NCBI GenBank assembly: GCA_017511715.1
Contig: JAFWJF010000007.1
Coordinates: 6,421-70,420, forward strand
DNA length: 64,000 nucleotides
Origin: Alphaproteobacteria bacterium
GTDB taxonomy: Bacteria; Pseudomonadota; Alphaproteobacteria; Rs-D84
Reading direction: 5' to 3'
Both the position numbers and the translations under genes were made by a program. This document shows positions 1 to 64,000 of the stretch, in pieces; the stretch's first letter is position 1, and each line of letters starts with the position of its first letter. Below the pieces are notes generated by a model. It saw only the letters and a program-made list of their open reading frames with translations, made no database searches and was not told the DNA's origin.

Positions 1-640
1 CAGCAATTTGTGCAGATTCTGCCAATGTCAATTCACGTGCACCATGCCCAAAAAGCATATTAGCCGCGGCATCAACACCACGCATTCCGCCGACCAACGA
101 CACCCTGTTCATATATAAATCTAGTATTTGATTTTTTGTAAATCTGTTTTCTAACCACATTGATAATATTAGTTCTTGAATTTTTCTGGAAATCTTTTTA
201 TCGCGGGACAAGAATATATTCTTTGCCGTCTGTTGCGTTATCGTCGACCCCCCCGCAGCAAAATGCCCATTAAACATATTAACAAATATTGCACGAATTG
301 TTCCACGATATGATATTGCACCATGCTTGAAAAAATTTTTGTCTTCGATTGCGACAATTGCCTGCCACACGTGTGGTGGTAAATTATCCACACTTACCGC
401 CGCGCCCATAATACGCCCGTCCGCCCTTATTTCGCGGCTATTTTTATCAAGGAATATTATCGCCGGTTCACGTGTTTCGTGCAACACAGAATCAAGTGAT
501 GGCATCTGTAAAAATACAAACAACACATATAAACCGCACAACGCGACCAAAATCAAGAACACGTTTATAAAGAAACCTAACAAGCGCGCCTTGAAGGAAC
601 GTTTCTTTTTCTGTTTTGTTTCTTCATAATCTTTCTGCAC
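1..640 (-). CDS. Penicillin-binding protein 1A-like, N-terminal transglycosylase part (5' partial in window; runs off left edge)
   Basis: Minus-strand translation contains N-terminal TM helix followed by glycosyltransferase-51 motifs (EDKNFFKHGAISYRG..., GGSTITQQ). Start GTG/ATG near 600-640 directly after ligA stop. Confidence 0.6.
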   Translation of the reverse strand, partial: MQKDYEETKQKKKRSFKARLLGFFINVFLILVALCGLYVLFVFLQMPSLDSVLHETREPAIIFLDKNSREIRADGRIMGAAVSVDNLPPHVWQAIVAIEDKNFFKHGAISYRGTIRAIFVNMFNGHFAAGGSTITQQTAKNIFLSRDKKISRKIQELILSMWLENRFTKNQILDLYMNRVSLVGGMRGVDAAANMLFGHGARELTLAESAQIA

Positions 641-649
641 CGTGGCCCC

Positions 650-2696
<2,047 letters not shown>

Positions 2697-2697
<1 letters not shown>

Positions 2698-3443
2698 TAT
2701 CTTAAAAAGAAAGTTATTGTCGAAACCACGCGAACACGTTTGTTGATTGCCTGACGTTCATTATCAGACCATGCATCAACTTGGTCGCGTGCAGAAATGC
2801 TAAAAGTACCCTGGTTCGCGGTTTTGATTTTGCCCAATGTAGTTCCAGCATCTTTTGCAAACTGTTCACCCGCGGCAGTTGCATTTTTTGTCGCTTCTTC
2901 TATCATTTTTATTTTTATATCGTTAAGCCCGTTAAAGACATAAATTGGACCGGCATAATCTTCGCTTACCGTCACACCTTGACGCACCAAATCGCCCATT
3001 TTACGCGAAACAGCATCAACCAAATTTACAGAATTCGAACGCACCATAACACCTGTTTCAACAACATATCTGTCGTTGCTGGCTTGGTCTTTTCTTTCTG
3101 CTTCGCTGTATCCGGCATATTTATCACGTACTGTGATACGCAGGTTCTGTAATTCGCTTTCTTCAAATCCATTATTAATCAAGAACTGACGGGTCTTTAC
3201 CAAATCAGAATCTACATCAGATTGAACCTTGGCTAAATCGCCCCCAACACGACTGAATTTAATGTTCCAAACCGCAGTATCAGCGACAACATCCATTTCT
3301 GCCAAGCCTTTGACAGTAACAGTTCGCGATGCCAATGATTTATAAACACCGTTACCAATAAAAAAACCACCCAGCGCAACACCAAACGCCATGATAACAA
3401 CCCAAACCGTTGGTAAATTTTTAAGTTTTTCTGATATTTTCAT
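2697..3443 (-). CDS. SIMPL/DUF541 family periplasmic protein (YggE-like)
   Basis: 248 aa, N-terminal signal/TM, sequence pattern typical of 26-kDa periplasmic immunogenic protein family. Confidence 0.65.
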
Positions 3444-3572
3444 CTTTTTCCCCCTTGTTTATTTTTTGATATGTCGATTATAAACCGGTAAAAAAATATT
3501 GCAAGTTTATAAAAATTATTTCTTGCAAAAAATCATGATTATTTTTATTCTGGTCCATGAAAGGAGTCAAAA

Positions 3573-4595
3573 ATGAAATGGACAATTTTATTAGCAATCA
3601 TCATAGCTTTCGGAATTTTAGGTTGTTTTTTTATTTCATGCAACAAATGGGATAACGTATTTCCAAAAAACCCAAATGTTATCACACAAAAGGTACATTT
3701 TCATAATCGATATGGAATTGAATTGGTTGGTGATTTATATATGCCAAAAAATAAATCTGCTGAAAAAATGCCAGCGATAGCAATATCTGGTCCGTTTGGT
3801 GCCGTTAAAGAACAATCATCCGGACTATACGCACAAGAAATGGCGGCGCGTGGTTTTATCACATTGGCTTTTGACCCATCGTTCACTGGCGAAAGTGGTG
3901 GCAAAGTTCGCTATGTCGCATCCCCAGATATAAATACCGAAGATTTTTCAGCGGCTGTTGATTATTTGGCAACCCGCAAAGATGTAGATGCAGAAAAAAT
4001 TGGTATAATTGGAATCTGTGGTTGGGGTGGCATGGCGATTAATGCTGCTGCCATGGATACACGTATCAAGGCGACTGTTGCGTCAACTATGTATGATATG
4101 ACCCGCATTTCTGCGAATGGCTATTATGATGTGGACGATAATGCCGATGCCCGTTTTGCAACTAAAAAGGCATTAAACGAACAACGCACCATCGATTATA
4201 AAAACGGCAAATACGATTTAGCAGGCGGTGTTGTTGACCCATTACCAGAAGATGCCCCGCAATTTGTAAAAGACTATTATGCTTATTATAAAACACCACG
4301 CGGTTACCATAAGCGTTCACTAAATTCTAATGGCGGGTGGAACAAGACAAGTTCTTTGTCATTTATCAACATGCCTATTTTACAGCGCGCTGATGAAATA
4401 CGCACACCTGTATTATTAGTTCATGGCGAAAACGCACACAGCCGTTATTTCAGCGAAGGCGCATTTGCAAAACTGACCGGCGACAACAAAGAATTGATGA
4501 TTATTCCTGGTGCAAGTCATGTTGATTTATATGACAATATGGAAAAAATACCTTTTGATAAAATGGAACAATTCTTTAAGATAAATTTGAAATAA
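3573..4595 (+). CDS. Alpha/beta hydrolase fold protein (membrane-anchored/secreted)
   Basis: 340 aa, N-terminal hydrophobic segment, nucleophile elbow G-x-C/S-x-G (GICGWGG) and HGxxD-like C-terminal motif; RBS aaaggag upstream. Confidence 0.7.
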   Translation: MKWTILLAIIIAFGILGCFFISCNKWDNVFPKNPNVITQKVHFHNRYGIELVGDLYMPKNKSAEKMPAIAISGPFGAVKEQSSGLYAQEMAARGFITLAFDPSFTGESGGKVRYVASPDINTEDFSAAVDYLATRKDVDAEKIGIIGICGWGGMAINAAAMDTRIKATVASTMYDMTRISANGYYDVDDNADARFATKKALNEQRTIDYKNGKYDLAGGVVDPLPEDAPQFVKDYYAYYKTPRGYHKRSLNSNGGWNKTSSLSFINMPILQRADEIRTPVLLVHGENAHSRYFSEGAFAKLTGDNKELMIIPGASHVDLYDNMEKIPFDKMEQFFKINLK

Positions 4596-4607
4596 AAAGA
4601 GTGTTAT

Positions 4608-5141
4608 ATGAAAAAATTATTGTTTATTTTATCGTTGTTTTTACCATTTGTGGCACATGCTGATAACGATAAAATCTTGGTTGCTTACTTCAGTGCAACT
4701 GGAAATACCGCAGAAGTTGCACAAAAATTGGCAACCGCAATAAATGCTGATTTATTTGAAATTGTGCCAGAACAACCATATACATCTGATGATTTAAATT
4801 GGCAAAACAATCAAAGTCGTACTTCGATTGAAATGGGCGACAAAAGTTCACGGCCACAAATCGCATCAAAAATCGAAGACATATCGCAATACAACATTGT
4901 CTTTGTGGGTTCACCAATCTGGTGGGGTCGCGAACCATCTATAATTGACACATTTATTGAAAGTTATAATTTTGCTGACAAAACAATTATACCTTTTGTC
5001 ACATCGGGCAGCAGTGATATCGGCGATTATGGGGCAAATTTACAAGCATTAGCGCCAGATGCAAAAGTATTAGTTGGTAAACGATTCCCAACAGATGTTT
5101 CCGCACAAGAACTTAAAATCTGGGCAGACGAACAAATGTAA
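4608..5141 (+). CDS. Flavodoxin-like protein with signal peptide
   Basis: 177 aa; cleavable signal (MKKLLFILSLFLPFVAHA) then flavodoxin FMN-binding start (LVAYFSATGNTAEVA). Confidence 0.7.
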   Translation: MKKLLFILSLFLPFVAHADNDKILVAYFSATGNTAEVAQKLATAINADLFEIVPEQPYTSDDLNWQNNQSRTSIEMGDKSSRPQIASKIEDISQYNIVFVGSPIWWGREPSIIDTFIESYNFADKTIIPFVTSGSSDIGDYGANLQALAPDAKVLVGKRFPTDVSAQELKIWADEQM

Positions 5142-5145
5142 AAAA

Positions 5146-5174
5146 TACCGCCACTTTGGGCGGTATTTTAATTT
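5146..5174 (+). terminator. Intrinsic terminator after flavodoxin gene
   Basis: Hairpin taccgccactttgggcggta followed by T-rich run. Confidence 0.55.
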
Positions 5175-5190
5175 ATGGGGCGGGTGACCT
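5174..5190 (-). repeat. Partial copy 1 of tRNA-His 3' end (tggggcgggtgacc)
   Basis: Exact match to the 3' acceptor/T-arm end of the downstream tRNA-His, followed by ctcgatacacaat. Confidence 0.7.
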
Positions 5191-5293
5191 GTTCTCGATA
5201 CACAATCTTCCAAGAGCGAGCTTTGTATGCTCGATTTTTAATCCTTGCTGACGCTGCGGTAAAAATCGGCATCGGGTGACCAGATTGCTTCGC

Positions 5294-5310
5294 TATGGGG
5301 CGGGTGACCC
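5294..5310 (-). repeat. Partial copy 2 of tRNA-His 3' end
   Basis: Second tggggcgggtgacc copy; a further fragment gggtgaccagatt at ~5273. Confidence 0.7.
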
Positions 5311-5397
5311 TTCCTCGATACACAATAACAAAAATTAAAAAAATTTCGTAAACTTCAATTTTTTAACATTTTTCTAATTGTGTATTCTCGTATTCGC
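5308..5397. mobile_element. Small IR-bounded MITE-like element (copy A), adjacent to tRNA-His 3' fragment
   Basis: ~90 bp bounded by imperfect inverted ends (cctcgatacacaataacaaaaat ... atttttctaattgtgtattctcgtatt). A near-identical element occurs at ~55388-55478 beside tRNA-Glu. Confidence 0.45.
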
Positions 5398-5544
5398 TCG
5401 GGCTTCGCCCTGTGCGGCATTCGTTAGCACTCGAACTTCGTTACACTCGTTCTCGCTTACTCATAGTCGAACTTTCAGTTCGCATCTGGTCACCTGTCTT
5501 AGTTAAATTAAAAAATGGGCCCTTCGGTCCATTTTTTGATTTAA

Positions 5545-5622
5545 TGGGGCGGGTGACCAGATTCGAACTGGCGACATTCGGTACCACAAACCGACGCTCT
5601 AACCAACTGAGCTACACCCGCC
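5545..5622 (-). tRNA. tRNA-His (anticodon GTG)
   Basis: Cloverleaf with anticodon loop TTGTGGT, extra 5' G(-1) pairing with discriminator C, T-loop GTTCGAATC, 3' CCA encoded. Confidence 0.85.
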
Positions 5623-5642
5623 ATAACTTTTGGGTAAAAACT

Positions 5643-5718
5643 TGGTGGAGCTGATCAGACTCGAACTGACGACCCCTTGCATGCCATGCAAGTGCTCTAC
5701 CAACTGAGCTACAACCCC
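5643..5718 (-). tRNA. tRNA-Ala (anticodon GGC)
   Basis: Acceptor GGGGTTG with G3:U70, anticodon stem CTTGC/GCAAG with loop ATGGCAT, TTCGAGT T-loop, CCA encoded. Confidence 0.85.
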
Positions 5719-5807
5719 ATGCGAGAAAGTATTTTATATTTCTTCTTGCAAAAAGTCAAATCATTTTGCTAACCTTTCTCTATCGAATATATCAACAGGA
5801 GTTTATT

Positions 5808-6368
5808 ATGGATTATTCATCACTGAAAACCGAAGTCGAACAAAAAACAGCCCAAACATTAGAAGTTTTACAAAATGCCTTCGCTGGCTTGCGCACCGGG
5901 CGTGCATCTGTGCATTTACTAGATGGTGTAAAAGTGCCTGTGTATGGCTCTGAAATGCCGCTTAATCAGGTTGCAACTGTTTCAACGCCAGATACTCAAA
6001 CATTATCTGTGACTGTTTGGGATGTTACCAATGCACCTGCTGTAGAAAAAGCGATTCGTGATTCAGGTTTGGGCTTAAATCCAATGACCGCGGGTGGTGT
6101 TATTCGTCTGAATCTGCCACCATTAACCGAAGAACGTCGTCGCGAATTAACAAAAGTTGCCGGAAAATATGCCGAAGAAGCCAAGATTTCCATGCGTAAC
6201 ATCCGTCAAGATGCGATGTCTAAAATCAAACGCGCCGTCACAGATAAAGAAATTTCTGAAGACGATCAGCGTAAATATGAAGAAGACATCCAAAAGGTCT
6301 TTGATGGACGCGGTGTTGAAGTTGATGCAATGGCGAAACAAAAAGAAGCCGATATTATGTCTGTTTAA
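5808..6368 (+). CDS. frr: Ribosome recycling factor
   Basis: 187 aa from ATG at 5808 (RBS aggag 7 nt upstream); conserved Frr sequence; first gene of frr-uppS-cdsA-rseP-bamA block. Confidence 0.95.
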   Translation: MDYSSLKTEVEQKTAQTLEVLQNAFAGLRTGRASVHLLDGVKVPVYGSEMPLNQVATVSTPDTQTLSVTVWDVTNAPAVEKAIRDSGLGLNPMTAGGVIRLNLPPLTEERRRELTKVAGKYAEEAKISMRNIRQDAMSKIKRAVTDKEISEDDQRKYEEDIQKVFDGRGVEVDAMAKQKEADIMSV

Positions 6369-6394
6369 TGCCAAGGACAAGGAAAGGATTTATA

Positions 6395-7150
6395 ATGTTT
6401 AATCTCTTCAAGAAAAAAAATGCAATCACAACCGATACGGCAAAAATACCACAACATATTGCTTTCATTTGTGATGGGAATCGGCGTTGGGCTGAAATGC
6501 GTGGTTTGCCCCCATTGATGGGACACCAAGCGGGCATTTCTAATTTCGAAAACTTGGTTGATTGGTTTATTGCACGCGGTGTTTCAACAATTACATTTTA
6601 TATATTTTCTACAGAAAATTGGAATCGGTCCCAAGAAGAAGTCGATTTTTTAATGAATCTTTTTTACACCGAACTTAACAAAAATATGAAGCATGCGATT
6701 GAAAAAAATTTACGCTATCGTATTTTGGGTTCACGCGACAGATTGCCTGTAAAACTGGCAAAAATGTGTGACAAATTGGAAGAAGCATCTGCAGAAAACA
6801 CTGGCGGAACGGTGGCTTTTGCATTGAATTATGGCGGGCAAGATGAAATTGTTCGCGCAGTAAATGCCGCGATTGAAAATGGGAAACCGGTTGATAAAGA
6901 ATCTTTTGAAACATTTATGGACACTGGTGATTTATTGCCTGTAGATTTGATGGTTCGCACAAGCAATGAAAACAGAATTTCTAATTTCTTGCTTTGGAAA
7001 CTGGCATATGCAGAATTGTTGTTCGTTCCAGAACATTGGCCCGATTTGGTAAAATCTGAAAAATTATGGCAACATGTTCTTGATGAATACCAGAAACGCA
7101 ATCGTCGTTTCGGCGGTGGTAAAAAGAAAAATTATTCGGGGAAAAAGTAA
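6395..7150 (+). CDS. uppS: Undecaprenyl-diphosphate synthase
   Basis: Starts MFNLFKKK; motifs IAFICDGNRRWA and ENWNRS typical of cis-prenyltransferases. Confidence 0.93.
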   Translation: MFNLFKKKNAITTDTAKIPQHIAFICDGNRRWAEMRGLPPLMGHQAGISNFENLVDWFIARGVSTITFYIFSTENWNRSQEEVDFLMNLFYTELNKNMKHAIEKNLRYRILGSRDRLPVKLAKMCDKLEEASAENTGGTVAFALNYGGQDEIVRAVNAAIENGKPVDKESFETFMDTGDLLPVDLMVRTSNENRISNFLLWKLAYAELLFVPEHWPDLVKSEKLWQHVLDEYQKRNRRFGGGKKKNYSGKK

Positions 7151-7151
7151 A

Positions 7152-7823
7152 ATGAAATTATCTGAATTATCTAATACAAGTTTGCGAATTTTGTCAGCGA
7201 TTGCTATGTTAGTGATATTGGCTGTCGTTGTCGCGTTGGAATATTATTTTCCACAGATTCGTGCGGTACGCTGGTTGGCGGTTCTGGTTATGATTGGTGC
7301 GATTTATGAAACAATAAAGAACTTCCGAAACGCGACCAATGAAACGTTCAATGCGCATGCTTTTTATTTCATCCTGTTTTTTGCATGGTTAATTTTAATG
7401 TTGGTTTCTGCTTACTTTGTTGGGGGTCGCCCATGGATTATGCTGTGGCTGTTAATGATTATAGTTGGTGCGGATGTCGGTGCATGGTTATTTGGCAAAA
7501 TATTTGGTGGCGATAAAATGTGGGAAAGATTATCTGCACATAAAACCTGGTCTGGTCAAATTGGTGGCATATTGTGTGGAACACTGATGTCCATCCTGTT
7601 CTTTATGTACATTAAACCATTTGGTAATGATATTGTTTTTGCGATATTGATGGGAATAAGCATGTCTTTGTTATCACAATACGGCGATTTAACCGCAAGT
7701 TTCACAAAAAGGTGTTTGGGCGTAAAAGATTTTGGCAACCTTATACCCGGACACGGTGGTATATTGGACAGATTCGATGGTTGGATATATATCCTGCCGT
7801 TGATGTGGTTTTTCATAGGATAA
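7152..7823 (+). CDS. cdsA: Phosphatidate cytidylyltransferase
   Basis: Multi-TM protein with C-terminal CTP-transferase motif GHGGILDRFDG; ATG at 7152 directly after uppS. Confidence 0.9.
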   Translation: MKLSELSNTSLRILSAIAMLVILAVVVALEYYFPQIRAVRWLAVLVMIGAIYETIKNFRNATNETFNAHAFYFILFFAWLILMLVSAYFVGGRPWIMLWLLMIIVGADVGAWLFGKIFGGDKMWERLSAHKTWSGQIGGILCGTLMSILFFMYIKPFGNDIVFAILMGISMSLLSQYGDLTASFTKRCLGVKDFGNLIPGHGGILDRFDGWIYILPLMWFFIG

Positions 7824-7836
7824 GAGGATTCAGATT

Positions 7837-8895
7837 ATGCACACTATTTTGACCGTTGTTGCATTGTTAATTGTTTTAGGCGTGGTTGTTTTCGTTCACG
7901 AAGCCGGACATTTTATGGCGGCGCGTTGGGCGGGCGTGCGCGTTGATGCGTTTTCTATTGGTTTTGGTCCTGCGCTTGTGAAATGGCACGATAAGCATAA
8001 TACGGTATGGAAATTGTGTGCCTTGCCTTTGGGTGGATATGTTTCTATCTATGGTCAAGAGGACATGTTCAACCGCAAAAAATATCAAGATTTACCAAAA
8101 GATAAAAAAGTCGGACATTACTTGTCTGTCCCTGCATGGAAACAGTTTATAATTATTGCCGCTGGTGTATTTATGAATTTTATGCTGGCTTGGGCGATTT
8201 ACAGTGCTGACTTCATGTTCCGACCACGCAATATCCAGTTGCCTGTTGTTGGTCAGGTTGTTCGTGACAGTGTTGCTTTTAATGCAGGTGTAAAGGCTGG
8301 CGATGTCATAATGAAAATAGACGGGGAAAATATTTCTAATTGGGGTGAATTGATTATCGCCAAAGAATTAGCCGATAAACACGATGCACATGTTTTAATC
8401 GCCCGCAAAGACAGATTGATAAATGTCACACTGATACCGGCAGAACGTTGGGGGCTGATTGCAGACGGCAGCAAAACCATGTTCCGCAACAAGGGTTTCT
8501 TTGGCGCAATTTATTCGGGCTTACGTGAAACATACCATCAATCAAAAACTTTGTTAATCGTGTTGAAACAAATTGTGACGGGGGAACGCTCTTCTAAACA
8601 ACTTGGGTCGTTTATCACTATTGCCCAGGTTTCTGGTCATGCTTTGGAAGCAGGCTTCTTCATTTTCTTGTCGATAATCGCGTTAATTTCTGTGAATTTA
8701 GCGGTTATAAACTTGTTGCCCCTGCCCGTTCTGGATGGTGGCTATTTACTGATTTTGATTATAGAAGCTATCACGCGCCGCAAACTGGGTGGTAAGGCAA
8801 TGGAGATAACTATTGTTATCGGTTGGATTTTAATCCTGTTGTTGTTCGCATTTACTATGTGGAACGATATCGCACGCGTATTTGGTATAAACTAA
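7837..8895 (+). CDS. rseP: RIP zinc metalloprotease RseP
   Basis: 352 aa, HEAGHF zinc motif in TM1, PDZ-like middle, LDGG motif. Confidence 0.92.
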   Translation: MHTILTVVALLIVLGVVVFVHEAGHFMAARWAGVRVDAFSIGFGPALVKWHDKHNTVWKLCALPLGGYVSIYGQEDMFNRKKYQDLPKDKKVGHYLSVPAWKQFIIIAAGVFMNFMLAWAIYSADFMFRPRNIQLPVVGQVVRDSVAFNAGVKAGDVIMKIDGENISNWGELIIAKELADKHDAHVLIARKDRLINVTLIPAERWGLIADGSKTMFRNKGFFGAIYSGLRETYHQSKTLLIVLKQIVTGERSSKQLGSFITIAQVSGHALEAGFFIFLSIIALISVNLAVINLLPLPVLDGGYLLILIIEAITRRKLGGKAMEITIVIGWILILLLFAFTMWNDIARVFGIN

Positions 8896-8906
8896 GAGGT
8901 GTTAAT

Positions 8907-9134
8907 ATGAAACCAAATATTTATAATGTAGAAGCTGGAACAAATATAAGAGAAGCCGTAGAACGTGCTATTTTAGTTGCGCGCGCAAAAAATGCCCCAA
9001 CAATTGTACAATTTAACGGTGCACGTTTCTGTGTTAACCCAGACACAACTTGTCAGGAAGCTATCGACACATACCTTGAAGTAAAGAGAAAAATGTTTGA
9101 AACGGAAAAATTATTGAAACAAAAAACAAAATAA
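8907..9134 (+). CDS. Small hypothetical protein (75 aa) between rseP and bamA
   Basis: ATG with RBS gagg; no recognisable family; conserved position suggests co-transcription with bamA. Confidence 0.4.
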   Translation: MKPNIYNVEAGTNIREAVERAILVARAKNAPTIVQFNGARFCVNPDTTCQEAIDTYLEVKRKMFETEKLLKQKTK

Positions 9135-9139
9135 TAAAA

Positions 9140-11413
9140 ATGAAAAGCAAATCGTTGAAAATTCTACCCTTATTACCTGCTGTGTTTGTTGGCACGGCGA
9201 ATGGTGCCGTTGTTTCGCGCATTGACGTTAATGGTAATCAGCGCATGGATGCGGAATCTGTCCGTATTTTAGCCAACGTAAAAACAGGCGATAATGTCAA
9301 TTCTGAACACATAAACAATATCGCGAAAGATTTACAAGCCAGTGGTTATTTCGAGAAAGTCAATGTACAACTTAATGGGAACGTATTAAAAATAGACCTT
9401 GTTGAATCACCTGTTGTTAATATGGTAACTGTCGAAGGCAACGATGAAATTGATACCGATGACTTGAAAAAAGAAATAAAGACGAAAGAACGCACTTCCT
9501 ATGATAAATCTACGATTGGCGCGGATGTTCAACGAATGCTAACTCTTTATCAGCGCAAAGGTTTCTTTGGCACTAAAATTAATCCTAAAAGAATCGAATT
9601 AGACAACAATCGCGTAAATGTTGTATTTGAAATAACAGAAGGACATCCGACCTATATCAGCGACATTGATTTTGAGAACAACAAAAAGTTTCGTTCCAGA
9701 ACATTACGCAAGGAACTGTTATCGCGTGAACATGCATGGTGGCGTTTCATGACGCAATTTGATGTTTATGACGAAGACCGTATTCAATACGACCAACAAT
9801 TATTACATCAATTTTATATGCGCAATGGCTTCCTTGATTTTCGTATAACAGACGTTAAAGGCGAATTCACAGATACCAGGGAATATTATTCTGTAAAATA
9901 TACAGTTGATGAAGGCAATCAATATAAAATTGGCGAAGTTACAATCGACAACCCTTTTTCCGATGTACCTGATAAAGAATTAAAGCGTGCTTTGACAATA
10001 TCGAAAAAGGATGTGTACAATATTGATGAAATTGATGCAACAATAACCGCATTGCGGGGCAAAGTTGCAGACCATGGATACGCGTTTATAAGTATTGAAC
10101 CAATACCAACAAAACACGATGATACGCGCACTGTTGATATTAACTTCAAGATTCAGAAAACCAATCGCATATATATAAACAGCATCAATTTGCTGGGCAA
10201 TGTTCGTACTTTTGACAGTGTGATTGAACATCATCTGCCTATGCGCGAAGGCGATCCTTTTTCATTACAAACGATTGAAACAGGTCGTCAAAATTTAATG
10301 CACACGCGTTATTTCAAGGATGTTCAAATGGTGCCAAATCGTATGGCAGATGCGAATATGATGAATCTTGATGTAAAGGTTGAAGAACAACCAACAGGCG
10401 AATTGTCTGGTGGTCTGGGCTGGTCAACAATCAATGGGTTTATGGTTGACGCAGGTATCACAGAAAACAATTTTATGGGTCGTGGTCAAATTGTCCAGAT
10501 AAAAGGTTCTATCGCACAATATCAACGGCAGGCCTTGTTTAGTTTTACAGAACCATTCCTTTTTAATCGTGAATTATCCGGTGGTTTTGATGTTTCTTAT
10601 ACACAATACCAATATTCTAAACTTGGCGGTTATGGATATGATCGTGATTCTTTTTCTGTATCTGGCCGGCTTGGTTGGCGTTTAACAGACCATTGGACCC
10701 AGACGATGCGCCTTTCTGCAACATTCGACCAAAACTATGACTTGAATTTAGGTGGCTGGCAAAAGGCAAATCTTTACACACTTGGGACTAATCTGCGTTA
10801 TTATAACCTGAATACAAATTTCCAACAGAATACACATACTGGTCTTGTTGGCAATATAGGCGTGGCATATACAGGCTTTGGCAGCACAAATACATTTATG
10901 CGATATAACGCGGACATCACAGGGCTTGTTAAATTCTTTGATGACAGATGGCAATTCCGCACAGGTTGGGAATTTGGATATTTACAATCATTGGAAAGTA
11001 ATGACTATATACCGCGTGTTTATCGATATTTCCTTGGTGGCGAGACTTTGCGTGGTTTTGATGTTGCAGGTGTTGGTTCGCGTAATTGGTATTATCGTTC
11101 TTATTCTTTGGGCGGACTTTGGAAACTTAACGGTTCGACCCAGATTAATTTCCCGATATTTATACCAGACGAATATCAAATCAAAGGTTTCATATTTGCA
11201 GATTATGGTATTTTAGGACGCCCACCAAAGCAAGAATACGAATTTTATGGCAAACCAAATATAATCGACCAAGATTGGCGCACATCGGCGGGCTTTGGTA
11301 TTTACTGGAATACACCAATGGGGCCGATGAACTTTTCGTGGGGTTGGCCGTTGCATCTTAATAAATATGATGACGAACGCAGATTCTTGTTATCGTTTGC
11401 GACACAATTCTAA
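9140..11413 (+). CDS. bamA: Outer membrane protein assembly factor BamA
   Basis: 757 aa, signal peptide, POTRA repeats then C-terminal beta-barrel ending in aromatic residue (ATQF). Confidence 0.95.
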   Translation: MKSKSLKILPLLPAVFVGTANGAVVSRIDVNGNQRMDAESVRILANVKTGDNVNSEHINNIAKDLQASGYFEKVNVQLNGNVLKIDLVESPVVNMVTVEGNDEIDTDDLKKEIKTKERTSYDKSTIGADVQRMLTLYQRKGFFGTKINPKRIELDNNRVNVVFEITEGHPTYISDIDFENNKKFRSRTLRKELLSREHAWWRFMTQFDVYDEDRIQYDQQLLHQFYMRNGFLDFRITDVKGEFTDTREYYSVKYTVDEGNQYKIGEVTIDNPFSDVPDKELKRALTISKKDVYNIDEIDATITALRGKVADHGYAFISIEPIPTKHDDTRTVDINFKIQKTNRIYINSINLLGNVRTFDSVIEHHLPMREGDPFSLQTIETGRQNLMHTRYFKDVQMVPNRMADANMMNLDVKVEEQPTGELSGGLGWSTINGFMVDAGITENNFMGRGQIVQIKGSIAQYQRQALFSFTEPFLFNRELSGGFDVSYTQYQYSKLGGYGYDRDSFSVSGRLGWRLTDHWTQTMRLSATFDQNYDLNLGGWQKANLYTLGTNLRYYNLNTNFQQNTHTGLVGNIGVAYTGFGSTNTFMRYNADITGLVKFFDDRWQFRTGWEFGYLQSLESNDYIPRVYRYFLGGETLRGFDVAGVGSRNWYYRSYSLGGLWKLNGSTQINFPIFIPDEYQIKGFIFADYGILGRPPKQEYEFYGKPNIIDQDWRTSAGFGIYWNTPMGPMNFSWGWPLHLNKYDDERRFLLSFATQF

Positions 11414-11477
11414 GATTGTTTTGGCTTGACGTGGGGGATGAATTTTTCTTATACTTTTAGAAAAGAAAGGAGAAGAC

Positions 11478-11633
11478 ATGAAAAAAATTTTAGCGATATT
11501 AGCATTGGTAATCGTCGGGTTCTCTTTGGCAGGTTGTGGTCAGATTTATGATGCCGAACCGGTCAGCATTGGCTATGATAACAATGAATTGAAATTAAGC
11601 CCATGCGCATGCATATTGGTATATCGTGCTTAA
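11478..11633 (+). CDS. Small lipoprotein (51 aa), VirB7-like by size and position (tentative)
   Basis: RBS aaggag, lipobox LAGC, sits immediately upstream of a VirB8-like gene. Confidence 0.4.
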   Translation: MKKILAILALVIVGFSLAGCGQIYDAEPVSIGYDNNELKLSPCACILVYRA

Positions 11634-11658
11634 AGCATTATGTTTGTAGGGGGAATGA

Positions 11659-12354
11659 TTGAATTATCCAAATGATTTTGATATAAAATCATTTCCTGCG
11701 GGCAAGACAATCGCACTTTCCCGCAGTGTTTCGATATGGATTTCAATTGTTTTCTTTTTAATTGTTGCCGCATGCGGTTTTATCTTATTTGGCATACACT
11801 ATAAACAAAATTATCCGTTTTTAATATCTGTTGATCCGTTTACGAACGATTGGAATGTTGTGACGTATCCTGGCAAGAACAAAAAGGAAACACTGCAACA
11901 ATACCAAATTGTCCAGGAAAAACTAGTTCGCGATTTTGTGACAAATTGGTTTACAATCACAGGCAATTCACAACAAGACGAACAGCGTTGGCAATCATGT
12001 GATGCCGAAGGTTGTATGGCAAGTGAACAATTTAATCCAGACAATATAAAATGTGCATTGTCTTGCAAATCTGCCCCGGCTGTGTTTGATGAATTTTACA
12101 AAAACGTATTGCCAGATTATCGTTCTTATGCTGGCGCGTCGGGCAAATGGTCTGTTGAACGCATGCTTATCACACCAAATAATGTGAATCAAAAATCTGG
12201 CACTTGGCAGGTTGTGGTATCAATTCAACCTGCTATGTCTGCGCCTTTTGATGCGTTGGTGTTTATTACGATTGAACAAGACCAAAACAAATATCCTGCA
12301 ACTTTGGGGTATTATATAACAACCTTTAATTCGTACAGAATAATAAATGAATAA
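11659..12354 (+). CDS. VirB8-like bitopic membrane protein (NTF2-like periplasmic domain)
   Basis: TTG start with AGGGGG RBS; single N-terminal TM helix; periplasmic part aligns by eye with VirB8 (KQNYPF-ISVD..., ends ...GYYITTFNSYRI like ...GFQVMSYRV). Confidence 0.45.
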   Translation: MNYPNDFDIKSFPAGKTIALSRSVSIWISIVFFLIVAACGFILFGIHYKQNYPFLISVDPFTNDWNVVTYPGKNKKETLQQYQIVQEKLVRDFVTNWFTITGNSQQDEQRWQSCDAEGCMASEQFNPDNIKCALSCKSAPAVFDEFYKNVLPDYRSYAGASGKWSVERMLITPNNVNQKSGTWQVVVSIQPAMSAPFDALVFITIEQDQNKYPATLGYYITTFNSYRIINE

Positions 12355-13012
12355 GATAAAGTCATTTTTTGCAGGTTTGTTTTTATTGATAATAACTTTT
12401 ATTATCATTGTTCTTTGCGCCCTGCTTTATCGTGCTAACGAACGTTCTTCGATAAAATCTTATATTTTTCAAATGAACAATTTTGCGAATCAGCGTGTTG
12501 GCGAATTGCAAGATATAAATGATATTTCTGCCGAAGATTTGCGTAATAAACTGATAAAAAAATATGTATCTGAATATTTCAAGGTGATACCGGGCGAACA
12601 AAATGCTGAAAATCGTTCTGTGTTAGATGCCCTGTCTACCGATGCTGCGTATAAACAATGGCAAAAAGGCGAAGCAAAAACAATCGCCGAAATGTCCCGC
12701 AAGAATATGTTTCGTATTGTCCATGTTTATGACGATGGAATTGCAACATTAAACAGACCTGCCGATTATAATTATACTGATGAAATTGAAAAAAATATTT
12801 ATTATTCCGTTCGTTATTATACAGAAACATGGACGGAAACGAATAAAATGGCAACAGAACCCGTCAAAGAACAAGGGGTTATTTACATTGAAGCCCGATT
12901 CCGACCAGGGATAAGAAAAGATATAGATGTTCAAAAACATTTACAAAAGGGTGAAAATCCAGTAGAATTGTTTAGATTCGAAGTAACAAATATAGGAAAT
13001 AAAGAATCATGA
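12347..13012 (+). CDS. Second bitopic membrane protein, VirB8/NTF2-like paralog (tentative)
   Basis: N-terminal TM, similar size/architecture to upstream gene; overlapping start. Confidence 0.35.
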   Translation: MNKIKSFFAGLFLLIITFIIIVLCALLYRANERSSIKSYIFQMNNFANQRVGELQDINDISAEDLRNKLIKKYVSEYFKVIPGEQNAENRSVLDALSTDAAYKQWQKGEAKTIAEMSRKNMFRIVHVYDDGIATLNRPADYNYTDEIEKNIYYSVRYYTETWTETNKMATEPVKEQGVIYIEARFRPGIRKDIDVQKHLQKGENPVELFRFEVTNIGNKES

Positions 13013-13800
13013 TGATGAAAAAAATCTGCTTTTTGATGTCTTTGTGTTGTTTGACAATTATGTCAAATGCGGTATTGGCAGATGATTACGATGATTTATC
13101 GTTTGATTCTTTCGCAATTGTTGATGATGTTGATTCTGATATGACGATGGAACAGGTTTCGCTTAATTCAGGCGCGGCGGTTGTAAATGTTAAACAATTT
13201 GATGTTGCCGGCGTAATGTTAGGAATGAATTATGACCAAGTAAACGATTTATTCTTTAACGGTTCTGGACTTTATGCACCCAGTCAAAAAAATAGTGTCG
13301 TTTATACTATAAACAAAGAATGGAAATATAACCTTGATTATGAATGCAGACAAAACAACATCTTTGTTCCCGAACAATTGGAAAAATGCATAAATTCTTT
13401 GGCGCGCAACCGCGGACTTTTGTATGTATCGGAAGTGCACGTTGAACGTACTTTTACTGGCGAAACAGTTGATGTCTATTTTACCAGCAATGCCACAGAT
13501 AATCTTGTATGGAAAGTTGTATATAATAATGATGTGAACAAAATGGATGGCGAAAGTGAAAAATTTGCGAATCAACGTGAAAAAAAGATTCTGGCATTCT
13601 GGCAGGGTGTGATTGATAAATACGGCGTTCCAAATTCTGATGAAGACAAATGGATTTCTTCGGAAAACGCGTATGACCCAATGATGCAGGCTTTTTATGG
13701 TCAATTGGTTTTACAAGATAAAGGATTGGAAGCGACTGATTCTTCGGAAAACATCCACAAGGCACGCGAAAATTTCCAGGCAAAACCTTATGCTTTTTAA
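13009..13800 (+). CDS. Secreted hypothetical protein (263 aa)
   Basis: Signal peptide, no recognisable domain; translationally coupled to upstream genes. Confidence 0.45.
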   Translation: MMMKKICFLMSLCCLTIMSNAVLADDYDDLSFDSFAIVDDVDSDMTMEQVSLNSGAAVVNVKQFDVAGVMLGMNYDQVNDLFFNGSGLYAPSQKNSVVYTINKEWKYNLDYECRQNNIFVPEQLEKCINSLARNRGLLYVSEVHVERTFTGETVDVYFTSNATDNLVWKVVYNNDVNKMDGESEKFANQREKKILAFWQGVIDKYGVPNSDEDKWISSENAYDPMMQAFYGQLVLQDKGLEATDSSENIHKARENFQAKPYAF

Positions 13801-14143
13801 TAAAACATCTTATACGGTCGGTTTATATTCTGAATTCTTGGCACGTATGTATTTGCGTTTTCACGGATACAAAATATTGAAAAGCAGATATATTACCGGA
13901 AAAAATACTAATCGTGCCGAAATAGATATTATTGCCAGGCACAAAGACACAATTGTTTTTGTTGAAGTCAAAGCACGGAAAAACACTTCTGCGGCGTGGG
14001 ACGCAATAACACCGAAACAGTCGTTGCGCCTGCGTCGTGCCGCAGAAACATACTTAATAAAAAAACAATGGACAGGAAATGCCCGCTTTGATGTGATTAT
14101 TGTTTGCGGGCATAAAATATATTGGTCCAAGAACGCTATTTAA
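13790..14143 (+). CDS. yraN: YraN family (UPF0102) predicted endonuclease
   Basis: Start overlaps previous gene by 11 nt; motif EIDIIARHKDTIVFVEVKARK typical of UPF0102. Confidence 0.75.
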   Translation: MLFNKTSYTVGLYSEFLARMYLRFHGYKILKSRYITGKNTNRAEIDIIARHKDTIVFVEVKARKNTSAAWDAITPKQSLRLRRAAETYLIKKQWTGNARFDVIIVCGHKIYWSKNAI

Positions 14144-14418
14144 TTTTTTATAACCGCACTTTTAATTAAAGTGACATCTTCTTTGATTCCATCTATTTTC
14201 AATTGCAATTGCCCAATACCAGATTCCAATATTGTTGTGCGATTTTCCAGGGCTATTATTCGTTGATCCTGTCTGTCGATTTCTGAAACATAAGAATCTT
14301 GCCGGGCAACCCAATATATTATTCCTGCGATAAAAGCAATTAAAAACCAACTTTCGCGCAGGGTATCTATAAAACTAAAAATATTTTGTTGTTTGGTCAT
14401 GATAAAAGATAATTTCAC
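14140..14418 (-). CDS. Small membrane/coiled-coil protein, last gene of virion-like cluster
   Basis: 92 aa with one TM helix then coiled coil. Confidence 0.35.
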   Translation of the reverse strand: MKLSFIMTKQQNIFSFIDTLRESWFLIAFIAGIIYWVARQDSYVSEIDRQDQRIIALENRTTILESGIGQLQLKIDGIKEDVTLIKSAVIKN

Positions 14419-14425
14419 ATAAAAT

Positions 14426-14635
14426 TTATGTTATATTATTCCCCCGTTTTATAAGATTTTCTATTTGATGGACCAGCGCATTTTGCGCCGCCCACCAACG
14501 CAATTCGTCATTTGAAGCGTTTTGCCCCATAATACGTTCTCTTGTTATTGCGCGCAAATGATTCAAGACTTGTTTTCCTGATGCAGTGTTGAAAACACGT
14601 GCATAATGTTTTTCTATATCATTCATTTTACGCAC
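14426..14635 (-). CDS. Small hypothetical protein (69 aa) in virion-like cluster
   Basis: ORF only; tightly packed after portal gene. Confidence 0.3.
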   Translation of the reverse strand: MRKMNDIEKHYARVFNTASGKQVLNHLRAITRERIMGQNASNDELRWWAAQNALVHQIENLIKRGNNIT

Positions 14636-14638
14636 CCT

Positions 14639-15862
14639 TTATATAGACATTTCTTCGCGTGCCATTTGTGCGATTGGTGCAATGTATTTTAATTCTGCAT
14701 CGCTGTGCAAAGATATCGGTTCGATTAAACCACGTCTTGATAATATCTGAAGCCCTCTTTCACAAAGCGGTTTAATAAATTCTTGTAACAAGCGTCCGTA
14801 TGTCGCACCTAAAATACGCACCATATCGGAATTGCGCGCCAATATTTCTGTGGCGGTCATTTCTTTATCTGAAAGAAGCCCTAACCTGTCTGCCAAAAGG
14901 GTGTGACGTATTCTGTCGCGCAAATCGCGTAAAACTATTTGTGAAACATCAAAATTAGAACCACTGGTTAATGGGGTTAAACCCGAACTGCCGACAGCCT
15001 TTGGAATTATTGCCCCTGGGGTCAAATTGATATTAGACAAATTGATAACCCCATCGTCATCAGCCTGCCATATACCACTTACCGCAATTGTCGCGTTTTT
15101 AAGGACCAATTCAACAACTTTGTTTGCAGTTTTAATGTCTGGCAATGCGCGCAATACCGGACTGCGCCCGTATAATTCACCACTTACCAGCGACCAACGG
15201 AATATAATATAAGGATTGGTTTCAAAAGTTCCGCGTGCAACGATATTATTTTCAATATCACCACCAACATCAACCCACGCGGTAAAATCTTTACCTATTA
15301 ACGATTGAACTAATCTGATTGGGGTTTCTGGGTTTGCTTTTATTGTATCACGCAAATTCGCAGGGAATACAAATTGCGGATATTTTTCCATCAAATCACT
15401 TGCCGGCAAAGAAGTCGTATGAAATACCATGCCCGGCAATATCGCAATGTCTTTCATTGGTATCGCAGTAAACGAAAACGCAGAATCTGAACCAATTGGG
15501 TTTTCCGCCATAAATAAACATGCAGTACCAAGGACAACCAAATCAATATAACACTGATGCACGGTTGTATAAAAATTAGAATCGTTCAAATGGGCGCGCA
15601 ACACAGCTGTTGCTACATCTGCATCTGGGGATAAATCACTTTCGCGAACAAGGTTTATCCACAAAGATTCTGGTGGAGTTAAAAGTGAATACATTGATGC
15701 CGCCAGATTATCCACTGCATCTGCCGCAGTTGCATCAAATAACGTTGCTGATTCTGTGTCGTCTGTTGGGACAGTATAACGCAACGCATTTTTCCAACGT
15801 GGCAACCATTGTTCCCTTTCATCAAGAGCGCGTTTATATAATTGCATAAGATTTTTTTGCAT
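14639..15862 (-). CDS. Phage portal (head-to-tail connector)-like protein
   Basis: 407 aa immediately downstream of terminase nuclease half. Recalled (not searched) resemblance to podovirus connector proteins, including a YGRS motif. Confidence 0.55.
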   Translation of the reverse strand: MQKNLMQLYKRALDEREQWLPRWKNALRYTVPTDDTESATLFDATAADAVDNLAASMYSLLTPPESLWINLVRESDLSPDADVATAVLRAHLNDSNFYTTVHQCYIDLVVLGTACLFMAENPIGSDSAFSFTAIPMKDIAILPGMVFHTTSLPASDLMEKYPQFVFPANLRDTIKANPETPIRLVQSLIGKDFTAWVDVGGDIENNIVARGTFETNPYIIFRWSLVSGELYGRSPVLRALPDIKTANKVVELVLKNATIAVSGIWQADDDGVINLSNINLTPGAIIPKAVGSSGLTPLTSGSNFDVSQIVLRDLRDRIRHTLLADRLGLLSDKEMTATEILARNSDMVRILGATYGRLLQEFIKPLCERGLQILSRRGLIEPISLHSDAELKYIAPIAQMAREEMSI

Positions 15863-15882
15863 TTGTTTTTCCTTTTGTTTTG

Positions 15883-16731
15883 TTATATTTGGAAGTCTGT
15901 ATTTGCACGAATCTGATTTAGAGTCCTGCCCTGTGGTCTTGCAGGAACAGGTGTCATAGAAACAGCACCTGCCAATGCATCCAAACCATCATCGTGTTCT
16001 TTGGAACCCATTGGTGTAAACGCCAACATTTCTGCCAACAGCATCGTTTGCTTTATTCTTTCGTGCATATAAAGATGACCTGTTGAAAGCAAAGGTTCCA
16101 AAGCGTTCAAAATTCTTGTTTCTTTTTTTATATGATTAGAAATTTGTATAATATTTATATTTCTTTGGTGTTTGCGCGCAATATCTCGCATAATTTCTGG
16201 CAACGCATTACCAATGCCATTTGTTTCAATACCTATTCTGAATAAATTGTGTTTCTGCATAAAATCAAGAACACTAATACATTGGTTTGTCAAAGGATGC
16301 ATATCTTCATCTTCAACCCCCATGTATATTATATCGTGCACAAAAACGTTTCTGTTTTTATCATCACGATAAACCAACACACAGACACTGCCATCATGAT
16401 TTTGGCGTCCTGTTGATGGGTCCCAATAACACGCCATACCTGTAATATTATTTTCACCGATTCGCGATGAAAACAAATCAAAATCATCAGAATAAAAATG
16501 AACCGCCCCAGGATCCAGTTGAACGCGTTCTTGGGCGACATATTCCAACATCATTTGTGCAGAAAAATGTCGCTGTCCAACAATATCTGCCAATTCATGT
16601 ATTTTTTCAATTGGAAACATTTCTGGCCATGCTGGGTTTCCCGCAGCGTCAATAATAGGTATTTTCAATTGCTTATACCCCTGTAAAAAAGGTATTGAAT
16701 TCTGAAAATTTTCGTTTAATCTAATAGACAT
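15883..16731 (-). CDS. Terminase large subunit, C-terminal nuclease half
   Basis: 282 aa with RNase-H-like terminase nuclease motifs (YWDPSTG, IETNG, HDDGLDALAGA). No ATPase motifs. Its ATG overlaps the dnaB ATG in a CATG tetranucleotide. Confidence 0.7.
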   Translation of the reverse strand: MSIRLNENFQNSIPFLQGYKQLKIPIIDAAGNPAWPEMFPIEKIHELADIVGQRHFSAQMMLEYVAQERVQLDPGAVHFYSDDFDLFSSRIGENNITGMACYWDPSTGRQNHDGSVCVLVYRDDKNRNVFVHDIIYMGVEDEDMHPLTNQCISVLDFMQKHNLFRIGIETNGIGNALPEIMRDIARKHQRNINIIQISNHIKKETRILNALEPLLSTGHLYMHERIKQTMLLAEMLAFTPMGSKEHDDGLDALAGAVSMTPVPARPQGRTLNQIRANTDFQI

Positions 16732-18280
16732 GGACTTTACTCCGAAAACTTTACCTACTAACCTAGAAGCCGAACAGGCCGTTTTGGCTGCGGTATTGAT
16801 GAATAACCGCGCACTGGAATCAGTATCTGATTTTTTGTTGCCGGAACATTTTTCGCATCCTGCACACCAAGAAATTTACAGACTGGCAATGCGTCAATTT
16901 GCCGTTGGAATTCCATTTGATATAATTACCGCCAAAACATACCTTGAACAGCAAGGCACTCTTGAAACCGTCGGTGGCGTTGAATATTTATCAAAATTGG
17001 CTTCTGCTGGCTCTACCGTGGTAAATGTTGAACATTACGGACACATTGTTTTTGATAATGCCCGCCGTCGTGATTTAATTCAGTTGGGACAAAGCATTAT
17101 TGATGATGCTTATACCGAAGATTTAGACAAAACAGTAAATGCACAGATAGAATCTGCGGAACAAAAACTGTTTAATCTTGCATCCACTGGACAAAGTGAA
17201 CACAACGTTGTATCTTTGGCGGACGCATTGAAAAGCGCATTACAAGAAGCCGAAATCGCATATAAAGCAGATGGAAAGTTATCTGGTCTTACAACCGGGT
17301 TGGACGATTTAGACAAATCAATAAGTGGCTTACATCATTCTGATTTAATCATTATTGCTGGTCGTCCTGGTATGGGAAAAACGACATTGGCAATGAACAT
17401 CGCATTTAATGCTGCAAACGCTATATTGAACGAACGCGCGAACGCACAATATAAAGGCGCGGTCGCATTTTTTAGTCTTGAAATGTCTTTTGCGCAATTG
17501 GCAACACGTGTGTTGTCTTCTCAATCAAAAATACCAGCGACACGCATGCGTGAGGGTAATTTGACAGATGAAGACTTTATGAAAATGTCACAATACAGTG
17601 AAGCACTGTCAAAAGTTCCTGTGGTCATTGATGACACGGCAAACATGTCTGTTGCGGCAATAAAAACACGTGCCCGCAGAATTGCCCGTAAATATGGCAA
17701 TATCGCATTGATTGTTATTGACTATTTACAGCTGATGACTTCACCTGGTGGCAAACACAACGACAATCGTGTTCAAGAATTATCAGAAATCACGCGTGGC
17801 TTGAAAATTTTAGCCAAGGAATTAGATGTTCCTGTTATCGCATTGTCTCAGTTATCACGAAGTGTCGAACAACGTGATGACAAACGCCCTGTATTATCAG
17901 ATTTGCGTGAATCTGGTTCTATTGAACAAGATGCGGATATTGTTATGTTTACATACCGCGAAGAATATTACCTTGAAGGACGTTCACCTGATAAAAAATT
18001 ATCCGGGACCGCATCTGAAACGTCCATGCAAAATTGGCAAAAACGCTTAGATAATGTTCGCAACAAAGCAGATGTTATCATCGCCAAGAACCGCCATGGT
18101 AAACCAGAAACTGTTCATTTAAGCTTTACCGGCGAATATTACCTGTTTGATAACCTTAATCAATTTGGTCCACAGCCAACACATGATTCTGAATTTGGAA
18201 ACCAATTCACAACAGCCACATCCGACACAAATATACCAAATGTTGCAGACATTAATGATATTCCTGACGATATGATTTAA
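16730..18280 (+). CDS. dnaB: Replicative DNA helicase DnaB
   Basis: 516 aa; N-terminal LEAEQAVLAAVL motif, Walker A GRPGMGKTT, RecA-like core, ~40 aa C-terminal extension. Confidence 0.92.
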   Translation: MDFTPKTLPTNLEAEQAVLAAVLMNNRALESVSDFLLPEHFSHPAHQEIYRLAMRQFAVGIPFDIITAKTYLEQQGTLETVGGVEYLSKLASAGSTVVNVEHYGHIVFDNARRRDLIQLGQSIIDDAYTEDLDKTVNAQIESAEQKLFNLASTGQSEHNVVSLADALKSALQEAEIAYKADGKLSGLTTGLDDLDKSISGLHHSDLIIIAGRPGMGKTTLAMNIAFNAANAILNERANAQYKGAVAFFSLEMSFAQLATRVLSSQSKIPATRMREGNLTDEDFMKMSQYSEALSKVPVVIDDTANMSVAAIKTRARRIARKYGNIALIVIDYLQLMTSPGGKHNDNRVQELSEITRGLKILAKELDVPVIALSQLSRSVEQRDDKRPVLSDLRESGSIEQDADIVMFTYREEYYLEGRSPDKKLSGTASETSMQNWQKRLDNVRNKADVIIAKNRHGKPETVHLSFTGEYYLFDNLNQFGPQPTHDSEFGNQFTTATSDTNIPNVADINDIPDDMI

Positions 18281-18305
18281 TTTTTACTTGCCAAAGTTTA
18301 GAAAA

Positions 18306-18340
18306 TTGACTAACATTTTGTCAACATATGTATATTCAGG
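18306..18340 (+). promoter_or_regulatory. Promoter with palindromic operator-like site (TTGAC-N9-GTCAA) upstream of XRE repressor gene
   Basis: -35 ttgact, -10 tatatt, RBS caggag. -35 lies inside inverted repeat ttgactaacattttgtcaa. Confidence 0.4.
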
Positions 18341-18348
18341 AGTCCACC

Positions 18349-19356
18349 ATGGCACAAGAAGAAATCATTTTTCCAAATAATATCCGTAACATTCGTGCAA
18401 GCAAAGGTATGAAAATGACAGAATTGGCACGCCGTGCAAATTTGTCATTGTCTGCTGTATCAAAGATTGAAAAAGGCGTTCGCCGTCTTAATCAAAAGCA
18501 GTTGTTAAATGTATGCACTATCTTGGGCTGTAAATTGTCGGATATATTTATTCACGAATCTGATTCTGTTGCACAAAATTGGCAAAACGAAATCAAACGT
18601 CGTTTAACAGACAACGAAGATAGCGGCTTGAAAATATTTGGTTCTGGTCTTCGCAAAATTCGCCAACGCACCGAAAAGACTATCGCCCAGGCCGCACACG
18701 ATGCAAAAATGACATTATCTGTGTATCATAAAATCGAAGTCGGTCAACGCGAAGTTTATGAAAACGAAATCGAAGTTTTGGCCCAGGCTTTTGGGTATAA
18801 AGCCTCTGAATTATTTGACGAAATCGCAAAACTTTACAAGGCTGGTGAATTAACAAAACAGATTAACAAAGTCAAAGAACGTGTCAAATCTGTTTTAGAG
18901 CCTGTAAATCCTATTTCTGGTCTTGACATTCATGGCGGTCTTTACGGCGCACAATTATATGATAATGCCCGCAAAAAATTAGTTCCTGTATTTGGCAAGC
19001 CTTCTGGTAAATCTATCAAATTGAAAAAATCTGATGAAACAATGATTGTGGCACCAACTACATTGGAAGGACACACTGGAATATATGCAGTTGTACCTAA
19101 TTCCAAAAGGTTAGGAGGTTTTGTTCCTGAATCTTCATATATTTTTGTAGACTCTAATTCAACACCAAAAGTTGGTGATTTGGCGGTCTGCATAAATGAA
19201 GATTTTGATAAATTGCCACTTGATGGTACGGCCGATGCCCAGGTTGTGGTTGTTCGTCAAGACAGCCATGGAAAAATGTTTGGTCACATATCTAACCCAG
19301 AAGAAAAGATTTCTGGTAAAACTTTTCACAAGGTTGTTATGATAGTGATGCAATAA
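18349..19356 (+). CDS. Tandem XRE-family HTH repressor with C-terminal S24/LexA-like (apparently non-catalytic) domain
   Basis: Two HTH_3-like segments (MTELARRANLSLSAVSKIEKG; TIAQAAHDAKMTLSVYHKIEVG). C-terminal beta-rich domain resembles S24 peptidase fold but lacks the GDSM serine motif. Confidence 0.65.
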   Translation: MAQEEIIFPNNIRNIRASKGMKMTELARRANLSLSAVSKIEKGVRRLNQKQLLNVCTILGCKLSDIFIHESDSVAQNWQNEIKRRLTDNEDSGLKIFGSGLRKIRQRTEKTIAQAAHDAKMTLSVYHKIEVGQREVYENEIEVLAQAFGYKASELFDEIAKLYKAGELTKQINKVKERVKSVLEPVNPISGLDIHGGLYGAQLYDNARKKLVPVFGKPSGKSIKLKKSDETMIVAPTTLEGHTGIYAVVPNSKRLGGFVPESSYIFVDSNSTPKVGDLAVCINEDFDKLPLDGTADAQVVVVRQDSHGKMFGHISNPEEKISGKTFHKVVMIVMQ

Positions 19357-19388
19357 GGCACTATCTCAAAACACAGGGGAGAGAGAAA

Positions 19389-20030
19389 ATGCAACAGCAA
19401 GCACACACAATCGCGCAACGTTTATTAAACCTTTACCGCCAGGCACATGTTATCGAAGGTGGCTGGGCAGCAGTTAATAAAGTTTTTATTGCAGAATCTA
19501 ATGATGCCCAAGTTATCACGGAACTGGAAAACCTGCCGACCGGCAAACGATTGGTTGCACACATTAATAACCTGCGCAGTGGTAAAACCCCTATGGATTC
19601 CATAGACAAAGATTTGCTGCCATATGGTGGTTTGATGTCTGGGGCGACAGGAAACGTTTCTTTAACCAAAGAAGAAATAAAACAGTTAAAACAAGCGCTA
19701 GATTCTTTTCAACCAACCACAGAAAGTCTGGATGTTATCAAAAACTTACCTTTCGTCAAAAAATTTGGTAACGATTGGGTTGATGACATAAGGTCTGCGA
19801 TTGCGTTTGATAATGATATGCTTACAAAATGGCGCACTGTTGCCCAAACAGACAAGGCATACAAAATCTGGAACAGCGCAAAAGAATTATTATCAGAAAC
19901 ATTGACAGAACGCAATCGTGCCCAAATTCAAGCAGACATGCTGGAATATGAAACTTATTTACCAATGTTTGGCGATGCAGGCAAAGAAGTTTTATCTAAA
20001 CTTCGTACATTTATGTCTTCGCTGTCATAG
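19389..20030 (+). CDS. Hypothetical protein (213 aa) in dnaB-repressor cassette
   Basis: RBS gggagag; no recognisable motifs. Confidence 0.35.
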   Translation: MQQQAHTIAQRLLNLYRQAHVIEGGWAAVNKVFIAESNDAQVITELENLPTGKRLVAHINNLRSGKTPMDSIDKDLLPYGGLMSGATGNVSLTKEEIKQLKQALDSFQPTTESLDVIKNLPFVKKFGNDWVDDIRSAIAFDNDMLTKWRTVAQTDKAYKIWNSAKELLSETLTERNRAQIQADMLEYETYLPMFGDAGKEVLSKLRTFMSSLS

Positions 20031-20031
20031 G

Positions 20032-20667
20032 CTATTCAATTTTGTATATTGTGTCTTGCGTGTGTGGGGTTCCTATGAAAATCATAGTTCCATTTGGCGA
20101 CAATATAAAATCTAGTTCGCGCAGTCTTTCCCGCAGGTTTATTCGTTTTTGCTGTGTATTGCAGGTATTCGGCACTTCTACGTCATCACATATAATCAAA
20201 TCAGAACGCATACCTGTTATATTGCCAGAAATTCCCTGACAAATAACGGATGGTTCTCTGATTCCGATTGGACGATTGATGGTTATTTTATGCGATCCCC
20301 ACTCTTTTTTTACATCCGGCACAATACCTTCACACCACGGGTGATTTTCAATGATATTTTTTATATGCGCCACCATGCGCGATGCCAACCCAGATTCCGC
20401 AGATAATATTAAAATTCTGGTTTCTGGTTTATGATACAATACACACGCAGCAAACACACCAACAACTGTTGATTTCCCAGAATGCCGAAACGCATTTAAC
20501 AGACCGCGATGTGGCGAATTGTTAAACACATCGACCAAAAAACTGAGTATTTGCCGGTGATGTTTTGGCGTTTGCAAACCCAAGACTTTATTCCATGCAT
20601 CTAAGAAATTAAATGCTTCCGTAATCGTCATTGTTTTCGCCATCTGCGTCTTCTGCCACAGAACCAT
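20032..20667 (-). CDS. Terminase large subunit, N-terminal ATPase half
   Basis: 211 aa with Walker A (RHSGKST), Walker B (LIICDDVE) and coupling motif (IFIGTP); ends with a stop, no nuclease domain. Confidence 0.7.
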   Translation of the reverse strand: MVLWQKTQMAKTMTITEAFNFLDAWNKVLGLQTPKHHRQILSFLVDVFNNSPHRGLLNAFRHSGKSTVVGVFAACVLYHKPETRILILSAESGLASRMVAHIKNIIENHPWCEGIVPDVKKEWGSHKITINRPIGIREPSVICQGISGNITGMRSDLIICDDVEVPNTCNTQQKRINLRERLRELDFILSPNGTMIFIGTPHTQDTIYKIE

Positions 20668-21145
20668 AATCGTTTATCATATCTTGTAATACAGACACCA
20701 AATTGTAATACAACCCCAGCACTGCACCGCCCGACATTTTATCTTCTATGGTTGATATTGCATAATCAATTTTTGTCAAAAGATTATCATGGACATTTGC
20801 CCACTGTGCCAAATCGACATCTATGCTGCGAATATCCTGCAGGGCGGCCAATAAAAAATTGAAATCAGTATTCAAATCTTCTGGATCTATTTTAGCAGTT
20901 GTCTGGTAATCAATAACACGGGATAAATCTACTTGACGAAAGATATCTATATTCTTGTTATTTTCTGGTGCGCTGGCAAAAACAACTATGCCCCCACCAA
21001 AATCGTCGTTTGGATTCACTGCGTATTGAGTAGTGTCTAAAACAGTATTATCAATACTAACCTTGACATCAGATTCTTGAAAGAACGGGAAAGAAAATGA
21101 AAATTCTGAGGTTTCTCCATCCCCAACATAAGAGATTTTATACAT
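20609..21145 (-). CDS. Tail fiber-like protein (conserved fiber N-terminal motif)
   Basis: N-terminus YVGDGETSEFSFSFPFFQESDVKV resembles the conserved N-terminal anchor motif of many phage tail fiber proteins. Confidence 0.4.
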   Translation of the reverse strand: MYKISYVGDGETSEFSFSFPFFQESDVKVSIDNTVLDTTQYAVNPNDDFGGGIVVFASAPENNKNIDIFRQVDLSRVIDYQTTAKIDPEDLNTDFNFLLAALQDIRSIDVDLAQWANVHDNLLTKIDYAISTIEDKMSGGAVLGLYYNLVSVLQDMINDYGSVAEDADGENNDDYGSI

Positions 21146-21154
21146 TTTATCCCC

Positions 21155-21502
21155 CTATCCTGCTATTTTATCAACATTTGCCAACCAAGTTTGTAATATG
21201 TTTGGTTTTTTTACTTTCAGTTTATTTATTTTATCCATATTATCTTTTCGTTTTGTATCGTATGGTTGTGCCGTTTCATCACGCAAACGCTTTAATACGG
21301 CGTTTTCAGACAAACCGTTCCCACTGTTTCCTGACGCACCATATTTAGCACGTTGTGATGCTAATGCTTTTTTTATTAAATTTGTTTTATTGGCTTCATC
21401 TTGAGCCATTTGTGCCAATATTTTTTGGCGTTGATTTTCTGCTTCTTTTTTAGAGTCTTTATAATCTAAAACCTTGGTTACATCTGATACTAATTGTCCC
21501 AT
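21155..21502 (-). CDS. Hypothetical virion-associated protein (115 aa)
   Basis: ORF in structural module; Lys-rich, no motif. Confidence 0.3.
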   Translation of the reverse strand: MGQLVSDVTKVLDYKDSKKEAENQRQKILAQMAQDEANKTNLIKKALASQRAKYGASGNSGNGLSENAVLKRLRDETAQPYDTKRKDNMDKINKLKVKKPNILQTWLANVDKIAG

Positions 21503-21517
21503 AAATTACCTCCTTTG

Positions 21518-23230
21518 TTAAATTAAATACCAACCGTCAACAGTGACAGATAATATTGTTGCGCCTAATTGTTCATCGCTGGACACTGTCCAAAGGGGTT
21601 CCATTGTGTTAATTTGAGACCCCAACAAATTCATTGACAAATCACCGTCATACCCCAAAGCATTTGCTTCATAAACGGAATTAGGGATTTCAACACGATA
21701 ATTGTTTATAAACACTGTTTTTGTGTCTTTTACACGCAAAGAAACCTTACGCGCACGAATCTTTTTAGGATTATGCCCATTAACAATCATTGGCAAGGCC
21801 GATATTTTGTATGTAAATTTATACGTTTGAGCATCAATTAAATGCTCTGTGTCAAATTTTTCCAGATAATATTTATTATCTCGTTTTACAATCACATAAG
21901 TATTGTTATCAAAAACGGCGACATATTTGAAAGCACCATCTGTTATATATTTTCCCCATGCTCTAATATCTGTATTTGGGTGCTTATTAAGAACGGCCAT
22001 ATATCCATCAGACATAACTATAAACAACTGATGCGTCAACTGATTAAAGGCGATACTAATCGGATTTCGCATCAAATGTTTTGCCCAAGAGCATAAATCA
22101 TTTGCATTGTATTTTTGACTTAAATCATCCAAGTCTAATTCGCGCACATCTTTGCCTGATTGAGATACAAATACTGTTGCGCCTTCTATTTGTTGCGGCG
22201 GCAAATAAATATTTGTGATACTGCCGACAGAAGTATGTTGTTTAATATTAACATTTGATGGGGTTAACGGAGAATTAGAAATCGCCCATTCGCCCACAGA
22301 AGTCAATATTTGCAAATTATCACTGCTGACTATTGTTGATATTTGATGGTGTTGAGATGATAAAAGCGTCATAAAAATCGCATCATCATCCAGTCCTTCG
22401 CCACTGTCAAAGTTATCATAATCACCAACCTTAGACATCCATATATTGTTTGGCGCAGACTTTGTTCCGCCGAACACCAGCCTGTTTTGATGGAAAGATA
22501 CAGCGCGTGGCCATCCGCGTTTATTACTGAATGCACCGACATACCAATCGCTAATCGCATGTCCGGGACACGTAAATGTACCATTTGTATAAACTATCGC
22601 TACACGCGCACTTTGGACAGATTCGACCAACCATTGTTTCCCATTTATTAGCAATCTTTCCCAAAGCCAATCATTTGCCCAAATATCTTTATCCGCAGTA
22701 AACACAGCATGATTGTTATCAATATCACTGTTCGTGATTGTAATCGACACACCATTCATATCGTCAAACCGCATGAAAGGAACGTTTACAGTCACATCTG
22801 TATTGATATGAAACACGAATTCTTCAATATGAAAACCGCTTGCTTCTTTTGTAAGAATTTGTGGCTTAAAATCTGGATGAACAAAAAAGATTTTATTAAA
22901 TCTTTGTGCGTATTGCAGTTGTTTCAAATCTAAATCAGCCCAATCTGCCGACAAAGATTCTATTTTTTCATCGTTTTCATAGATATCTATGATACGACCA
23001 TAAATAACTAACAAATATTTTTCACTTTCGCTTATTTTGAATGGCACTATTATCGCATCATCTGGTATTTCGTCTATTTGCTTTAAGCCTGGTCTGCGTT
23101 TCAGAGCACCAGATTGTAAAACGTCCATATTTTCAAGACACGTAAGTCCATTATTGTTATTTATCGCGTAAAATTCTGGCGACACTTCACCAAAGGAAAA
23201 AATATTTTGTGTTTTAAGAAAATTTCCCAT
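21518..23230 (-). CDS. Putative tail (tubular/nozzle-like) protein, 570 aa
   Basis: Largest structural ORF, sits where podovirus tail tube B would be; assignment by position and size only. Confidence 0.35.
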   Translation of the reverse strand: MGNFLKTQNIFSFGEVSPEFYAINNNNGLTCLENMDVLQSGALKRRPGLKQIDEIPDDAIIVPFKISESEKYLLVIYGRIIDIYENDEKIESLSADWADLDLKQLQYAQRFNKIFFVHPDFKPQILTKEASGFHIEEFVFHINTDVTVNVPFMRFDDMNGVSITITNSDIDNNHAVFTADKDIWANDWLWERLLINGKQWLVESVQSARVAIVYTNGTFTCPGHAISDWYVGAFSNKRGWPRAVSFHQNRLVFGGTKSAPNNIWMSKVGDYDNFDSGEGLDDDAIFMTLLSSQHHQISTIVSSDNLQILTSVGEWAISNSPLTPSNVNIKQHTSVGSITNIYLPPQQIEGATVFVSQSGKDVRELDLDDLSQKYNANDLCSWAKHLMRNPISIAFNQLTHQLFIVMSDGYMAVLNKHPNTDIRAWGKYITDGAFKYVAVFDNNTYVIVKRDNKYYLEKFDTEHLIDAQTYKFTYKISALPMIVNGHNPKKIRARKVSLRVKDTKTVFINNYRVEIPNSVYEANALGYDGDLSMNLLGSQINTMEPLWTVSSDEQLGATILSVTVDGWYLI

Positions 23231-23248
23231 ATAAAAACTCCCTTGGTT

Positions 23249-23776
23249 CTAGAATCTAGAATCTATCAAAGAAAAACTTTCAATATTTGATTGATTTGAT
23301 GTTGTGCTGTCTATAAATTTGGCAGATTGATATTCAGATTCATATAATGCGCTCATCATTCTGAAAACATTTGCATCCCCAATCAGTGGTATACAAAATT
23401 CCATTGCTAATTTCGTAGCCAACAATGTAGCAAAATATCCAGGAAACATTTCTGGTTCCGTTTTTACTACCGCTGTTATCTTTAATGTATTTTCTGCTGC
23501 TTTTATTCTGTTGCCGATAATTTGACCATTACATTTCAAGATTCTTAAAACTTCTGTTGGAATCAGAAAATCATCGTCTTGTGTTTTATTTAACACTAAT
23601 TCTTTGGTTGCAAACCGCCATGGGAACAAAGACAACAAAGTATCCAAAGTCGGATCAAACAAAGTTCGTGCTAATTGTGCGGCGGCACTGTCTTCACGCC
23701 ATGATTGGATTGGTTTTTCACCAAGTTTTAACAATGCCATCGAACATAAATCTATTTTTGTAAACATAATTCGCAC
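23249..23776 (-). CDS. Putative tail tubular A/adaptor-like protein, 175 aa
   Basis: Position between capsid-like and large tail-like genes. Confidence 0.3.
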   Translation of the reverse strand: MRIMFTKIDLCSMALLKLGEKPIQSWREDSAAAQLARTLFDPTLDTLLSLFPWRFATKELVLNKTQDDDFLIPTEVLRILKCNGQIIGNRIKAAENTLKITAVVKTEPEMFPGYFATLLATKLAMEFCIPLIGDANVFRMMSALYESEYQSAKFIDSTTSNQSNIESFSLIDSRF

Positions 23777-23824
23777 CTATTTATTGAAAAAAATCAGGGG
23801 ACAAATGTCCCCTGATTATGATTA

Positions 23825-24055
23825 TTAAGATAATGCACCAACCGTCACAACACCTTCTGCAACAGTGATAACTTTTATCGCAGAACCATTAGAACCATTG
23901 ATTAAAATGATGTCTCCTGTGTTCATAAGATTTTTCAAGCTGGAAAAATATCCAGATGCGGTTATCGTTGCCAATGTCGCGTTTTCTTTATAATGCCACA
24001 AAGTAAAACCATTTGCATATGCAATCACAGACAAATTTTTATTCTGAAAAGCCAT
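23825..24055 (-). CDS. Small hypothetical structural protein (76 aa)
   Basis: ORF directly downstream of capsid-like gene. Confidence 0.3.
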   Translation of the reverse strand: MAFQNKNLSVIAYANGFTLWHYKENATLATITASGYFSSLKNLMNTGDIILINGSNGSAIKVITVAEGVVTVGALS

Positions 24056-24077
24056 CGTTCTTCCTTTTAGTTATAAA

Positions 24078-24902
24078 TTATTGGGCATCATCATCACATT
24101 TGATACGGACGATACCTTCGTTATCAATTAAAACTGCACCTTGGGACATGCTGTTGCTGATAAAGTGCGCCGCACGTTCACCATGCCATGTGATATCTGT
24201 TTTAACTTCTTGACCGCAGGCATGACCAATACTAGATGCATGGTACATAAAGCAATCACGATCATCGTCACTGATTGGTAATGAATTGCACAGAATCCAA
24301 TTCACACCCAACCATTTACGCGATTCGCAACCATCAACCAATGGTGTGGCATTTCCGACATAGTCAGCAGAAACAAATTCATCCAACGCCAACAATTCAT
24401 TCCATTGATGAACACCAACAATGGCAAATCTGCGACCATCATCAGGAACATCATTGGCATTAAGTTTTTCTAATGCTTCCATTATCAAAGCTTTTGTTAA
24501 ACCAGTTGAATAATCACCAACATATTGTGTTGCACTGTTCATAGCATTGATAATCAATTCATCTGTTTTGCGCCCCAACGCATATGCACCAGCAGACGCA
24601 ACAACACGACGTTCATCGACATTGGTTTTCAATTCATCCAACGAATCAACCCAATCACCTGCATAATAATCTTGCAAAACGCATTCAACAGGTGTGTGAT
24701 TCAGATTCATCACAGGAACAATCCCATGACGTGATTTTGTGCTGGCAATACCTTTGCCAACTTTTTGGAAAGTAGTAGATGCACCAACAACCCCGGTTTT
24801 ACTGCGGATTGTAGAGCGCAATTTTGTGCCCATTTGCTGATAAGCCAAATGAACATCTGCTTCAAATTGTTTTACAAACACTTGATCTACAGACATAGAC
24901 AT
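24078..24902 (-). CDS. Putative major capsid protein (274 aa)
   Basis: Position after scaffold-like gene, size compatible with small HK97-fold coat protein; no search performed. Confidence 0.4.
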   Translation of the reverse strand: MSMSVDQVFVKQFEADVHLAYQQMGTKLRSTIRSKTGVVGASTTFQKVGKGIASTKSRHGIVPVMNLNHTPVECVLQDYYAGDWVDSLDELKTNVDERRVVASAGAYALGRKTDELIINAMNSATQYVGDYSTGLTKALIMEALEKLNANDVPDDGRRFAIVGVHQWNELLALDEFVSADYVGNATPLVDGCESRKWLGVNWILCNSLPISDDDRDCFMYHASSIGHACGQEVKTDITWHGERAAHFISNSMSQGAVLIDNEGIVRIKCDDDAQ

Positions 24903-25145
24903 AAGTAATCCTTTTTGTTAAATCGAAACACGCCATGATGGCGTAATTTATAAAAATTTTGTTTTATGGTTATGCGATAATTCGCGCCACAAACACAAAA
25001 CAACACAAAAAAGGGTCCAAAAGAAATTGGATTATCCAATAAAAAATTCAGTCTGACTTTAACATCGGACTGAAAAATTTATCATCAAAAAAGTCCCCAA
25101 AACCAAGCGTTTTAGGGACTTTTATTAAAAGATTTTTTTACAATC

Positions 25146-25466
25146 TTATTTTTTCTTAACTACTTTTTTAGCAGCTGGTTTTTTTGCAGCAACTTTTTTT
25201 GCAGCTGGTTTTTTTGCAACTGCTTTTTTAGCAACTGGTTTTTTTGCAGCTGGTTTTTTTGCAACTACTTTTTTAGCAGCTGGTTTTTTTGCAACTACTT
25301 TTTTAGCAACTGGTTTTTTTGCAACTACTTTTTTAGCAGCTGGTTTTTTAACAGCAACTTTTTTTGCAGCTGGTTTTTTTGCAGCAACTTTTTTAGCAGG
25401 TGCTTTTTTTGCAGCTGGTTTAGCAGCTGGTTTTGCGCATGCGCATTTTTTCTTTAAGCCAAACAT
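25146..25466 (-). CDS. Histone H1-like Lys/Ala-rich DNA-binding protein (tandem AAKKPAAKKVV repeats)
   Basis: 106 aa, ~10 tandem KKPAAKKV(V/A) repeats encoded by 30-nt DNA tandem repeats; N-terminal KKKCACAK. Confidence 0.6.
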   Translation of the reverse strand: MFGLKKKCACAKPAAKPAAKKAPAKKVAAKKPAAKKVAVKKPAAKKVVAKKPVAKKVVAKKPAAKKVVAKKPAAKKPVAKKAVAKKPAAKKVAAKKPAAKKVVKKK

Positions 25467-25563
25467 AATTCTCTCCTTCTATAAGTTTTGGACAGAACAA
25501 AATTATTTTGTTCTTAAACATATTTTATATGATTCAAAACAAATAGTAAAGAATAAAAATTAT

Positions 25564-26220
25564 TTATGAGTATAATTTTCTGAAACCATTTTCAATTTTT
25601 CTTATGTATTCAGGATCTTGGTCGCGCCAATATTTTGGATCACGCATCATGTTGCGCAACATGTCATCGGACAAATTTTCTGTTGCGTTTTTATCGGTCA
25701 AAACACTTGGTTCAAAAGATTGCATCATCTTATAAACGCCTTGTATTCCCTGGGGTGTAGCGCACAGTTCTTCAAATGCATCAGCAGGCAAATACTTTTC
25801 ACCAAATGCTTTTATTTCACGCAACGCATCGTTCATTTTTTCTGATGATCCAAAAAAATTTTTCAATTCATTTATTGCATTTGATTGATTTTGTAATGCA
25901 AATAAATTTTTTAATGTTGGTTGTAAAAATTCTTCTGCTATCGAATAAATTTTTTCAACTTGTTGTGATGTAAGACCAATTTCATGAAATTTTTCACGAA
26001 CCGATTCGTCATCAAATAAATCATTTACAGGATAATCAGACGCGTTATCTGGCACACCAATTGCATGATTAAATTTTTGTTTTGTGTCTGTATCACTGTC
26101 ATCTTTTGGAATCGAAATCATATTGCCCATCTTTTTTTCAAGTTCGCAATAAGACTTAACCAACGCAGAAGTATTTAATTCGCCGTTTTCATCAAGAAAC
26201 TTTTCAGGTATTTGTTCCAT
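25564..26220 (-). CDS. Scaffolding-like acidic helical protein (218 aa)
   Basis: Acidic, helix-rich, directly upstream of H1-like and capsid-like genes. Confidence 0.35.
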   Translation of the reverse strand: MEQIPEKFLDENGELNTSALVKSYCELEKKMGNMISIPKDDSDTDTKQKFNHAIGVPDNASDYPVNDLFDDESVREKFHEIGLTSQQVEKIYSIAEEFLQPTLKNLFALQNQSNAINELKNFFGSSEKMNDALREIKAFGEKYLPADAFEELCATPQGIQGVYKMMQSFEPSVLTDKNATENLSDDMLRNMMRDPKYWRDQDPEYIRKIENGFRKLYS

Positions 26221-26411
26221 TATTTTTTCCCTTTGATTGCTGATTCTTGTTTAAGGAAATATATTCCGCCCAACGTAAATATTGTTTGCATCATTGTAAA
26301 AATATCTTCGTCACCGATTAAATAAGCACCTATTGCAGATATTATACCGACACTTGATACGACATAAGTTTTTTTGTCTTTCAAATATCCACCTTTGATT
26401 ATTTTATTCAT
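26220..26411 (-). CDS. Holin-like small membrane protein (63 aa)
   Basis: One or two TM helices, charged C-terminus, directly downstream of endolysin. Confidence 0.4.
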   Translation of the reverse strand: MNKIIKGGYLKDKKTYVVSSVGIISAIGAYLIGDEDIFTMMQTIFTLGGIYFLKQESAIKGKK

Positions 26412-26428
26412 TGTTTGTCCTTTTTTAT

Positions 26429-26839
26429 TTACAAATAAAACAAAATATCTTCACATTCTGATATGTATCCGCGCGCCATTGCCCAATCTGGAATAATATT
26501 TGTGTGATGAAATTTTGTTGCGCCGAAAACAGAATCAGGCAAATTTCCACGCATCATTGTTTTTACCGTGCGCAAACACAATTGAAATTTTCTGTCATTT
26601 GCATCTATGTTCAATTTTTCATTACGTTCTGATTTTGTGTTCAGACATTCAAACAAATCAGAATCTTTTGATATTGCATCAAAAGTTTTTCCGTACTTAA
26701 TATGAACATTGTTTATCATGGATGTCATCGCTTCTATAAGTGGCAGCGATTTAGCTTCTGTTTCTGCGAACACAATGCGCGCCAATTTATATGATACGAT
26801 TTGTGCATCATCATTGTTTTTTATCAAAGTTAATTGCAT
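26429..26839 (-). CDS. Cell wall hydrolase SleB-type (Hydrolase_2) endolysin
   Basis: Starts MQLTLIKNNDD at 26839; motifs ARIVFAETEAKSL ... ATKFHHTNIIPDWA typical of SleB-family amidase used as endolysin. The table ORF extends upstream across terminator hairpins using a TTG, so the 26839 start is preferred. Confidence 0.7.
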   Translation of the reverse strand: MQLTLIKNNDDAQIVSYKLARIVFAETEAKSLPLIEAMTSMINNVHIKYGKTFDAISKDSDLFECLNTKSERNEKLNIDANDRKFQLCLRTVKTMMRGNLPDSVFGATKFHHTNIIPDWAMARGYISECEDILFYL

Positions 26840-26861
26840 ATTTTTGCCCCGGTTTTTAGTT

Positions 26862-26928
26862 AAAAAAAGCCCGTGCAAAAAAATGCACAGGCAAAAATAA
26901 AGAATAAAAAAAACCGCAAACACTGCGG
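26862..26928 (-). terminator. Two tandem intrinsic terminators in the leader of the virion/lysis operon
   Basis: Minus-strand hairpins ccgcagtgtttgcgg+U8 (26906-26928) and gcctgtgca-ttttttt-gcacgggc+U7 (26862-26892), between promoter and endolysin start. Confidence 0.6.
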
Positions 26929-26939
26929 ACATAATTTCT

Positions 26940-26985
26940 ATTCTTGATGCTTTATATAATATCACAAATTGACACAAAAGTCAAG
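26940..26985 (-). promoter_or_regulatory. Strong sigma70-like promoter for virion/lysis operon (also birA terminator region)
   Basis: Minus strand TTGACT-17 nt-TATTAT; -35 lies in palindrome TTGAC-N6-GTCAA. Confidence 0.55.
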
Positions 26986-26990
26986 ACATA

Positions 26991-27677
26991 TTAAATGCTA
27001 ATTTCATCACCGTATGTTAAAACATATCGTGTATCAAAACGCAAAACCAACGCACCATCTTCATTTATGCCAATTAATTCTGCTTTTTTTCCTTGATAGC
27101 AAACCATTTTATTTATACACAGAGCTAATTCCATCCACCTTTTGCGAACATCGTAAAATTGTGCATTGCGCCACTTGTCCAATTTTCTCATCAGTACACC
27201 AAGCACCTCTTCAACCGACACATCAACATAGTTTTTTATTTTAGTGGTTTGATATTCTTTGACTGTTGGGCATGTTTTTATATTGATACCGATACCGACT
27301 ATCACAAAATTTTGAGCATACTCAATCAATATACCGCTTATTTTTTTACCATCTATTAAAATATCATTAGGCCATTTTATTTGCGGTTTTAACCCAAAAG
27401 AAATAAGAGTTTCTGCAACCGCAACCGCTATTGCATAAGACAAACGCGGGTCCCGCTCTATATCCCTGTAAATAAATGATGCATATAAATTTCCACGATG
27501 AGAAACCCAATTGCGTTTATACCTTCCGCGACCAGCACTCTGGGCCAAAGCCGTTACAACAGTTTTATCGGCTACTTTTTTTTGTGCGATTAAATCATGC
27601 GCATAATCTTGGGTGCTGGCAATCTTATCAAAAGAAATCAATTTATATGCGCCCAATTTTATATCCCCCATTTTCAT
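26991..27677 (-). CDS. birA: Biotin--[acetyl-CoA-carboxylase] ligase (group I, no DNA-binding domain)
   Basis: GRGRxxRxW motif (SAGRGRYKRNWVS), KWPND motif, C-terminal SH3-like domain. Confidence 0.85.
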   Translation of the reverse strand: MKMGDIKLGAYKLISFDKIASTQDYAHDLIAQKKVADKTVVTALAQSAGRGRYKRNWVSHRGNLYASFIYRDIERDPRLSYAIAVAVAETLISFGLKPQIKWPNDILIDGKKISGILIEYAQNFVIVGIGINIKTCPTVKEYQTTKIKNYVDVSVEEVLGVLMRKLDKWRNAQFYDVRKRWMELALCINKMVCYQGKKAELIGINEDGALVLRFDTRYVLTYGDEISI

Positions 27678-28062
27678 TCACAATAAAATTGTGCCCATAT
27701 TTTTTACGCAGTTGATAGATTGCGTTTTCTACGCTGTGTGTGGCAATATCCGGTAAAAAACCAACTGCCAATTTCAATTCTTGCATTTGGATATGTGGTT
27801 TTTTATAAAGTGCGACAATAATTTTTCGCTGCAATTCAGACAAGACTTCATCGTGTCCAAAAACATTGGCAATAATATCGTTATTATTAAAGCGATTTGA
27901 AATCAGATTCTGTAAATCATCAACCGCGATTGGCGCATTTATTTTGATATCATCAAACAAAATGTCAGCATCTTCTGGTTTAGTGACCAAACACGCACCT
28001 AAATCAGTCAAAATACGATTCCAGTATTTATCCGCGGTATAAATTTTTATATTTTCCAACAT
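27643..28062 (-). CDS. OmpR/PhoB-type winged-helix DNA-binding protein with short non-receiver N-terminus
   Basis: C-terminal 65 aa fit Trans_reg_C pattern (LSELQRKIIVALYKK...AIYQLRKKYG...GGYKIG); N-terminal 60 aa too short for a REC domain. Overlaps birA start by ~35 nt. Confidence 0.45.
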   Translation of the reverse strand: MLENIKIYTADKYWNRILTDLGACLVTKPEDADILFDDIKINAPIAVDDLQNLISNRFNNNDIIANVFGHDEVLSELQRKIIVALYKKPHIQMQELKLAVGFLPDIATHSVENAIYQLRKKYGHNFIVNENGGYKIGRI

Positions 28063-28107
28063 ATTTACACAATACCGAATAAAACGACACTGTGCAAGGT
28101 TTTATTG

Positions 28108-28353
28108 CTACATACTATGCGGTTCATGGGCAGGGATAAACTTTGTAAAATCTTCCAACGAAGAACCAGTAGAAGCCAAAATTTTGGAAATACTGTTGGT
28201 TGATGGCCAACGTGGCTGTCCTTCTTTGGACCAGCGTTTGCTTTTGTTAAAGGTCGTTGGGTCCAAACCACTGCATTTAGCAAGCCCGGAACAAGACATA
28301 TTATGTTCCATTGCAAATTTTTCTATTGCACGCCACACATCTTCATGCGTCAT
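28108..28353 (-). CDS. Ner/Nlp-like HTH DNA-binding protein
   Basis: 81 aa; pattern W-x-D/E-V...LS...GL.PTT......W.KEG..RWP matches Mu Ner / Nlp family by eye. Confidence 0.5.
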   Translation of the reverse strand: MTHEDVWRAIEKFAMEHNMSCSGLAKCSGLDPTTFNKSKRWSKEGQPRWPSTNSISKILASTGSSLEDFTKFIPAHEPHSM

Positions 28354-28487
28354 AACGCTCTCCTTTTTTTATATATTTTCCTACAAGACAATCTAATATT
28401 AATTGATAAGCAACGCCATTTCAACCTATTATTTTTGGTATAAATTCCTGGGAATAAATAAAAACAAAAAAAATTTGACAAAATACT

Positions 28488-28522
28488 TGACAAACACAAT
28501 TTTGTGTATTATATTTCGATTC
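28488..28522 (+). promoter_or_regulatory. Promoter of candidate sRNA
   Basis: ttgaca-17-tatatt on plus strand. Confidence 0.45.
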
Positions 28523-28523
28523 G

Positions 28524-28700
28524 TCAAGGGATGAATAATCGTTTGACTATATCGGGCCCAGGGTTTTCAGACTCCCTCCTACATTCTCTCTCCTCTGGAC
28601 TTTGGGCCCAAACGACAGTTAAGGATGCCCGTTTCTTTTTCTCCTTTCCTTCCTTTCTGGGCATCCGGAAAAAGCCACCCCCGCGGGTGGCTTTTTTTTA
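28524..28700 (+). ncRNA. Candidate trans-acting sRNA with two stem-loops carrying CU-rich (anti-SD-like) loops and intrinsic terminator
   Basis: Stem 1 gggcccag...ctgggccc, loop CUCCCUCCUACAUUCUCUCUCCUCU. Stem 2 ggaugccc...gggcaucc, loop UUUCUUUUUCUCCUUUCCUUCCUUUCU. Terminator aaagccacccccgcgggtggc+U8. The in-frame ORF 28504..28749 is low-complexity and runs through the terminator. Confidence 0.4.
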
Positions 28701-29633
28701 CTTTTCTAAAACACTGAATATTTCCCAATGGCTTGATCCAACAAATTGATCAACAGGAATACCAACTGTCATTTTATACCCGCCTTTTTCCAAAATCTTT
28801 TTATCGCGGACAAAAGTTGTCGGGTTACAAGAAACATAAATTATTCGTTTTACATTTGATTTTGATAATTCTTTGCTCTGTTTTTCTGCACCGGCACGTG
28901 GTGGATCCATTATTACAACTTCGTATTGATTAAGATTTGCCACCGACAAAGGTTTCTTGAACAAATCGCGCTTTATACCATTACCGACAATATCAAAGCC
29001 TGTGGCATTTGTCGCAAATGTAAAATTACCAAGGCCGCAAAACAAATCTGCAACACGCGTTGCGCCATTGACATATTTCACAACCAAATCACGCAAAATT
29101 TGTTCTGTTTCAATTGTTGGCTGTAAAAACGCATTTGAAGGATAAGCGACAATCTTATCATTGAACTTAACTTCTGGTTCTTTATATTTTCGCGCGACGG
29201 AATCGTTCCATGTAAAACGTATTATTTGTGCGGGCAATTTTTCAACTGCGCTTCTGAAATCGGCGTTAAAGTACGGAACATCGCTGTTCACCGAAACATC
29301 AATTCCGTTTTCACATTTTGTGATTAACACAGACCCTGCACCACGCCATGGCAAATGCGCCACATCTTTCAAGATATCATTTATTTCATGCACCAAATTC
29401 GGACAACTATCTATATCAACAATATCTTTTGATTGTTTCTTGAAAAAACCGAAATGATTGTCTGTAAACGCAAAATCTGCGCGGCGACGTGTTCCGAAAT
29501 CGCCCCATATTGCATCATGAGAAAAATTCAAGTCCGGCAGAGTTTTTAGTTTTTTTTCGCGATATTTTTCATCCGAAAAATCTAGCTGACATCCGCCACA
29601 AATTCCAACAAAAGGACATTTTTTTATCTGCAT
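28698..29633 (-). CDS. RNA (uracil-5)-methyltransferase, RlmD/TrmA family with N-terminal 4Fe-4S Cys cluster
   Basis: CPFVGICGGCQ cluster, SAM-binding motif DLFCGLGNFT, catalytic C-terminal SCNP motif. Confidence 0.8.
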   Translation of the reverse strand: MQIKKCPFVGICGGCQLDFSDEKYREKKLKTLPDLNFSHDAIWGDFGTRRRADFAFTDNHFGFFKKQSKDIVDIDSCPNLVHEINDILKDVAHLPWRGAGSVLITKCENGIDVSVNSDVPYFNADFRSAVEKLPAQIIRFTWNDSVARKYKEPEVKFNDKIVAYPSNAFLQPTIETEQILRDLVVKYVNGATRVADLFCGLGNFTFATNATGFDIVGNGIKRDLFKKPLSVANLNQYEVVIMDPPRAGAEKQSKELSKSNVKRIIYVSCNPTTFVRDKKILEKGGYKMTVGIPVDQFVGSSHWEIFSVLEK

Positions 29634-29671
29634 GTTTTATATCATAATATAAAATCTGTCTTGATTCCAGT

Positions 29672-30514
29672 ATGTTTTCGAACTACAATAAAACCATGAT
29701 GAAAAAAGAAGATAAAAAAGTTGCCCTTTTTGCAGGTGCATTATCCTTGCCGTTTCAGACGCGCGATGCGTTGCGCAAAAACGGATGGGAAGTTTACGTG
29801 ATTGGGCTTAAAAATTTCTTTGACCCTGCGCTTAAGCCTGATTTAGTGATAAGGCTTGGCAATGGGGGACGTGCGGCGCGCGAATGCAAAAAACGCGGCA
29901 TACACAAACTGGTTTTTGTAGGCGCGCTTGGGCATATAAATTTATCAGACATTCGTCCTGACTTTTGGTCGATTTCTGTATTATTAAGTGTATTAAAACA
30001 TCAACGGGGGTATGATTCGATGGCTGTGGCATTTAACAAAGCGTTGGAAAAACGTGGCTATGAAATTGTGGCTGCACAAGATTTAGCACCGGAATTAACT
30101 TTCGAAAAGCCGGGTATTCAAACAAAAACGAAACCATCGCACGATGACGAAAAAGATATTGAACGCGCAATTCAGGTATCGCACACAATCGGCGTTGAAG
30201 ACATTGGGGCTTCTGTTGTTGTTGATAAACAAGTTATTGCAGTCGAAGCCGCCGAAGGTACCGCGCGCATGCTGGAACGCGTTGTTGAGATGCGTAAAAA
30301 CAGACGAAAAAAAGGTGGTGTATTTGCAAAAATGACAAAACCGGGGCAAGATTTAAGAATCGATATTCCTGCGATTGGTGTTGATACGGTGCGTGCTGTA
30401 TCTGCGGCAAAATTACACGGGATAATTGTAAACGCAAAGACTTGTTTTGTTATTGATAAACCCGCAGTAATTGCGGCGGCTAACAAAGCAAAGATATTTA
30501 TAAAAGCGATATAA
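29672..30514 (+). CDS. lpxI: UDP-2,3-diacylglucosamine hydrolase LpxI (DUF1009)
   Basis: 280 aa; pattern VIAVEAAEGTARMLERV and N-terminal KVALFAGALSLP resemble LpxI of alphaproteobacteria. Confidence 0.65.
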   Translation: MFSNYNKTMMKKEDKKVALFAGALSLPFQTRDALRKNGWEVYVIGLKNFFDPALKPDLVIRLGNGGRAARECKKRGIHKLVFVGALGHINLSDIRPDFWSISVLLSVLKHQRGYDSMAVAFNKALEKRGYEIVAAQDLAPELTFEKPGIQTKTKPSHDDEKDIERAIQVSHTIGVEDIGASVVVDKQVIAVEAAEGTARMLERVVEMRKNRRKKGGVFAKMTKPGQDLRIDIPAIGVDTVRAVSAAKLHGIIVNAKTCFVIDKPAVIAAANKAKIFIKAI

Positions 30515-30517
30515 AAA

Positions 30518-30545
30518 AACCGCCATTTTGGCGGTTTTCAATTAT
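30518..30545. terminator. Bidirectional terminator between lpxI and FKBP gene
   Basis: Hairpin accgccattttggcggt flanked by A- and T-runs. Confidence 0.5.
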
Positions 30546-30856
30546 TTTTTGATATCTTTTATTGTCACCTTGAACACAACATCTTTGCCGGCAAGGTTTG
30601 GAACATATTCTTTTGGGAAAGTGATATTAACATCACGTGTTTCACCAATTTTTGCCCCAATTAATTGTTCTTCAAATCCTGGAACGAATTGACCACTGCC
30701 TAATTTCAATGGATAATTTTCTGCTGTTCCGCCCGCGAATTGTTCTTCACCAAGAAAGCCAGCGAAATCAATAATTACTGTATCGCCGTTTTTTGCAGTT
30801 TTTTCACACGCACCAAGTGCCGCACACATTGCCAATATACCAACAAATTTTTTCAT
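30542..30856 (-). CDS. FKBP-type peptidyl-prolyl isomerase domain lipoprotein
   Basis: Lipobox LGAC; GDTVIIDFAGF...LGSGQFVPGFEEQLIGAKIGE matches FKBP/trigger-factor PPIase domain. Confidence 0.6.
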   Translation of the reverse strand: MKKFVGILAMCAALGACEKTAKNGDTVIIDFAGFLGEEQFAGGTAENYPLKLGSGQFVPGFEEQLIGAKIGETRDVNITFPKEYVPNLAGKDVVFKVTIKDIKK

Positions 30857-30873
30857 CTGTTTTCCCCTTTGTT

Positions 30874-31413
30874 TTAATTGTTATACACACATCTGAAACC
30901 GTATTCGCGCATAGATTCGCCTTCGGCTTCGACACGATAATCAAAGAATGACGTAGGACGCATTACTTCGAACGAAGGTCTGTCGTAAACGATTACTATG
31001 CTTTCAGCATTACGGCCACAAACTTTTTTCATCTCATAATCAGCGACATGTCCCAACACAGTTCTGGAATCAGCATCAATATCTGCGCCATCTGCATTCT
31101 GTATCAGACGCAAGCGCATTTCACGAACACTGGTATCACCCAACAAGATTTCAATACGAACCATTGTACCTTTGTATTCTTGCCATCTTGTTTCTTTACG
31201 CGAAGTATTCCAACGCGCTGCCGCTGCTTCCCGTTCTTTCATTGTGCGGGGTTGATACGAATCGATTTGGGCAAATTCATTTTTTTCAGTTATATATTGC
31301 GCGCTTTGTTCATCATAATATTCATCATCGCGCCCGGCGTATCCGCCATTATCTGTACTGCATGCCGCAACGGTTAACGCCAATCCCAGAATAAAAAATA
31401 TAGATTTTTTCAT
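30874..31413 (-). CDS. Hypothetical lipoprotein (179 aa)
   Basis: Lipobox VAAC; no recognisable domain. Confidence 0.45.
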   Translation of the reverse strand: MKKSIFFILGLALTVAACSTDNGGYAGRDDEYYDEQSAQYITEKNEFAQIDSYQPRTMKEREAAAARWNTSRKETRWQEYKGTMVRIEILLGDTSVREMRLRLIQNADGADIDADSRTVLGHVADYEMKKVCGRNAESIVIVYDRPSFEVMRPTSFFDYRVEAEGESMREYGFRCVYNN

Positions 31414-31459
31414 TTTTTCTCTCTTGGTTAGTTTTTTTTATTTTAACAAATAAACAATT

Positions 31460-32455
31460 TTGATTCAAGCCACGATTTATGATAAAATAAAAAATATGAC
31501 GAATGTAGTACTTGAATCTTTATTAAAGCCATTGGAAGAATTTTATCGCCCTTCCTTTGTTGAAGAAATCGCGATAAACCATGCTGGCGAAGTATGGATG
31601 CGCCTTAACGGTGGGCGTGTTCCATGGGTTTCTTATAACGCAGATATTTTATCTAAACAGTATTTGGTCGATTTAATTCACACGGTTGCAAACATATACG
31701 AACGCCCATTTGATCCGATTCATGGTGTGCCGGTTGTTTATGCGACTTTGCCGGGCAATCATCGTTTTTCTGCGATTGCTGGTCCAAATGTTCAGTATGA
31801 TGAAAACGATGTCACCGGGGGGGTTGCATTAAATATTCGCGGCGGTGGCGTTAACGAGACCAGTTTCGAGAATTATCATCTTAAACGTGGGGAAAAATTA
31901 CTAAAAATAAAACCGCGCGAAAATGTCCGCCCTGATGACCCATACGAACGATTGATGTCCGCAATAAATGACGGCAGTCCGATTTTAATATCAGGCGCAA
32001 CATCAACAGGTAAGACCACATTCCTTAATCACATGTTGACATTGATAGACCAAAACAGTCGCGTTATCACTGTCGAAGATGCGCGCGAAATTCGTGTTCC
32101 GCAAAAAAATCGTGTTCATTTTGTCTTGTCACGGACGGAACAAACAAACGATTTTAATTATGCACGATTGCTTGATTTGGTTGTTCGCATGACCCCAGAT
32201 GTTATAATCGGTGGGGAAATATCCACTGATAATGCAGCGGTACTTTGGGAAATGTTGGGAACCGGGCATGACCATTTTTACACAACAATCCATGCAGAAA
32301 GCGCAGAAGCAGCATATGCCGCATTCGCAGACCGCATATTGCATACCCAACCCGCATACGACAGAACCGATTTAATCGCAGAAATGAAAAAGAAAATTCG
32401 TGTAGTCCAACTTTCACGCGAAGGGACTTTGCGTGCTGTAACGGAAGTTGTTTAA
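31460..32455 (+). CDS. VirB11/TrbB-family type IV secretion ATPase (orphan)
   Basis: Walker A GATSTGKTT, Asp box and His box spacing typical of P-loop T2SS/T4SS ATPases, ~320 aa like TrbB/VirB11; true start may be the internal Met at ~31496. Confidence 0.7.
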   Translation: MIQATIYDKIKNMTNVVLESLLKPLEEFYRPSFVEEIAINHAGEVWMRLNGGRVPWVSYNADILSKQYLVDLIHTVANIYERPFDPIHGVPVVYATLPGNHRFSAIAGPNVQYDENDVTGGVALNIRGGGVNETSFENYHLKRGEKLLKIKPRENVRPDDPYERLMSAINDGSPILISGATSTGKTTFLNHMLTLIDQNSRVITVEDAREIRVPQKNRVHFVLSRTEQTNDFNYARLLDLVVRMTPDVIIGGEISTDNAAVLWEMLGTGHDHFYTTIHAESAEAAYAAFADRILHTQPAYDRTDLIAEMKKKIRVVQLSREGTLRAVTEVV

Positions 32456-32488
32456 TAAATTCTTAATAAAAAACAAAAGGAAACAAAA

Positions 32489-32896
32489 ATGTACACTGAT
32501 ATCGAAAAACAATTAAATAAAATCACAGACACTCTGAAACAAGAACTGTTGGCAGCAAACGCCATTGATGAAGCGGGTCATGCGACAGATGTAAAAAAAT
32601 TCAATGAAATAATTGATGCGAAAATCGCGCAACTTAATGAAATAATGGCAACAACTGAAAAAGACGGTGTCACCATTGACCGATATGGCGCGAATATTGC
32701 CGGCAACAGAATTGACAGACTTGAAAAAATAAAAGAACATAATGTATTAAGCCCGGAAACATCATGGATTGAAAAAGAAGAAAAGTCTACCGCACGAAAA
32801 TCAGAAAAAACATCGGCATTTAACATGGGAATAAAGAAATTGTTTTCAATGTTTCAATCGCGTACAAAGATAAATTCGCCAGAAAACAACAGATAA
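32489..32896 (+). CDS. Coiled-coil hypothetical protein (135 aa)
   Basis: RBS aaaggaaac; helical, Lys/Glu-rich. Confidence 0.35.
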   Translation: MYTDIEKQLNKITDTLKQELLAANAIDEAGHATDVKKFNEIIDAKIAQLNEIMATTEKDGVTIDRYGANIAGNRIDRLEKIKEHNVLSPETSWIEKEEKSTARKSEKTSAFNMGIKKLFSMFQSRTKINSPENNR

Positions 32897-32943
32897 AGTT
32901 TGTCTTAACAATAAAAAACACCGCCCAGATGGGCGGTGTTTTT

Positions 32944-33405
32944 TTATTTTTGTGGCAGGCTGTTTTGCACAGCAGAGCTAAAAAGGCCACTGCGCATCCT
33001 CGGTAGCGTCTGAACATAGTTTGAAGCACAAAATTGTGCGCAAGAGTTTGAACAAGTACTTACATGTCCTCTGCTATATCCATACACCCAAGCAGACAAA
33101 GCAGGATGTGTCATCCGACACCAACAATATTGACCGTTTGTTTCCCCACCAACAACCAATTCACCGTTATCATGCAGGTCTGCTGTTCCAGAACTCTGAT
33201 TAGTATTCAAACACGCCGAGCGACCATGAATTGTTCCGTATGGAAATATAACATGCCATGTCGCGTTTGGATTATCATAGTAAGAGCTAACGCCATCAAT
33301 AGACGGGTCCAGCACTATTGTTATTGTGTCGTTTTTGGAACACATTGTCGCGGCAGGCAATGCCATCGGTAATATCATCGCAATTATTATTATCAGTTTC
33401 TTCAT
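32944..33405 (-). CDS. Secreted cysteine-rich protein, paralog family member (153 aa)
   Basis: Signal peptide; C-terminal motif GxYCWCxM...W.YGY...CxxxCxxxCAS...R.G.FSSAVQ shared with 33533-33988 and 40241-41413. Confidence 0.5.
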   Translation of the reverse strand: MKKLIIIIAMILPMALPAATMCSKNDTITIVLDPSIDGVSSYYDNPNATWHVIFPYGTIHGRSACLNTNQSSGTADLHDNGELVVGGETNGQYCWCRMTHPALSAWVYGYSRGHVSTCSNSCAQFCASNYVQTLPRMRSGLFSSAVQNSLPQK

Positions 33406-33532
33406 CCTTCCTTTCCTTTTTGTTTTGTTTGTTTAGTTCCCAGACTTGCATCCTTTTGATTAGGGGTGGGCTGTATTAAAAAAAGAAAGTTTGTCGTTTT
33501 TCCACCCCTAATCAAAAGGACTTGCCGCCCTT

Positions 33533-33988
33533 TTACCACATCGATTCAAATACCGCTGTGCGAAATGTGTCATCGTCCTTCATCGCATCTGCGCAATCGG
33601 TCGTGCATGTCGATGCACACGCTGAATCTGTCGAATATGATTTAAGGTATATCCAATATGATGTCGGACCGCTTTCGTATCCATATGCTGGCACGGGCCA
33701 CATTTCACACCAACAATGTATCCCTACATCCTCCGCCCCTGTTACAAGGTTCGTCTTTGGCGTGTTTGCCACACCACTTATATCATTACACGATGCATAG
33801 CCCGTTAATGTCTGATCCGGAAACACCACTTTCCATGCTTTGTTTGTCGTATCCACCTGTTTCGATGTCCCGTCCACGTTCTTTCTGAATATCCCTATGT
33901 AACTGTTAGTTTTCACACAGGTCGTAAATCCATACGCAGACATACCTGTCGTTATTATTGTTATTATTATCAATATTGCCTTTCTCAT
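33533..33988 (-). CDS. Secreted cysteine-rich protein, paralog family member (151 aa)
   Basis: Signal peptide; HCWCEMWPVPAYGY ... CASTCTTDCAD ... FRTAVFESMW. Confidence 0.5.
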   Translation of the reverse strand: MRKAILIIITIITTGMSAYGFTTCVKTNSYIGIFRKNVDGTSKQVDTTNKAWKVVFPDQTLTGYASCNDISGVANTPKTNLVTGAEDVGIHCWCEMWPVPAYGYESGPTSYWIYLKSYSTDSACASTCTTDCADAMKDDDTFRTAVFESMW

Positions 33989-33996
33989 ATCCCCCC

Positions 33997-34767
33997 CTAT
34001 TTAATTAGATGTAAATCGTTATCACCGTATCGAACCCACACACTCGTTTCGTCCGTTGGTTCGTCCGTCAAATTCCCATAACATACACCATTGTTATACC
34101 CAACATTTAATGATGGTTGTGTCTGTGCGCTTGACCACAATGGAACAATAACGCCGTTGCTGGTCCGAAATGTCGTTATACCCAACCCACACAAAGTTGC
34201 ACATGTCCCCGCATTAGTCGTTAATTGTCCATCTTCACAAAAACTTACACATGTCGAAGCTGTCAAATCATATCCACATGAATCTTGTGCAATATATTGG
34301 CTGTATCCGGTCGCACACGAACCGTTTTTAGGCGCAAATGATGCAGAACCCGCCGCAACACCATAATAACCAGTCGGACAATTTGTCGTCCCATATGTCG
34401 TACATGTCGTATTGTCCGGCGAATAACCATTATCACAAAGTAATATTTCACTGCCAACAATTGCCCCATTATGTATTACCGCCACTGTTGTATCTGGTAA
34501 TGTTCGTGGTTCGTATCCACTAATATCGCACAAATCTTCAGATGGTGTCGTTATCATAAACGATTCCGAAGATGGCGTTATATCATGATATCCCGAATCA
34601 CAATTACCAATGCCGTATGTCGTACATGTCGTATTGTCCGGTGAATAACCATTATCACAGAGTAATACTTCACTGCCAACAATTTGCGCAGCAAAAAGCG
34701 CGCTTGTAAAAAACAAGCAACAAATGTTTATTCTTAAAATTCGCAAAAAATAGCTACCTTTGCTCAT
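33997..34767 (-). CDS. Secreted cysteine-rich protein with internal duplication (256 aa)
   Basis: Signal peptide; duplicated IVGSE(V/I)LLCDNGYSPDNTTCTTYG module; first gene of operon behind conserved leader. Confidence 0.5.
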   Translation of the reverse strand: MSKGSYFLRILRINICCLFFTSALFAAQIVGSEVLLCDNGYSPDNTTCTTYGIGNCDSGYHDITPSSESFMITTPSEDLCDISGYEPRTLPDTTVAVIHNGAIVGSEILLCDNGYSPDNTTCTTYGTTNCPTGYYGVAAGSASFAPKNGSCATGYSQYIAQDSCGYDLTASTCVSFCEDGQLTTNAGTCATLCGLGITTFRTSNGVIVPLWSSAQTQPSLNVGYNNGVCYGNLTDEPTDETSVWVRYGDNDLHLIK

Positions 34768-34895
34768 CTTTATTCCGCCCTAAAAACCACCAAATGTTTT
34801 AGGTGGTTGGAGGTTAGTAGCTATAAAAACAGTATAGTGCGCTTATTTATATATATCCGCGCCCTCCAACCTATTCCATGGTTGGAGGCGTTTAT
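34768..34895 (-). promoter_or_regulatory. Conserved structured 5' leader (copy X): hairpin CCUCCAACC/GGUUGGAGG, second CCUCCAACC, terminator-like hairpin + U-run
   Basis: Minus-strand hairpin 34861-34890. Second aaccuccaacc at ~34805-34815 overlaps stem ccacc-uaaaacauuu-ggugg + UUUUU (34782-34806), 15 nt before ATG. Same architecture upstream of 40241. Confidence 0.5.
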
Positions 34896-35088
34896 CGTCC
34901 GCTTTCGACGCTGTTTTCCAATGGCTACTACACCACATCAACAGAACACCTGTTGACACAGCTAGCGTAGCAAAAATATTATGAATCTTTCAAGAGTTTT
35001 TTTTACAAGTATGTTTTCATATTATTTGTGTGTATATCAAAGGCATTAAATTTAACCCATCCGCACACCACAAAATTAATCTTTAATA

Positions 35089-37284
35089 CTACACAAAACT
35101 TTGTGGGTTGACATCAATTTTTACACGAACATTTGTCGGTTGTTTTACTTTGTCCAACCACGCACGAACTATCGGTTGCAGATTCGCACGCGCATTACCA
35201 GACACCAAAAATCGCATACGATACCAATTTCTTATTTGATATATTTGTGCCGCGATTGGACCCATTATTTTACCGCCATTTAATGTCGGCGCTGCATGCG
35301 ATAATTCGGCGCAATATTTTTTAAGTGTTGATTCTTTGTCTGCTTCCACTATGACGGCTATCAGTTGTCCAAAAGGTGGCATTTGTGCCATGCGTCTTGA
35401 TTCCATATCAGATGCCATAAATTCGTCCCTGTCACCTGCACAAATCGCACGAATAACAGGATGTTCTGGTTGAAATGTTTGCAATAATACGCGTCCTGGG
35501 AATTCGCCACGCCCGGCGCGCCCCGCAACCTGAAACAGTTGTTGAAAAGTATGTTCCCCGGCGCGAAAATCTGTACCAAACAACCCCATATCTGCATCAA
35601 CGACACCAACCAAAGTCAAATTTGGGAAATGATGACCCTTGGCTAAAATTTGTGTTCCGATAATTATATCTATTTCGCCGTTTTCCATTTTGTGAACAAG
35701 GCGTTCCAACGCTTCGCGCGACATAATTGTATCACTGGACACCAGTGCAATACGCGCCTTTGGAAATTTTGACGCAACTTCTTCTTCTATTTTTTCCAGA
35801 CCTGCCCCACGCATTGAAACACTGTTTTTGCATTGCGGACAAACTGTCGGCAGATTTTCCATCCGCCCACACATATGACAAACCAGTTTGTTTATATGCT
35901 TATGATAATTATACGAAGTGGAACAATCAGGACAACCCGCAACCCAACCACATTTTTTACACTGAACAATCGGTGCAAACCCACGGCGGTTTATAAACAA
36001 CATCACCTGTTTATGATTTGCCAATGTGTCTGTGATTTCAGAACATAATTGCGGCGAAAGATTTCCAGATTTTTCTTCTTCTTCGACTTTATAAGAATCT
36101 GGACGATTAGCGCGCATATCGATTGTTTCTATGGTTGGCATTTGCGCACCGCCAAATCGCGAAGTCAATCGCAACCTGTTGTATTTCCCCAGCGCAACAT
36201 TATGCAAAGTTTCAACAGACGGTGTCGCAGATACCAACACTATTGGGAAACCCGCAATCTTTGCACGTAATATCGCCATGTCGCGTGCATGATAATTCCC
36301 CATGTCTTCTTGCTTATACGAAGTATCATGTTCTTCATCAACAACTATCAATCCTAAATTTTGCCACGGCAGAAATAACGCACTGCGCGTACCAACAACT
36401 ATGCGAATATCACCACGCGCAACCCCACGCCAAATATCACGCCGGCGCGCTGATGTCAAATTACTGTGCCAGACAACAGGTGGTGCACCGAAACGTTTTG
36501 TAAACCTGTCCATGAATTGTGCAGTTAATGCGATTTCTGGCATCATTAACAAAACCGATTTTCCAGCATTATATGCACGCAACACAGAATCAAAGTAAAC
36601 CTGAGTCTTGCCAGAACCTGTTATTCCGTCTAACAAATGCACAGAAAAATTGTTCGCGCTTATTGCGGTTGCTATTGTGTCTGCTGCCGCGCGCTGTTCG
36701 TCGTTCAATGTCACAGAACCTGTATCAAAATACTTATACTGGAAACGAGTATCTTTTATTTCACGCACATGAACAGGTGTTAAAACCGCGTTCTTTATCA
36801 TTGTTTTAACAACAGCACCGCTGACATGTGCAATATTTATGATATCGTTCACAGACATTGCTTCGTTATCATTAGAAGAAAAAGCATCTGCCACACTTTG
36901 ACGCGCATCTGTCATTTTAACCTTGGTATCAAAATTGAAATTGTATAACTGTTCTATTTTCGGGGCAGAAAAAGCATCCGGGACATTAAGAATCAATCGC
37001 AAAACCGCCCCTGGCGCCATAAGTGTCCAATCTGACATTTTATATATCCAATCTATGTCAGACGGCGACATTTTCCCCAATTTACAGATTTCAATAACAG
37101 ACTTTATCTTTGATTCTTCCAATCCACTGTCACCCGGACCAACGATTACACCAACATATTGCCGGTTCATGACCGTCACACGTGCAAACGCGCCGATTTC
37201 TGCACTTTCATTTAAACGATAATCATAGCCCCGATTGATAACATTGGGGACAAGAACTTTCACAATATCGCCAGGTTGAAACAT
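35089..37284 (-). CDS. priA: Primosomal protein N' (replication restart helicase)
   Basis: 731 aa, Walker A GITGSGKT, DEEH box, Cys-rich zinc-binding insertion (CxxC x4). Confidence 0.92.
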   Translation of the reverse strand: MFQPGDIVKVLVPNVINRGYDYRLNESAEIGAFARVTVMNRQYVGVIVGPGDSGLEESKIKSVIEICKLGKMSPSDIDWIYKMSDWTLMAPGAVLRLILNVPDAFSAPKIEQLYNFNFDTKVKMTDARQSVADAFSSNDNEAMSVNDIINIAHVSGAVVKTMIKNAVLTPVHVREIKDTRFQYKYFDTGSVTLNDEQRAAADTIATAISANNFSVHLLDGITGSGKTQVYFDSVLRAYNAGKSVLLMMPEIALTAQFMDRFTKRFGAPPVVWHSNLTSARRRDIWRGVARGDIRIVVGTRSALFLPWQNLGLIVVDEEHDTSYKQEDMGNYHARDMAILRAKIAGFPIVLVSATPSVETLHNVALGKYNRLRLTSRFGGAQMPTIETIDMRANRPDSYKVEEEEKSGNLSPQLCSEITDTLANHKQVMLFINRRGFAPIVQCKKCGWVAGCPDCSTSYNYHKHINKLVCHMCGRMENLPTVCPQCKNSVSMRGAGLEKIEEEVASKFPKARIALVSSDTIMSREALERLVHKMENGEIDIIIGTQILAKGHHFPNLTLVGVVDADMGLFGTDFRAGEHTFQQLFQVAGRAGRGEFPGRVLLQTFQPEHPVIRAICAGDRDEFMASDMESRRMAQMPPFGQLIAVIVEADKESTLKKYCAELSHAAPTLNGGKIMGPIAAQIYQIRNWYRMRFLVSGNARANLQPIVRAWLDKVKQPTNVRVKIDVNPQSFV

Positions 37285-37397
37285 GTTATTAAATTAGCTG
37301 TTTTTTTTATTTTTTTCAACAGACAAATAAAAATGTTGACAATTCGCGTTTTTGTATTATATTAACATTAAATAAAACCTAAACAAAGGAAAACCAA

Positions 37398-37928
37398 ATG
37401 GCAAAATCTAAACAACTTAAACAAAAACGCGCAATGCAGGTTGCGGAAGCAGAAGCTCAATTTGAAGCATACAAAGATTTTATTGTCAAAGAATTCATTG
37501 AAAAATTCGGCGGTTCTTATCAAACAGCCGAAAACATGAAAGACATTTGGCGCGACAGTTTTGTTTTTCGCCCAGAATGCGAACAATTTCTGATATCAAA
37601 AACAAAATTATTTATAAACCTGATGGGCGATTGCCATACCAGCGCAAGTCCTTGTTTTTTAAGAGTTATTACCGGCAGAATCAGCGAATACTTGGCGCGC
37701 TATATATGCAAAAAAGGCATATCCCGTAATGATTGCGTCAATCAGTTAAGAGATATCTTCTTTGTGAACAATCATCACGTAGGCCACGAAATAAGACGTT
37801 ATAAATCTGAAGAGAAAAAAGCCTATGCCATGAAATGTAGAGCAAAAAAACAAGCCGCACAAAAGGCAGCAAAAAAACAAGAACAATTGTTGCAAATACA
37901 AATTTTTGTTAATGAAAGCGTAAGATAA
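37398..37928 (+). CDS. Hypothetical protein (176 aa)
   Basis: Promoter ttgaca-17-tatatt upstream; Lys-rich termini; no family recognised. Confidence 0.35.
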   Translation: MAKSKQLKQKRAMQVAEAEAQFEAYKDFIVKEFIEKFGGSYQTAENMKDIWRDSFVFRPECEQFLISKTKLFINLMGDCHTSASPCFLRVITGRISEYLARYICKKGISRNDCVNQLRDIFFVNNHHVGHEIRRYKSEEKKAYAMKCRAKKQAAQKAAKKQEQLLQIQIFVNESVR

Positions 37929-37930
37929 AA

Positions 37931-38827
37931 TTATAATTGTTCAATTACACGTTCCAAATCTTTGTCGTTTGGAACGTTTTTTATTTCAATATCTGCGTTG
38001 TATTGCCCGTTAAACCAAGTACGTTGACGTTTTGCATATTGATTTGTTTTTGTTGTCCAATTTTCAATTGCTTCATTTTCTGAAATTTTTCCACGCAACA
38101 TATCACAAATTTGCACTGCACCAATCGCACGCGATGAATCAAGGTTATTTTTTATTATATTTGCACCCTCTTCCAGTGCACCACCTTTTATCATTTCAGG
38201 AATTCGCGATGCAATTCGTTTTAACAAATCTGCGCGTTCCGGCATAATCAAGACCCGCAGTGCATCAGGCACCACCGCACAATCACGTGGTTTTTTTTGC
38301 CAATCTGTTATATGTTTTCCCGTTTCAAGAAAAACTTCCAACGCCCGTGCAATTCTTTGTGGGTCTGTCGCGACAAATTCGGTTGGCAACATTTTTTTTG
38401 CACTTTCAATATCTTCTGCAACCATTTCGCGCGCTTTATTACGATTCGATTCGCAAACTTCTGGAATTTGCGAAATACCGTTTATAAGAACATTTATGTA
38501 ATATCCTGTCCCGCCAACAAAGATTGGCACTTTGCCCATCGCAACGACTTCATCAAATGCCTGTTTTGCCAATGCTAAATAATCTGCCACGCTGATATGT
38601 TCATTCAGCGAAAGAATTGAAAACAGTTTATATGGCACACCATCTATTTCATCAAACCTGCCAGAAATTTCCGCGAACGGTGATGCGGATATATTTTCAA
38701 TTCCACGATATATTTGCACACTGTCCGCGTTTATGATTGCACCATTGATACGCTTTGCCAGTTTATGTGCAAATTCAGATTTCCCCGATGCAGTCGGTCC
38801 TGCGATAATAATTGCGTTGTGTTTCAT
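37931..38827 (-). CDS. miaA: tRNA dimethylallyltransferase
   Basis: Start MKHNAIIIAGPTASGKS (P-loop); table ORF extends upstream with alternative start; 298 aa typical MiaA length. Confidence 0.88.
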   Translation of the reverse strand: MKHNAIIIAGPTASGKSEFAHKLAKRINGAIINADSVQIYRGIENISASPFAEISGRFDEIDGVPYKLFSILSLNEHISVADYLALAKQAFDEVVAMGKVPIFVGGTGYYINVLINGISQIPEVCESNRNKAREMVAEDIESAKKMLPTEFVATDPQRIARALEVFLETGKHITDWQKKPRDCAVVPDALRVLIMPERADLLKRIASRIPEMIKGGALEEGANIIKNNLDSSRAIGAVQICDMLRGKISENEAIENWTTKTNQYAKRQRTWFNGQYNADIEIKNVPNDKDLERVIEQL

Positions 38828-38946
38828 GGAACTATTATAAAATCGCGAATTTGGCTTTGCAAGGGAAGCCCCGAAAAAAATCCCGCTGTGTTTTTTTGCC
38901 TTTTTGTGATAGAATAGACGCATAGAAAAAAGAAAAAGGATAAAGG

Positions 38947-39945
38947 ATGAAAAAAATTCGTGTTGCAATAAATGGTTTTGGGCGCATTGGGCGTCTGGTA
39001 TTGCGTGCCGCATTGGAATCAGGTCGCAAAGATATTGAATTTGTCGCAGTTAATGATTTGGCCCCAGCGGACGAAAATGCATACTTGCTGGAATATGATT
39101 CCGTTCATGGTAAATTACCAGTGGATGTAAAGTTAGATGGCGAATATATTTTGGTTGGCGGACAAAAGATAAAATGTTTATCTGAACGCGACCCATCTAA
39201 ACTGCCATGGAAACAATTAAAGATAGATATTGTTATGGAATGCACGGGGCTGTTTACATCTGCGGATAAAGCACGCGTTCATTTGGACAACGGCGCAAGG
39301 CGCGTTTTGGTTTCTGCCCCATCGGCCGGCGCAGACAAGACAATCGTCTTTGGTGTTAACGAAAACAAATTGACCAAGAAAGATTTAATCGTATCAAATG
39401 CATCTTGCACAACAAATTGTTTGGCACCGGTATTAAATGTGCTGGATAAAAAATTCGGCATTATAAATGGATGGATGACAACTGTGCATGCATACACAGG
39501 CGACCAGCAACTTTTAGATAAAAACCACAAAGATTTCAGACGTGCACGTGCGGCAAACCTTTCGATGATTCCAACCAGCACCGGTGCCGCAAAGGCAATT
39601 GGTCTGGTATTGCCAAAATTATCCGGCAAAATGGATGGTATCGCAATTCGCGTTCCAACCCCAGATGTTTCTGTTGTTGAATTGGCGTTAAATGTGAACA
39701 AACGCGCAACGATTGATTCTGTGAATAAAGTAATGAAATCTGCTGAATCTGAAATATTGGGATACAATGATAAACCACTTGTTTCGATAGATTTCACAAA
39801 TGATAAACACAGTTCGATTTTTGATGCATCACAAACACGTGTAATTGATGAACATTTAATACACGTGACCGCGTGGTACGATAACGAATGGGGCTTTTCT
39901 AACCGTATGTGTGATACAGCCGTTGCGATTGGTAAAACTTTATAA
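38947..39945 (+). CDS. gap: Glyceraldehyde-3-phosphate dehydrogenase
   Basis: NGFGRIGR NAD motif, active-site SCTTNCLAP. Confidence 0.95.
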   Translation: MKKIRVAINGFGRIGRLVLRAALESGRKDIEFVAVNDLAPADENAYLLEYDSVHGKLPVDVKLDGEYILVGGQKIKCLSERDPSKLPWKQLKIDIVMECTGLFTSADKARVHLDNGARRVLVSAPSAGADKTIVFGVNENKLTKKDLIVSNASCTTNCLAPVLNVLDKKFGIINGWMTTVHAYTGDQQLLDKNHKDFRRARAANLSMIPTSTGAAKAIGLVLPKLSGKMDGIAIRVPTPDVSVVELALNVNKRATIDSVNKVMKSAESEILGYNDKPLVSIDFTNDKHSSIFDASQTRVIDEHLIHVTAWYDNEWGFSNRMCDTAVAIGKTL

Positions 39946-39953
39946 AATAAAAA

Positions 39954-39978
39954 TACCGCCAATACGGCGGTTTTTTTT
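39954..39978 (+). terminator. Intrinsic terminator after gap
   Basis: Hairpin accgccaatacggcggt + T8. Confidence 0.6.
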
Positions 39979-40013
39979 ATTTGTATTTCAAGTGATTTTT
40001 TTGTATAATCTAT

Positions 40014-40240
40014 ACATCGGCGAATAAATATTTGCTGATGGGGTGTAACGACCCTTTACAAATAGGCGTCTTGTTGAATTAAAGCAAGATGAAAAATGCT
40101 CCAACCACATTGGGTTGGAGGGTCGCAAAATATATCGAATATGCGCACAATTTCCTATTTGAATTGTCGTTAACCTCCAACCGCCTGAATTTCATGCGGT
40201 TTATTTGTTTATAAACAAAAAAGGAACAAAAGGAAACAAT
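40014..40240 (+). promoter_or_regulatory. Conserved structured 5' leader (copy Y) with promoter TTGTAT-17-TGTATAAT upstream
   Basis: Hairpin cuccaacc-acauug-gguuggag (~40099-40120). Second aaccuccaacc (~40172-40182) overlaps hairpin ccgcc-ugaauuucau-gcgg + U-rich (~40181-40212). ATG at 40241. Confidence 0.5.
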
Positions 40241-41413
40241 ATGAAATCGAAAATAATAATGACCTCTATGGTCGGCTTGGCGTTTGCGATGCCGGCATTC
40301 GCGGCGCCAAGCAATTCTTCCAACACATTTCCGTCAAACGGACAAATGCAGGAAGACACTAAATACATAGGTCAGGCAACACAAGCAAACCTGCACTCAT
40401 ACGAAGGACCGGTGACGGCAACCGCAAATTATACCGATACGCCATATACCGTGACGGCGGGTAATTATTTGCCAATGTCATCGGAAACAGTTGCACAATG
40501 TACCAGCGGTAATTATTGTCCGGGAATAAACGGCACAGTAAATTACAGCACGTCAGCGAATCAAGGTTTAACCGCATGTCCAAATGGATATCCAAATTCA
40601 TTGGCTGGCGCAACATCGGATACAGAATGTTATACGGCATGCACGGTTGCAAATGCGGGAATCGCCAACGCAAGCGCAGTATCCGGTAATGATTATTATG
40701 GCACAGGCACCGACACTTGTTATCCAACAGAATGCGTTGCCGGTTGGCATCTTAACCCCGGCGCACCAGATTTAACAACGATAATCGGCGAATCGGCATC
40801 AACAGGGTATGGATATCAAAATAACAGTGCCACAGCCCCTGATGGTGAAAACCAAAATACATACGGCATTACCCAAAATAATGAATTTGTGGTTGATTAT
40901 GGCAACAAAGGAAAAATCCACGGATATGCAAGATGTAGTACGCGTTCTGCAACCGACCCATGGGTGGGTCCAGATGAATATGAATTACAATCAGACAATA
41001 TAACCAGCACATTACCAGATAGCACGGGTCAATATTGTTATTGTCAACTTGATGGCTATACACCGAATGGTCAATCAATGCAAAGCGTGTCTGCCCCTTG
41101 GGTGTTCGAAGTCGACTTAGGTTCTTTGTCGCTGGATTGTGCGTCGAACTGCGCGCGCAACTGTGCGTCCGATCTGCGGTCCAACTTCACGTTCCGTACC
41201 GCGGTGTTTAACGCCGTTGCGGCAGCAGGCGCACCATCATGTGATGCGAATGTTATTTCTATCACATGGGATGGTGCGGATGCGGCGGACGTTGCGGCGA
41301 ATGATGCAGGACAATGTACATATGGTGGCGATATCAATACACCGAAAAAGGCTGTGCATGTTCCCGGAAAGACGTTTGTCGGTTGGACATTCGACACACC
41401 AAGTGGAAACTAA
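40241..41413 (+). CDS. Secreted cysteine-rich protein, paralog family member with C-terminal Listeria-Bacteroides-repeat-like module (390 aa)
   Basis: Signal peptide MKSKIIMTSMVGLAFAMPAFA; shared motif QYCYCQLDG...SAPWVFEV...CASNCARNCAS...FTFRTAVFN; C-terminal ISITWDG...GKTFVGWTF. Confidence 0.55.
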   Translation: MKSKIIMTSMVGLAFAMPAFAAPSNSSNTFPSNGQMQEDTKYIGQATQANLHSYEGPVTATANYTDTPYTVTAGNYLPMSSETVAQCTSGNYCPGINGTVNYSTSANQGLTACPNGYPNSLAGATSDTECYTACTVANAGIANASAVSGNDYYGTGTDTCYPTECVAGWHLNPGAPDLTTIIGESASTGYGYQNNSATAPDGENQNTYGITQNNEFVVDYGNKGKIHGYARCSTRSATDPWVGPDEYELQSDNITSTLPDSTGQYCYCQLDGYTPNGQSMQSVSAPWVFEVDLGSLSLDCASNCARNCASDLRSNFTFRTAVFNAVAAAGAPSCDANVISITWDGADAADVAANDAGQCTYGGDINTPKKAVHVPGKTFVGWTFDTPSGN

Positions 41414-41588
41414 CAACCCACGCACAACAAACACCGCCCATTCCCGGGCGGTTTTTGATTCTGCGAACCTAAAATTCCCCGCCTGGGGCGGGGGGGACCA
41501 CGAAGTGGTGGGGAGGGTTGCCAATAAATATTGTGTATCAAGAACCTCCCTCCCGTCCTTACGGACGGACTCCCCCCAAGGGGAGAAT

Positions 41589-41612
41589 CAAAAATTCCCC
41601 GCTCCGGGCGGG
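41589..41612 (-). terminator. Terminator hairpin for zapA (ccccgcccggagcgggg + U-run on minus strand); a second similar hairpin at ~41478-41500
   Basis: GC-rich inverted repeats followed by aattttt on minus strand. Confidence 0.45.
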
Positions 41613-41613
41613 G

Positions 41614-41892
41614 TTATGAAATCTTGTGCTTAATCTCACGAATGCGGGCTAATATTTCACGCAAATCTTCGTCTGAAACTGTCGGGGTTTGGTTTTTATT
41701 CTGAATTTCATCAACTAAAACTATACAGAGCGTTGCAAGCAAAGCATTTTCTTGTAATGGCCCTATTTTATCCAAAATCTGACGTGCGCGGGCATCGACT
41801 ATGCGCCCCAGCTCGATAAGGCGTCCTTCCTGGCCGTCTTCACAGCCCATCGGATAATTGCGATTAACAATAGGTATTGAAACTACACTCAT
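41614..41892 (-). CDS. zapA: Cell division protein ZapA
   Basis: 92 aa; N-terminal VSIPIVNRNYPMGCEDGQEGRLIELGRIVDARARQI fits ZapA pattern. Confidence 0.65.
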   Translation of the reverse strand: MSVVSIPIVNRNYPMGCEDGQEGRLIELGRIVDARARQILDKIGPLQENALLATLCIVLVDEIQNKNQTPTVSDEDLREILARIREIKHKIS

Positions 41893-42101
41893 TTCTTTAA
41901 TTTCTCTAAGATTGAAACAGATTTTTCAATTAACTGTTTTGCAACTTCGTTCTTTTCGCGCAATGTTTTGACCTGCTTGGTCAATATCGCCACTTCTAAA
42001 TCAGTTTGCTTGCTGGCAGATGTGGCATCTGCACGCAGATGCACCGTTAATGCTTCTAAAGAATCGAGTTCTTGAAAAATTTGTTCTTTGATATTCGCCA
42101 T
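41889..42101 (-). CDS. Small coiled-coil protein upstream of zapA (ZauP-like)
   Basis: 70 aa all-helical coiled coil, translationally coupled to zapA as in alphaproteobacterial zauP-zapA. Confidence 0.4.
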   Translation of the reverse strand: MANIKEQIFQELDSLEALTVHLRADATSASKQTDLEVAILTKQVKTLREKNEVAKQLIEKSVSILEKLKK

Positions 42102-42183
42102 ATTTGCATTTTAAGACATTTTTTATATGCGTTCAACCCTAAAATGTGATATAATGTCGTATGTTATATGGGGGAATTGTTTC

Positions 42184-43134
42184 ATGAAGACTAAAATTAT
42201 CTATATTTCTGGAAATGAAGTTTTTGATATGGCGGATATTCGTGCCGCTTTCGAAGAAGTACGTAAAACATTAAACCTGGACAAAACAACGGTTATGTTT
42301 GGCGTTCCTGTGGATACAGATGATGCCGGTTTAATGTCGGACGAACGCCAAAAAACTGTTAATGTTCCGGAAACAATTGTTGAAAACATCCCTGATTCAG
42401 AACCAATTATTGAAACAACCGAAGAAATCGAGCACCCCGAAATAACACAAGAAATTATCGTGGAAACAGTTTCAGAACCTGTTGTTGAAGTTGCGCCCAA
42501 AAAACGCGGTCGCCAACGCAAAGAAGAAATTATCGATGAACCTGTTGCCAAAGAAAACGAACCAACAGATTCAGATGAAAAAATTGTTCCTATATTGTCT
42601 GTCCTGTCCACAAAGTCTGAACCAGAACAAATTGAAGAAGACGTGCTTCCTGAACCCGCAGAAATCGAAGATGTTGAAGAAGTTGAAATAATCTCTGAAA
42701 TTTCCGAAGAAAAAACAGAAGACGATGTAGACGAAGAAACAATCAATGACACCAATGTTTCACAAGAATCAGAAGATGATGATGAAGCTGATTTGGAAAA
42801 ATTATTGTCTGCAATGACCCCGTTGGCAGAAGATGTTTTAAGCGAAGATAAAAAAGAAATCTCTGCAGAACCAGAATATAATGATGATATTTCTGTGGAT
42901 GCAACATTGGAACAACTGGCAACAGAATTCGCAGAAACACAAGATAAAATCTCGTCAGGGAACAAATCTTCTTCGCGCAGTAAAATTGGAAAATTACGCA
43001 ATATTTTACCGTTCAAACAATCTAAACACAAAGACCAAGGCCTTGGCGATTTGTTCGGATGGGCTGGGGTTGCTGCAAATGATGAAGATTTTTCTGTACC
43101 AGGATTTTTCACAAATGCAGCATCTAAAAAATAA
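42184..43134 (+). CDS. Highly acidic hypothetical protein (316 aa)
   Basis: Glu/Asp-rich low-complexity middle, conserved-looking ends. The same span carries a full-length antisense ORF (42201..43112) that is serine/low-complexity and probably not real. Confidence 0.4.
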   Translation: MKTKIIYISGNEVFDMADIRAAFEEVRKTLNLDKTTVMFGVPVDTDDAGLMSDERQKTVNVPETIVENIPDSEPIIETTEEIEHPEITQEIIVETVSEPVVEVAPKKRGRQRKEEIIDEPVAKENEPTDSDEKIVPILSVLSTKSEPEQIEEDVLPEPAEIEDVEEVEIISEISEEKTEDDVDEETINDTNVSQESEDDDEADLEKLLSAMTPLAEDVLSEDKKEISAEPEYNDDISVDATLEQLATEFAETQDKISSGNKSSSRSKIGKLRNILPFKQSKHKDQGLGDLFGWAGVAANDEDFSVPGFFTNAASKK

Positions 43135-43136
43135 CA

Positions 43137-44117
43137 ATGGATGAAACAACCATTATCAATTTGCTTACTAATTCAGGACTGAAAGTTTTCGGTTTAGATT
43201 CTGATTTTATTTATTTTGAAGACCCGTCTTGTGTTTTTCCTGCTTTTGATACACTGCTTGAATACGCGTGGATTGCGATATTGGTTTTTACAGCAATAAT
43301 GCTTTTTGGTTGGGGGGTGCTTTACATCAAAAACGGGGTAAAAATAGATACACTTTTCAACAATGCAAAAACTTTAATTCTTGTGTTGTGTATTCTTGGG
43401 GTCGTAAAATCTATTGTTAATTTAGTGTATGGCGACAATTTGTTCGCGAAACAATGCGAAGTCAAACAAGTTTCACGTGCAGCGGTAAATGAATTGTTGG
43501 AATTGCGCAATAAAAAACTTGGAAAATCTGACGAAAATATTTTATATGAAAATTTCAGTGTGATTGATTCTGGGGTTAATTATTCCGATGTTACTAATGA
43601 AGTTTTACCAAAACCAACCGTAGAAACCATAAAGCAAGAATCGGTATATTCTGGCTTCAAGGCATCTGATATTAAAATGGTTGAATCTGGCAAGGGTTAT
43701 GTTATCTATGTAAAACAAGACGGCACAAAAATAAAACGTACGGGTGGCACAACTGCATGGCGAACAAACAACCCCGGAAATATTATCAAATCTAAATTCG
43801 CATCTGAAAATGGCGCAATCGGTGTCGCCGGCAGATTTGCTGTATTTCCCAATGAAGAAACCGGATTGCAAGCAACCATTAAATTATTGCGCAGTTCTGG
43901 TTATATAAATTTACAACTGCGTCAAGTGTATCACAGATGGGCACCAAAAGGTGATGGCAACAATAATCCTGATGCATATGCTAATCGCGTGTCAAAACTT
44001 TCAGGTGTTCCGTTGAACAAACAAATAAAAGAACTTGATGACAACGAAATCATGCGTGTTGCGCGCGCAATGCAAACTGTTGAAGGATGGACAATCGGCA
44101 TTGAACAAAAAATATAA
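43137..44117 (+). CDS. Membrane protein with C-terminal soluble domain (possible peptidoglycan-interacting; WRxNNPGN motif)
   Basis: Two N-terminal TM helices; C-terminal ~200 aa domain of unknown family. Confidence 0.4.
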   Translation: MDETTIINLLTNSGLKVFGLDSDFIYFEDPSCVFPAFDTLLEYAWIAILVFTAIMLFGWGVLYIKNGVKIDTLFNNAKTLILVLCILGVVKSIVNLVYGDNLFAKQCEVKQVSRAAVNELLELRNKKLGKSDENILYENFSVIDSGVNYSDVTNEVLPKPTVETIKQESVYSGFKASDIKMVESGKGYVIYVKQDGTKIKRTGGTTAWRTNNPGNIIKSKFASENGAIGVAGRFAVFPNEETGLQATIKLLRSSGYINLQLRQVYHRWAPKGDGNNNPDAYANRVSKLSGVPLNKQIKELDDNEIMRVARAMQTVEGWTIGIEQKI

Positions 44118-44128
44118 AGGCAAAACTT

Positions 44129-44719
44129 ATGAATAAAACAAAAAATTTAATATGGTTTTTATCCGTCATTGTATTATGTGCATTAGCATTCGTTCTTTAC
44201 ACCACATATAACAAACAAAAAACCAACGAACAAAATGCACCTGTTTTCAGCGATGAATTTACGACACCAAATGCTATTTTTTCGGACGGGCTGACGAATC
44301 CCGATTCTGTGACAAAATATCAACTTGATGAATTTGATGTTGGTGTATCAGAAAAAAATATTTACTATGCAGATATAAACCACGATAACAAACCAGACAG
44401 AATAACAAGAACTTTCACAGAAACCGGAAACGCACATTCTTATTACGAATACAAAATTGAACTAAATCAAGACGGCAAATATATTGATATAACACCTGAA
44501 AATTTCAGAACAATAAGTGGTGCAGATTGCGATTTGCAACTTATACAATTTGTTTTCAGACCACAATTCAGAATTATTTTAATTTCTCGCGATATGGGCG
44601 AAACATGGATTGATGCAACCGTGGCAAAAAAACAAGTATTCCAAATATCTGAAAACAAACTGAAACAAACAGAAACAAAAATTTTGCGCAAAGTTTGTGA
44701 TGTCAAAAACTTATTTTAG
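44129..44719 (+). CDS. Membrane-anchored hypothetical protein (196 aa)
   Basis: N-terminal TM; no motif. Confidence 0.35.
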   Translation: MNKTKNLIWFLSVIVLCALAFVLYTTYNKQKTNEQNAPVFSDEFTTPNAIFSDGLTNPDSVTKYQLDEFDVGVSEKNIYYADINHDNKPDRITRTFTETGNAHSYYEYKIELNQDGKYIDITPENFRTISGADCDLQLIQFVFRPQFRIILISRDMGETWIDATVAKKQVFQISENKLKQTETKILRKVCDVKNLF

Positions 44720-45409
44720 ATTATCAAACAACAAATGCATATTCTTGGCAGAATAAATTATATCGCCCGAAACCAATAAATGGTCATAAAGTTTTATTTT
44801 CAATTTCTGTAATGCACTTTGTAATTCTTGTGTTATCAAAATATCTTCTGATGAAAAAGACACGCCGGGTGTTGGGTGATTATGCAACATAACGATATTG
44901 CGCGCATCTAAATCTAAGGCCCTTTTAACAATTTCACGAACATAAACAGCCGCCCAATCAACAGTTCCTGTACTGTGCAATTCATCTTCTATTAACTTAT
45001 ATTCACCATCAAGATACAAGACATGAAATTCTTCAACATTTTTACCACCTAATAATATCTTGCAATAATTTTCCAATTTTTCGTAGTTATGAAATATTGG
45101 CGCACTGTCCAGAACAGCCTTGTATTCCAATTCTGTTATTTTATGAATTAACTTGAAAAATGTTGCAGTGTTTTCTTTGATTCCTTCATTTGCGGTCAAA
45201 GATTCCATCGGCGCAGCCAACACAGAATGTATCGAACCATATTTCTTGTAAAGTTGTCTAGACAAAGCACGAACATCACGTCGCGGTATCGCATAAGTTA
45301 ATAATAATTCCAGCATTTCATATTCTGGTGTTTGTCCATCAAGAAATTTTTTACGCAACCGCGCACGATGCCCAGATTGTAAAGATTGTAAATCTTTCGC
45401 TTTAATCAT
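44711..45409 (-). CDS. radC: RadC-like JAB domain protein (UPF0758)
   Basis: JAMM-like motif HNHPTPG...S..D; N-terminal HhH-like region. Confidence 0.8.
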   Translation of the reverse strand: MIKAKDLQSLQSGHRARLRKKFLDGQTPEYEMLELLLTYAIPRRDVRALSRQLYKKYGSIHSVLAAPMESLTANEGIKENTATFFKLIHKITELEYKAVLDSAPIFHNYEKLENYCKILLGGKNVEEFHVLYLDGEYKLIEDELHSTGTVDWAAVYVREIVKRALDLDARNIVMLHNHPTPGVSFSSEDILITQELQSALQKLKIKLYDHLLVSGDIIYSAKNMHLLFDNLK

Positions 45410-46172
45410 GAATCATTTTTTCTGTAAATATAATCACACCATCTTCCGTGATACCTAAAGTGTGTTCCCATTGCGCAGACAAACCGCCATCCGCGGTCCT
45501 TACTGTCCAACCATCTTTTTCATCGGTTGTACATCTGTGTGTTCCTGTATTTATCATGGGTTCTATTGTAAATACAAAACCTGGTTGCATTATCAGTTTA
45601 TCGTAAGCCTTGTCATAAAAATGTAATATATTGGGGTTATCATGCATCACCTTACCGATACCATGTCCACAATAATCTTGAACGATAGAAAAACCATGTG
45701 GTTTTACAACCGCCTCTATCGTTTTTCCTATTTCAGAAAGCGGAACACCAGGCGCACAAATAGAAATTGCCGCATTAAGTGCATCTTGACAGGTTTGCAC
45801 CAATTCGCGAGCTTTGTTGGAAACATTTCCAATCATAAACATACGTGATGCATCACCGTGAAAACCGTGATATTCTGCCGTTAAATCGACATTTATTATA
45901 TCGCCGTCTTTCAATATAACATTATCATTTGGGATTCCGTGACACACAACATCATTAATTGAAGTACAAATACTTTTTGGATACCCCATATACCCAAGGT
46001 CAGACGAACGTGCACCGTTTTCTTTCAGGAATTCTGCAACCAGCCTATCAATTTCCCCGGTTGAAACACCGGCAACAATATGCGGTGTAATATAATCGAA
46101 ACAACGCGCAACCAAATCGCCAGATACGCGTAATCTCTTAAAATCTTTTGGAGCATATACAGATGACAACAT
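45402..46172 (-). CDS. map: Methionine aminopeptidase type I
   Basis: Metal ligands D..D..H..E..E pattern, VVCHGIPND motif. Confidence 0.92.
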   Translation of the reverse strand: MLSSVYAPKDFKRLRVSGDLVARCFDYITPHIVAGVSTGEIDRLVAEFLKENGARSSDLGYMGYPKSICTSINDVVCHGIPNDNVILKDGDIINVDLTAEYHGFHGDASRMFMIGNVSNKARELVQTCQDALNAAISICAPGVPLSEIGKTIEAVVKPHGFSIVQDYCGHGIGKVMHDNPNILHFYDKAYDKLIMQPGFVFTIEPMINTGTHRCTTDEKDGWTVRTADGGLSAQWEHTLGITEDGVIIFTEKMIHD

Positions 46173-46174
46173 TT

Positions 46175-47164
46175 TTATTTCCTTCGTTTTAATGCGAGCT
46201 TTGCAGCACGCACAGACAATTTCAATGAAAAATCACGTATTAAAATTTCTGGTGACATACCTTTTGTTCTGAATTGTTTTTCCAGTTCATTTAATTTTGA
46301 TAATACATTTACAATTTCTTTTTCAGGCCAAATTTTTACTGCCATATTAAATTTATCTGCAACTTTCCAAAACAATTTTGGTAATTGCCCATCGACAACA
46401 GCAGTTAACAACCTGGAAAAATGATTGTACAACATACGAACCAGCATATTAGAATCAGCACCAGCATATAATAATCTGTCCAGCGCAACCATTGTTTGAT
46501 TTATATGTCCTGCTGTTAACGAATACATATAATCATCGGCACTGGATGCAGAAGTGTCCGGCAAACATTTTTCTACATCTTCTAAATCGACAATATGTTT
46601 ATCTGAAACATAAATCGCGATTTTTTGTAAAAAACTGCGTGTAATACCCCTGTCGCCCCCCATGTGAGATAACATGTAAGACATTGCATCCGGGGTTATC
46701 TGACGAATACCAGATGCCGCAGATAATTCTTTGCGAATAAGGGCTTCCAGTGTTTTTGTATCATCAGAATAACACGCGATTGCCGCAATACCAGATTTGG
46801 CTTCTTCGAACAATTTACGTAATGACGCAGGGCGCAAATCACCAGCAGTCACAATAACCGTTGCACAAAGCGAAGAAGATGTCACCAAATCAGATATAAT
46901 TTTAGTATCGCTGTCACCTGCCCCTGATATTATAACGGCTTTACGTCCACCAAACATTGACGGACTGCAACTTTCTGCGAATACCGCATCTTCTTTGTCG
47001 CGCAATTCATTCGCATCAAGTGCCAACAGATTATCTTTTTCAATTTCCAGTTTTTCAATTGCTTTATCACACAATTCATCAACCAGACCTGCATCTGGCC
47101 CATATATCAATACCGCATTGATATTTATGATTCCAGAATTAAAATCTGATTCTTTCCATTTCAT
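46175..47164 (-). CDS. holA: DNA polymerase III subunit delta
   Basis: 329 aa, N-terminal VLIYGPDAGL motif, gene order holA-lptE as in proteobacteria. Confidence 0.8.
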   Translation of the reverse strand: MKWKESDFNSGIININAVLIYGPDAGLVDELCDKAIEKLEIEKDNLLALDANELRDKEDAVFAESCSPSMFGGRKAVIISGAGDSDTKIISDLVTSSSLCATVIVTAGDLRPASLRKLFEEAKSGIAAIACYSDDTKTLEALIRKELSAASGIRQITPDAMSYMLSHMGGDRGITRSFLQKIAIYVSDKHIVDLEDVEKCLPDTSASSADDYMYSLTAGHINQTMVALDRLLYAGADSNMLVRMLYNHFSRLLTAVVDGQLPKLFWKVADKFNMAVKIWPEKEIVNVLSKLNELEKQFRTKGMSPEILIRDFSLKLSVRAAKLALKRRK

Positions 47165-47622
47165 TATTTACTTTCTTGTTTCTGAATTTCTGTTATCACG
47201 CGCATACTGATTTTTTCAGACAACTGATGTATCGTGTTCATAACCGCATTATTATATGACGCATTAGATGCAACCAGATAACGAACAAAAGTATAACTTT
47301 CTGCGGCAGATTCTTTGGACGTGGCAATTTCCTTGTCGCCCTGCTTTAGAACATACGTTGCATTTAATTTAACTTCTTGCCAAACCGCGTCGCCTGCGCG
47401 TTCAAACGCTTTATATTGAGTCACAGGTTCATCCAGTTTGACAGTCAATGTATATTTTGCATTTTGTTCGTGTATGCCACCAAATTGGGCATTTAATGAA
47501 TTACGCAATTCAATACCATTAATACCGCTTATCGGTGCGACATAAACATCTGTCTTGTCGCCAGAAAAGATTGGGCGAAAACTGCATGCCGATATCATCA
47601 AAAGTAAAAATAATTTTTTCAT
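47164..47622 (-). CDS. lptE: LPS-assembly lipoprotein LptE
   Basis: 152 aa lipoprotein (lipobox ISAC) immediately upstream of holA. Confidence 0.7.
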   Translation of the reverse strand: MKKLFLLLMISACSFRPIFSGDKTDVYVAPISGINGIELRNSLNAQFGGIHEQNAKYTLTVKLDEPVTQYKAFERAGDAVWQEVKLNATYVLKQGDKEIATSKESAAESYTFVRYLVASNASYNNAVMNTIHQLSEKISMRVITEIQKQESK

Positions 47623-47687
47623 GTCTTTTTCCTGTTGAAGTTTATATTAATATTAGCTACACTTTTCATAAATCGCAAGGGGGAATC

Positions 47688-48929
47688 TTGAATATTTTTC
47701 TAATTCTTTTATCCGTAATAATTATGGCGGGGTATTATATTATATCGTCCCCATCTCAGCGTATAATCGAACATGAAACAGAATATGCGATAAAAAGGGC
47801 AGATTTGCGTTCCATCGCAGAATGTGTGGTATCCGCCCAAAACGCCGCAATGTACGCCGAAGATTTCAATGATATATGTATAGAAAAATACGGAATTGTC
47901 AGCCAATATGTTTGCATGAACGAAAAATACAACATTGTTTCGTGTGATTCTGAAGATACCAAGGCCCCCACATACAGCTTTATTATAACGACTTCTTCTG
48001 CATTACCAGAAGAAGAATATAATAACATGCTGGAAATTTTGGAAAAACATTATCCGGACGCAGGGACATTTGGTGTCTTTATCAATCCTAATTTAATGTC
48101 GGCAGGTTCTGTGGCAAATCGCGCTATTCCATCAAAAATTATCGAAGCAGCAAAATTGCAAACAGGACAACTGATGTACCTTATGCAATATAAAATCCCA
48201 GAAAAAACGATAGAATATCCCTTGGTTGATGGTTCCAATATAAATTGTCCGGTTGGAACGATGAAGACTTTCAGATTTGGTCGTTGGCAGTGTATCGATT
48301 ATAACTATAAAACATCTTGCACTGGCGATACAATATGGGATCCTGATTTGATGGTTTGTGTCGCAGACGAAAGCCGTAAGCCACTATGTTCTAACAACCA
48401 AACCGCTGTTATGGTTGATGACATATGGGAATGCGTGGATCCTTTTTCTGACCAAGTTTGCCCGGAAAAGATGGTGGCGCGCCTTAATTATTCAACACTA
48501 ACTTGGGAATGCGTAGAAGATCCAAATGCAACCAAGACCGTAAAAAAATGCGATAACATCGCACTGGCACCCCAGATGCGTGGCGCAGTTGGTGCAACAC
48601 TGCGTGTTCGTTCTGTGTCGTGCACCGATTGCGAAACCGCGGTCATAGACCAGGAAACATGCGAAACACATTGTATTCCTGATACGAACAAATTAACAGA
48701 CCCACGGTGTTATGATGGCGACATTTCCGAATGCAGTGGTTCAACCCGCGGTTTGTATTTTGGTTTTTCGGCAAAATCACGTCCAGATTTAATACCTGCA
48801 CTGCAAAATACTTCCGTTATTTTGGACCGCGACCACAGCCAAAACAGAATGTTTAATTGCCTTGATTGTGGCGAAGGCGAAATAGACACATCAAAATCAA
48901 TTTCGCCCTATACAGCCATTTGTAAGTAA
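47688..48929 (+). CDS. Cysteine-rich secreted/membrane-anchored protein (413 aa)
   Basis: TTG start after RBS aaggggg, N-terminal signal-anchor, C-terminal half with many paired Cys (CxxGT...C motifs); the table ORF start at 47535 overlaps lptE and is unlikely. Confidence 0.45.
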   Translation: MNIFLILLSVIIMAGYYIISSPSQRIIEHETEYAIKRADLRSIAECVVSAQNAAMYAEDFNDICIEKYGIVSQYVCMNEKYNIVSCDSEDTKAPTYSFIITTSSALPEEEYNNMLEILEKHYPDAGTFGVFINPNLMSAGSVANRAIPSKIIEAAKLQTGQLMYLMQYKIPEKTIEYPLVDGSNINCPVGTMKTFRFGRWQCIDYNYKTSCTGDTIWDPDLMVCVADESRKPLCSNNQTAVMVDDIWECVDPFSDQVCPEKMVARLNYSTLTWECVEDPNATKTVKKCDNIALAPQMRGAVGATLRVRSVSCTDCETAVIDQETCETHCIPDTNKLTDPRCYDGDISECSGSTRGLYFGFSAKSRPDLIPALQNTSVILDRDHSQNRMFNCLDCGEGEIDTSKSISPYTAICK

Positions 48930-49034
48930 AAAATCTTTAACATATAAACGGTTATAAAAAACACCCCGCAGGCACGGGATGTTTTTAACAGAGTAAAGAA
49001 TCGAACAAATCTTAAAACAAATTGAAGATTACTC

Positions 49035-50726
49035 TTAGAACAATTTGAATTTATAATTTGTCCCGGCGCGGAATGCCACCTGGGTTTTATCACCAGATGC
49101 GATGCCGGCACCTGCATTGACAGACCATCTGTCAGACAAGCCCATAGCCGCACCGAACGCCATTGCTGATTGGCTGTTATAATAACCATAACCACCACCA
49201 ACAGAAACTTCGCCTTTCTTTACATTAGACACTGCAACAGAAGACAATGCGGTCGCTGCCGCAACACCACCAGACAAATTCTTTTCCAGTGTATTGACTT
49301 TCGCATCTGTATAAGAATTGGCTTTCTTTAATGTTAACGCATCTGCATCAGCGATGCTTGCATTTATTTGTTGTTGCAATTGTTGGTCGGCATTTGCGCG
49401 TGCGCTTGCTTCATCAGTAATTGCCTGTTCTAATTCTGTGTCTTTTGCTTCGCGTGCGCTTGCTTCATCAGTAATTGCCTGTTGCAATTCTGTGTCTTTT
49501 GCTTCACGTGCGCTTGCTTCATCAGTAATTGCCTGTTGCAATTCTGTGTCTTTTGCTTCGCGTGCGCTTGCTTCATCATTAAGCGCAGAACTATCTGCCT
49601 TTAATGCCAATGCCGCATCAACATCTGCAACATTTGCTTTGCCACTAATATCTTGGTGTTCTGTCAAGAATTTAGCATCAGCATCTGCTTTGCTATAGAC
49701 ATCGTCGACATTTGCTTTATCATCCAACGCTGTCTTGATAGTTCCAGAAGCGACAGAAGCTTCAATGGCGTCATTTGCATGCGTATCAATTGTTTCTTCG
49801 ATTGGTGCATTAAATATATCTTTTGCTGCATTCAACGCATCATCGTTTTCGCTGTATGCTTCTTTCGCCGCCTGTTGATTTGCCTGTGCTGTTTCCAACA
49901 AACCAGCAGCTGTTTCATAAGAATTCCAATAACCGTTCAATTCTTCGACTTTGTTGCTGTCGGTTGTAAAGGCCGCATCTGCAGTTGCAAAATTTGCCTG
50001 TTCTGTTGTCCACTGGTCAGCAGTAGTTGTTTTTGCGCTATCAACACTTGCAACATCGTTCGCGTATGCTGTTTTCATCGCATCAAACGCATCTGCCAAT
50101 GCCGAACCAGGTTCTGGTTCACCTGCTGGTGTGTTATTGCTGTGATACAACGCTGTTCCATCAGCAGACAAATGGTATGTATCATCACCATCCATTGTAA
50201 CACTGTACAATGTGCCATCAAAAGAATCAGCCGTTCCGTTTGTCACAACTATTTCTGCGCCGTTGGTATAATCAGAATTTAATGTGACGGTTTGTGTCAT
50301 ATCTTGTGCAGAAGTGCCCAATTCGACATCATCGCCTGCGCCGTTGGTATAAGTATAATTGCCACGTTCAACTGTTGCCCCGGAAACGATTTCTTGTGTT
50401 GTCGAAACCACACCAGATGCGGCTGTATCGCCAGTAAAATCACCTTGTTCTTTTGTGCCAGACGACAAATCTGCAGGATTTCCATCTTTATCTGTGTATG
50501 TAAAATCTTCCAATGTTGGGTCTGTTGTTTGATTCGCTACATCGCGTGTTGTGCCGTCTGATTTTTCATACGAATAAGTTTGTGCCGCGACAGCATCATT
50601 GACATTTACTGTATCGCCGTTTGAATTGGTATAATCACCAGCAAACGTAACATCTGTTGCTGCATTTGCTCCGGCGACAGTCGCCATAATAGCCACAACA
50701 GAAGTCAAAATTAAATTTTTCTTCAT
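49035..50726 (-). CDS. Trimeric autotransporter adhesin (YadA-like anchor) with tandem 20-aa stalk repeats
   Basis: Signal peptide MKKNLILTSVVAIMATVAGANA; 3.5 tandem repeats (TDEASAREAKDTELQQAI); C-terminal YadA-like membrane anchor ending FKLF. Confidence 0.7.
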   Translation of the reverse strand: MKKNLILTSVVAIMATVAGANAATDVTFAGDYTNSNGDTVNVNDAVAAQTYSYEKSDGTTRDVANQTTDPTLEDFTYTDKDGNPADLSSGTKEQGDFTGDTAASGVVSTTQEIVSGATVERGNYTYTNGAGDDVELGTSAQDMTQTVTLNSDYTNGAEIVVTNGTADSFDGTLYSVTMDGDDTYHLSADGTALYHSNNTPAGEPEPGSALADAFDAMKTAYANDVASVDSAKTTTADQWTTEQANFATADAAFTTDSNKVEELNGYWNSYETAAGLLETAQANQQAAKEAYSENDDALNAAKDIFNAPIEETIDTHANDAIEASVASGTIKTALDDKANVDDVYSKADADAKFLTEHQDISGKANVADVDAALALKADSSALNDEASAREAKDTELQQAITDEASAREAKDTELQQAITDEASAREAKDTELEQAITDEASARANADQQLQQQINASIADADALTLKKANSYTDAKVNTLEKNLSGGVAAATALSSVAVSNVKKGEVSVGGGYGYYNSQSAMAFGAAMGLSDRWSVNAGAGIASGDKTQVAFRAGTNYKFKLF

Positions 50727-50784
50727 TTTGTTTCCTTTTTTTATTTTTAATATTAAAAACCGAGATTGTATAACCTCGAAATAA

Positions 50785-50812
50785 ATGGTACAAAAACCAA
50801 GGTTTTTTAACC
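50785..50812. promoter_or_regulatory. hix-like recombination site (left): ggtacAAAAACC-AA-GGTTTTTTaacc
   Basis: Core AAAACCAAGGTTTTT identical to Salmonella hixL core (TTCTTGAAAACCAAGGTTTTTGATAA); coordinates approximate (+/-3). Confidence 0.6.
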
Positions 50813-50892
50813 GCCACTTCAACGACATCTAACAAAACGCGCTTTTTCACTGTTTTCTGGGAAAAAATTACTAAATAAAAATTTATAAAAAC

Positions 50893-50920
50893 TGGTTGAC
50901 TTTTAACCTTGGTTTTTTTT
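50893..50920. promoter_or_regulatory. hix-like recombination site (right, inverted): tgacTTTTAACC-TT-GGTTTTTTTTag
   Basis: Same half-sites with central TT instead of AA, i.e. inverted orientation. Together with the left site it brackets a ~110 bp segment between adhesin gene and invertase gene. Confidence 0.6.
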
Positions 50921-51011
50921 AGACCTCTTGACATATTGAAAAAAAGAACTAAATATCCTGATGTAAACAGGCTTTTGCCTGTTTTTTTATTTGATAAAAA
51001 AAGGAGAATTT

Positions 51012-51608
51012 ATGATTTACGGATATTGCCGTGTTTCTACTGCACATCAACACGAAGAAAACCAACATTTTGTCATAGAAAACTTCGCAAAAAACAACAA
51101 TATGACTATCGATGTTTGGATAGAAGAAAAAATTTCAAGCAATAAAAAATTACAAGACAGAAAACTGGGGACTCTGTTAAACAAACTTGAATCTGGCGAT
51201 ATTTTAATAACAACAGAAATCTCGCGTCTTGGGCGCAGCCTATTGGAAGTCATGGGAATTTTACAGAATTGTCTTGAAAAAAATTGCCAGATTTGGACAT
51301 TGAAAGAAAATTTTCGCCTGGGGGCAGATATTCAATCAAAAGTTTTAGCTTTTGCATTTGGCCTGTCTGCAGAATTATCAAAATCTTTATTGCAAGAACG
51401 CGTTCGCGAAAGTTTGGCACGACTGAAAGCCAGCGGAAAAAAACTTGGACGCCCAATCGGTGCAAAATCAAAAAAATTGAAGTTAAGTAAAAATAAAAAA
51501 AGAATAACCTTTTTGGTAAACAAAGGTTTAAGCAAAAACGAAATCGCGCGCATCATGCATGTTAACAAAAGTACTCTTTACAATTATTTGCGAAATAATT
51601 ATATGTAA
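51012..51608 (+). CDS. Serine recombinase, Hin/Gin/Pin-type DNA invertase
   Basis: Starts MIYGYCRVSTAHQ (catalytic Ser in YxRVST motif), ~198 aa, C-terminal HTH (LSKNEIARIMHVNKSTLYNYL), RBS aaggag. Confidence 0.85.
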   Translation: MIYGYCRVSTAHQHEENQHFVIENFAKNNNMTIDVWIEEKISSNKKLQDRKLGTLLNKLESGDILITTEISRLGRSLLEVMGILQNCLEKNCQIWTLKENFRLGADIQSKVLAFAFGLSAELSKSLLQERVRESLARLKASGKKLGRPIGAKSKKLKLSKNKKRITFLVNKGLSKNEIARIMHVNKSTLYNYLRNNYM

Positions 51609-51751
51609 TCACAATTATTAAATAATTTGTCGTGGCACGTGCGCGCACCTGTTCCAAGAATTCAAGAAACGCAGCATAACTGTCTATGGTAAAATTGAAA
51701 CAGATGCAGAAGAAAAAAGTTCTGAAAGATTATGTATCGGGTGGACACACA

Positions 51752-51822
51752 GTTTACAAACCAAAGAGATAATTGCATACCCTGCAATTCACGAGCTGAT
51801 TTTCTGTATGATTTGTTGTTGT
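51752..51822. repeat. ~70 bp direct repeat, copy 1
   Basis: ctgcaattcacgagctgattttctgtatgatttgttgttgtttgggaaagaaattaaggtgtttttgg; near-identical copy at ~53636-53706. Confidence 0.7.
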
Positions 51823-51881
51823 TTGGGAAAGAAATTAAGGTGTTTTTGGAAAATTTATAATTATATAAAACACAAACAGAA

Positions 51882-52217
51882 TTATTCGCGTTTAAAATAA
51901 AAACGACATCCGTCTAAAAAAATATAAATAGAATCTTTACTTGATACGTAAAACTTTTCTGTTAAATTGTCTTCAGTTTTTACAAAAAGTTCTTGAGCTT
52001 TCTCATCCAAATCATATTCTCCAACAGTAAAATTGCGAACATCTATTTTAATATAAGTGTTTGCATAAAAATGCCGCGCAGTGCTTTCACAATCTGTGGT
52101 TATATGCCCGACATATTCAAATTTATCAAAAGACCAGTTACCACATAAATCACACGATTGGCTGTATACAGAACTACAGCCAACCAAAAAAGCAAAAAAC
52201 ACGATAATTTTTTTCAT
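51882..52217 (-). CDS. Small lipoprotein (111 aa)
   Basis: Lipobox LVGC; Cys-containing. Confidence 0.45.
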   Translation of the reverse strand: MKKIIVFFAFLVGCSSVYSQSCDLCGNWSFDKFEYVGHITTDCESTARHFYANTYIKIDVRNFTVGEYDLDEKAQELFVKTEDNLTEKFYVSSKDSIYIFLDGCRFYFKRE

Positions 52218-52290
52218 ACATCACAGTATAAATATTATTATTGTAAAAATCAATATACTCAAATTGACTTTCGGTAAAAAATCACTTATC

Positions 52291-52728
52291 ATGTCAAGCA
52301 TGAGAAAAATTCTATTACCATTGTTATTTTGTTTTATATATTTACCTGTTTATTCAATGACCTATAGTAATGGCACAGATTATTTATCTGGAAAATGGTA
52401 CTTAAATAATGCAGATACATTTTTTGGTGGCGAAATGAGTATTTCTAATTGCTCTGATTCTGTTTGTAGGTTTAATATTCAATCATGGTACGACTCACAT
52501 ATATGTGATGTTGATGGAGAATTATCTATACAAAATGGTTTTGCAGAATATAAAACCACTAAATATGTGTATGACAATCAAACAGGTGCAGAAAATTATA
52601 TTCCTGTTGGAATAGCATTCAATGTATTGTCACAGAATAAACTGAATCTGCGTTATATTAACACAGATTCAGACAATGCTTTTTGTGGTATGAACGCAAC
52701 AGTTGAAGGTGTTTGGATAAAACAATAA
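52291..52728 (+). CDS. Small secreted protein (145 aa)
   Basis: Signal peptide MSSMRKILLPLLFCFIYLPVYS; four Cys. Confidence 0.4.
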   Translation: MSSMRKILLPLLFCFIYLPVYSMTYSNGTDYLSGKWYLNNADTFFGGEMSISNCSDSVCRFNIQSWYDSHICDVDGELSIQNGFAEYKTTKYVYDNQTGAENYIPVGIAFNVLSQNKLNLRYINTDSDNAFCGMNATVEGVWIKQ

Positions 52729-52729
52729 T

Positions 52730-53263
52730 TCAGTATGCATTGGTTCTTTTTGTCCATCCGTTTTTCGCGGTTTCCCAGTTTCGCGTATTTCGTAAATAGT
52801 CAATTCTTTCAGACTTGATTGTTGACATAAATTCTTCAATCTTTGTATCTGGAATCGAATTTATAGCTTTGATTGTTTCTTTGCCTATGACGCCATCAAC
52901 TTTTAAATTTGCATCAGAGAAAGAGTTTATTGCTCTCTGAACAACTTTTCCTGCGCCACCCATAACGTTCATATCAAATACCGCATTACGTATTCTATCA
53001 TTTTCTATTTGCGGTATTCTTGTATTATCCCAGTATTCACTCTTATATATCTCTTTTGCGTGGTATTCTTTTAAATCTTTTACATCCTGCGGAAAATTTT
53101 TATCTGGGTATTTCGCAGAATATTTATCCAAAGTACTTTGTTTTATCCCCATGTTGGTTGCTTCATCTTTTTTCTGGTTTTTGCCAGTTGTATATCCGCC
53201 TTCGCGTTCTTTCAAATTATTATATGCTTGATTGAATTTTTTAGTGTCGTCACTCATTTTCAT
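52730..53263 (-). CDS. GH108-type lysozyme-like protein with peptidoglycan-binding C-terminal region
   Basis: N-terminal EREGGYTTGKNQKKDEATNMGI matches the EGGY...D.GG.T..GI signature of glycoside hydrolase family 108. Confidence 0.6.
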   Translation of the reverse strand: MKMSDDTKKFNQAYNNLKEREGGYTTGKNQKKDEATNMGIKQSTLDKYSAKYPDKNFPQDVKDLKEYHAKEIYKSEYWDNTRIPQIENDRIRNAVFDMNVMGGAGKVVQRAINSFSDANLKVDGVIGKETIKAINSIPDTKIEEFMSTIKSERIDYLRNTRNWETAKNGWTKRTNAY

Positions 53264-53277
53264 ATCTTTTACCTCAT

Positions 53278-53502
53278 TTATATCTGTTTTATTTTCTGGC
53301 TTTTGACCTTTGTACGGTTTGCTTGAAATTGTTCATAGGTCATATCGTATTCTGGTTCGATATATTGACCAGTTGCGTCTTTTTGTAATTGTTCTGGGAA
53401 CAAAGTTCCCAGATATTCATTTGCTTTTGCAAATTCGGTGCTATTTTTATCCCAATAATTATTAGATTGTAATAAATTGCGTAAAAATTTTGGTGTTTGC
53501 AT
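53278..53502 (-). CDS. Small hypothetical protein upstream of GH108 gene (74 aa from internal Met)
   Basis: Table ORF 53278..53589; Met at 53502 preferred because the upstream part is hydrophobic low-complexity. Confidence 0.3.
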   Translation of the reverse strand: MQTPKFLRNLLQSNNYWDKNSTEFAKANEYLGTLFPEQLQKDATGQYIEPEYDMTYEQFQANRTKVKSQKIKQI

Positions 53503-53635
53503 TATAACTTCTTTGTTAAATAAAAAAAAGCCCACACGTGATGGGATAAAATAAGAAAAGACAGCGAATGCTGTCTTATTAAGTTGCAATTATTATATCA
53601 TAAATCGCATAAAAAAGCAATACCCAAAAATCCTG

Positions 53636-53706
53636 TGCAATTCACGAGTTGATTTTCTGTATGATTTGTTGTTGTTTGGGAAAGATGTTAAGGCGTTTTT
53701 GAATAA
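53636..53706. repeat. ~70 bp direct repeat, copy 2
   Basis: Matches 51752-51822 with a few substitutions. Confidence 0.7.
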
Positions 53707-53828
53707 AGCATTTTGAAATATCTTGATTTTACAAATATTTGTAATACAATCTAAGTGTGTAATCTGAACGAAAGGATAAAACCAATGCGTATGTAATATT
53801 GTAATTTTTATAAATCACACATAGAAAT

Positions 53829-55247
53829 ATGTGTCTGTTTAATTGCAATAGCAGAGGTTTTATTGTGGCTTTAATTTCTTTATCAAATGTATCTTTTGGT
53901 TATAACGACAACGATTTGTTGACGGGTGTTTCGATTGCTTTTAATGACAATGAACATGTTGCAATTATTGGCGATAACGGTTCTGGGAAAACAACACTAT
54001 TAAAGTTGTTGGCTGGTGATTTATTGCCTGATTCTGGCAATATTAACAAGAATGCAAACGTGTATATCTTAAATCAAATTAATGTATCTGATTCCAAAAG
54101 TGGTGGCGAACAACAAATGTTTGCTTTAATGAGGGCTTTTGAATCTGGTGCTGATATTTTATTGCTGGACGAACCGACAAATAACCTTGATACAGATGCT
54201 AAGCAAGTATTCTTTAATCAGTTGAACAACTATCCAAATGGCGTTGTTATTGTTTCACACGATAGGGAACTTTTACAACAAATGGATAAAATTATTGAAT
54301 TACAAACTGGTAAATTGGTGGTATATGGTGGAAATTATGATTTTTATCTGGAACAAAAACAGATTGAATCAGACAGTATTTATTCAAAATATATTGATAC
54401 ACAAAAATCTATTGCCAGGTTGAATAATACAATAAATATTGCACAAAACACTCGACAACATCATGAAGCAAAACAAGCAAAAGATATTGCTAATTCCAGA
54501 CGTAGCAGATTAGAAGCAAACGCACTGAAAGGCAAAAGTCAACAGACAGAAGCAAAAAAACGGGCAGTTATCCAAAAGAAACTAATTCAACAAATGGATT
54601 TGCAACAATCTTTGTCTGAACAAATGCGAAACGAAACAATAAAAATTCCTATGCCAAACAAACCTTTTTATAGCAAGGAATTGGTGCAAATATCAAATTT
54701 GTGTTTTGCTTATGGTTCTAAACAGATTTTTGATAATTTTGACTTTACTATGTATGGTGGACAACGTGTTCGTATTGTTGGAAAAAACGGTTCTGGTAAA
54801 TCAACATTGTTAAAAATTATATGTGGCGAATTAAAACCACAATCTGGAACTGTTAAAACATTTGGCAAAATCACATATTTGAACCAAGATTTATCTGTGT
54901 TAGATAAAAGTAAAAGCATAGTTGAAAACATAATGGAGATATCTGGTTGCCTGAAACACGATGCACATGCGATTGCTGCTAATTTTGGTTTTCGTGGTGA
55001 TACGTCGTTAAAAAAGGTTGGTGTATTATCTGGCGGAGAATTGTTAAAAGCAACATTGGCAGCCGTTCTGGGCAGTTCTGAACAACCGGATTTATTGATA
55101 TTAGACGAACCAACAAACAATCTGGAAATCAAAAGCATATCAATATTGGAATATGCTTTGAATCAATATCGTGGCGCAATATTATTGGTGTCGCACGATG
55201 AAATGTTTGTGAAAAATATAAAAACCGATAAAGCAATACAGTTTTGA
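53829..55247 (+). CDS. ABC-F family ATPase (two tandem NBDs, no TMD) with abnormally short first NBD
   Basis: Walker A GDNGSGKTT and GKNGSGKST, signatures SGGE/LSGGE, Walker B LLLDEPTNNLD x2; only ~35 aa between first Walker A and signature. Confidence 0.65.
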   Translation: MCLFNCNSRGFIVALISLSNVSFGYNDNDLLTGVSIAFNDNEHVAIIGDNGSGKTTLLKLLAGDLLPDSGNINKNANVYILNQINVSDSKSGGEQQMFALMRAFESGADILLLDEPTNNLDTDAKQVFFNQLNNYPNGVVIVSHDRELLQQMDKIIELQTGKLVVYGGNYDFYLEQKQIESDSIYSKYIDTQKSIARLNNTINIAQNTRQHHEAKQAKDIANSRRSRLEANALKGKSQQTEAKKRAVIQKKLIQQMDLQQSLSEQMRNETIKIPMPNKPFYSKELVQISNLCFAYGSKQIFDNFDFTMYGGQRVRIVGKNGSGKSTLLKIICGELKPQSGTVKTFGKITYLNQDLSVLDKSKSIVENIMEISGCLKHDAHAIAANFGFRGDTSLKKVGVLSGGELLKATLAAVLGSSEQPDLLILDEPTNNLEIKSISILEYALNQYRGAILLVSHDEMFVKNIKTDKAIQF

Positions 55248-55364
55248 TTAAAAAGTTCGTAAATGTGTAAAACTGTGGATGTTTTCAACACCTAACTTAC
55301 GAACTCACACCAATAACGAAAATCAAAAAAATCTCCGTCTGTCGATTTTTTAAGATTTTCTTAA

Positions 55365-55384
55365 TTGCCCCACTCGGATTTTTT
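55365..55384 (-). repeat. Partial copy of tRNA-Glu 3' end (gccccactcggattt)
   Basis: Matches the 3' end of downstream tRNA-Glu and abuts the MITE-like element; inverted T-arm fragment (atcccggttcaaatccggg) at ~55503-55523. Confidence 0.6.
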
Positions 55385-55387
55385 ACT

Positions 55388-55478
55388 CGCCTCCTCGATA
55401 CGCAATAACAAAAATCTATAAAAACTCGTCATAACAGACCCCGTTTTTATGATTTTTCTAATTGTGTATTCTCGTATT
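55388..55478. mobile_element. Small IR-bounded MITE-like element (copy B), adjacent to tRNA-Glu 3' fragment
   Basis: cctcgatacgcaataacaaaaat ... atttttctaattgtgtattctcgtatt; same ends as copy A at 5308-5397. Confidence 0.45.
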
Positions 55479-55565
55479 GGTCGTGCGCTTCGCTCCGACC
55501 TATCCCGGTTCAAATCCGGGGGTTGAACAAAAATTAAAACCACCCGTTTGGGTGGTTTGAATTTT

Positions 55566-55640
55566 TGGCAGCCCCACTCGGATTTGAACCGGGATTCTCG
55601 CCTTGAAAGGGCGGTGTCCTAACCATTAGACGATGGGGCC
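55566..55640 (-). tRNA. tRNA-Glu (anticodon TTC)
   Basis: GGCCCCATCGTCTAATGGTTAGGAC... with anticodon loop CTTTCAA; resembles canonical bacterial tRNA-Glu; CCA encoded. Confidence 0.85.
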
Positions 55641-55682
55641 AAGGACTCTTATAAACCGCCGTTTTATCGGCGGTAAAATCTC

Positions 55683-55760
55683 TGGCGGGATGTAAGGGGC
55701 TCGAACCCTCGACCTTCTGCGTGACAGGCAGACGCTCTAAACCAGCTGAGCTAACACCCC
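55683..55760 (-). tRNA. tRNA-Asp (anticodon GTC)
   Basis: Acceptor GGGGTGT/ACATCCC, anticodon loop CTGTCAC, T-loop TTCGAGC, CCA encoded. Confidence 0.85.
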
Positions 55761-55980
55761 AGAGCAACGCTTATATTATAACACCCGTGCACAAAAAGCA
55801 AGCATTTTTTTCACAAATTGACAACAAGTAAAAAATATCTTACAATATGATCATGAAAAAGATAATATTTTTGATTTGCATGGTTTTGTTGTGCGCTGTT
55901 GTTCTGGGTGGATGTGGGGTGAAATCAGAATTAGCGCATGATACTGATTATCCACGCAATTATCCGGTATATTAAAATCT

Positions 55981-56065
<85 letters not shown>

Positions 56066-56162
56066 AGAATGAATATTTCCTGTGTGAAGCGCGTATCCTT
56101 GCTTTTTCATCTAAGACTCGTTGCTAATAACGCAACTCGTCAAGATTCCAATACGCGCGGAT

Positions 56163-56207
56163 TCTCTTTACCCGCACCAAGAATGAATTTTTCCTGTGTG
56201 AAGCGCG
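56163..56207 (+). repeat. Direct repeat of tRNA-Leu 3' end plus 28 nt downstream
   Basis: tctctttacccgcaccaagaatgaatttttcctgtgtgaagcgcg repeats 56049-56093; ~70 bp between copies. Confidence 0.7.
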
Positions 56208-56213
56208 ATTTTA

Positions 56214-59200
56214 TTATTTCTTAAATTTCCAACCCTGGAAAGATGCACCAGTCTTGCTGACCAGGTTTGATTCTTGTGGGGTGTGAATATCGCCATCATA
56301 ATAGACCTGACGAACATTAGTCGCCAAGGCTTCCTGGGATGTCACACCATCCCATGTAATGTTAATTTGGTTAGGGCTTTCGCACGCATAATAAGTTCCA
56401 GTTGGATTTGTAAAACTGGTTGTTGTTGCGGTACAGTCTGCTGAAGTTCCCCAACCACCGCTGAATGTATAGCCTGTTTTTGTTAAACCGCTGACGCCAC
56501 CAAAATCACAAGAAACAGATTGAGAACATATTATACTTGCATTGCCGGTACCAGAAGTGCCCTGTATTGTACCACTTCCCCCGTTTTTGTTAAGAGTAAT
56601 TGTGGTTTTACAACTGCTTTGACCTGCGTGGTCTGCGGCTGTTGTTCCACTGTTTGTGTATCCGTTGGTTGTATTACATGTGCTTAATATAGATGTTTGA
56701 CCATAGTTTATATTATGTCGTGTCGTATATTTATTATCGGTTGTAATTGCAGTGCATTGGTCGTTGGTTCTGTGTACGGCAGTCCCCGCATCGCAGGCGG
56801 TCTGACAGTTGCTCTGTGCGGTTGTTCCGTTTGCCGCATCATAATCTCTTGGACAATCGTTAATTGTACTTGTTGAACCATAACTCACAGAATGTAGTGT
56901 CGTATATTTACCCTTGTATGTAGAGTTCTGTATTGTTTCACATGCCCGCGCATTCGCTGTTAATACCGCATAACCAGCACTGCACGTTATCTTACAATCT
57001 GATATATCATCATGATCTGTTGCTTCATCTACATCTATATCTATTTTGCCTATTGGTTTTACAGTGCCTTCGCCTATTGTAGAAGTGCTACCAATAGTAT
57101 ACCCCCTTGGGCACGCAGTACAACTGGTCGCGCCAGTGGTGGACGAATATGTCGAACCGTCGCACACTGTGCAAGATGCGGCACCCCCGGTGCTATAAGT
57201 TCCTGCTGCACATGCGGTTTGTGTCAAAGAATCTTCGGCACTGTAATAACCCGCATCTGTATTTGTACAAACCTTGCCGTTCATAAAATCGATACCGTAT
57301 CCACGAGCATAGGTAGGATTACTTGTCCAATTCCACTCGTCTGTGCTTGTGATAGTATCATATTTACCTGCCGCGCAAGCAGTCGGATGCCGAACTTCAC
57401 AAATACTATTTGCACCACCGTAGGCACCATCTGTAGTGTTATAATAGCAATACACTCTAAATGTTGCATCATTATCTGTATCAGAGAAATTCGCGGCACA
57501 CCCTGTAATTTTATTATGTATATCGTTGCTCCACCAACCACTGTAAGAGGTGACACGACTCGCTATATCGCCCGTTACCGCAGGACACACCGAACAACTT
57601 GCCGCACCGGCTGTTGAATAAGTTTTACGTCCAGTTGTGGAATCGCTGGTACATTGACCGCATGTATTACCGCTTAAGCAATCGCTACTGCTGGTTGGGG
57701 CTGCGACCTTTGCACCACCAGAAGCAAAATACCCAGCCGTAACATCGCCAGTTATACCTAAGTCCGTACCGTTATAAGTATATGTACCACCCGCGCAATA
57801 TTTACCAGCAGGACATGCCGTGCATTGTGCATTGCTTGCATTTAGATATTCACCTGCGACACATGTTGCAACAACTGTCGCACACCATGGTTTGCCTGCA
57901 TCAGATGCCCATGATGGGGTGACAGTATATGTTCCCGCAGGGCAAGATGAAGCCAAAGATGTATTTGCGAACATATCACTTACTACGCCTTCTCCGCCTG
58001 TGACAGTGGTAAGGAATGTTCCCGGAACATAAGTCGTACTTGTTTGACCATCGGTTATACTAGCCAGGTTTGTACATCCATAAAATGTTTCCAGAAAAAC
58101 ATAATCTCCAGAACCTGACATTCCAGAAAAAGAGTCCGCTGGTATCGATGTTAAGCTTGTACAACCATAAAATGTATCAATAAATGCCCCTTCTCCGGCG
58201 CTGGATATTCTATTAAACAATCCTGCGGGTATTGTCGTTAATCCCGATCCTCCAAATGTGTTGTCAAACATATAACTTGCCGCTGTGGTATAATTTGCGA
58301 ACAGTGTGTCCGGTACACTGGTCAGGTTTGTTGCATAGCCAAATGCGCTGGCAAACCTTGGTTGGGCACCATCTTGTGCATTGCCCGAAACATACGGGAA
58401 TATGGCGGACAAATTACCAGAAACTGACGCAATCTTTGCAGCATTTGGTGTTGAAAATTTGTAAAAATTTATTGCCGATTCCGAAGATGCAGAGTATCCA
58501 GTTGCTTCTCCGCCAAACAAGATTGTTTGAAACGCACTGCTGTTCCAAGTACAAGTATATGTCACCTCGGTCGTATTGGAACGGGTGATTGTAGTTCCGG
58601 AAACGCCGGTCCCGCTTAATGTTCCGCCATTTCCACAATCTACATAGAATGTTCCGATGGCAGTCATGCTGAACTGATAACTGTTTGTTGATGTTGTTGT
58701 TAGTGTGAATTTGGGCAATTCCCAGTTCGCAGTGTAAGATTTTGCACCGGTGGCACTTGCACCAATCGTCACGGTTGGTTGTGGCGTTGAACCATTAGAA
58801 CCAGTCCATCCTTTGAATATATATCCTGATTTTGTTGGTGTGCCACTAATGGTTGTACCCACCCCATAAACATATGTTGTTGGTGCGCCGGAATAGTTTG
58901 TCCCACCATTCAAATTATATGTAATCGTATTTCCCGGTGAACACCATGGTTTGCTTGCGTCTGTTGCCCACGATGGCGTTGTGGTAACCGTTCCAGATGG
59001 ACAAGTGCCAGCTAATTCCGCCATACTAAACATATATCTTGCCACATTTGTTCCGCCGGTGACACCGCTAAGGAATGATCCCGGAATATAAGTTGTACTG
59101 GTTCCGCCATCAGTTATGCTGGTCAAGTTGCTACCATAAAACGCAGATTCAAACATAGAATTTGCCGCACCAGATATCCCGGTAAACATGTTTAATGGTA

Positions 59201-61094
59201 TTGATGTTAAACTTGAACAACCTTCAAATACAAAAGCAAACAAATAATCTGCGGCACCTGTTATACCAGAAAACAATTCCGCAGGCACTGTTGTTAAGCC
59301 GGTATCTCTGAACGTCCCATAAAACATATATGTTGCAGGTGTAGTATAATCATCAAACAGGGTTGCCGGCACACTGGTTAAATATCTTGCCCATGCAAGT
59401 GTTTCATAAAATCTTGGTTGTGCGCCACTTTGTGCATTGCCTGTGATATACGGGAACATAGCAGACAAATTACCAGAAACCGATGCAATCTTTTCGGCAT
59501 TGGCTAGCTTGGCATCGTCAGAACTGCCTGCGTAAAAACTTATCGCCGGTGTTGATGTGTCTGAACTATATGTGGTTGTTGTGTTAGTGGCACTTCCACC
59601 AAATTTAATTGTTTGCACGGCACTGCTGTCCCACGAACATGTATATGTTGCTTCGGTTGTGTCGGCACGCGTAATAGTGCTTCCAGAAACGCCGGTTCCA
59701 TTTAACGTTCCGCCGTTTCCGCAATCTACATAGAATGTTCCCTTGGCAGACAGGTTGAATTGGAAACTGTCGGTTGACGATGTGGTTAATGTGAATTTCA
59801 GTTCTGCCCAATTTGCAGTAATGGTTTTTGCTCCGGTATCACTTGGTCCAATGGTTATACTGGATGACGGTATCGTGACACCATTACCCGTCCATCCCAA
59901 GAAAAAATGGTCATTTGGATGTGTTGGGGTACCACTAATGGTTGTACCTATACCTTCTGTATATGTAGTCGGAGCATTTGAATAATTTGTTCCGCCGTTC
60001 ATATTGTATGTAATAGCATAAGTAGGTGAACACCATGGTTTGCCAGCAGTGGCTGCCCACGATGGTGTTGTAGCATCTGTTCCAGATGGACAAGGCGATT
60101 CCAAACCCGTTCTTGTAAACATCTGGTATACCACATTTGTTCCGCCTTCTGTGACACCATTAAGGAACGTTCCGGGAACATAACTTGTGCTTGTTTGACC
60201 TTTGGTTATACCAGTCAAACTGGAACAGTTATAAAATGTTTGTTGAAACATATAATTTGCCGAACCAGATATGCCTGAAAACAGCCCCTTTGGTATTGAT
60301 TCCAAGCTCGTACAGCCATAAAATGTCTGCTGAAACATATAATCTGCCGCACCAGATATGCCTGAAAACAGCCCCTCTGGTATTGATTCCAAGCTTGTAC
60401 AGCCACGAAATGTCTGCTGAAACATATGAGTTGTTGCAACTGTATAACCGTAAAAAAGGTCATCTTGTATCGCTTCCAGATTTTCTGCACTATGAAATGT
60501 TTGATAAAATCGTGGTTGTGCGGTGGTTGTGTTACTGGCGCGTGGAAATAAGTCCGATAACTTACCGCTAACACCAGTAATCAATCTTGCGTTTGTGGCC
60601 TTTTCGGTAGTATCTGCGCCCGAATAGAAACGTATGGTTGGATTACCGTAGGTACCATAAGATGAAGTAGTATCAGACGCATTGCCACTAAACCTGACTG
60701 TTTGTGTGTCGTTTTGTGCCCAACTGTTCCATGAACACGTATATAATGTCGACGTGTTGATGGTTCGCGTAATTGTTTTGCCTGAAACCGTACTGCCAGA
60801 AACGCTGGGACCATCTAATGTTCCAGCGTTTCCGCAATCTACATAGAAAGTCCCCTTTGCGCTGATTTCGAAATCAAAAGTTGTTCTTGTGGTTGTATTG
60901 TTTTTAAGGTTCACTGTGAACTTTACCGGTTCACACACACTGCCACCGCCATTTACATCAATTTGATTGCTAGCACACGCCGCAAATGCAGAATTTGCAG
61001 TAAACACTACGAATATTGCAAATATTACGCTTTTTATAAAACTACAAAAAGGCTTTTGCAGTGTCACCCCTTCCCTTTCCTTTCCTTTTTCCAT
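56214..61094 (-). CDS. Giant modular surface protein (1626 aa): lectin-like repeats, 26-residue surface repeats, Listeria-Bacteroides (Flg_new-like) repeats, Cys-rich C-terminal region
   Basis: Signal peptide. Three copies of the ~120-aa module ...SAKGTFYVDCGNGGTL.G.GVSG.TITR. Tandem YMFQQTFYGCTSLESIP.GLFSGISG.A repeats. ITYNxNGGTNYS...GWTG modules. Dense Cys pairs in last 500 aa. Confidence 0.65.
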   Translation of the reverse strand: MEKGKEREGVTLQKPFCSFIKSVIFAIFVVFTANSAFAACASNQIDVNGGGSVCEPVKFTVNLKNNTTTRTTFDFEISAKGTFYVDCGNAGTLDGPSVSGSTVSGKTITRTINTSTLYTCSWNSWAQNDTQTVRFSGNASDTTSSYGTYGNPTIRFYSGADTTEKATNARLITGVSGKLSDLFPRASNTTTAQPRFYQTFHSAENLEAIQDDLFYGYTVATTHMFQQTFRGCTSLESIPEGLFSGISGAADYMFQQTFYGCTSLESIPKGLFSGISGSANYMFQQTFYNCSSLTGITKGQTSTSYVPGTFLNGVTEGGTNVVYQMFTRTGLESPCPSGTDATTPSWAATAGKPWCSPTYAITYNMNGGTNYSNAPTTYTEGIGTTISGTPTHPNDHFFLGWTGNGVTIPSSSITIGPSDTGAKTITANWAELKFTLTTSSTDSFQFNLSAKGTFYVDCGNGGTLNGTGVSGSTITRADTTEATYTCSWDSSAVQTIKFGGSATNTTTTYSSDTSTPAISFYAGSSDDAKLANAEKIASVSGNLSAMFPYITGNAQSGAQPRFYETLAWARYLTSVPATLFDDYTTPATYMFYGTFRDTGLTTVPAELFSGITGAADYLFAFVFEGCSSLTSIPLNMFTGISGAANSMFESAFYGSNLTSITDGGTSTTYIPGSFLSGVTGGTNVARYMFSMAELAGTCPSGTVTTTPSWATDASKPWCSPGNTITYNLNGGTNYSGAPTTYVYGVGTTISGTPTKSGYIFKGWTGSNGSTPQPTVTIGASATGAKSYTANWELPKFTLTTTSTNSYQFSMTAIGTFYVDCGNGGTLSGTGVSGTTITRSNTTEVTYTCTWNSSAFQTILFGGEATGYSASSESAINFYKFSTPNAAKIASVSGNLSAIFPYVSGNAQDGAQPRFASAFGYATNLTSVPDTLFANYTTAASYMFDNTFGGSGLTTIPAGLFNRISSAGEGAFIDTFYGCTSLTSIPADSFSGMSGSGDYVFLETFYGCTNLASITDGQTSTTYVPGTFLTTVTGGEGVVSDMFANTSLASSCPAGTYTVTPSWASDAGKPWCATVVATCVAGEYLNASNAQCTACPAGKYCAGGTYTYNGTDLGITGDVTAGYFASGGAKVAAPTSSSDCLSGNTCGQCTSDSTTGRKTYSTAGAASCSVCPAVTGDIASRVTSYSGWWSNDIHNKITGCAANFSDTDNDATFRVYCYYNTTDGAYGGANSICEVRHPTACAAGKYDTITSTDEWNWTSNPTYARGYGIDFMNGKVCTNTDAGYYSAEDSLTQTACAAGTYSTGGAASCTVCDGSTYSSTTGATSCTACPRGYTIGSTSTIGEGTVKPIGKIDIDVDEATDHDDISDCKITCSAGYAVLTANARACETIQNSTYKGKYTTLHSVSYGSTSTINDCPRDYDAANGTTAQSNCQTACDAGTAVHRTNDQCTAITTDNKYTTRHNINYGQTSILSTCNTTNGYTNSGTTAADHAGQSSCKTTITLNKNGGSGTIQGTSGTGNASIICSQSVSCDFGGVSGLTKTGYTFSGGWGTSADCTATTTSFTNPTGTYYACESPNQINITWDGVTSQEALATNVRQVYYDGDIHTPQESNLVSKTGASFQGWKFKK

Positions 61095-61317
61095 GACACA
61101 AAGACAACTGTTTTTCCCCAGTTTTCTTCGCCCTGCACGCACCGTCCATCGATTATTTTGACGCGTCGCACTATTTTGTTATCGCGATTGTAGCACAAAA
61201 ACTTTTCAACGGTCAAGTTATAACAGAGAATAAAAAAGCTGTATTTTAATAAAAAAAACTTGATTTTAAGTAAAATATTATCTACAATGCGCCAAGTGAA
61301 TAAAAAAGGCGATAAAA

Positions 61318-61497
61318 ATGGCATCTAAAAAAGGTAGCAAAGAAGTTGTAAAACTGGAAAATAAAGAAACCGGTTTTTATTACACAACAACAAAAAACAC
61401 AAAATCTGAAAATACCCAGGGTAAAATGAAATTCCGTAAATACGACCCAAAATTACGCAAACACGTTGTATTCACAGAAGCAAAAATGAGCCACTAA
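61318..61497 (+). CDS. rpmG: 50S ribosomal protein L33
   Basis: 59 aa MASKKGSKEVVKLENKETGFYYTTTKNTKSENTQGKMKFRKYDPKLRKHVVFTEAKMSH; classic L33 pattern (below the 60-aa ORF cutoff). Confidence 0.85.
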   Translation: MASKKGSKEVVKLENKETGFYYTTTKNTKSENTQGKMKFRKYDPKLRKHVVFTEAKMSH

Positions 61498-61581
61498 GGT
61501 ATATTTTGTTATGTCAAGTTTTAACAGACCCCGCAATCGCGGGGTCTGTTATTGCATAAAAATCGCCCAAACGGGTGGTTT

Positions 61582-63819
61582 TTATTTCCCAAATTTACCA
61601 CTGCGTGGGAAACCTACAGGAATTGTATGACCCTGGGATGCGCGTTTTGCAAGCCATGGTTTTATATCGTCCAATTTGGTTGTGCCACGTCCAGTTGTCC
61701 ATCCAAAACCATCAGACATATTAAAGAACATCGCATCAATCGTATAAGTGCGTTCGGCGTTATATTTTTGTAATATTACACCCTTGCCGCGTGTCATTTC
61801 CGGAATTTGTTCGGTTTCGAACATCAGCAATTTATCATTTGACCCAGACAACGCAACCATATCGCCAGTCACAGGCACACACAAAACCGCAGGATTACGT
61901 TCATCGACATTCATTATCTGTTTACCATTTCTGGTTTGTGCAACACAATTTTCGCCCGCAACAATAAATCCTGTACCATGGCGACCTACAACCAGATATT
62001 TTGCGTTTGTATCCAAAACAAAAGCCCTCACTATTGTTTCTTCGGCACCGATGTCCGCCATCATTCGCACAGATTCCCCAAAACCACGCGCAGACGGCAA
62101 ATCGTTCCCAGACAAAGTAAACATCTTGCCCCCAGATGCAAACAAATTGATTTTGTCAGTGGTTTGTGCATGGAACGCGAATTGTAATTCATCGCCTTCC
62201 TTGAACTTCATATCCAAACTGTTCAAATCAAGATGTCCTTTGGCTGCACGTATCCAACCCATAGATGACAATACAACTGTGATTGGTTCTTTTTCAATAA
62301 AGTCTTCTGCATTGACAGCGACCTCTTCCCCAACCGGTGCCCATTGAGTCCGACGACGACCCAGGCTTGTATTTTTTGCGTACTGTTTTTTAATATCGTC
62401 AAACCAAGCGTGTAATTGAGCATTCTGAATTTCTTCGCTGTCCAACAAGTTTTGTAATTTTTCTTTCTCTGCGCGCAATTCTTGGTCTTCGCGTTTAATT
62501 TCCATTTCTTCCAATTTACGAAGTGAACGCAAGCGCGTATTCAATATTGATTCAACCTGAATTTCTGTTAATTGAAATTCCGCCATCAAGACAGATTTTG
62601 GATCGTCTTCATTACGAATAATCTCAATCACCCTGTCCAGATTCAGATAAACTATTAACAGTCCACCCAATATTTCTAACCTGCGTTCTATATTGCCTAA
62701 ACGCCATTTAGTGCGACGCAATAAAACATTTTTCTGGTGTGCAATAAATTCACGCAATACATCACCAATCGGCATTACACGTGGCGCACCATTGGAATCT
62801 ACGACATTGAAATTCATATTGAATTTGTATTCTAAATCAGTCATCGCAAACAAATGTGCCATCATTTTATCAATCGGGATATTGCGATTTTTTGGCGTGA
62901 TGACAATACGAACATCAGTTGTAGATTCATCAACAATATCTTCAACCAATGGCAATTTTTTATTGTCAATCAAATCAGCAATCTGTTCCACTAGTTTAGA
63001 TTTAACTATGCCATATGGAATTTCGGTTATAACAACCTGTTCTGCCCCACGATCCAGTTTTTCCACGTCCCATTTTGCACGAACACGAAACGCGCCACGT
63101 CCAGTATCATAATTCTTGCAAATCGTGGCAAAATCATCAATTAAAACACCACCTGTTGGAAAATCTGGTCCCACCAATTTTTTCATAATTTGTTCGGTGG
63201 TTGCGGCCGGTTTATCAACGACCAAATTCAGCGCATCCATAATTTCAGACACATTGTGTGTTGGAATATTTGTCGCCATACCAACCGCGATTCCCATACC
63301 ACCATTTGCCAATAAATTAGGGAAAGCCCCCGGCATAACAGTTGGTTCAACTGTTGTTCCGTCAAAATTCGGCATCATATCAACGCTGTCTTCATCAATA
63401 CCTTCCATAATCAGCATTGCCGCCGGTGTCATCTTTGATTCTGTATAACGATATGCAGCCTGGGGGTCGCCATCAATATTACCAAAGTTTCCCTGACCAT
63501 CTATCAGTGGATAACGCACAGAAAAGTCTTGCGCCAAGCGCACCATCGCATCATAAACCGAAGAATCACCATGCGGATGATAATGCCCCAACACATCGCC
63601 TACAACCGTTGCACACTTACGAAATGCGGCGTTTGGTGATAATTTTTGGCGCAACATAGAATACAAAATGCGGCGATGCACAGGCTTTAACCCATCACGA
63701 ACATCAGGCAACGCACGTGCCACAATCGTAGATACCGCGTACGACAAATAGCGTTCAGACAGTGCGTCTGATAATTGCTGTCCAGATATATTTTCAACTG
63801 TATTTTCAGATTTTCTCAT
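61582..63819 (-). CDS. parC: DNA topoisomerase IV subunit A
   Basis: 745 aa (GyrA would be ~900), active-site region AAMRYTE-like ([10 protein letters not shown]), HPHGD motif. Confidence 0.85.
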
Positions 63820-63880
63820 ATTTTCTTTCCGTTTTTATCAGCCAAAGAATAAAACATTTGCAAAAATAAAACAAGTAAAA

Positions 63881-63908
63881 AACCGCCCGATTGGGCGGTG
63901 TTTTTTTG
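63881..63908 (-). terminator. Intrinsic terminator downstream of partial rpsU
   Basis: Hairpin accgcccgattgggcggt with U-run on minus strand. Confidence 0.5.
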
Positions 63909-63914
63909 ATTCTG

Positions 63915-64000
63915 TTAGAATCCGAAAACCATACGTTGTTTCGATTGACGTTTCTTTTCGTTACGAACCGCTTCTTCTTTCAAGCGTTTACGTTTTGTCG
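63915..64000 (-). CDS. rpsU: 30S ribosomal protein S21, C-terminal part (3' partial in window)
   Basis: Minus-strand frame gives ...TKRKRLKEEAVRNEKKRQSKQRMVFGF*, Lys/Arg-rich tail ending GF as in alphaproteobacterial S21. Confidence 0.45.
   Translation of the reverse strand, partial: TKRKRLKEEAVRNEKKRQSKQRMVFGF

Follow-up and report, generated by a model that had tools for sequence, protein, structure and literature searches.

A T7-type large terminase encoded in two parts around dnaB in a putative gene transfer agent-like locus of gut Alphaproteobacteria

In the window, the stretch of 64,000 nucleotides that was analysed, two ORFs on the (-) strand at 20032..20667 and 15883..16731, coordinates that agree with those of the first-pass annotation, encode successive parts of a single T7-type large terminase (TerL). 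They are separated by 3.3 kb that carries dnaB, a double-HTH regulator and a gene for a 213-aa protein on the (+) strand. Comparison with related loci suggests, with a probability of roughly 0.7, that the terminase works as two polypeptides and belongs to a GTA-like locus for a small T7-type head and tail, fixed long ago.

Two consecutive parts of one terminase

The product of 20032..20667, TerL-N (211 aa), matches positions 276-458 of the PHROG 38 'terminase large subunit' profile (E 2.5e-41) and that of 15883..16731, TerL-C (282 aa), matches positions 468-713 (E 4e-39). Since the halves match adjacent stretches of the profile they are parts of one family, which excludes chance similarity and unrelated paralogues, the case that would have undone the first-pass annotation of a single TerL cut in two. 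Pfam assigns Terminase_6N to TerL-N, to which residues 28-210 of T7 gp19 and 31-211 of PhiV-1 TerL also align, and Terminase-T7_RNaseH-like (PF22530) and Terminase_6C (PF17289) to TerL-C. Unsplit versions, which the first-pass annotation had suggested seeking in related genomes, were found (P0123-P0137), and the joined halves are collinear with these relatives of 481-510 aa with no segment lost at the junction (alignment A2), as it had supposed. Invariant in this alignment are K65 (GKS), D161/D162/E164 (DDVE) and GTP 199-201 of the ATPase, and D315, E380 and D458/D459/D462 of the nuclease. TerL-N is a T7-type ATPase core with Walker A (GKS), Walker B with the catalytic Glu (DDVE) and motif III, the C-motif (GTPHT), and ends in TIYKIE before its stop codon. 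TerL-C has the acidic catalytic residues of an RNase-H-like nuclease (WDP, ETNG, HDDGLD), an assignment also given by Pfam and by the match of its AF2 model. The two activities are not encoded on a single polypeptide but on two ORFs 3.3 kb apart, in more than 70 loci.

The break does not lie exactly between the ATPase and nuclease domains, as had been proposed, but inside the ATPase domain, just past motif III and ~70 residues ahead of the nuclease, leaving TerL-C with ~70 conserved ATPase-part residues (PFLxGY, IPIID, WPE, RHFSAQMMLEY). At this position larger phage TerLs have an insertion of 35-60 aa in the alignment. The Terminase_6N profile covers only positions 6-115 of 215 on TerL-N; on the unsplit P0127 it reaches position 153 at residue 218, near the equivalent of the break (~211-215), so that at least 62 model positions lie beyond the break. 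Conservation is high over residues 1-70 of TerL-C, which taken alone have a pLDDT below 50 in the AF2 model, as if unfolded on their own, although the alignment behind this model is shallow (28 sequences, at least 61% identity), which makes the low confidence weak evidence. For residues 72-270 the model is a confident nuclease, which matches the nuclease domains of PhiV-1 TerL and other TerLs and has a fold that also resembles RuvC and the poxvirus resolvases. No intein halves were detected at the break, neither TerL half having an extra segment of ~100 aa or 35 aa in alignment A2. The sequences suggest that the two halves would associate physically into a packaging motor.

The phage-derived locus and the genes nested within it

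The uncultured hosts belong to Candidatus Enterousia / order Rs-D84, a group of Alphaproteobacteria from gut and rumen whose genomes measure 0.75-1.0 Mb (PMC12306168). The phage-derived locus spans ~12.8 kb (about 14140-26977), and its products make up a minimal T7-like head and tail, namely scaffold, capsid, gp11-/gp12-like tail proteins, portal, fibre stub, hydrolase and terminase. The first gene of the cluster, which adjoins lipB, encodes a 182-aa protein with weak similarity to phage cell-wall hydrolases/endolysins and to the Hydrolase_2 gene of the unsplit cluster L089 (26429..26977). On the same (-) strand lie genes for a T7-type scaffold protein (25564..26220), a small major capsid protein of 274 aa (Phage_capsid_2, 24078-24902), a 76-aa protein (23825-24055, within the capsid region 23825..24902), a gp11-like tail adaptor (23249..23776), a gp12-like tail nozzle (21518..23230), a conserved 115-aa protein placed like the small proteins that come after the nozzle gene in relatives (21155..21502) and a 178-aa tail-fibre N-terminal stub that is present in some relatives only (20609..21145). 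Beyond the terminase are the portal (Head-tail_con, 14639..15862) and, at the cluster end, a Bbp19-like 69-aa gene and a 92-aa gene (14140..14635), also on the (-) strand.

No integrase, replication module or recognisable small terminase was found in the locus, and DNA polymerase, primase and RNA polymerase are absent from it. A structural gene set lacking an integrase, a replication module and a small terminase points to a domesticated, GTA-like particle locus; as in a GTA, phage-like structural and packaging genes that have no recognisable replication or integration module are inherited with the host chromosome and are under purifying selection. Ejection proteins of the T7 gp14-16 type were also not recognised among the locus genes and, with no small terminase either, the set may be incomplete or have another purpose. 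From the gene content we infer that the locus would produce particles and package DNA in the manner of a GTA, whose defining trait is that random host DNA is packaged instead of the element's own genome and passed on to recipients.

The interval between the TerL halves is nearly free of non-coding sequence. Its first gene, dnaB (16730..18280; DnaB and DnaB_C in Pfam), encodes a replicative helicase that passes the NCBIfam NF006606/PRK09165 equivalog model (620 bits, cutoff 540) and fails the phage_DnaB model (416, cutoff 498.65). It branches with Alphaproteobacteria in the tree, and its best phage match is at most 50% identical, in a record that looks bacterial. The protein is of the chromosomal alphaproteobacterial type, the cell's own replicative helicase, and its gene is probably the sole dnaB of the genome. 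Decayed loci keep the cassette and have lost capsid, portal and TerL-N. The idea of an inserted, mobile replication/repressor cassette does not agree with this persistence, with the type of DnaB or with the lack of repeats at the junctions.

The regulator (18328..19356, 342 aa) has two XRE-type HTH domains (HTH_3/HTH_31 in Pfam) and a conserved C-terminal domain. Of its earlier description as an XRE/S24-like repressor the HTH part stands; the S24 part is not confirmed, there being no Pfam match to Peptidase_S24. The C-terminal profile also matches no PDB sequence, and the candidate Ser of 'PNSKR' varies (A/T/S) among orthologues. Assignment as a LexA/CI-type repressor is not supported by these sequence comparisons, which give no convincing S24 Ser-Lys dyad. 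The 213-aa protein (19389..20030) is all-helical and has no family match in Pfam; it has 1260 homologues, and the best 120 of them are without exception 212-214 aa long.

Conservation and junctions of the split gene

The split arrangement recurs at one chromosomal site, with the cluster between bamA..yraN and lipB, in about 60 contigs from metagenomes or IMG/VR and in 9 GTDB species. Of the fetched loci, 53 have the standard form of both junctions, a further 21 have it at one junction, and 5 depart from it. The flanks are constant in all relatives (frr-uppS-cdsA-rseP-bamA...yraN on one side, lipB on the other), and the divergence of the phage-like genes follows that of the host genes (rho 0.6-0.95). 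The best 120 of 815 homologues of TerL-N are 198-212 aa long and the best 120 of 660 of TerL-C are 245-283 aa, leaving aside one misassembled entry. Pairwise Nei-Gojobori dN/dS, which is near saturation with dS of about 1 or more, is 0.04-0.07 for TerL-N, 0.08-0.18 for TerL-C, 0.04-0.06 for the portal and 0.09 for the capsid, compared with 0.03-0.06 for BamA and 0.03-0.08 for DnaB as host genes. Both TerL halves are under purifying selection, as are bamA and dnaB. Evolution is faster in TerL-C (67-72% identity) than in TerL-N (80-86%), and the divergence of the two is correlated (rho 0.8). Reading frames are intact in most relatives examined; in the decayed L010 and L130/L132 TerL-N, portal and capsid/tail genes are lost or truncated, and the scaffold and a truncated TerL-C stay. 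The low dN/dS and intact frames contradict the suggestion of the first-pass annotation that the element is inactivated yet retained, and its other suggestion, a two-polypeptide terminase, fits the selection on both halves and the possession by TerL-C of its own GGAG Shine-Dalgarno (SD) sequence and ATG.

The junctions are nucleotide-precise, as had been noticed at the outset. At Junction A (16686..16753) a CATG at 16729-16732 is common to the start codons of TerL-C and dnaB, and at Junction B (20028..20034) the convergent stop codons TAG (20028-20030) and CTA (20032-20034) have 1 nt between them, with no space for an intergenic terminator. The CATG or a near-zero spacer is kept in relatives, where the spacing of the convergent stops is -17 to +6 nt. 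The 45 nt upstream of dnaB, which are TerL-C codons 1-15, are nearly invariant with a promoter-like TTGAAT...TAATCT, and no SD for dnaB was seen at Junction A. The SD of TerL-C, GGAG at 16740-16743, lies 8 nt upstream of its ATG within dnaB codons 4-5, and this SD and ATG, like the stop codon of TerL-N, are kept in relatives. Third-codon-position entropy is 0.38-0.62 over TerL-C codons 1-20 and 0.68 over dnaB codons 1-10, compared with about 1.1 elsewhere. Synonymous sites at the dnaB/TerL-C junction are constrained, and the opening codons of TerL-C appear to contain a promoter for dnaB. No promoter was identified for TerL-C and the portal, the promoter scan being at chance level; their transcripts would have to begin within dnaB or cross the 3.3-kb cassette antisense. 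The target-site duplication or inverted repeats that the first-pass annotation had thought of are absent from both junctions, as are direct repeats, and no Rfam intron or ribozyme family was found anywhere in the window.

Proposed history, alternatives and precedents

We propose that in an ancestor of the clade a break arose in the TerL gene within a variable surface loop that directly follows ATPase motif III, where the cell's dnaB, the double-HTH regulator and the 213-aa gene are found today on the opposite strand, and that TerL would have been made as two polypeptides ever since. TerL-N would be the nucleotide-binding core and TerL-C, translated from its own GGAG SD and ATG, would bring the leftover ~70 ATPase-part residues and the nuclease, with the two associating non-covalently to rebuild the packaging motor. 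Assembly into an active enzyme is suggested by the purifying selection and by the conserved ATPase residues on TerL-C. dnaB would be transcribed divergently from a promoter within the first ~15 TerL-C codons and its mRNA would probably be leaderless or near-leaderless, which would explain the nucleotide-precise CATG. A much more tentative idea, which we consider rather doubtful, is that the nesting is itself functional. With dnaB and the regulator nested in the terminase gene in head-to-head and tail-to-tail orientation, late-operon transcription would have to cross them antisense to reach TerL-C and the portal, and switching on the particle would turn off expression of helicase and repressor as a commitment switch, while the embedded essential dnaB, with its promoter in TerL-C, would tie the particle locus to a genome of under 1 Mb. 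If true, the locus would provide the first two-chain terminase motor found in nature and, for Alphaproteobacteria, a gene transfer agent of T7-like type.

The locus could instead be an active temperate mini-podophage, with an early module (repressor, DnaB, 213-aa gene) in its terminase and site-specific yraN-lipB integration in many hosts. About 25 excerpts of the locus are listed as viral genomes in IMG/VR, the repressor-like HTH gene beside DnaB and opposite the late genes is reminiscent of a lysogeny/replication module, and relatives with unsplit TerL occur at other chromosomal sites in other bacteria. We nevertheless think it unlikely, as the cluster has no integrase or att-like repeats, the sole recombinase among the annotated ORFs of the window being a small resolvase about 24 kb past the cluster end, and DNA polymerase, primase and RNA polymerase are all missing. 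Moreover, the flanks are identical across relatives, divergence follows host genes with structural genes as slow as bamA, and DnaB is of the chromosomal equivalog type and kept where structural genes decay. Equally improbable would be remnants with separate jobs, for instance a host ATPase and a RuvC-like nuclease, or a capsid set not for DNA transfer. The likeness of TerL-C to RuvC and poxvirus resolvases, its faster evolution and the lack of a recognised TerS or ejection proteins would suit this. The ~70 ATPase-part residues, however, are among the most conserved of TerL-C and would be useless without TerL-N, the divergence of the halves is correlated, and the genes for portal, capsid, scaffold and tail are conserved together, most being lost or truncated alongside TerL-N in L010 and L130/L132.

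It is very improbable that a single-chain TerL is restored, whether through intron splicing, split inteins or a programmed loss of the cassette, even though herpesvirus UL15 has the same layout and is spliced (PMC3079670) and TerL genes of Twort-like phages contain group I introns (PMC5618024). The window has no Rfam intron or ribozyme family, the interval is packed with three conserved opposite-strand genes, the halves have no intein-sized extra sequence and the junctions no direct or inverted repeats; the TerL-N stop and TerL-C SD and ATG are conserved, and excision would remove dnaB. Least probable of all is a dead gene, inactivated by insertion, with ORFs that remain only through the youth of the locus or by hitch-hiking with dnaB, which is essential. 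A few relatives do show decay (L009, L010, L130-L132, with a possible frameshift in L131), but dN/dS is 0.04-0.18 at dS of at least 1, frames are open and catalytic residues invariant in most relatives examined, and hitch-hiking gives no shield from frameshifts or non-synonymous change.

The nearest TerL relatives found, with 46-50% identity to TerL-N, are in unsplit mini T7-like clusters of other bacteria (L089, L141, L090, L138, L140). L089 is the most complete, with portal, Bbp19-like, scaffold, capsid and gp11-/gp12-like genes, of which the others show parts. Like the window locus, L089 and L141 consist of structural genes only, in 11-12 kb, and host genes bound both ends of L089 and one end of L141. 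The unsplit clusters differ from the window locus in that TerL is one chain of 481-510 aa rather than two, in a circularly permuted gene order and in their chromosomal sites. One unsplit relative has a GTA_holin_3TM gene beside TerL. The window locus shares with GTAs (RcGTA-like, BaGTA, Caulobacter GTA, FpGTA) a head/tail/terminase cluster, inheritance with the chromosome and purifying selection. The classical alphaproteobacterial GTAs are not known to be T7-like, unlike the window locus with its Head-tail_con portal, gp11/gp12-like tail proteins and T7-type scaffold and TerL; a TerL in two pieces with dnaB nested inside is a further difference from GTAs. [quoted passage not shown]

In phage Aeh1 the essential enzyme NrdA is split by mobE, which lies on the same strand and is a mobile homing endonuclease gene; function is restored through non-covalent assembly of the two polypeptides, mediated by tail sequences that the insertion made (PMC3045599). 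Here too an enzyme gene is fragmented by inserted DNA, with assembly of the halves suggested by sequence, but the 3.3 kb inserted on the opposite strand code for DnaB, an HTH regulator and a helical protein and for no endonuclease, and the TerL halves are essentially without added tails. TerL genes of Twort-like and other phages are likewise interrupted in the genome, by self-splicing group I introns that lead to a single-chain TerL (PMC5618024), whereas no intron was detected in the window. The first-pass annotation knew of no terminase split by opposite-strand genes, but herpesvirus UL15 (HSV-1, VZV and DEV, with homologues in CMV and BoHV-4) is a TerL-family gene in two coding parts with UL16 and UL17 between them on the opposite strand, a lineage-wide layout in which the parts are exons that nuclear mRNA splicing joins to give one protein (PMC3079670). 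The window locus lacks a splicing apparatus or intron signature, and with each TerL part having its own start or stop two polypeptides are expected, unlike in UL15. UL15 is probably broken at another place in the ATPase than the TerL of the window. The intervening genes are virion genes in UL15 and host replication and regulatory genes here. With two TerL coding parts, opposite-strand genes between them and a layout conserved in the lineage, UL15, though spliced, is by analogy the nearest architectural precedent for the TerL of the window.

The two halves of one terminase gene

On the reverse strand of the window, two open reading frames at the positions given in the first-pass annotation divide a T7-type large terminase (TerL) between them. 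TerL-N (20032-20667, 211 aa) matches the Pfam family Terminase_6N, while TerL-C (15883-16731, 282 aa) matches Terminase-T7_RNaseH-like and Terminase_6C. The two match consecutive stretches of a single PHROG large-terminase profile, TerL-N at 276-458 (E 2.5e-41) and TerL-C at 468-713 (E 4e-39). Unsplit versions, which the annotation had suggested looking for, exist: an exhaustive search with TerL-N gave relatives of 481-510 aa with 46-50% identity. In an alignment of the joined halves with eight unsplit relatives and three phage TerLs of ~557 aa, the joined sequence is collinear with both groups over its full length, so that nothing is missing at the junction, the point on which the annotation had wanted intact homologues consulted. 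The Walker A lysine, the Walker B DD-E, the GTP of motif III and the acidic nuclease residues are invariant in this alignment. The break, where TerL-N ends in ...GTPHTQDTIYKIE and its stop codon and TerL-C begins MSIRLNENFQNSIPFLQGY..., lies within a short variable loop at which the larger phage TerLs carry an insertion of 35-60 aa. As neither TerL-N nor TerL-C has extra sequence at its break end in the alignment, split inteins are excluded. The split of TerL is confirmed, far beyond chance.

The break had been placed exactly between the ATPase and nuclease domains, but Pfam coverage, conservation and an AF2 model put it inside the ATPase domain, away from the domain border. TerL-N aligns with residues 28-210 of T7 gp19 and 31-211 of PhiV-1 TerL, and spans only positions 6-115 of the 215 in Terminase_6N. 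In the unsplit relative P0127 the same model reaches position 153 at residue 218, approximately equivalent to the break, and therefore at least 62 model positions lie past it. The nuclease Pfam models begin 100-150 residues past the break in the unsplit relatives and T7, and the nuclease of TerL-C begins at about residue 72-100. Few parts of TerL-C are as conserved as residues 1-70, where P14, F15, L16, G18, Y19, I24, P25, W35, P36, R54, H55, F56, S57, Q59, M60, M61 and L62 are invariant in 28 orthologues. Modelled alone with AF2, TerL-C has pLDDT below 50 for these 70 residues and a confident RNase-H-like domain at residues 72-270, for which Foldseek ranks terminase nucleases, PhiV-1 TerL among them, highest in the PDB; a PDB sequence search with TerL-C gave no match. 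We conclude that the break parts the nucleotide-binding core from the last portion of the ATPase domain and, because of this, the two chains would have to complement each other.

Database homologues number 815 for TerL-N and 660 for TerL-C. The best 120 of each are half-sized (198-212 aa and 245-283 aa, respectively), save for one TerL-C entry with an assembly duplication, and the source names they carry are Alphaproteobacteria MAGs and Candidatus Enterousia. Loci were gathered through DnaB (GTDB genomes), TerL-C (metagenomes), TerL-N (IMG/VR) and exact look-up, and 25 window proteins were mapped onto them. The standard arrangement is present at both junctions in 53 loci and at one junction before the contig end in 21 more, with five loci non-standard. 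The samples are for the most part from animal gut and rumen, and the host order Rs-D84 has genomes of 0.75-1.0 Mb (PMC12306168). The split is real, and it is conserved.

Gene order is constant on the bamA side (frr-uppS-cdsA-rseP-bamA, three unknown genes, yraN) and within the ~12.8-kb phage-derived cluster that follows (about 14140-26977): p92 (a 92-aa protein), Bbp19-like, portal and TerL-C; dnaB, an HTH regulator and a 213-aa gene; then TerL-N, a fibre stub where present, p115 (115 aa), gp12-like and gp11-like tail proteins, p76 (76 aa), capsid, scaffold and hydrolase, after which comes lipB. The stub, a 178-aa tail-fibre N-terminus (20609-21145), overlaps the start of TerL-N by 59 nt and is the sole variable gene of the cluster, its presence differing among relatives (L104, L110, L113-L115, L117, L118, L123, L124, L129, L006, L007, L012). 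The three consecutive genes between bamA and yraN (11659-13800, forward strand; 231, 221 and 263 aa) have no Pfam matches and are syntenic clade-wide and fast-evolving (23-60% identity in relatives). A 106-aa Lys/Ala-rich histone-H1/HC2-like DNA-binding protein (PF07382, E 8.6e-18) has its gene at 25146-25466 on the reverse strand, flanked by those for scaffold and capsid. It may serve to condense DNA in a small capsid; L089, one of the unsplit relatives, lacks a gene at this place. A perfect hairpin with an 11-bp stem (23792-23817), terminator-like on both strands and with a T-run on the reverse strand, separates the capsid and p76 genes from the gp11-like gene, a place equivalent to that of the T7 post-capsid terminator.

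The interleaved cassette and its junctions

Between the halves, on the forward strand, lie genes for a full-length DnaB by Pfam (16730-18280), a 342-aa protein in which Pfam finds two XRE-type HTH domains (18328-19356) and a 213-aa protein with no family match (19389-20030). The HTH protein had been called an S24-like repressor; no S24 domain was detected with Pfam or PDB sequence searches, and the candidate serine is not conserved. The 213-aa protein is all-helical with uninformative structural matches. Of 1260 homologues, the best 120 are without exception 212-214 aa long, and the few with named sources are Alphaproteobacteria MAGs.

DnaB passes the PRK09165 replicative-helicase equivalog model (620 bits, curated cutoff 540) and fails the phage_DnaB model (416 against a cutoff of 498.65). 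Its nearest relatives outside the clade, at 42-51% identity, are from other Alphaproteobacteria in non-phage contexts, and a neighbour-joining tree groups the clade DnaBs with Alphaproteobacteria. By these comparisons it is of the chromosomal type. The best match in phage collections (50% identity to the window's DnaB), MT835812.1 (L137, 'Bacteriophage sp.'), is an unannotated 17-kb contig from human faeces; it was rejected as a phage source since it looks bacterial and is without TerL context. Its ORF pattern resembles a bacterial chromosome fragment. In three decayed loci (L010, L130 and L132) TerL-N, portal, the capsid gene and the tail genes are gone, with a short capsid fragment left in L010, and TerL-C is intact in L010 and truncated in the other two. 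All three cassette genes are retained, dnaB alone being inverted with the HTH and 213-aa genes in place. These loci represent one lineage, on contigs of 331-355 kb. As the genomes are below 1 Mb, the nested dnaB is very probably the cell's only replicative helicase.

The junctions are as tight as the annotation had described. The divergent start codons of TerL-C and dnaB share CATG at 16729-16732, and the convergent stops of the 213-aa gene and TerL-N are 1 nt apart. Among relatives the CATG overlap, or a spacer of at most ~30 nt, is conserved, and the stop-to-stop distance varies from -17 to +6 nt, often with TTAA or CTAG shared; no intergenic terminator can part the convergent units. The 45 nt upstream of dnaB, which are codons 1-15 of TerL-C on the opposite strand, are nearly invariant (consensus AAAAAAGGtaTTGAAtt.t.AAAATTTTcgTTTAaTcTA...gACATG). 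Third-codon-position entropy is 0.38 for TerL-C codons 1-10, 0.62 for codons 11-20 and 0.68 for dnaB codons 1-10, compared with ~1.1 elsewhere. No Shine-Dalgarno sequence precedes the dnaB ATG, and a TTGAAT-16 nt-TAATCT pair ends 7 nt ahead of it. This pair is a candidate dnaB promoter inside TerL-C, from which the mRNA would be leaderless or nearly so. On the opposite strand a GGAG within dnaB codons 4-5 precedes the TerL-C ATG by 8 nt, which indicates that TerL-C is translated independently. A scan for generic sigma-70 promoters and terminators gave no more promoters than in shuffled sequence, and therefore does not support a promoter for TerL-C.

Selection, inheritance and origin of the split

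Pairwise Nei-Gojobori dN/dS values, with the window as reference, were 0.04-0.07 for TerL-N, 0.08-0.18 for TerL-C, 0.04-0.06 for portal, 0.09 for capsid, 0.03-0.06 for BamA and 0.03-0.08 for DnaB, with dS ~1 already for the closest relatives. In the main rumen group, portal and capsid are 87-93% identical compared with 81-85% for BamA, and the phage-like and host genes are correlated in their divergence (rho 0.6-0.95). No integrase, att repeats, polymerase or primase was found at the cluster. Neither a dead gene nor a roaming prophage has this pattern of selection and inheritance; constraint, co-divergence with the host and the lack of an integrase and the like are the signature of a domesticated, chromosome-inherited element. 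Some 25 IMG/VR UViGs of 4.5-14 kb (L143-L167), entered as viral genomes, are pieces of this chromosomal locus, dnaB included, a practical warning that viral catalogues count domesticated loci containing host genes as viruses.

The closest unsplit TerLs found sit in similar small T7-like clusters, and the split is therefore the derived state of one clade. Those clusters hold TerL, portal, Bbp19-like, scaffold, capsid, gp11-like, gp12-like and lysis-enzyme genes in a circularly permuted version of the window's order, and in one a GTA_holin_3TM gene adjoins TerL. Host genes flank L089 on both sides and L141 on one, the other contigs being short. The cassette borders carry no repeats or mobile-element genes, and a check for target-site duplication or inverted repeats there gave only short matches at chance level. 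An Rfam scan for introns or ribozymes returned tRNAs only.

Elsewhere in the window, a patch at ~50900-55300 has a GC content of 31-33% against about 40%. Its genes are those for a small serine recombinase (50991-51608) and a phage-type endolysin of family GH108 (52730-53263), along with small ORFs of unknown function; the patch may be an island, or else a lysis module that has become separated from the particle locus. Two large surface proteins on the reverse strand, one of 1642 aa with LRR_5 and Listeria-Bacteroides repeats (56214-61142) and a 597-aa YadA-anchor trimeric autotransporter adhesin (49035-50828), perhaps serve attachment to other cells in this sub-1-Mb genome.

Interpretation and comparison with known systems

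Judged on its genes, the locus is best explained as a domesticated T7-like, gene transfer agent (GTA)-like element with a putative two-polypeptide terminase, interleaved with the host dnaB and its candidate promoter. If the two-chain TerL works, it would show that a packaging motor can be interrupted between motif III and the remaining ATPase segment, and nature would have supplied a split system in which to dissect how ATPase and nuclease are coupled. The placing of a replicative helicase gene and its candidate promoter within a phage-derived gene is an unusual entanglement of a core gene with a domesticated element. In some of the smallest free-living-type genomes ~1.4% of the DNA goes to a T7-like head-tail set with a rate of evolution as low as that of bamA. 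This suggests that virus-like particles have an important and so far unrecognised role in gut and rumen communities, probably gene transfer; if so, GTAs would extend beyond the known head-tail types.

In the literature searched we found no description of a two-chain terminase or of an Rs-D84 locus like this one. The first-pass annotation knew of no terminase split by an opposite-strand replication/repressor cassette, but herpesvirus UL15 is an architectural precedent, the nearest one: family-wide, it has two exons, and the intron between them contains UL16 and UL17 in opposite orientation (PMC3079670). The UL15 parts are joined by splicing, whereas the Rfam scan found no intron family in the window. 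TerL genes of Twort-like phages are interrupted by group I introns (PMC5618024), and NrdA of phage Aeh1, divided by mobE, is reassembled from two chains (PMC3045599). For the locus as a whole the functional comparison is with GTAs and the podovirus-like FpGTA (PMC12946183). Set against genes in pieces and domesticated phage particles, it is a new variant of both and no new category.

Follow-up and report, generated by a model that had tools for sequence, protein, structure and literature searches.

The KA gene and its product

The window, by which we mean the whole 64-kb stretch of DNA that was analysed (64,000 nucleotides), contains a minus-strand gene, here called KA, for a 106-aa protein made up of Lys/Ala/Pro/Val repeats. 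Both the open reading frame and its composition were found exactly as the first-pass annotation had described them, and the location given there, between a scaffold gene and a capsid gene, was confirmed by profile matches on one side (PF05396) and the other (PF19821). The features discussed below are as follows, in window coordinates.

14639..26977, minus strand save for three plus-strand genes: whole phage-derived cluster, from profile matches and conserved order
25564..26220, minus strand: scaffold gene, T7 capsid-assembly-like (PF05396, E=1.8e-9; phrog_3742)
25522..25550, minus strand: predicted sigma-70-type promoter dedicated to KA, TTTACT-N17-TAAAAT, from sequence conservation
25494..25514, no strand assigned: palindrome AGAACAAAA-TAA-TTTTGTTCT, invariant, between the -10 box and the Shine-Dalgarno sequence
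25471..25477, minus strand: Shine-Dalgarno sequence AGGAGAG, 4-6 nt before the KA ATG
25146..25466, minus strand: KA coding sequence, ATG to TAA, 106-aa Lys/Ala/Pro/Val repeat protein
25085..25124, minus strand: predicted intrinsic terminator, 15-bp G+C-rich stem then U6, directly after the KA stop codon
25041..25076, minus strand: second hairpin, UUCAGUCnGAU...GUCnGACUGAA then a U-run, sequence-conserved and with covariation
24903..25040, minus strand: rest of the structured KA-to-capsid spacer, with hairpins and the capsid Shine-Dalgarno sequence AAAGGA
24078..24902, minus strand: major capsid protein gene (PF19821, E=1.5e-72; phrog_3437)

The protein opens with an N-cap (MFGLKKK) and a Cys pair (CACA), so that its N-terminus reads MFGLKKKCACA, continues through ~19 pentads of the type x-x-x-K-K, in the form (P/V/A)(A/V)(A/V)KK, and closes with KKK. 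It comprises 42 K, 32 A, 15 V, 11 P and 2 C, with no D, E or R (40% Lys and 30% Ala), for a mass of 10.9 kDa and a net charge of +42. Lysines are spaced 5 residues apart (autocorrelation 0.86 at lag 5), and the self-identity of the DNA is 0.76 at lag 15 and 0.87 at lag 30. Tandem Repeats Finder resolved a 15-nt unit in 17.2 copies over 25164-25421, equivalent to ~8.6 copies of a 30-nt double unit encoding the decapeptide PAAKKVVAKK; the earlier estimate of about ten 30-nt copies was therefore essentially right. AlphaFold2 returned a pLDDT of 62 and a pTM of 0.11 with no secondary structure, and by this model the protein is intrinsically disordered.

The histone H1-like makeup proposed on first reading, here more precisely Hc2-like, is borne out by the Pfam family HC2 (PF07382), which scored 65.6 bits against a gathering score of 40, although this match is driven by composition. 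The NCBIfam model NF038052 reached 40.2 against a cutoff of 135, and NF038053 (Burkholderia-type H1-like proteins) 46.7 bits against a cutoff of 80. Pfam gave no match to the winged-helix H15 domain of linker histones (PF00538) and AlphaFold2 no folded element; lacking this globular domain, KA is not a linker histone. Searches with the KA protein returned no PHROGs family at E<=0.01, nothing in the PDB besides K/A-rich regions of Streptomyces sigma factors, and only compositional look-alikes in a large protein database, where the true orthologues were not retrieved. These look-alikes are K/A tails on SWIB, MetJ, SEC-C, L30 and H15 proteins, for the most part those with SWIB, MetJ or H15 DNA-binding domains. 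HU/IHF signatures were absent from the 64-kb window, which says little of the whole genome. Judged by its sequence, KA appears to be built like the bacterial H1/Hc2-like polycations, while homology to any one of them cannot be claimed from low-complexity similarity.

A real, conserved gene of variable repeat number

Relatives were collected by a capsid-anchored scan with one genome per species, which returned 505 genomes; the best 80 of these 505 (L001-L080) were without exception alphaproteobacterial MAGs of the Ca. Enterousia type, of rumen and gut origin. IMG/VR, scanned in parallel, contributed 80 further contigs. The count of KA orthologues takes in the loci with enough upstream sequence (n=85). 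At all of them (85/85) the capsid gene was closely preceded, on its own strand, by an intact K/A-rich ORF; frameshifts or stop codons in relatives, which the first-pass annotation had named as evidence against its own reading, were found at none. Across the 85 loci, the proteins carry a short, hydrophobic and conserved N-cap (MFGL, MFFGS or MAFTFL) and a KKK or KRK C-terminus, and in contigs that break within the gene the C-terminal end is still visible.

On the coding strand, frame 0 alone is free of stop codons across KA, the other two sense frames holding stops. Two antisense frames are also stop-free but lack a start codon. An antisense gene across KA was ruled out, as the region holds no such start codon or listed ORF and the Shine-Dalgarno sequence and ATG are conserved on the minus strand. 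The composition of the family as a whole is 38% K, 30.5% A, 13% V, 11% P and 0.1% E, with D, N and Q at approximately zero. The near absence of E, D, N and Q, which lie a single substitution from AAA or GCN codons, indicates that charge is under strong selection. Furthermore, the genomes of these organisms are smaller than 1 Mb (PMC12306168), and retention of the gene in genomes of that size implies a function.

The orthologues, each trimmed to its true start, range from 52 to 163 aa (85 loci), lengths to be read with the caveat that most of the genomes are short-read MAGs in which long repeats may collapse in assembly. The allele in the window has been confirmed independently: the identical 106-aa protein is encoded on 5 contigs from 4 independent assemblies, which indicates that its repeat number is no accident of assembly, and public assemblies annotate it as a gene. 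Even loci that share 95-98% identity in their 1.2-kb flanks differ markedly in KA length when paired, with 97 versus 52 aa in L016/L017 (a clean 45-aa internal deletion), 114 versus 136 aa in L054/L056, 136 versus 107 aa in L056/L062 and 146 versus 118 aa in L060/L061. Such large differences between loci with near-identical flanks indicate that repeat number evolves far faster than point substitutions build up, in agreement with the expectation, raised from the window alone, that copy number would vary between strains. Chlamydia trachomatis Hc2, which binds DNA, similarly spans 165-237 aa according to its number of lysine-rich pentamers (PMC2848022). The length tolerance of KA fits a polymer-like binder and not a part of fixed dimensions, and its fast-changing repeat number could be used to tell strains of Ca. 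Enterousia apart, in the way that hctB is used for Chlamydia.

The distribution of cysteine in the family was unexpected. It is present in 77 of 82 distinct members (94%), with at least two in 60 of the 82. In 36 proteins it falls within the first 15 residues (KKKCACAK, KKKCGCTK) and in 41 within the last 20 (CAKKACAKKK, CAKCAKKK, CACKK), but never at both ends, and not one Cys occurs among the 6,140 residues in between. This restriction to one terminus or the other indicates that a Cys pair near one end, whichever end that may be, is selected. Such a pair may serve to link molecules end to end or to dock them, through metal or disulfide.

Regulation, slot and phage-derived cluster

Together with the conserved signals around it, KA forms a complete transcription unit. 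The GGAG core of the Shine-Dalgarno sequence is present at 85/85 loci, nearly everywhere as AGGAGAG and in a few as AGGAGGG or GGGAGAG. Upstream of it, the predicted promoter hexamers (CTTTACT and ATAAAAT) are conserved in near and far orthologue clades. The palindrome between promoter and Shine-Dalgarno sequence, which may also be written GAACAAAA-N-TTTTGTTC, occurs a single time in the window and exactly once per locus in 82 loci, each time upstream of the KA gene, with a half-site spacing that varies by 1-2 nt. A role as a stabilising 5' RNA hairpin is not supported, since the RNA fold is weak (z = -1.2) and no compensatory changes were seen in the palindrome among the loci. It may be an operator or a 5'-UTR element, and a protein-binding site or operator is the more likely of the two, with the variable half-site spacing as a reservation.

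Transcription is predicted to end directly after the coding sequence. The whole 243-nt spacer between KA and the capsid gene is strongly structured (fold z = -6.7), and the terminator position is taken in each orthologue by one or two GC hairpins that are species-specific and carry a T-run. These are followed by the sequence-conserved hairpin UUCAGUCAGAU...GUCUGACUGAA with its U-run and by two more hairpins, all with compensatory changes. In the window, the conserved hairpin (25041..25076) has 11 pairs, 10 of which show two-sided compensatory changes in at least one sequence, one pair doing so in 13 sequences; this element may be a terminator or an attenuator. The remaining part of the spacer (24903..25040) contains the hairpins GGAYAAUCC..GGACCC and UGGCGCA..UGCAUAACCA as well as a variable GC hairpin. 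The motif TGGCGC...GCATAACC upstream of the capsid gene was considered as a sigma-54 promoter and rejected, as its GG-to-GC spacing is 8-12 nt across loci and its flanks covary as a hairpin. A search of Rfam with the structured DNA flanking KA gave no family match, with sub-threshold terminator-like sRNA models as the only hits.

The lysin-holin-scaffold operon is served by a different promoter (TTGACT-17-TATTAT), which is overlapped by a different palindrome (TTGAC-N6-GTCAA), and KA is therefore not wired like its structural neighbours. With a promoter, palindrome and terminators of its own, it is an autonomous accessory unit and no co-transcribed head gene. Taken together, these results show that KA is a real, conserved and autonomous gene, whose product is disordered and constrained in composition and whose repeat number is variable.

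The position that KA occupies is itself variable among related elements. In Vibrio phage 434O48-1 the scaffold gene abuts the capsid gene, and high-GC relatives with 59-62% capsid identity have just ~250 nt between the two and no cargo gene. The same slot holds an unrelated 191-aa ORF in Pelagibacter phage Hodr, and a multi-pass membrane protein under a separate promoter in L131 and in L129, whose capsid identity is 77% and which shares the BirA flank; the KA-type -35 element CTTTACT is found in L129 at the same position, upstream of this different cargo gene. KA itself is present wherever capsid identity reaches 78% or more and the locus extends far enough upstream. As the gap is empty or otherwise filled in relatives, we regard it as a variable cargo slot and KA as the cargo of one clade. 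The first-pass annotation had taken the interval between scaffold-like and capsid-like genes as the place where podoviruses carry internal or ejection proteins, a view that the comparison does not sustain: the internal-protein genes of Vibrio phage 434O48-1 (a lytic transglycosylase and a large coiled-coil protein) come after the nozzle gene, following the tail-tube genes, and the slot is variable elsewhere. KA is likewise not downstream of the gp11/gp12 tail-tube genes, where podovirus core proteins are positioned. It has its own promoter and terminator and is inserted between genes that are adjacent in related elements; together with its replacement in relatives, this identifies it as a phage moron.

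The cluster around KA reads on the minus strand, from 26977 to 14639, as a lysin-like gene, the gene of a 63-aa two-helix membrane protein, scaffold, KA, capsid and p76, followed by tail-tube A-like, tail-tube B-like, p115, a T7 fibre N-terminal domain and the N-terminal half of TerL (ATPase). Three plus-strand genes come next (p213, a 342-aa double-HTH protein and a replicative DnaB), and then the C-terminal half of TerL (nuclease) and the portal. The embedded DnaB is a bona fide replicative helicase (NF006606, 620 bits against a cutoff of 540), and the scaffold protein is acidic (net charge -14). The split of TerL was placed from motifs and Pfam domains, the halves being too divergent from the Vibrio phage TerL for BLASTP. 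Between 14639 and 26977, Pfam and PHROGs detected no integrase, replication module or gp14-16-type core or ejection proteins, and a simple lipobox and hydropathy scan of the cluster detected no lipobox or spanin-like ORF.

Gene order and host flanks (BirA, RlmD-like, dnaB) are common to essentially all of L001-L080, the best 80 of the 505 relatives. Across these ~80 species-level genomes, identity is 82-97% for the capsid protein, 65-93% for DnaB and 57-87% for BirA, that is, the capsid protein is more conserved than either host protein. A fixed site, a conserved order, high capsid identity and genomes of less than 1 Mb together indicate a phage-derived cluster that is vertically inherited and selected. 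The "head module" named in the first-pass annotation is thus no ordinary phage or prophage but a cluster that sits at one chromosomal site, interleaved with host dnaB, in ~80 species-level Ca. Enterousia-type genomes. By capsid identity, Pelagibacter phage Hodr (44%) is the closest true phage, followed by small Vibrio podophages (33%), and the pattern of the KA regulatory cassette retrieved 15 short fragments of this same chromosomal cluster from IMG/VR and no complete phage genome. A chromosomally fixed structural cluster of vertical descent, under purifying selection and free of replication and integration modules has the genomic properties of a gene transfer agent (GTA) or viriform, and from these sequence features the cluster is a candidate podovirus-type GTA and not an active prophage; as such it deserves a study of its own. 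FpGTA of Faecalibacterium has been described as the first podovirus-like GTA-type element (PMC12946183), and it is the sole one found in the literature searched. A domesticated podovirus-like cluster whose terminase is split around dnaB is probably a more novel object than KA itself.

Possible functions of the KA protein

Stand-alone Lys/Ala-repeat proteins act as nucleoid compactors in a few bacteria, for which Hc2 (HctB) of Chlamydia is the model. KA resembles Hc2 in being stand-alone and Lys/Ala-rich, in consisting almost entirely of lysine-rich pentamers, in taking its size from the number of in-frame repeats (52-163 aa) and in its predicted lack of a globular domain. It differs in being about half the size, in having almost no Arg, and in carrying a hydrophobic N-cap and a terminal Cys pair; moreover, Hc2 is the product of a developmental late gene, whereas KA is encoded within a phage-derived capsid cluster. 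The H1-like proteins of Burkholderia, Bordetella and Pseudomonas are nucleoid- or DNA-associated, and those exemplified by NF038053, BpH1 and AlgP have AKKPAAKK-type repeats and a high positive charge in common with KA. AlgP, unlike KA, adds its C-terminal KPAA repeats to a large N-terminal domain, and none of the three is known from a capsid gene cluster. With the C-terminal tail of eukaryotic H1 and with protamine-like proteins KA shares K/A/P composition, disorder and, if it acts as they do, charge-neutralising DNA condensation, but protamines are Arg-rich and use Cys to lock condensates, whereas KA is all Lys and the role of its Cys is speculative. The family extends the H1-like kind of protein to an uncultured, genome-reduced gut lineage, and does so in an unusual context, with KA inserted, under regulation of its own, between scaffold and capsid in a phage-derived cluster that is under strong purifying selection.

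The reading that we tentatively prefer is that KA is quite possibly a polycation of the Hc2/H1-like kind, expressed autonomously, which binds DNA, likely that of the cell, and compacts it, and that it is probably no obligatory part of the capsid. We infer DNA binding from composition alone, and compaction and the site of action likewise by inference. KA would be a lineage-specific, self-contained moron in the variable slot of a domesticated head-tail-lysis cluster of podovirus type. Its transcription would start at a dedicated sigma-70-type promoter, which is probably gated by a factor (a repressor) that recognises the KA-specific palindrome. A perfect Shine-Dalgarno sequence would give high translational output, and transcription would stop at the gene's own tandem terminators. 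The predicted product, a disordered polycation of 6-17 kDa of the H1-like class with the pentad design of chlamydial Hc2, would bind DNA non-specifically and electrostatically, neutralising phosphate charge and compacting or bridging the DNA. If only charge density matters and length is unimportant, repeat number would be free to drift, while the terminal Cys pair and hydrophobic N-cap would probably provide end-linking or docking. The protein would most likely act on DNA in the cell (the nucleoid), perhaps in those cells that have committed themselves to making particles. Cellular DNA is suggested by the separate regulation of KA, by sister lineages and phages in which the head genes work without it, and by its characterised kin, which are nucleoid-associated. 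The palindrome, on the other hand, implies that expression is conditional and not constitutive; a housekeeping nucleoid protein would not usually be controlled in this way, which counts against the preferred reading. Compared with the morons of lambdoid and HK97 phages, KA likewise adds a transcription unit, complete with promoter and terminator, between conserved genes, but it sits in a domesticated, immobile cluster and is a cargo polycation and not a typical lysogenic-conversion factor. If KA does act on the DNA of the cell, it is a clean example of a moron retained after phage domestication.

A role linked to the particle is also possible, as the gene lies beside scaffold and capsid throughout the clade and the acidic scaffold (-14) would be a natural partner for loading into proheads; the synteny of the whole region is frozen, however, so that the position of KA argues neither way. 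In a form that takes up the idea of the first-pass annotation and that we consider fairly unlikely, KA would be a protamine-like internal head protein, loaded into proheads (e.g., via the acidic scaffold) and staying there as a counter-ion or condenser of the packaged DNA, perhaps in lieu of polyamines or of the internal core proteins that the cluster lacks. The location of the gene between those for the net -14 scaffold and the capsid and a cluster devoid of gp14-16-type core or ejection proteins are consistent with such a role, but the head genes do not share its promoter, palindrome and terminators, and the same head genes occur without KA in sister lineages and in true phage relatives. The terminal Cys pair, found at either end in 94% of the family, recalls protamine cross-linking, and the conserved hydrophobic N-cap is a possible targeting signal, yet neither a prohead protease nor a cleavable targeting signal is evident, and a three-fold length range is hard to square with a defined structural role. 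Although phage-encoded H1-like proteins have been speculated to compact phage genomes (PMC12619734), KA has no PHROG family match, and in IMG/VR its regulatory cassette lies on short fragments of this cluster only and on no complete phage. The possible analogy is with T4 IPI-III, adenovirus VII and mu and T7 gp14-16, as basic proteins that accompany packaged DNA or neutralise it; KA has no sequence or PHROG match to the T4 and adenovirus internal proteins or T7 core proteins and stands at a different gene position. Were KA packaged, it would represent a new way for tailed-phage-type particles to handle the charge of DNA.

The same idea can be joined to the nature of the cluster, and we hold it unlikely that both parts apply: the cluster would be an undescribed podovirus-type GTA of gut alphaproteobacteria with genomes below 1 Mb, and KA its protamine-like condenser, loaded by the scaffold, cross-linked through Cys (by Zn or disulfide) and replacing polyamines or core proteins. 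If this were true, KA would be the first protein of histone/protamine type known to be packaged in a particle of the tailed-phage type.

Distinctly unlikely, in our view, is that KA binds some other cellular polyanion, either RNA or ribosomes, where it would repress translation or act as a chaperone, or polyphosphate granules, a possibility discussed for AlgP of Pseudomonas. Electrostatic binders are promiscuous and the look-alikes of KA include K/A tails on ribosomal protein L30 and on SEC-C proteins. H1-like proteins have been discussed together with polyphosphate and bacterial chromatin (PMC11894788), and Hc1 binds RNA as well as DNA according to a reference cited in PMC12619734. Nothing in the locus, however, is specific to RNA or polyphosphate, and the best-studied stand-alone relatives (Hc2 and the Burkholderia/Bordetella H1-like proteins) are DNA binders.

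Polylysine-type polycations are known to permeabilise outer membranes, and KA might on this basis be a lysis accessory that takes the place of spanins and, as a polycation, destabilises the outer membrane when lysis reaches its final step; we find this very doubtful. A lysin-like gene and the 63-aa two-helix membrane protein lie upstream, the simple scan revealed no lipobox or spanin-like ORF, and the slot in sister lineages holds a membrane protein that may be envelope-related, but the promoter and palindrome of KA are separate from the lysis operon. A precedent for outer-membrane destabilisation is the cationic disruptin gp28 of the spanin-less podophage phiKT (bioRxiv 10.1101/515445). Both are small cationic proteins of spanin-less podophage-type elements, but gp28 is a short amphipathic peptide, whereas KA is much longer, far more charged, Pro-rich, non-amphipathic, polylysine-like and separately regulated, and in these respects unlike antimicrobial-peptide-type disruptins.

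That the ORF yields no functional protein, being an expansion-prone repeat open by chance or a DNA-level element, can be practically discounted: A-rich low-complexity repeats can indeed remain open by chance, and two antisense frames are likewise stop-free, but those frames have no start codon and the remaining sense frames have stops, the ORF is intact at 85/85 loci with an invariant Shine-Dalgarno sequence and ATG and a conserved N-cap and KKK/KRK end, acidic residues are strongly excluded and Cys is restricted to the ends, and a dedicated promoter and terminators accompany a gene retained in genomes of less than 1 Mb. With a 100-aa protein, one promoter and one palindrome, the KA locus is a compact testable system.

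A conserved podovirus-type cluster

The head-tail-lysis genes at 14639-26977 (-) form a podovirus-type (HTVC010P/T7-like) cluster, which was found at the same single chromosomal site in ~80 species-level Ca. Enterousia-type genomes (L001-L080, the best 80 of 505 relatives), and the genomes bearing it are smaller than 1 Mb. Identity of the capsid protein across loci was 82-97%, a conservation exceeding that of the host proteins DnaB and BirA. An integrase, a replication module and ejection proteins are all lacking from 14639-26977. Taken as a whole, we regard the cluster as a candidate podovirus-type gene transfer agent; no description of it was found in the literature searched.

The neighbours of the tail-fibre N-domain gene at 20609-21145 (-) are conserved, whereas a homologue of this gene itself was undetectable in ~25 listed related loci (~30%; L006, L011, L014 and others). 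The fastest-evolving genes of the cluster are those for tail-tube B and p115, and together with the fibre N-domain they give a pattern that would be expected if particles still contact cell surfaces. Among the best-conserved genes near the cluster is one at 31460-32455 (+), encoding a VirB11/TrbB-like secretion ATPase that scores under NCBIfam equivalog cutoffs and is 88-97% identical genus-wide.

A divided large terminase

The large terminase is encoded as two ORFs, with the break at the ATPase/nuclease domain boundary, and this split is kept in all related loci. The parts are arranged as follows:

20032-20667 (-), ATPase part, 211 aa, with Walker A/B motifs
16730-20030 (+), 3.3-kb insert on the opposite strand
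15883-16731 (-), nuclease part, 282 aa, RNase-H-like

The insert carries three genes: one for the bona fide replicative DnaB, one for a double-HTH protein of 342 aa and one for a protein of 213 aa.

The scaffold-capsid slot and its spacer

Cysteine occurs in 94% of the members of the Lys/Ala repeat (KA) protein family (orthologues in L001-L123; e.g., 25431-25445 in the window), where it lies near one terminus only, either among the N-terminal 15 residues or among the C-terminal 20, and the repeat core is free of it. From one KA clade to another, the Cys pair has moved from the N-terminal to the C-terminal end. In sister lineages, other cargo occupies the gap between the scaffold and capsid genes:

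L129, 2121-2687, multi-pass membrane protein, ~190-200 aa, own promoter
L131, 2089-2697, multi-pass membrane protein, ~190-200 aa, own promoter, with basic, Arg/Asn-rich tails
L161 (Pelagibacter phage Hodr), 6386-6961, unrelated 191-aa ORF

The 243 nt separating the KA and capsid genes (24903-25145, -) fold into 4-5 hairpins in series (z = -6.7), several of which show compensatory base changes across 39 species; two of the 4-5 hairpins precede U-runs. No Rfam family matched this spacer, and a search for a sigma-70 promoter for the capsid gene found none. A possible role for the spacer is that of a regulated leader or attenuator in capsid expression.

A truncated repressor-like protein

The 81-aa protein p81, encoded at 28108-28353 (-), corresponds to the HTH portion of a CI/LexA-like repressor, the full-length version of which (HTH plus Peptidase_S24, 210 aa) is present in the distant cluster relative L140 at 2436-3068 (-). 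The Enterousia version, conserved at 81-94%, has no self-cleavage domain. Repeats of the forms TGTCAA and TTGAC-N6-GTCAA lie upstream of p81 and also overlap the -35 element in the promoter of the lysin-scaffold operon (26956-26984).

Follow-up and report, generated by a model that had tools for sequence, protein, structure and literature searches.

A cysteine-rich domain family in a 64-kb alphaproteobacterial DNA stretch, with an A-type member that is a DGR variable protein in related Candidatus Enterousia genomes

The secreted proteins A, B and D, which are encoded in the 64,000-nucleotide stretch of Rs-D84 DNA analyzed here (the window), share an undescribed domain family, and the A-type gene of this family is the variable protein of a diversity-generating retroelement (DGR) in gut MAGs of related Candidatus Enterousia / Rs-D84 bacteria. 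It is likely that one uncharacterized extracytoplasmic, disulfide-rich domain of about 130 residues is present in A, in B and in the middle of D, and that the A-type of this domain is the DGR variable protein. The C-terminal motif shared by these proteins combines a conserved cysteine scaffold with variable positions between the cysteines, because in the relatives it corresponds to the variable repeat (VR) of the DGR. In this way an anonymous cysteine motif is turned into a testable statement for the window, namely that a retroelement writes, or wrote until recently, the 141 nt at 32965-33105 as a hypervariable region.

The domain family and its genes in the window

To define the extent of the family, the four open reading frames A to D, the coordinates of which were verified in all four cases (Table 1), were compared by BLASTP and with a family HMM. 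The data showed that A and B are homologous from end to end (E=6e-17, 31% identity), and that D is related to both A (E=1e-5) and B (E=3e-8). When the HMM was run on the six-frame translation of the window, it matched A (E=3e-49), B (E=1e-45) and D (E=3e-23) and nothing else. Direct reading of the sequences showed that the N-termini of A, B, C, and D each contain a K/R n-region followed by a hydrophobic core and an A-x-A-like site. These data agree with the secreted, cysteine-rich paralogous family that had been proposed in an earlier note on this DNA. The C-terminal motif of about 70 residues described there is indeed common to A, B and D, but the homologous unit is the whole mature domain of about 130 residues, which lies internally in D and contains seven conserved cysteines in A and B and six in D. 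On the other hand, protein C, which had been considered a weaker, partial C-terminal match, is rejected as a detectable distant member, with BLASTP E-values of 0.15-0.6 and no HMM match at E<=10.

Table 1. Positions of the genes, RNA elements and domains discussed in the text.
Feature	Position	Strand	Description	Basis
A	32944..33405	-	153-aa secreted single-domain protein, A-type subfamily	ORF call, BLASTP, HMM
VR-equivalent segment of A	32965..33105	-	Residues 101-147, PALSAWVYGYSRGHVSTCSNSCAQFCASNYVQTLPRMRSGLFSSAVQ	Counterpart of the variable repeat (130-141 nt) in DGR-linked orthologues
Bidirectional terminator	32913..32944	.	14-bp hairpin, 4-nt loop, T-runs on both sides; between A and a convergent 135-aa gene	
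B	33533..33988	-	151-aa secreted single-domain paralogue, B-type, C-terminal FRTAVFESMW	
C	33997..34767	-	256-aa secreted Cys-rich protein, encoded first in the C-B-A unit	
Leader RNA upstream of C	34782..34957	-	Structured 5′ leader: P1 hairpin, long-range helix, invariant hairpin CCUCCAACC-loop-GGUUGGAGG (34864-34887), terminal hairpin and U-run	
Leader RNA upstream of D	40017..40209	+	Second copy; hairpin 40099-40120	
D	40241..41413	+	390-aa secreted protein: N-terminal Cys-rich region, A/B-like domain, Flg_new-like module	
A/B-like domain inside D	~40841..41221	+	B-like, six conserved Cys, ...DCASNCARNCAS...FRTAVF	HMM E=3e-23, profile positions 38-144
Listeria-Bacteroides (Flg_new) repeat at the D C-terminus	41303..41395	+	Sub-threshold match	14.8 bits, E=0.032

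The view that the motif belongs to no known domain was supported by the database searches, as no entry of Pfam or NCBIfam matched the A/B/D domain, and a profile search of the PDB gave no matches at E<=10. A wider search with a cut-off of E<=1e-3 retrieved 1,494 cluster representatives, in which the domain occurs either in single-domain proteins of about 150 residues or in up to seven copies per protein of up to 6,218 residues. In many family members, including giant proteins, the domain co-occurs with strong Flg_new matches. We read the domain as a probable cell-surface ligand-binding module of gut Alphaproteobacteria with reduced genomes (Candidatus Enterousia of the order Rs-D84). Such a role fits its fusion to Flg_new repeats in giant proteins. 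The suggestion of an expanding family of the host-interaction or adhesin type is consistent with the expansion and with a surface or ligand-binding role. It had been missed that the motif is the VR of a DGR in related genomes. Nearly all single-domain members have a cysteine after the signal peptide; among 95 sequences the residue preceding it was M, T, I, V or L in 86 and in no case G, A or S, so that anchoring as a lipoprotein through this conserved cysteine is ruled out by the lipobox criterion, which requires that the signal peptide ends in [LVI][ASTVI][GAS]C.

The Listeria-Bacteroides module noted in D is plausible, since members of the family elsewhere carry strong Flg_new matches, but it is below threshold in D itself. 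Residues 27-57 of the 62-aa C-terminal tail matched PF09479 with 14.8 bits against a gathering threshold of 27, and the scan of the whole protein gave no Flg_new match. The window also encodes a giant surface protein of 1,642 residues (56214-61142) with Flg_new, LRR_5 and ephrin-receptor-like repeats. This protein is ruled out as a carrier of the domain, as the family HMM matched only A, B and D in the window. Protein C consists of two modules of about 74 residues, each starting with a near-identical IVGSE(V/I)LLCDNGYSPDNTTCTTYG sequence. The internal duplication, described before as exact, is present in C but near-exact, with 23 of 25 residues identical and 88% nucleotide identity over 78 nt (34609-34686 versus 34387-34464).

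The genes C, B and A are co-directional, with gaps of 8 nt (C-B) and 127 nt (B-A), a hairpin with a T-run downstream and a structured leader upstream of C, as expected for the three-gene operon behind a conserved leader that had been predicted. The hairpin motif of the leader occurs twice in the window, as compared to zero expected occurrences, and 14 of the 35 predicted base pairs of the leader show compensatory changes among 12 copies located upstream of family genes. No Rfam family matched the leader at the gathering threshold or at E<=1. The fact that the same structured leader precedes both C-B-A and D suggests that these two units are probably co-regulated.

The DGR of related Enterousia genomes

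In the related locus L001 an A-type gene (A′) is followed by a template repeat (TR), a 108-aa open reading frame and an RVT_1 RT, and 12 of the 13 mismatches between TR and VR fall at TR adenines. The RT together with the 108-aa accessory gene was found about 1 kb from an A-type gene in 13 related loci, and in 12 loci these two genes are accompanied by a TR. When 12 cognate TR/VR pairs of 130-141 nt were compared, 142 of 154 mismatches were located at TR adenines. The RT of a related locus contains the sequence IGNLTSQ, which is the DGR-type motif described in the literature (IGxxxSQ). Translation of the TR gives W[VA]F-NN-x-N...C..NC.NNCGNN..NN...R.G[LV]F, and the VR of the relatives is the shared C-terminal motif of the earlier note (W.F .. 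Cx3Cx3C .. R.GLF). The variability of 30 A orthologues follows the same register, with a mean entropy of 1.55 bits in the VR and 0.76 bits before it. This is different than observed for the B orthologues, which showed no excess variability (0.99 in the C-terminal part versus 0.90) and no TR match, and B is therefore ruled out as a second DGR target.

The VRs are not confined to the genes adjoining the RT. Remote VRs were found on other contigs of the same genomes, with mismatches biased to adenines (13/13, 15/15, 14/18, 15/20 and others), and one of them is located in a D-like protein of 312 residues. In the relatives a single template can act on as many as six VRs located on separate contigs, including those of A-type and D-like genes. 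Many A-type matches in MAGs lie at contig ends. In the DGR-linked loci the 3′ end of the VR carries a conserved GC-rich GGGCTTGTTCGGGTCGGTCGC block, and several of these loci have hairpins with 4-nt loops downstream.

These data suggest a mechanism in which the RT and the 108-aa accessory protein would copy the template repeat with misincorporation at adenines, and the mutated copy would replace the last approximately 44 codons of the A gene. About a dozen positions encoded by AAY codons would be randomized in this way, while the scaffold residues W.F, Cx3Cx3C and R.GLF, which are not encoded by adenines, would stay fixed, which would explain why the paralogues share the motif. B is an invariant paralogue and C a cysteine-rich partner, both presumably co-transcribed with A, and D is a multidomain relative.

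The A gene of the window

By synteny, the window A is orthologous to the DGR variable protein found in the relatives, and the C-B-A locus corresponds to the DGR locus of the nearest of them. In the loci L004, L008, and L019 the order GAPDH-MiaA-p176-PriA-C-B-A is followed by TR, p108 and RT, and then by p135/T2SSE-p179-FKBP-LpxI, and the gene order of the window is the same except that TR, p108 and RT are missing. Also in related genomes B is located directly upstream of A, and C is a conserved operon partner. Searches of the window by tblastn and blastn with the L001 sequences detected no RT, accessory gene or template, and none of the three was found in 10 kb past each end of the window, which brings the covered part of the contig to 83 kb. 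The flanking contig contains one more D-like paralogue and no RVT_1. A blastn search with a word size of 7 for second copies of the VR-like segments of A, B and D, in the window and 20 kb of flanking contig, returned only self-matches. Because the window locus contains no template, accessory gene or RT, A is either acted on in trans by a DGR at another place in the genome or has been orphaned as a target in recent times, and we consider these two possibilities roughly equally likely.

The possibility that the DGR was lost from the lineage of the window, so that A is an orphan evolving by point mutation and recombination and its motif an inherited scaffold, has close to an even chance of being right. 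It is consistent with the empty syntenic slot, as A is separated from B by 127 nt and from the adjoining gene by 48 nt, and with the lack of RT, TR and p108 within the 83 kb, although this search covered about a tenth of a genome of approximately 0.9 Mb, and the relatives have remote targets, among them a PriA-A-T2SSE copy in a horse-faeces MAG, which has no adjoining RT and is a genuine remote VR. Some features of the sequence would also fit a decay of the repeat. The GC content of the VR-equivalent segment is 45%, as compared to 56-71% in DGR-linked VRs, and at its 3′ end, GGCCTTTTTAGCTCTGCTGTGC, the GC-rich block of the DGR-linked loci, which is IMH-like, is lost; this diverged end is AT-richer, yet invariant among the strain alleles, and is followed by the terminator hairpin. 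However, the VRs of L072 and L075, two strains of the window's own lineage, are low in GC as well, and hence low GC is no proof of inactivity. The window A also deviates at scaffold positions and contains a one-codon indel. The best match to A in species-representative genomes was 55%. The differences of the window A from the closest strain alleles are spread as a mosaic over most of the gene body and include indels, a pattern that resembles the outcome of allele replacement or recombination more than that of mutagenesis at adenines. On the other hand, the differences between L072 and L075 are focused on the VR-equivalent, with 12 changes in 105 nt, as compared to 13 in 369 nt of the rest of A and 10 in 1,050 nt of the flanks, and all nine changed VR codons are nonsynonymous, which does not favor an orphan.

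Continued diversification of the window A, and perhaps of further members of the family, as a remote VR of a DGR elsewhere in the genome is a serious possibility, which in our estimate falls somewhat short of even. The fact that in the relatives one template can serve as many as six VRs, each on another contig, argues for this explanation, as does the concentration of the L072/L075 variation in the VR. The invariant 3′ block of the strain alleles starts exactly where the VR variation ends, and the frequent location of A-type matches at MAG contig ends is expected of repeated or variable sequence. What speaks against continued diversification in trans, besides the missing template and RT in the 83 kb, is that the differences between the window allele and its sister alleles involve more non-adenine positions than one common template would allow. 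Further, a pattern scan of public metagenome contigs for the lineage-specific 3′ block of the VR gave five matches, all of them unrelated, and no p108 homologue with the IKF41 locus prefix of the window MAG was present among the 120 matches listed, few of which were named, so that this negative carries little information.

It is very improbable that the genes encode ordinary secreted effectors, toxins or bacteriocin-like cysteine-rich peptides with no tie to a retroelement, and that the motif is simply a disulfide knot. The small size, secretion, seven cysteines, lack of a known domain and expanded gene family would suit such proteins, but the domain is a DGR target in at least 12 related loci, and its repetition in giant Flg_new surface proteins suits a binding module better than a diffusible toxin. 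The explanation of the similarity by chance or cysteine-rich low complexity, to which only the chance-level matches of C to D and B would conform, is refuted for A, B and D by E-values from 6e-17 to 3e-49, by hundreds of homologues with invariant columns and by a confident structure model.

Predicted fold and comparison with known systems

The AlphaFold model, which the earlier note had proposed as a test for a disulfide-rich fold, was confident (AF2 pLDDT 86.4, pTM 0.80). It places the strands first and then the helices, which span mature residues 97-113 and 117-131. The fold is modeled as a seven-stranded sheet followed by two helices, and the VR is predicted to form a strand and the two helices with Cx3Cx3C, which agrees with the four-residue period of C-A-x-x fitting a helix. 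The three helix cysteines and small residues would point inward, and the variable residues would occupy the exposed face; this helix display and the pairing of the disulfides are read from one AlphaFold model. Since a Foldseek search of the PDB with this model gave no match (best E=0.5, TM 0.25), the A-type domain is not evidently a C-type lectin (CLec) fold, and the searches of Pfam, NCBIfam and PDB sequences likewise showed no similarity to CLec or FGE-sulfatase domains. The 108-aa accessory protein is predicted to have an OB fold. Taken together, the data could describe a cysteine-rich, non-CLec DGR scaffold, in which about a dozen adenine-encoded residues are placed on the exposed side of a helix stapled to a β-sheet by three cysteines, with an OB-fold accessory protein instead of Avd, surface proteins diversified in trans, a host among reduced-genome, partner-dependent gut Alphaproteobacteria and an undescribed riboswitch-like leader, a combination about which we are slightly more doubtful than confident.

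With respect to the Flg_new / InlB B-repeat surface proteins, the family is similar in that the domain is fused to Flg_new in many members, that D ends with a Flg_new-like module, although below the Pfam threshold, and that the 1,642-aa protein of the window contains Flg_new. It is different in that the A/B/D domain is not itself Flg_new, and A and B have no other domain.

To our knowledge, the C-type lectin fold is common to all DGR variable proteins whose structures are known or have been modeled with confidence. The annotated VR regions in the largest DGR survey were systematically CLec (PMC8144416), targets earlier called Ig-like were reassigned to CLec (PMC10743442), and the known targets display a CLec β-hairpin or loop (PMC8144416, PMC10743442). 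The A-type proteins of the relatives resemble the CLec targets, such as Mtd of Bordetella phage BPP-1, TvpA of Treponema denticola and LdtA of Legionella, in the C-terminal VR of about 130-140 nt, in VR/TR differences almost only at TR adenines, in AAY codons at variable positions, which are separated by invariant scaffold residues, and in being secreted or surface proteins. The use of one TR for several remote targets has likewise been reported in Treponema (PMC5758913). In contrast to the CLec targets, the A-type domain has no PDB sequence or Foldseek match, and the display is predicted on a strand and two helices instead of a β-hairpin or loop. The accessory protein is also different from the known classes, which are Avd, HRDC, MSL, and CH1 (PMC5758913), and the window, unlike the CLec DGR systems, is without RT and TR. 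If the proposed scaffold is correct, it would be a second, unrelated scaffold tolerant of variation, so that DGRs would not be tied to one fold, and it would offer a small disulfide-stabilized helix-display module of about 130 residues for protein engineering.

DGRs of reduced-genome, partner-dependent CPR bacteria and DPANN archaea were reportedly described by Paul and colleagues in 2017. The genomes of the Enterousia hosts are likewise smaller than 1 Mb (PMC12306168). None of the publications covered by our literature search linked DGRs to Rs-D84, and the Enterousia genome paper is silent on DGRs. The host clade here is different, as it belongs to the Alphaproteobacteria Rs-D84 of animal guts, and the target scaffold differs as well. 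The data suggest that surface variation is programmed in Candidatus Enterousia / Rs-D84, which are abundant animal-gut bacteria, and they name candidate attachment proteins for finding the partner of Enterousia. The pattern parallels that of CPR and DPANN, as in both cases hosts with genomes of less than 1 Mb and limited metabolism have a chromosomal DGR that diversifies several secreted or surface proteins.

Homology and distribution of the secreted domain

The four ORFs that encode the secreted cysteine-rich proteins A, B, C and D were all found where the earlier note had placed them (Table). BLASTP comparisons showed that A aligns with B over its full length (E=6e-17), and that the central part of D is matched by A (E=1e-5) and by B (3e-8). 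A profile of family members, when compared with the six-frame translation of the window, matched exactly three ORFs, which were A (3e-49), B (1e-45) and D (3e-23). The homology proposed in the earlier note is real, with the correction that the homologous unit is the entire mature protein of about 130 aa rather than a 70-residue C-terminal tail. The partial match attributed to C is unsupported, because this protein was not matched by the profile at E<=10, and gave E values of only 0.15-0.6 in BLASTP. Seven cysteines (Cys22, 65, 94, 96, 118, 122 and 126 in the numbering of A) are invariant or almost so, and the last six of them are kept in D. Although the Cys directly after the signal peptide is conserved, it is not part of a canonical lipobox. 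The internal duplication in C, which had been described as exact, is present but near-exact (23/25 aa, 88% nucleotide identity across 78 nt). The cysteine-rich modules of this protein, of about 74 aa each, vary in number, with two in the window and three in L001 (8925-9941, 338 aa), a 108-kb contig which contains a B orthologue.

Coordinates of the family genes and associated features (window positions unless a related locus, L, is named)
Feature	Position	Strand	Detail
A	32944-33405	minus	153 aa
B	33533-33988	minus	151 aa
C	33997-34767	minus	256 aa
D	40241-41413	plus	390 aa
A/B-like domain in D	about 40841-41221	plus	profile match 3e-23
Leader RNA before C-B-A	34782-34957	minus	
Leader RNA before D	40017-40209	plus	
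Leader in relatives	L003, L014, L018, L019, L026, L034, L044, L055, L062, L072, L073		
p108	L001 11652-11978		equivalent ORFs in 12 other loci; homologues L081-L118
Repeated A-upstream intergenic segments	L019 9782-9944 / 10662-10826; L024 9705-9971 / 10510-10784; L010 9360-9448 / 10575-10661		

In agreement with the earlier note, in which the motif could not be assigned to a known domain, A, B, C and D had no matches in Pfam or NCBIfam, and the profile search of all PDB sequences gave none at E<=10. In a HMMER search of the kind proposed in the earlier note, which covered 1.84 billion cluster representatives, 1,494 family proteins were detected with an E value of 1e-3 or lower, and 439 with one of 1e-10 or lower. 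These proteins are of two types: some consist of a single domain and have about 150 aa, whereas the others are large, reaching 6,218 aa and as many as seven copies of the domain, and bear Listeria-Bacteroides repeats (Flg_new in Pfam; 358 bits in the homologue P0037). The named homologues are without exception "hypothetical proteins" from Alphaproteobacteria MAGs, and the 69 loci obtained from a scan of species-representative genomes all belong to Candidatus Enterousia or unnamed gut or rumen Alphaproteobacteria. Genomes with 4-9 copies are common among them, as are loci at contig ends. Organisms of the order Rs-D84, which includes that of the window, have a metabolism that depends on a partner, and genomes smaller than 1 Mb (PMC12306168).

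The Listeria-Bacteroides module reported at the C terminus of D scores only 14.8 bits against a Flg_new cut-off of 27, and hence is sub-threshold. Another D-like member of 392 aa is located on the same source contig, about 7 kb outside the window, beyond its start (L121, 19170-20348; HMM E=7.5e-15), and its DNA matches that of D in part. The window also encodes a 1,642-aa surface protein (56214-61142, minus strand) with internal repeats about 1.06-1.11 kb apart and additional 87-nt repeats, and with Flg_new (30.3 bits), BspA-type LRR_5 and ephrin-receptor-like Cys repeats; the A/B/D domain was not found in it by the six-frame profile search. A strain variant of this protein, truncated by the contig end, is present in L120. 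Further repeats are an array of tandem copies at 25090-25451, which has a period of 15 nt and lies between the ORFs 24078-24902 and 25564-26220 (16 registered copies of a 137-nt reference, 64-84% identity), and, near the tRNA cluster 55569-56062, direct repeats of 71 nt (51783-51853 / 53636-53706, 92% identity) and 45 nt (56049-56093 / 56163-56207, 98% identity).

The regions upstream of C and D have in common a leader of about 180 nt, and ten or more related loci have it upstream of their family genes as well. From 12 copies, RNAalifold predicted 35 pairs, and compensatory changes were seen in 14 of these. The leader contains an invariant hairpin, CCUCCAACC/GGUUGGAGG, and ends in a terminator-like hairpin with a U-run, while an alternative pairing of GGUUGGAGG with a second CCUCCAACC is possible. 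It was matched by no Rfam family, even with the threshold relaxed to E<=1, and is a riboswitch-like candidate. Since both C and D are preceded by this leader, C-B-A and D are probably co-regulated by it, as an undescribed cis-acting RNA.

Diversity-generating retroelements in related loci

The gene order C', B', A' in L001 is the same as in the window, and is followed by a reverse transcriptase (RT) gene of the RVT_1 type. The last 132 nt of A' recur downstream of this gene, and 12 of the 13 positions at which the two copies differ are adenines in the downstream one, which is the diagnostic signature of the template repeat (TR) and variable repeat (VR) of a diversity-generating retroelement (DGR). 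The same RT, together with a conserved 108-aa accessory ORF (p108), lies about 1 kb from an A-type gene in 13 loci among the 69 genome loci and L001, and in 12 of the 13 the TR/VR pair is intact, with a length of 130-141 nt. The mismatches at TR adenines in individual loci were 12/13, 16/18, 11/11, 13/14, 12/12, 9/9, 13/13, 12/12, 8/8, 13/13, 10/14 and 13/17, or 142/154 when pooled, although adenines make up only about one fifth of TR bases. The TR translates as W[VA]F-NN-x-N-...-C-A-x-N-C-x-NN-C-G-NN-x-x-NN-...-R-x-G-[LV]-F-G-S-V, and the VR translations differ from it at the N (AAY) codons. This pattern is the motif W.YGY ... Cx3Cx3C ... FRTAVF of the earlier note, the conserved letters of which are scaffold positions without adenine encoding, with the programmed variable positions between them.

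The alignment of 30 A orthologues showed that they are hypervariable in exactly the VR register, with a mean column entropy of 1.55 bits in the VR versus 0.76 upstream. The A-type gene is a DGR target in the relatives. The B orthologues have no C-terminal excess of entropy (0.99 vs 0.90) and no TR match, which rules out B as a DGR target and identifies it as an invariant paralogue. The intergenic sequence before the A gene recurs just upstream of the TR in several of the DGR loci, with 88-93% identity and no adenine bias; therefore, transcription of the TR may start from a second copy of the target's own 5' region.

The relatives have several VRs per TR, including remote ones. A MAG from horse faeces has five remote VRs on other contigs, with 13/16 to 15/15 mismatches at adenines; RUG12675 has one (13/13), and the Enterousia MAG JAZURV has two (14/18 and 15/20). 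One of the JAZURV targets is a D-like protein of 312 aa, the N terminus of which resembles that of window D; it has a central Flg_new-like module, and ends with the VR-bearing domain. Another remote target among the relatives is a PriA-A-T2SSE copy without an RT alongside.

The window locus without the retroelement

JAZURV is the closest species-representative relative of the window organism, with identities of 87% for PriA, 96% for T2SSE and 93% for GAPDH. Its locus L004 has the order GAPDH-MiaA-p176-PriA-C-B-[TR]-p108-A-RT-p135-T2SSE-p179-FKBP-LpxI, and L008 and L019 are equivalent, with C-B-A-TR-p108-RT. The gene order in the window is the same on the opposite strand, but B is separated from A by only 127 nt, and A from p135 by 48 nt; therefore, this is an orthologous locus which lacks the DGR core. 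No RT or p108 was found in the window, nor any TR-like repeat of the 3' portions of A, B or D, and none of these was found in the 10 kb beyond each of its ends on the 174-kb source contig, 83 kb being covered in total. Thus, the window carries the target genes without the retroelement. Window A itself is 100% identical to the GenBank MAG protein IKF41_02905. The cassette moves between contexts, since it occupies the conserved chromosomal PriA-T2SSE slot in L004 and L019, while in L001 it is followed by phage-like genes (14800-20456; SleB-type hydrolase, T7 capsid/scaffold-like, Phage_capsid_2 and Tube).

Two explanations of the present state of window A have about even odds. It could be a former DGR target, because its VR-equivalent has a GC content of 45%, below the 56-71% of VRs linked to a DGR, because the GC-rich 3' block of the VR is decayed, and because scaffold positions are changed along with a one-codon indel. 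Alternatively, it could still be diversified by a DGR located elsewhere, which is consistent with the common remote targeting among relatives, including the copy without an adjacent RT. This explanation is also favoured by the hypervariability of the gene at the strain level: in four alleles of this locus (L072/L073, L074, L075 and the window) the flanks are 97-100% identical and the A gene is strongly diverged, with a common invariant 3' block which starts exactly where the VR variation stops. L072 and L075 differ at 12/105 nt of the VR-equivalent, 13/369 of the rest of A and 10/1,050 of the flanks, and the nine codon changes in the VR are all nonsynonymous (Fisher p=0.005). On the other hand, the window allele differs too much from the others, with indels, to come from the same template.

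Predicted structures and comparison with known DGRs

The p108 ORF always adjoins the DGR RT in these loci and is highly conserved (mean column identity 70-75%), with 354 homologues, none of them named, and with no Pfam or NCBIfam match. Its predicted structure is an OB-type barrel (pLDDT 85.9), and the best Foldseek matches, although weak (E=0.04-0.5), are consistently OB folds (HIN-200, the RuvBL2 OB domain, RPA and SSB). In IMG/VR viral loci its homologues were beside an RT in 38/38 cases, and the A domain was present in 0/38. This protein fits none of the four described classes of DGR accessory proteins, which are Avd, HRDC, MSL and CH1 (PMC5758913).

The AlphaFold2 model of mature A, obtained from a 54-sequence alignment, is confident (mean pLDDT 86.4, pTM 0.80), and consists of seven strands followed by helices at mature residues 97-113 and 117-131. 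The VR maps to the last strand and both helices. The first helix has the period-four pattern C-A-x-x-C-A-x-x-C-G-x-x, which at 100 degrees per residue would place the three cysteines and the small A/G residues on one half and the variable residues opposite. As to the disulfide-rich fold raised in the earlier note, the natural reading would be three disulfides from the helix cysteines to C65, C94 and C96 of the sheet, so that the variable face would lie on a disulfide-stapled helix. Foldseek found no match to this model in the PDB (best E=0.5, TM 0.25) or in a viral structure library. Solved DGR variable proteins are in the PDB. A possible role of the A/B/D domain as a surface or secreted ligand-binding module is suggested by its signal peptides, by its fusion with Flg_new surface repeats and by the fact that DGRs target it; B and C may work jointly with A.

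The VR regions of DGRs have been described as systematically C-type lectin (CLec) (PMC8144416), and the targets formerly called "Ig-like" as CLec folds with a hypermutated beta-hairpin (PMC10743442). The A domain differs from these targets in that, on the present evidence of the model, it is probably not a CLec fold; if this is true, it represents a new DGR scaffold. The domain family, which is undescribed, serves as the scaffold of DGR variable proteins in gut Alphaproteobacteria with reduced genomes.
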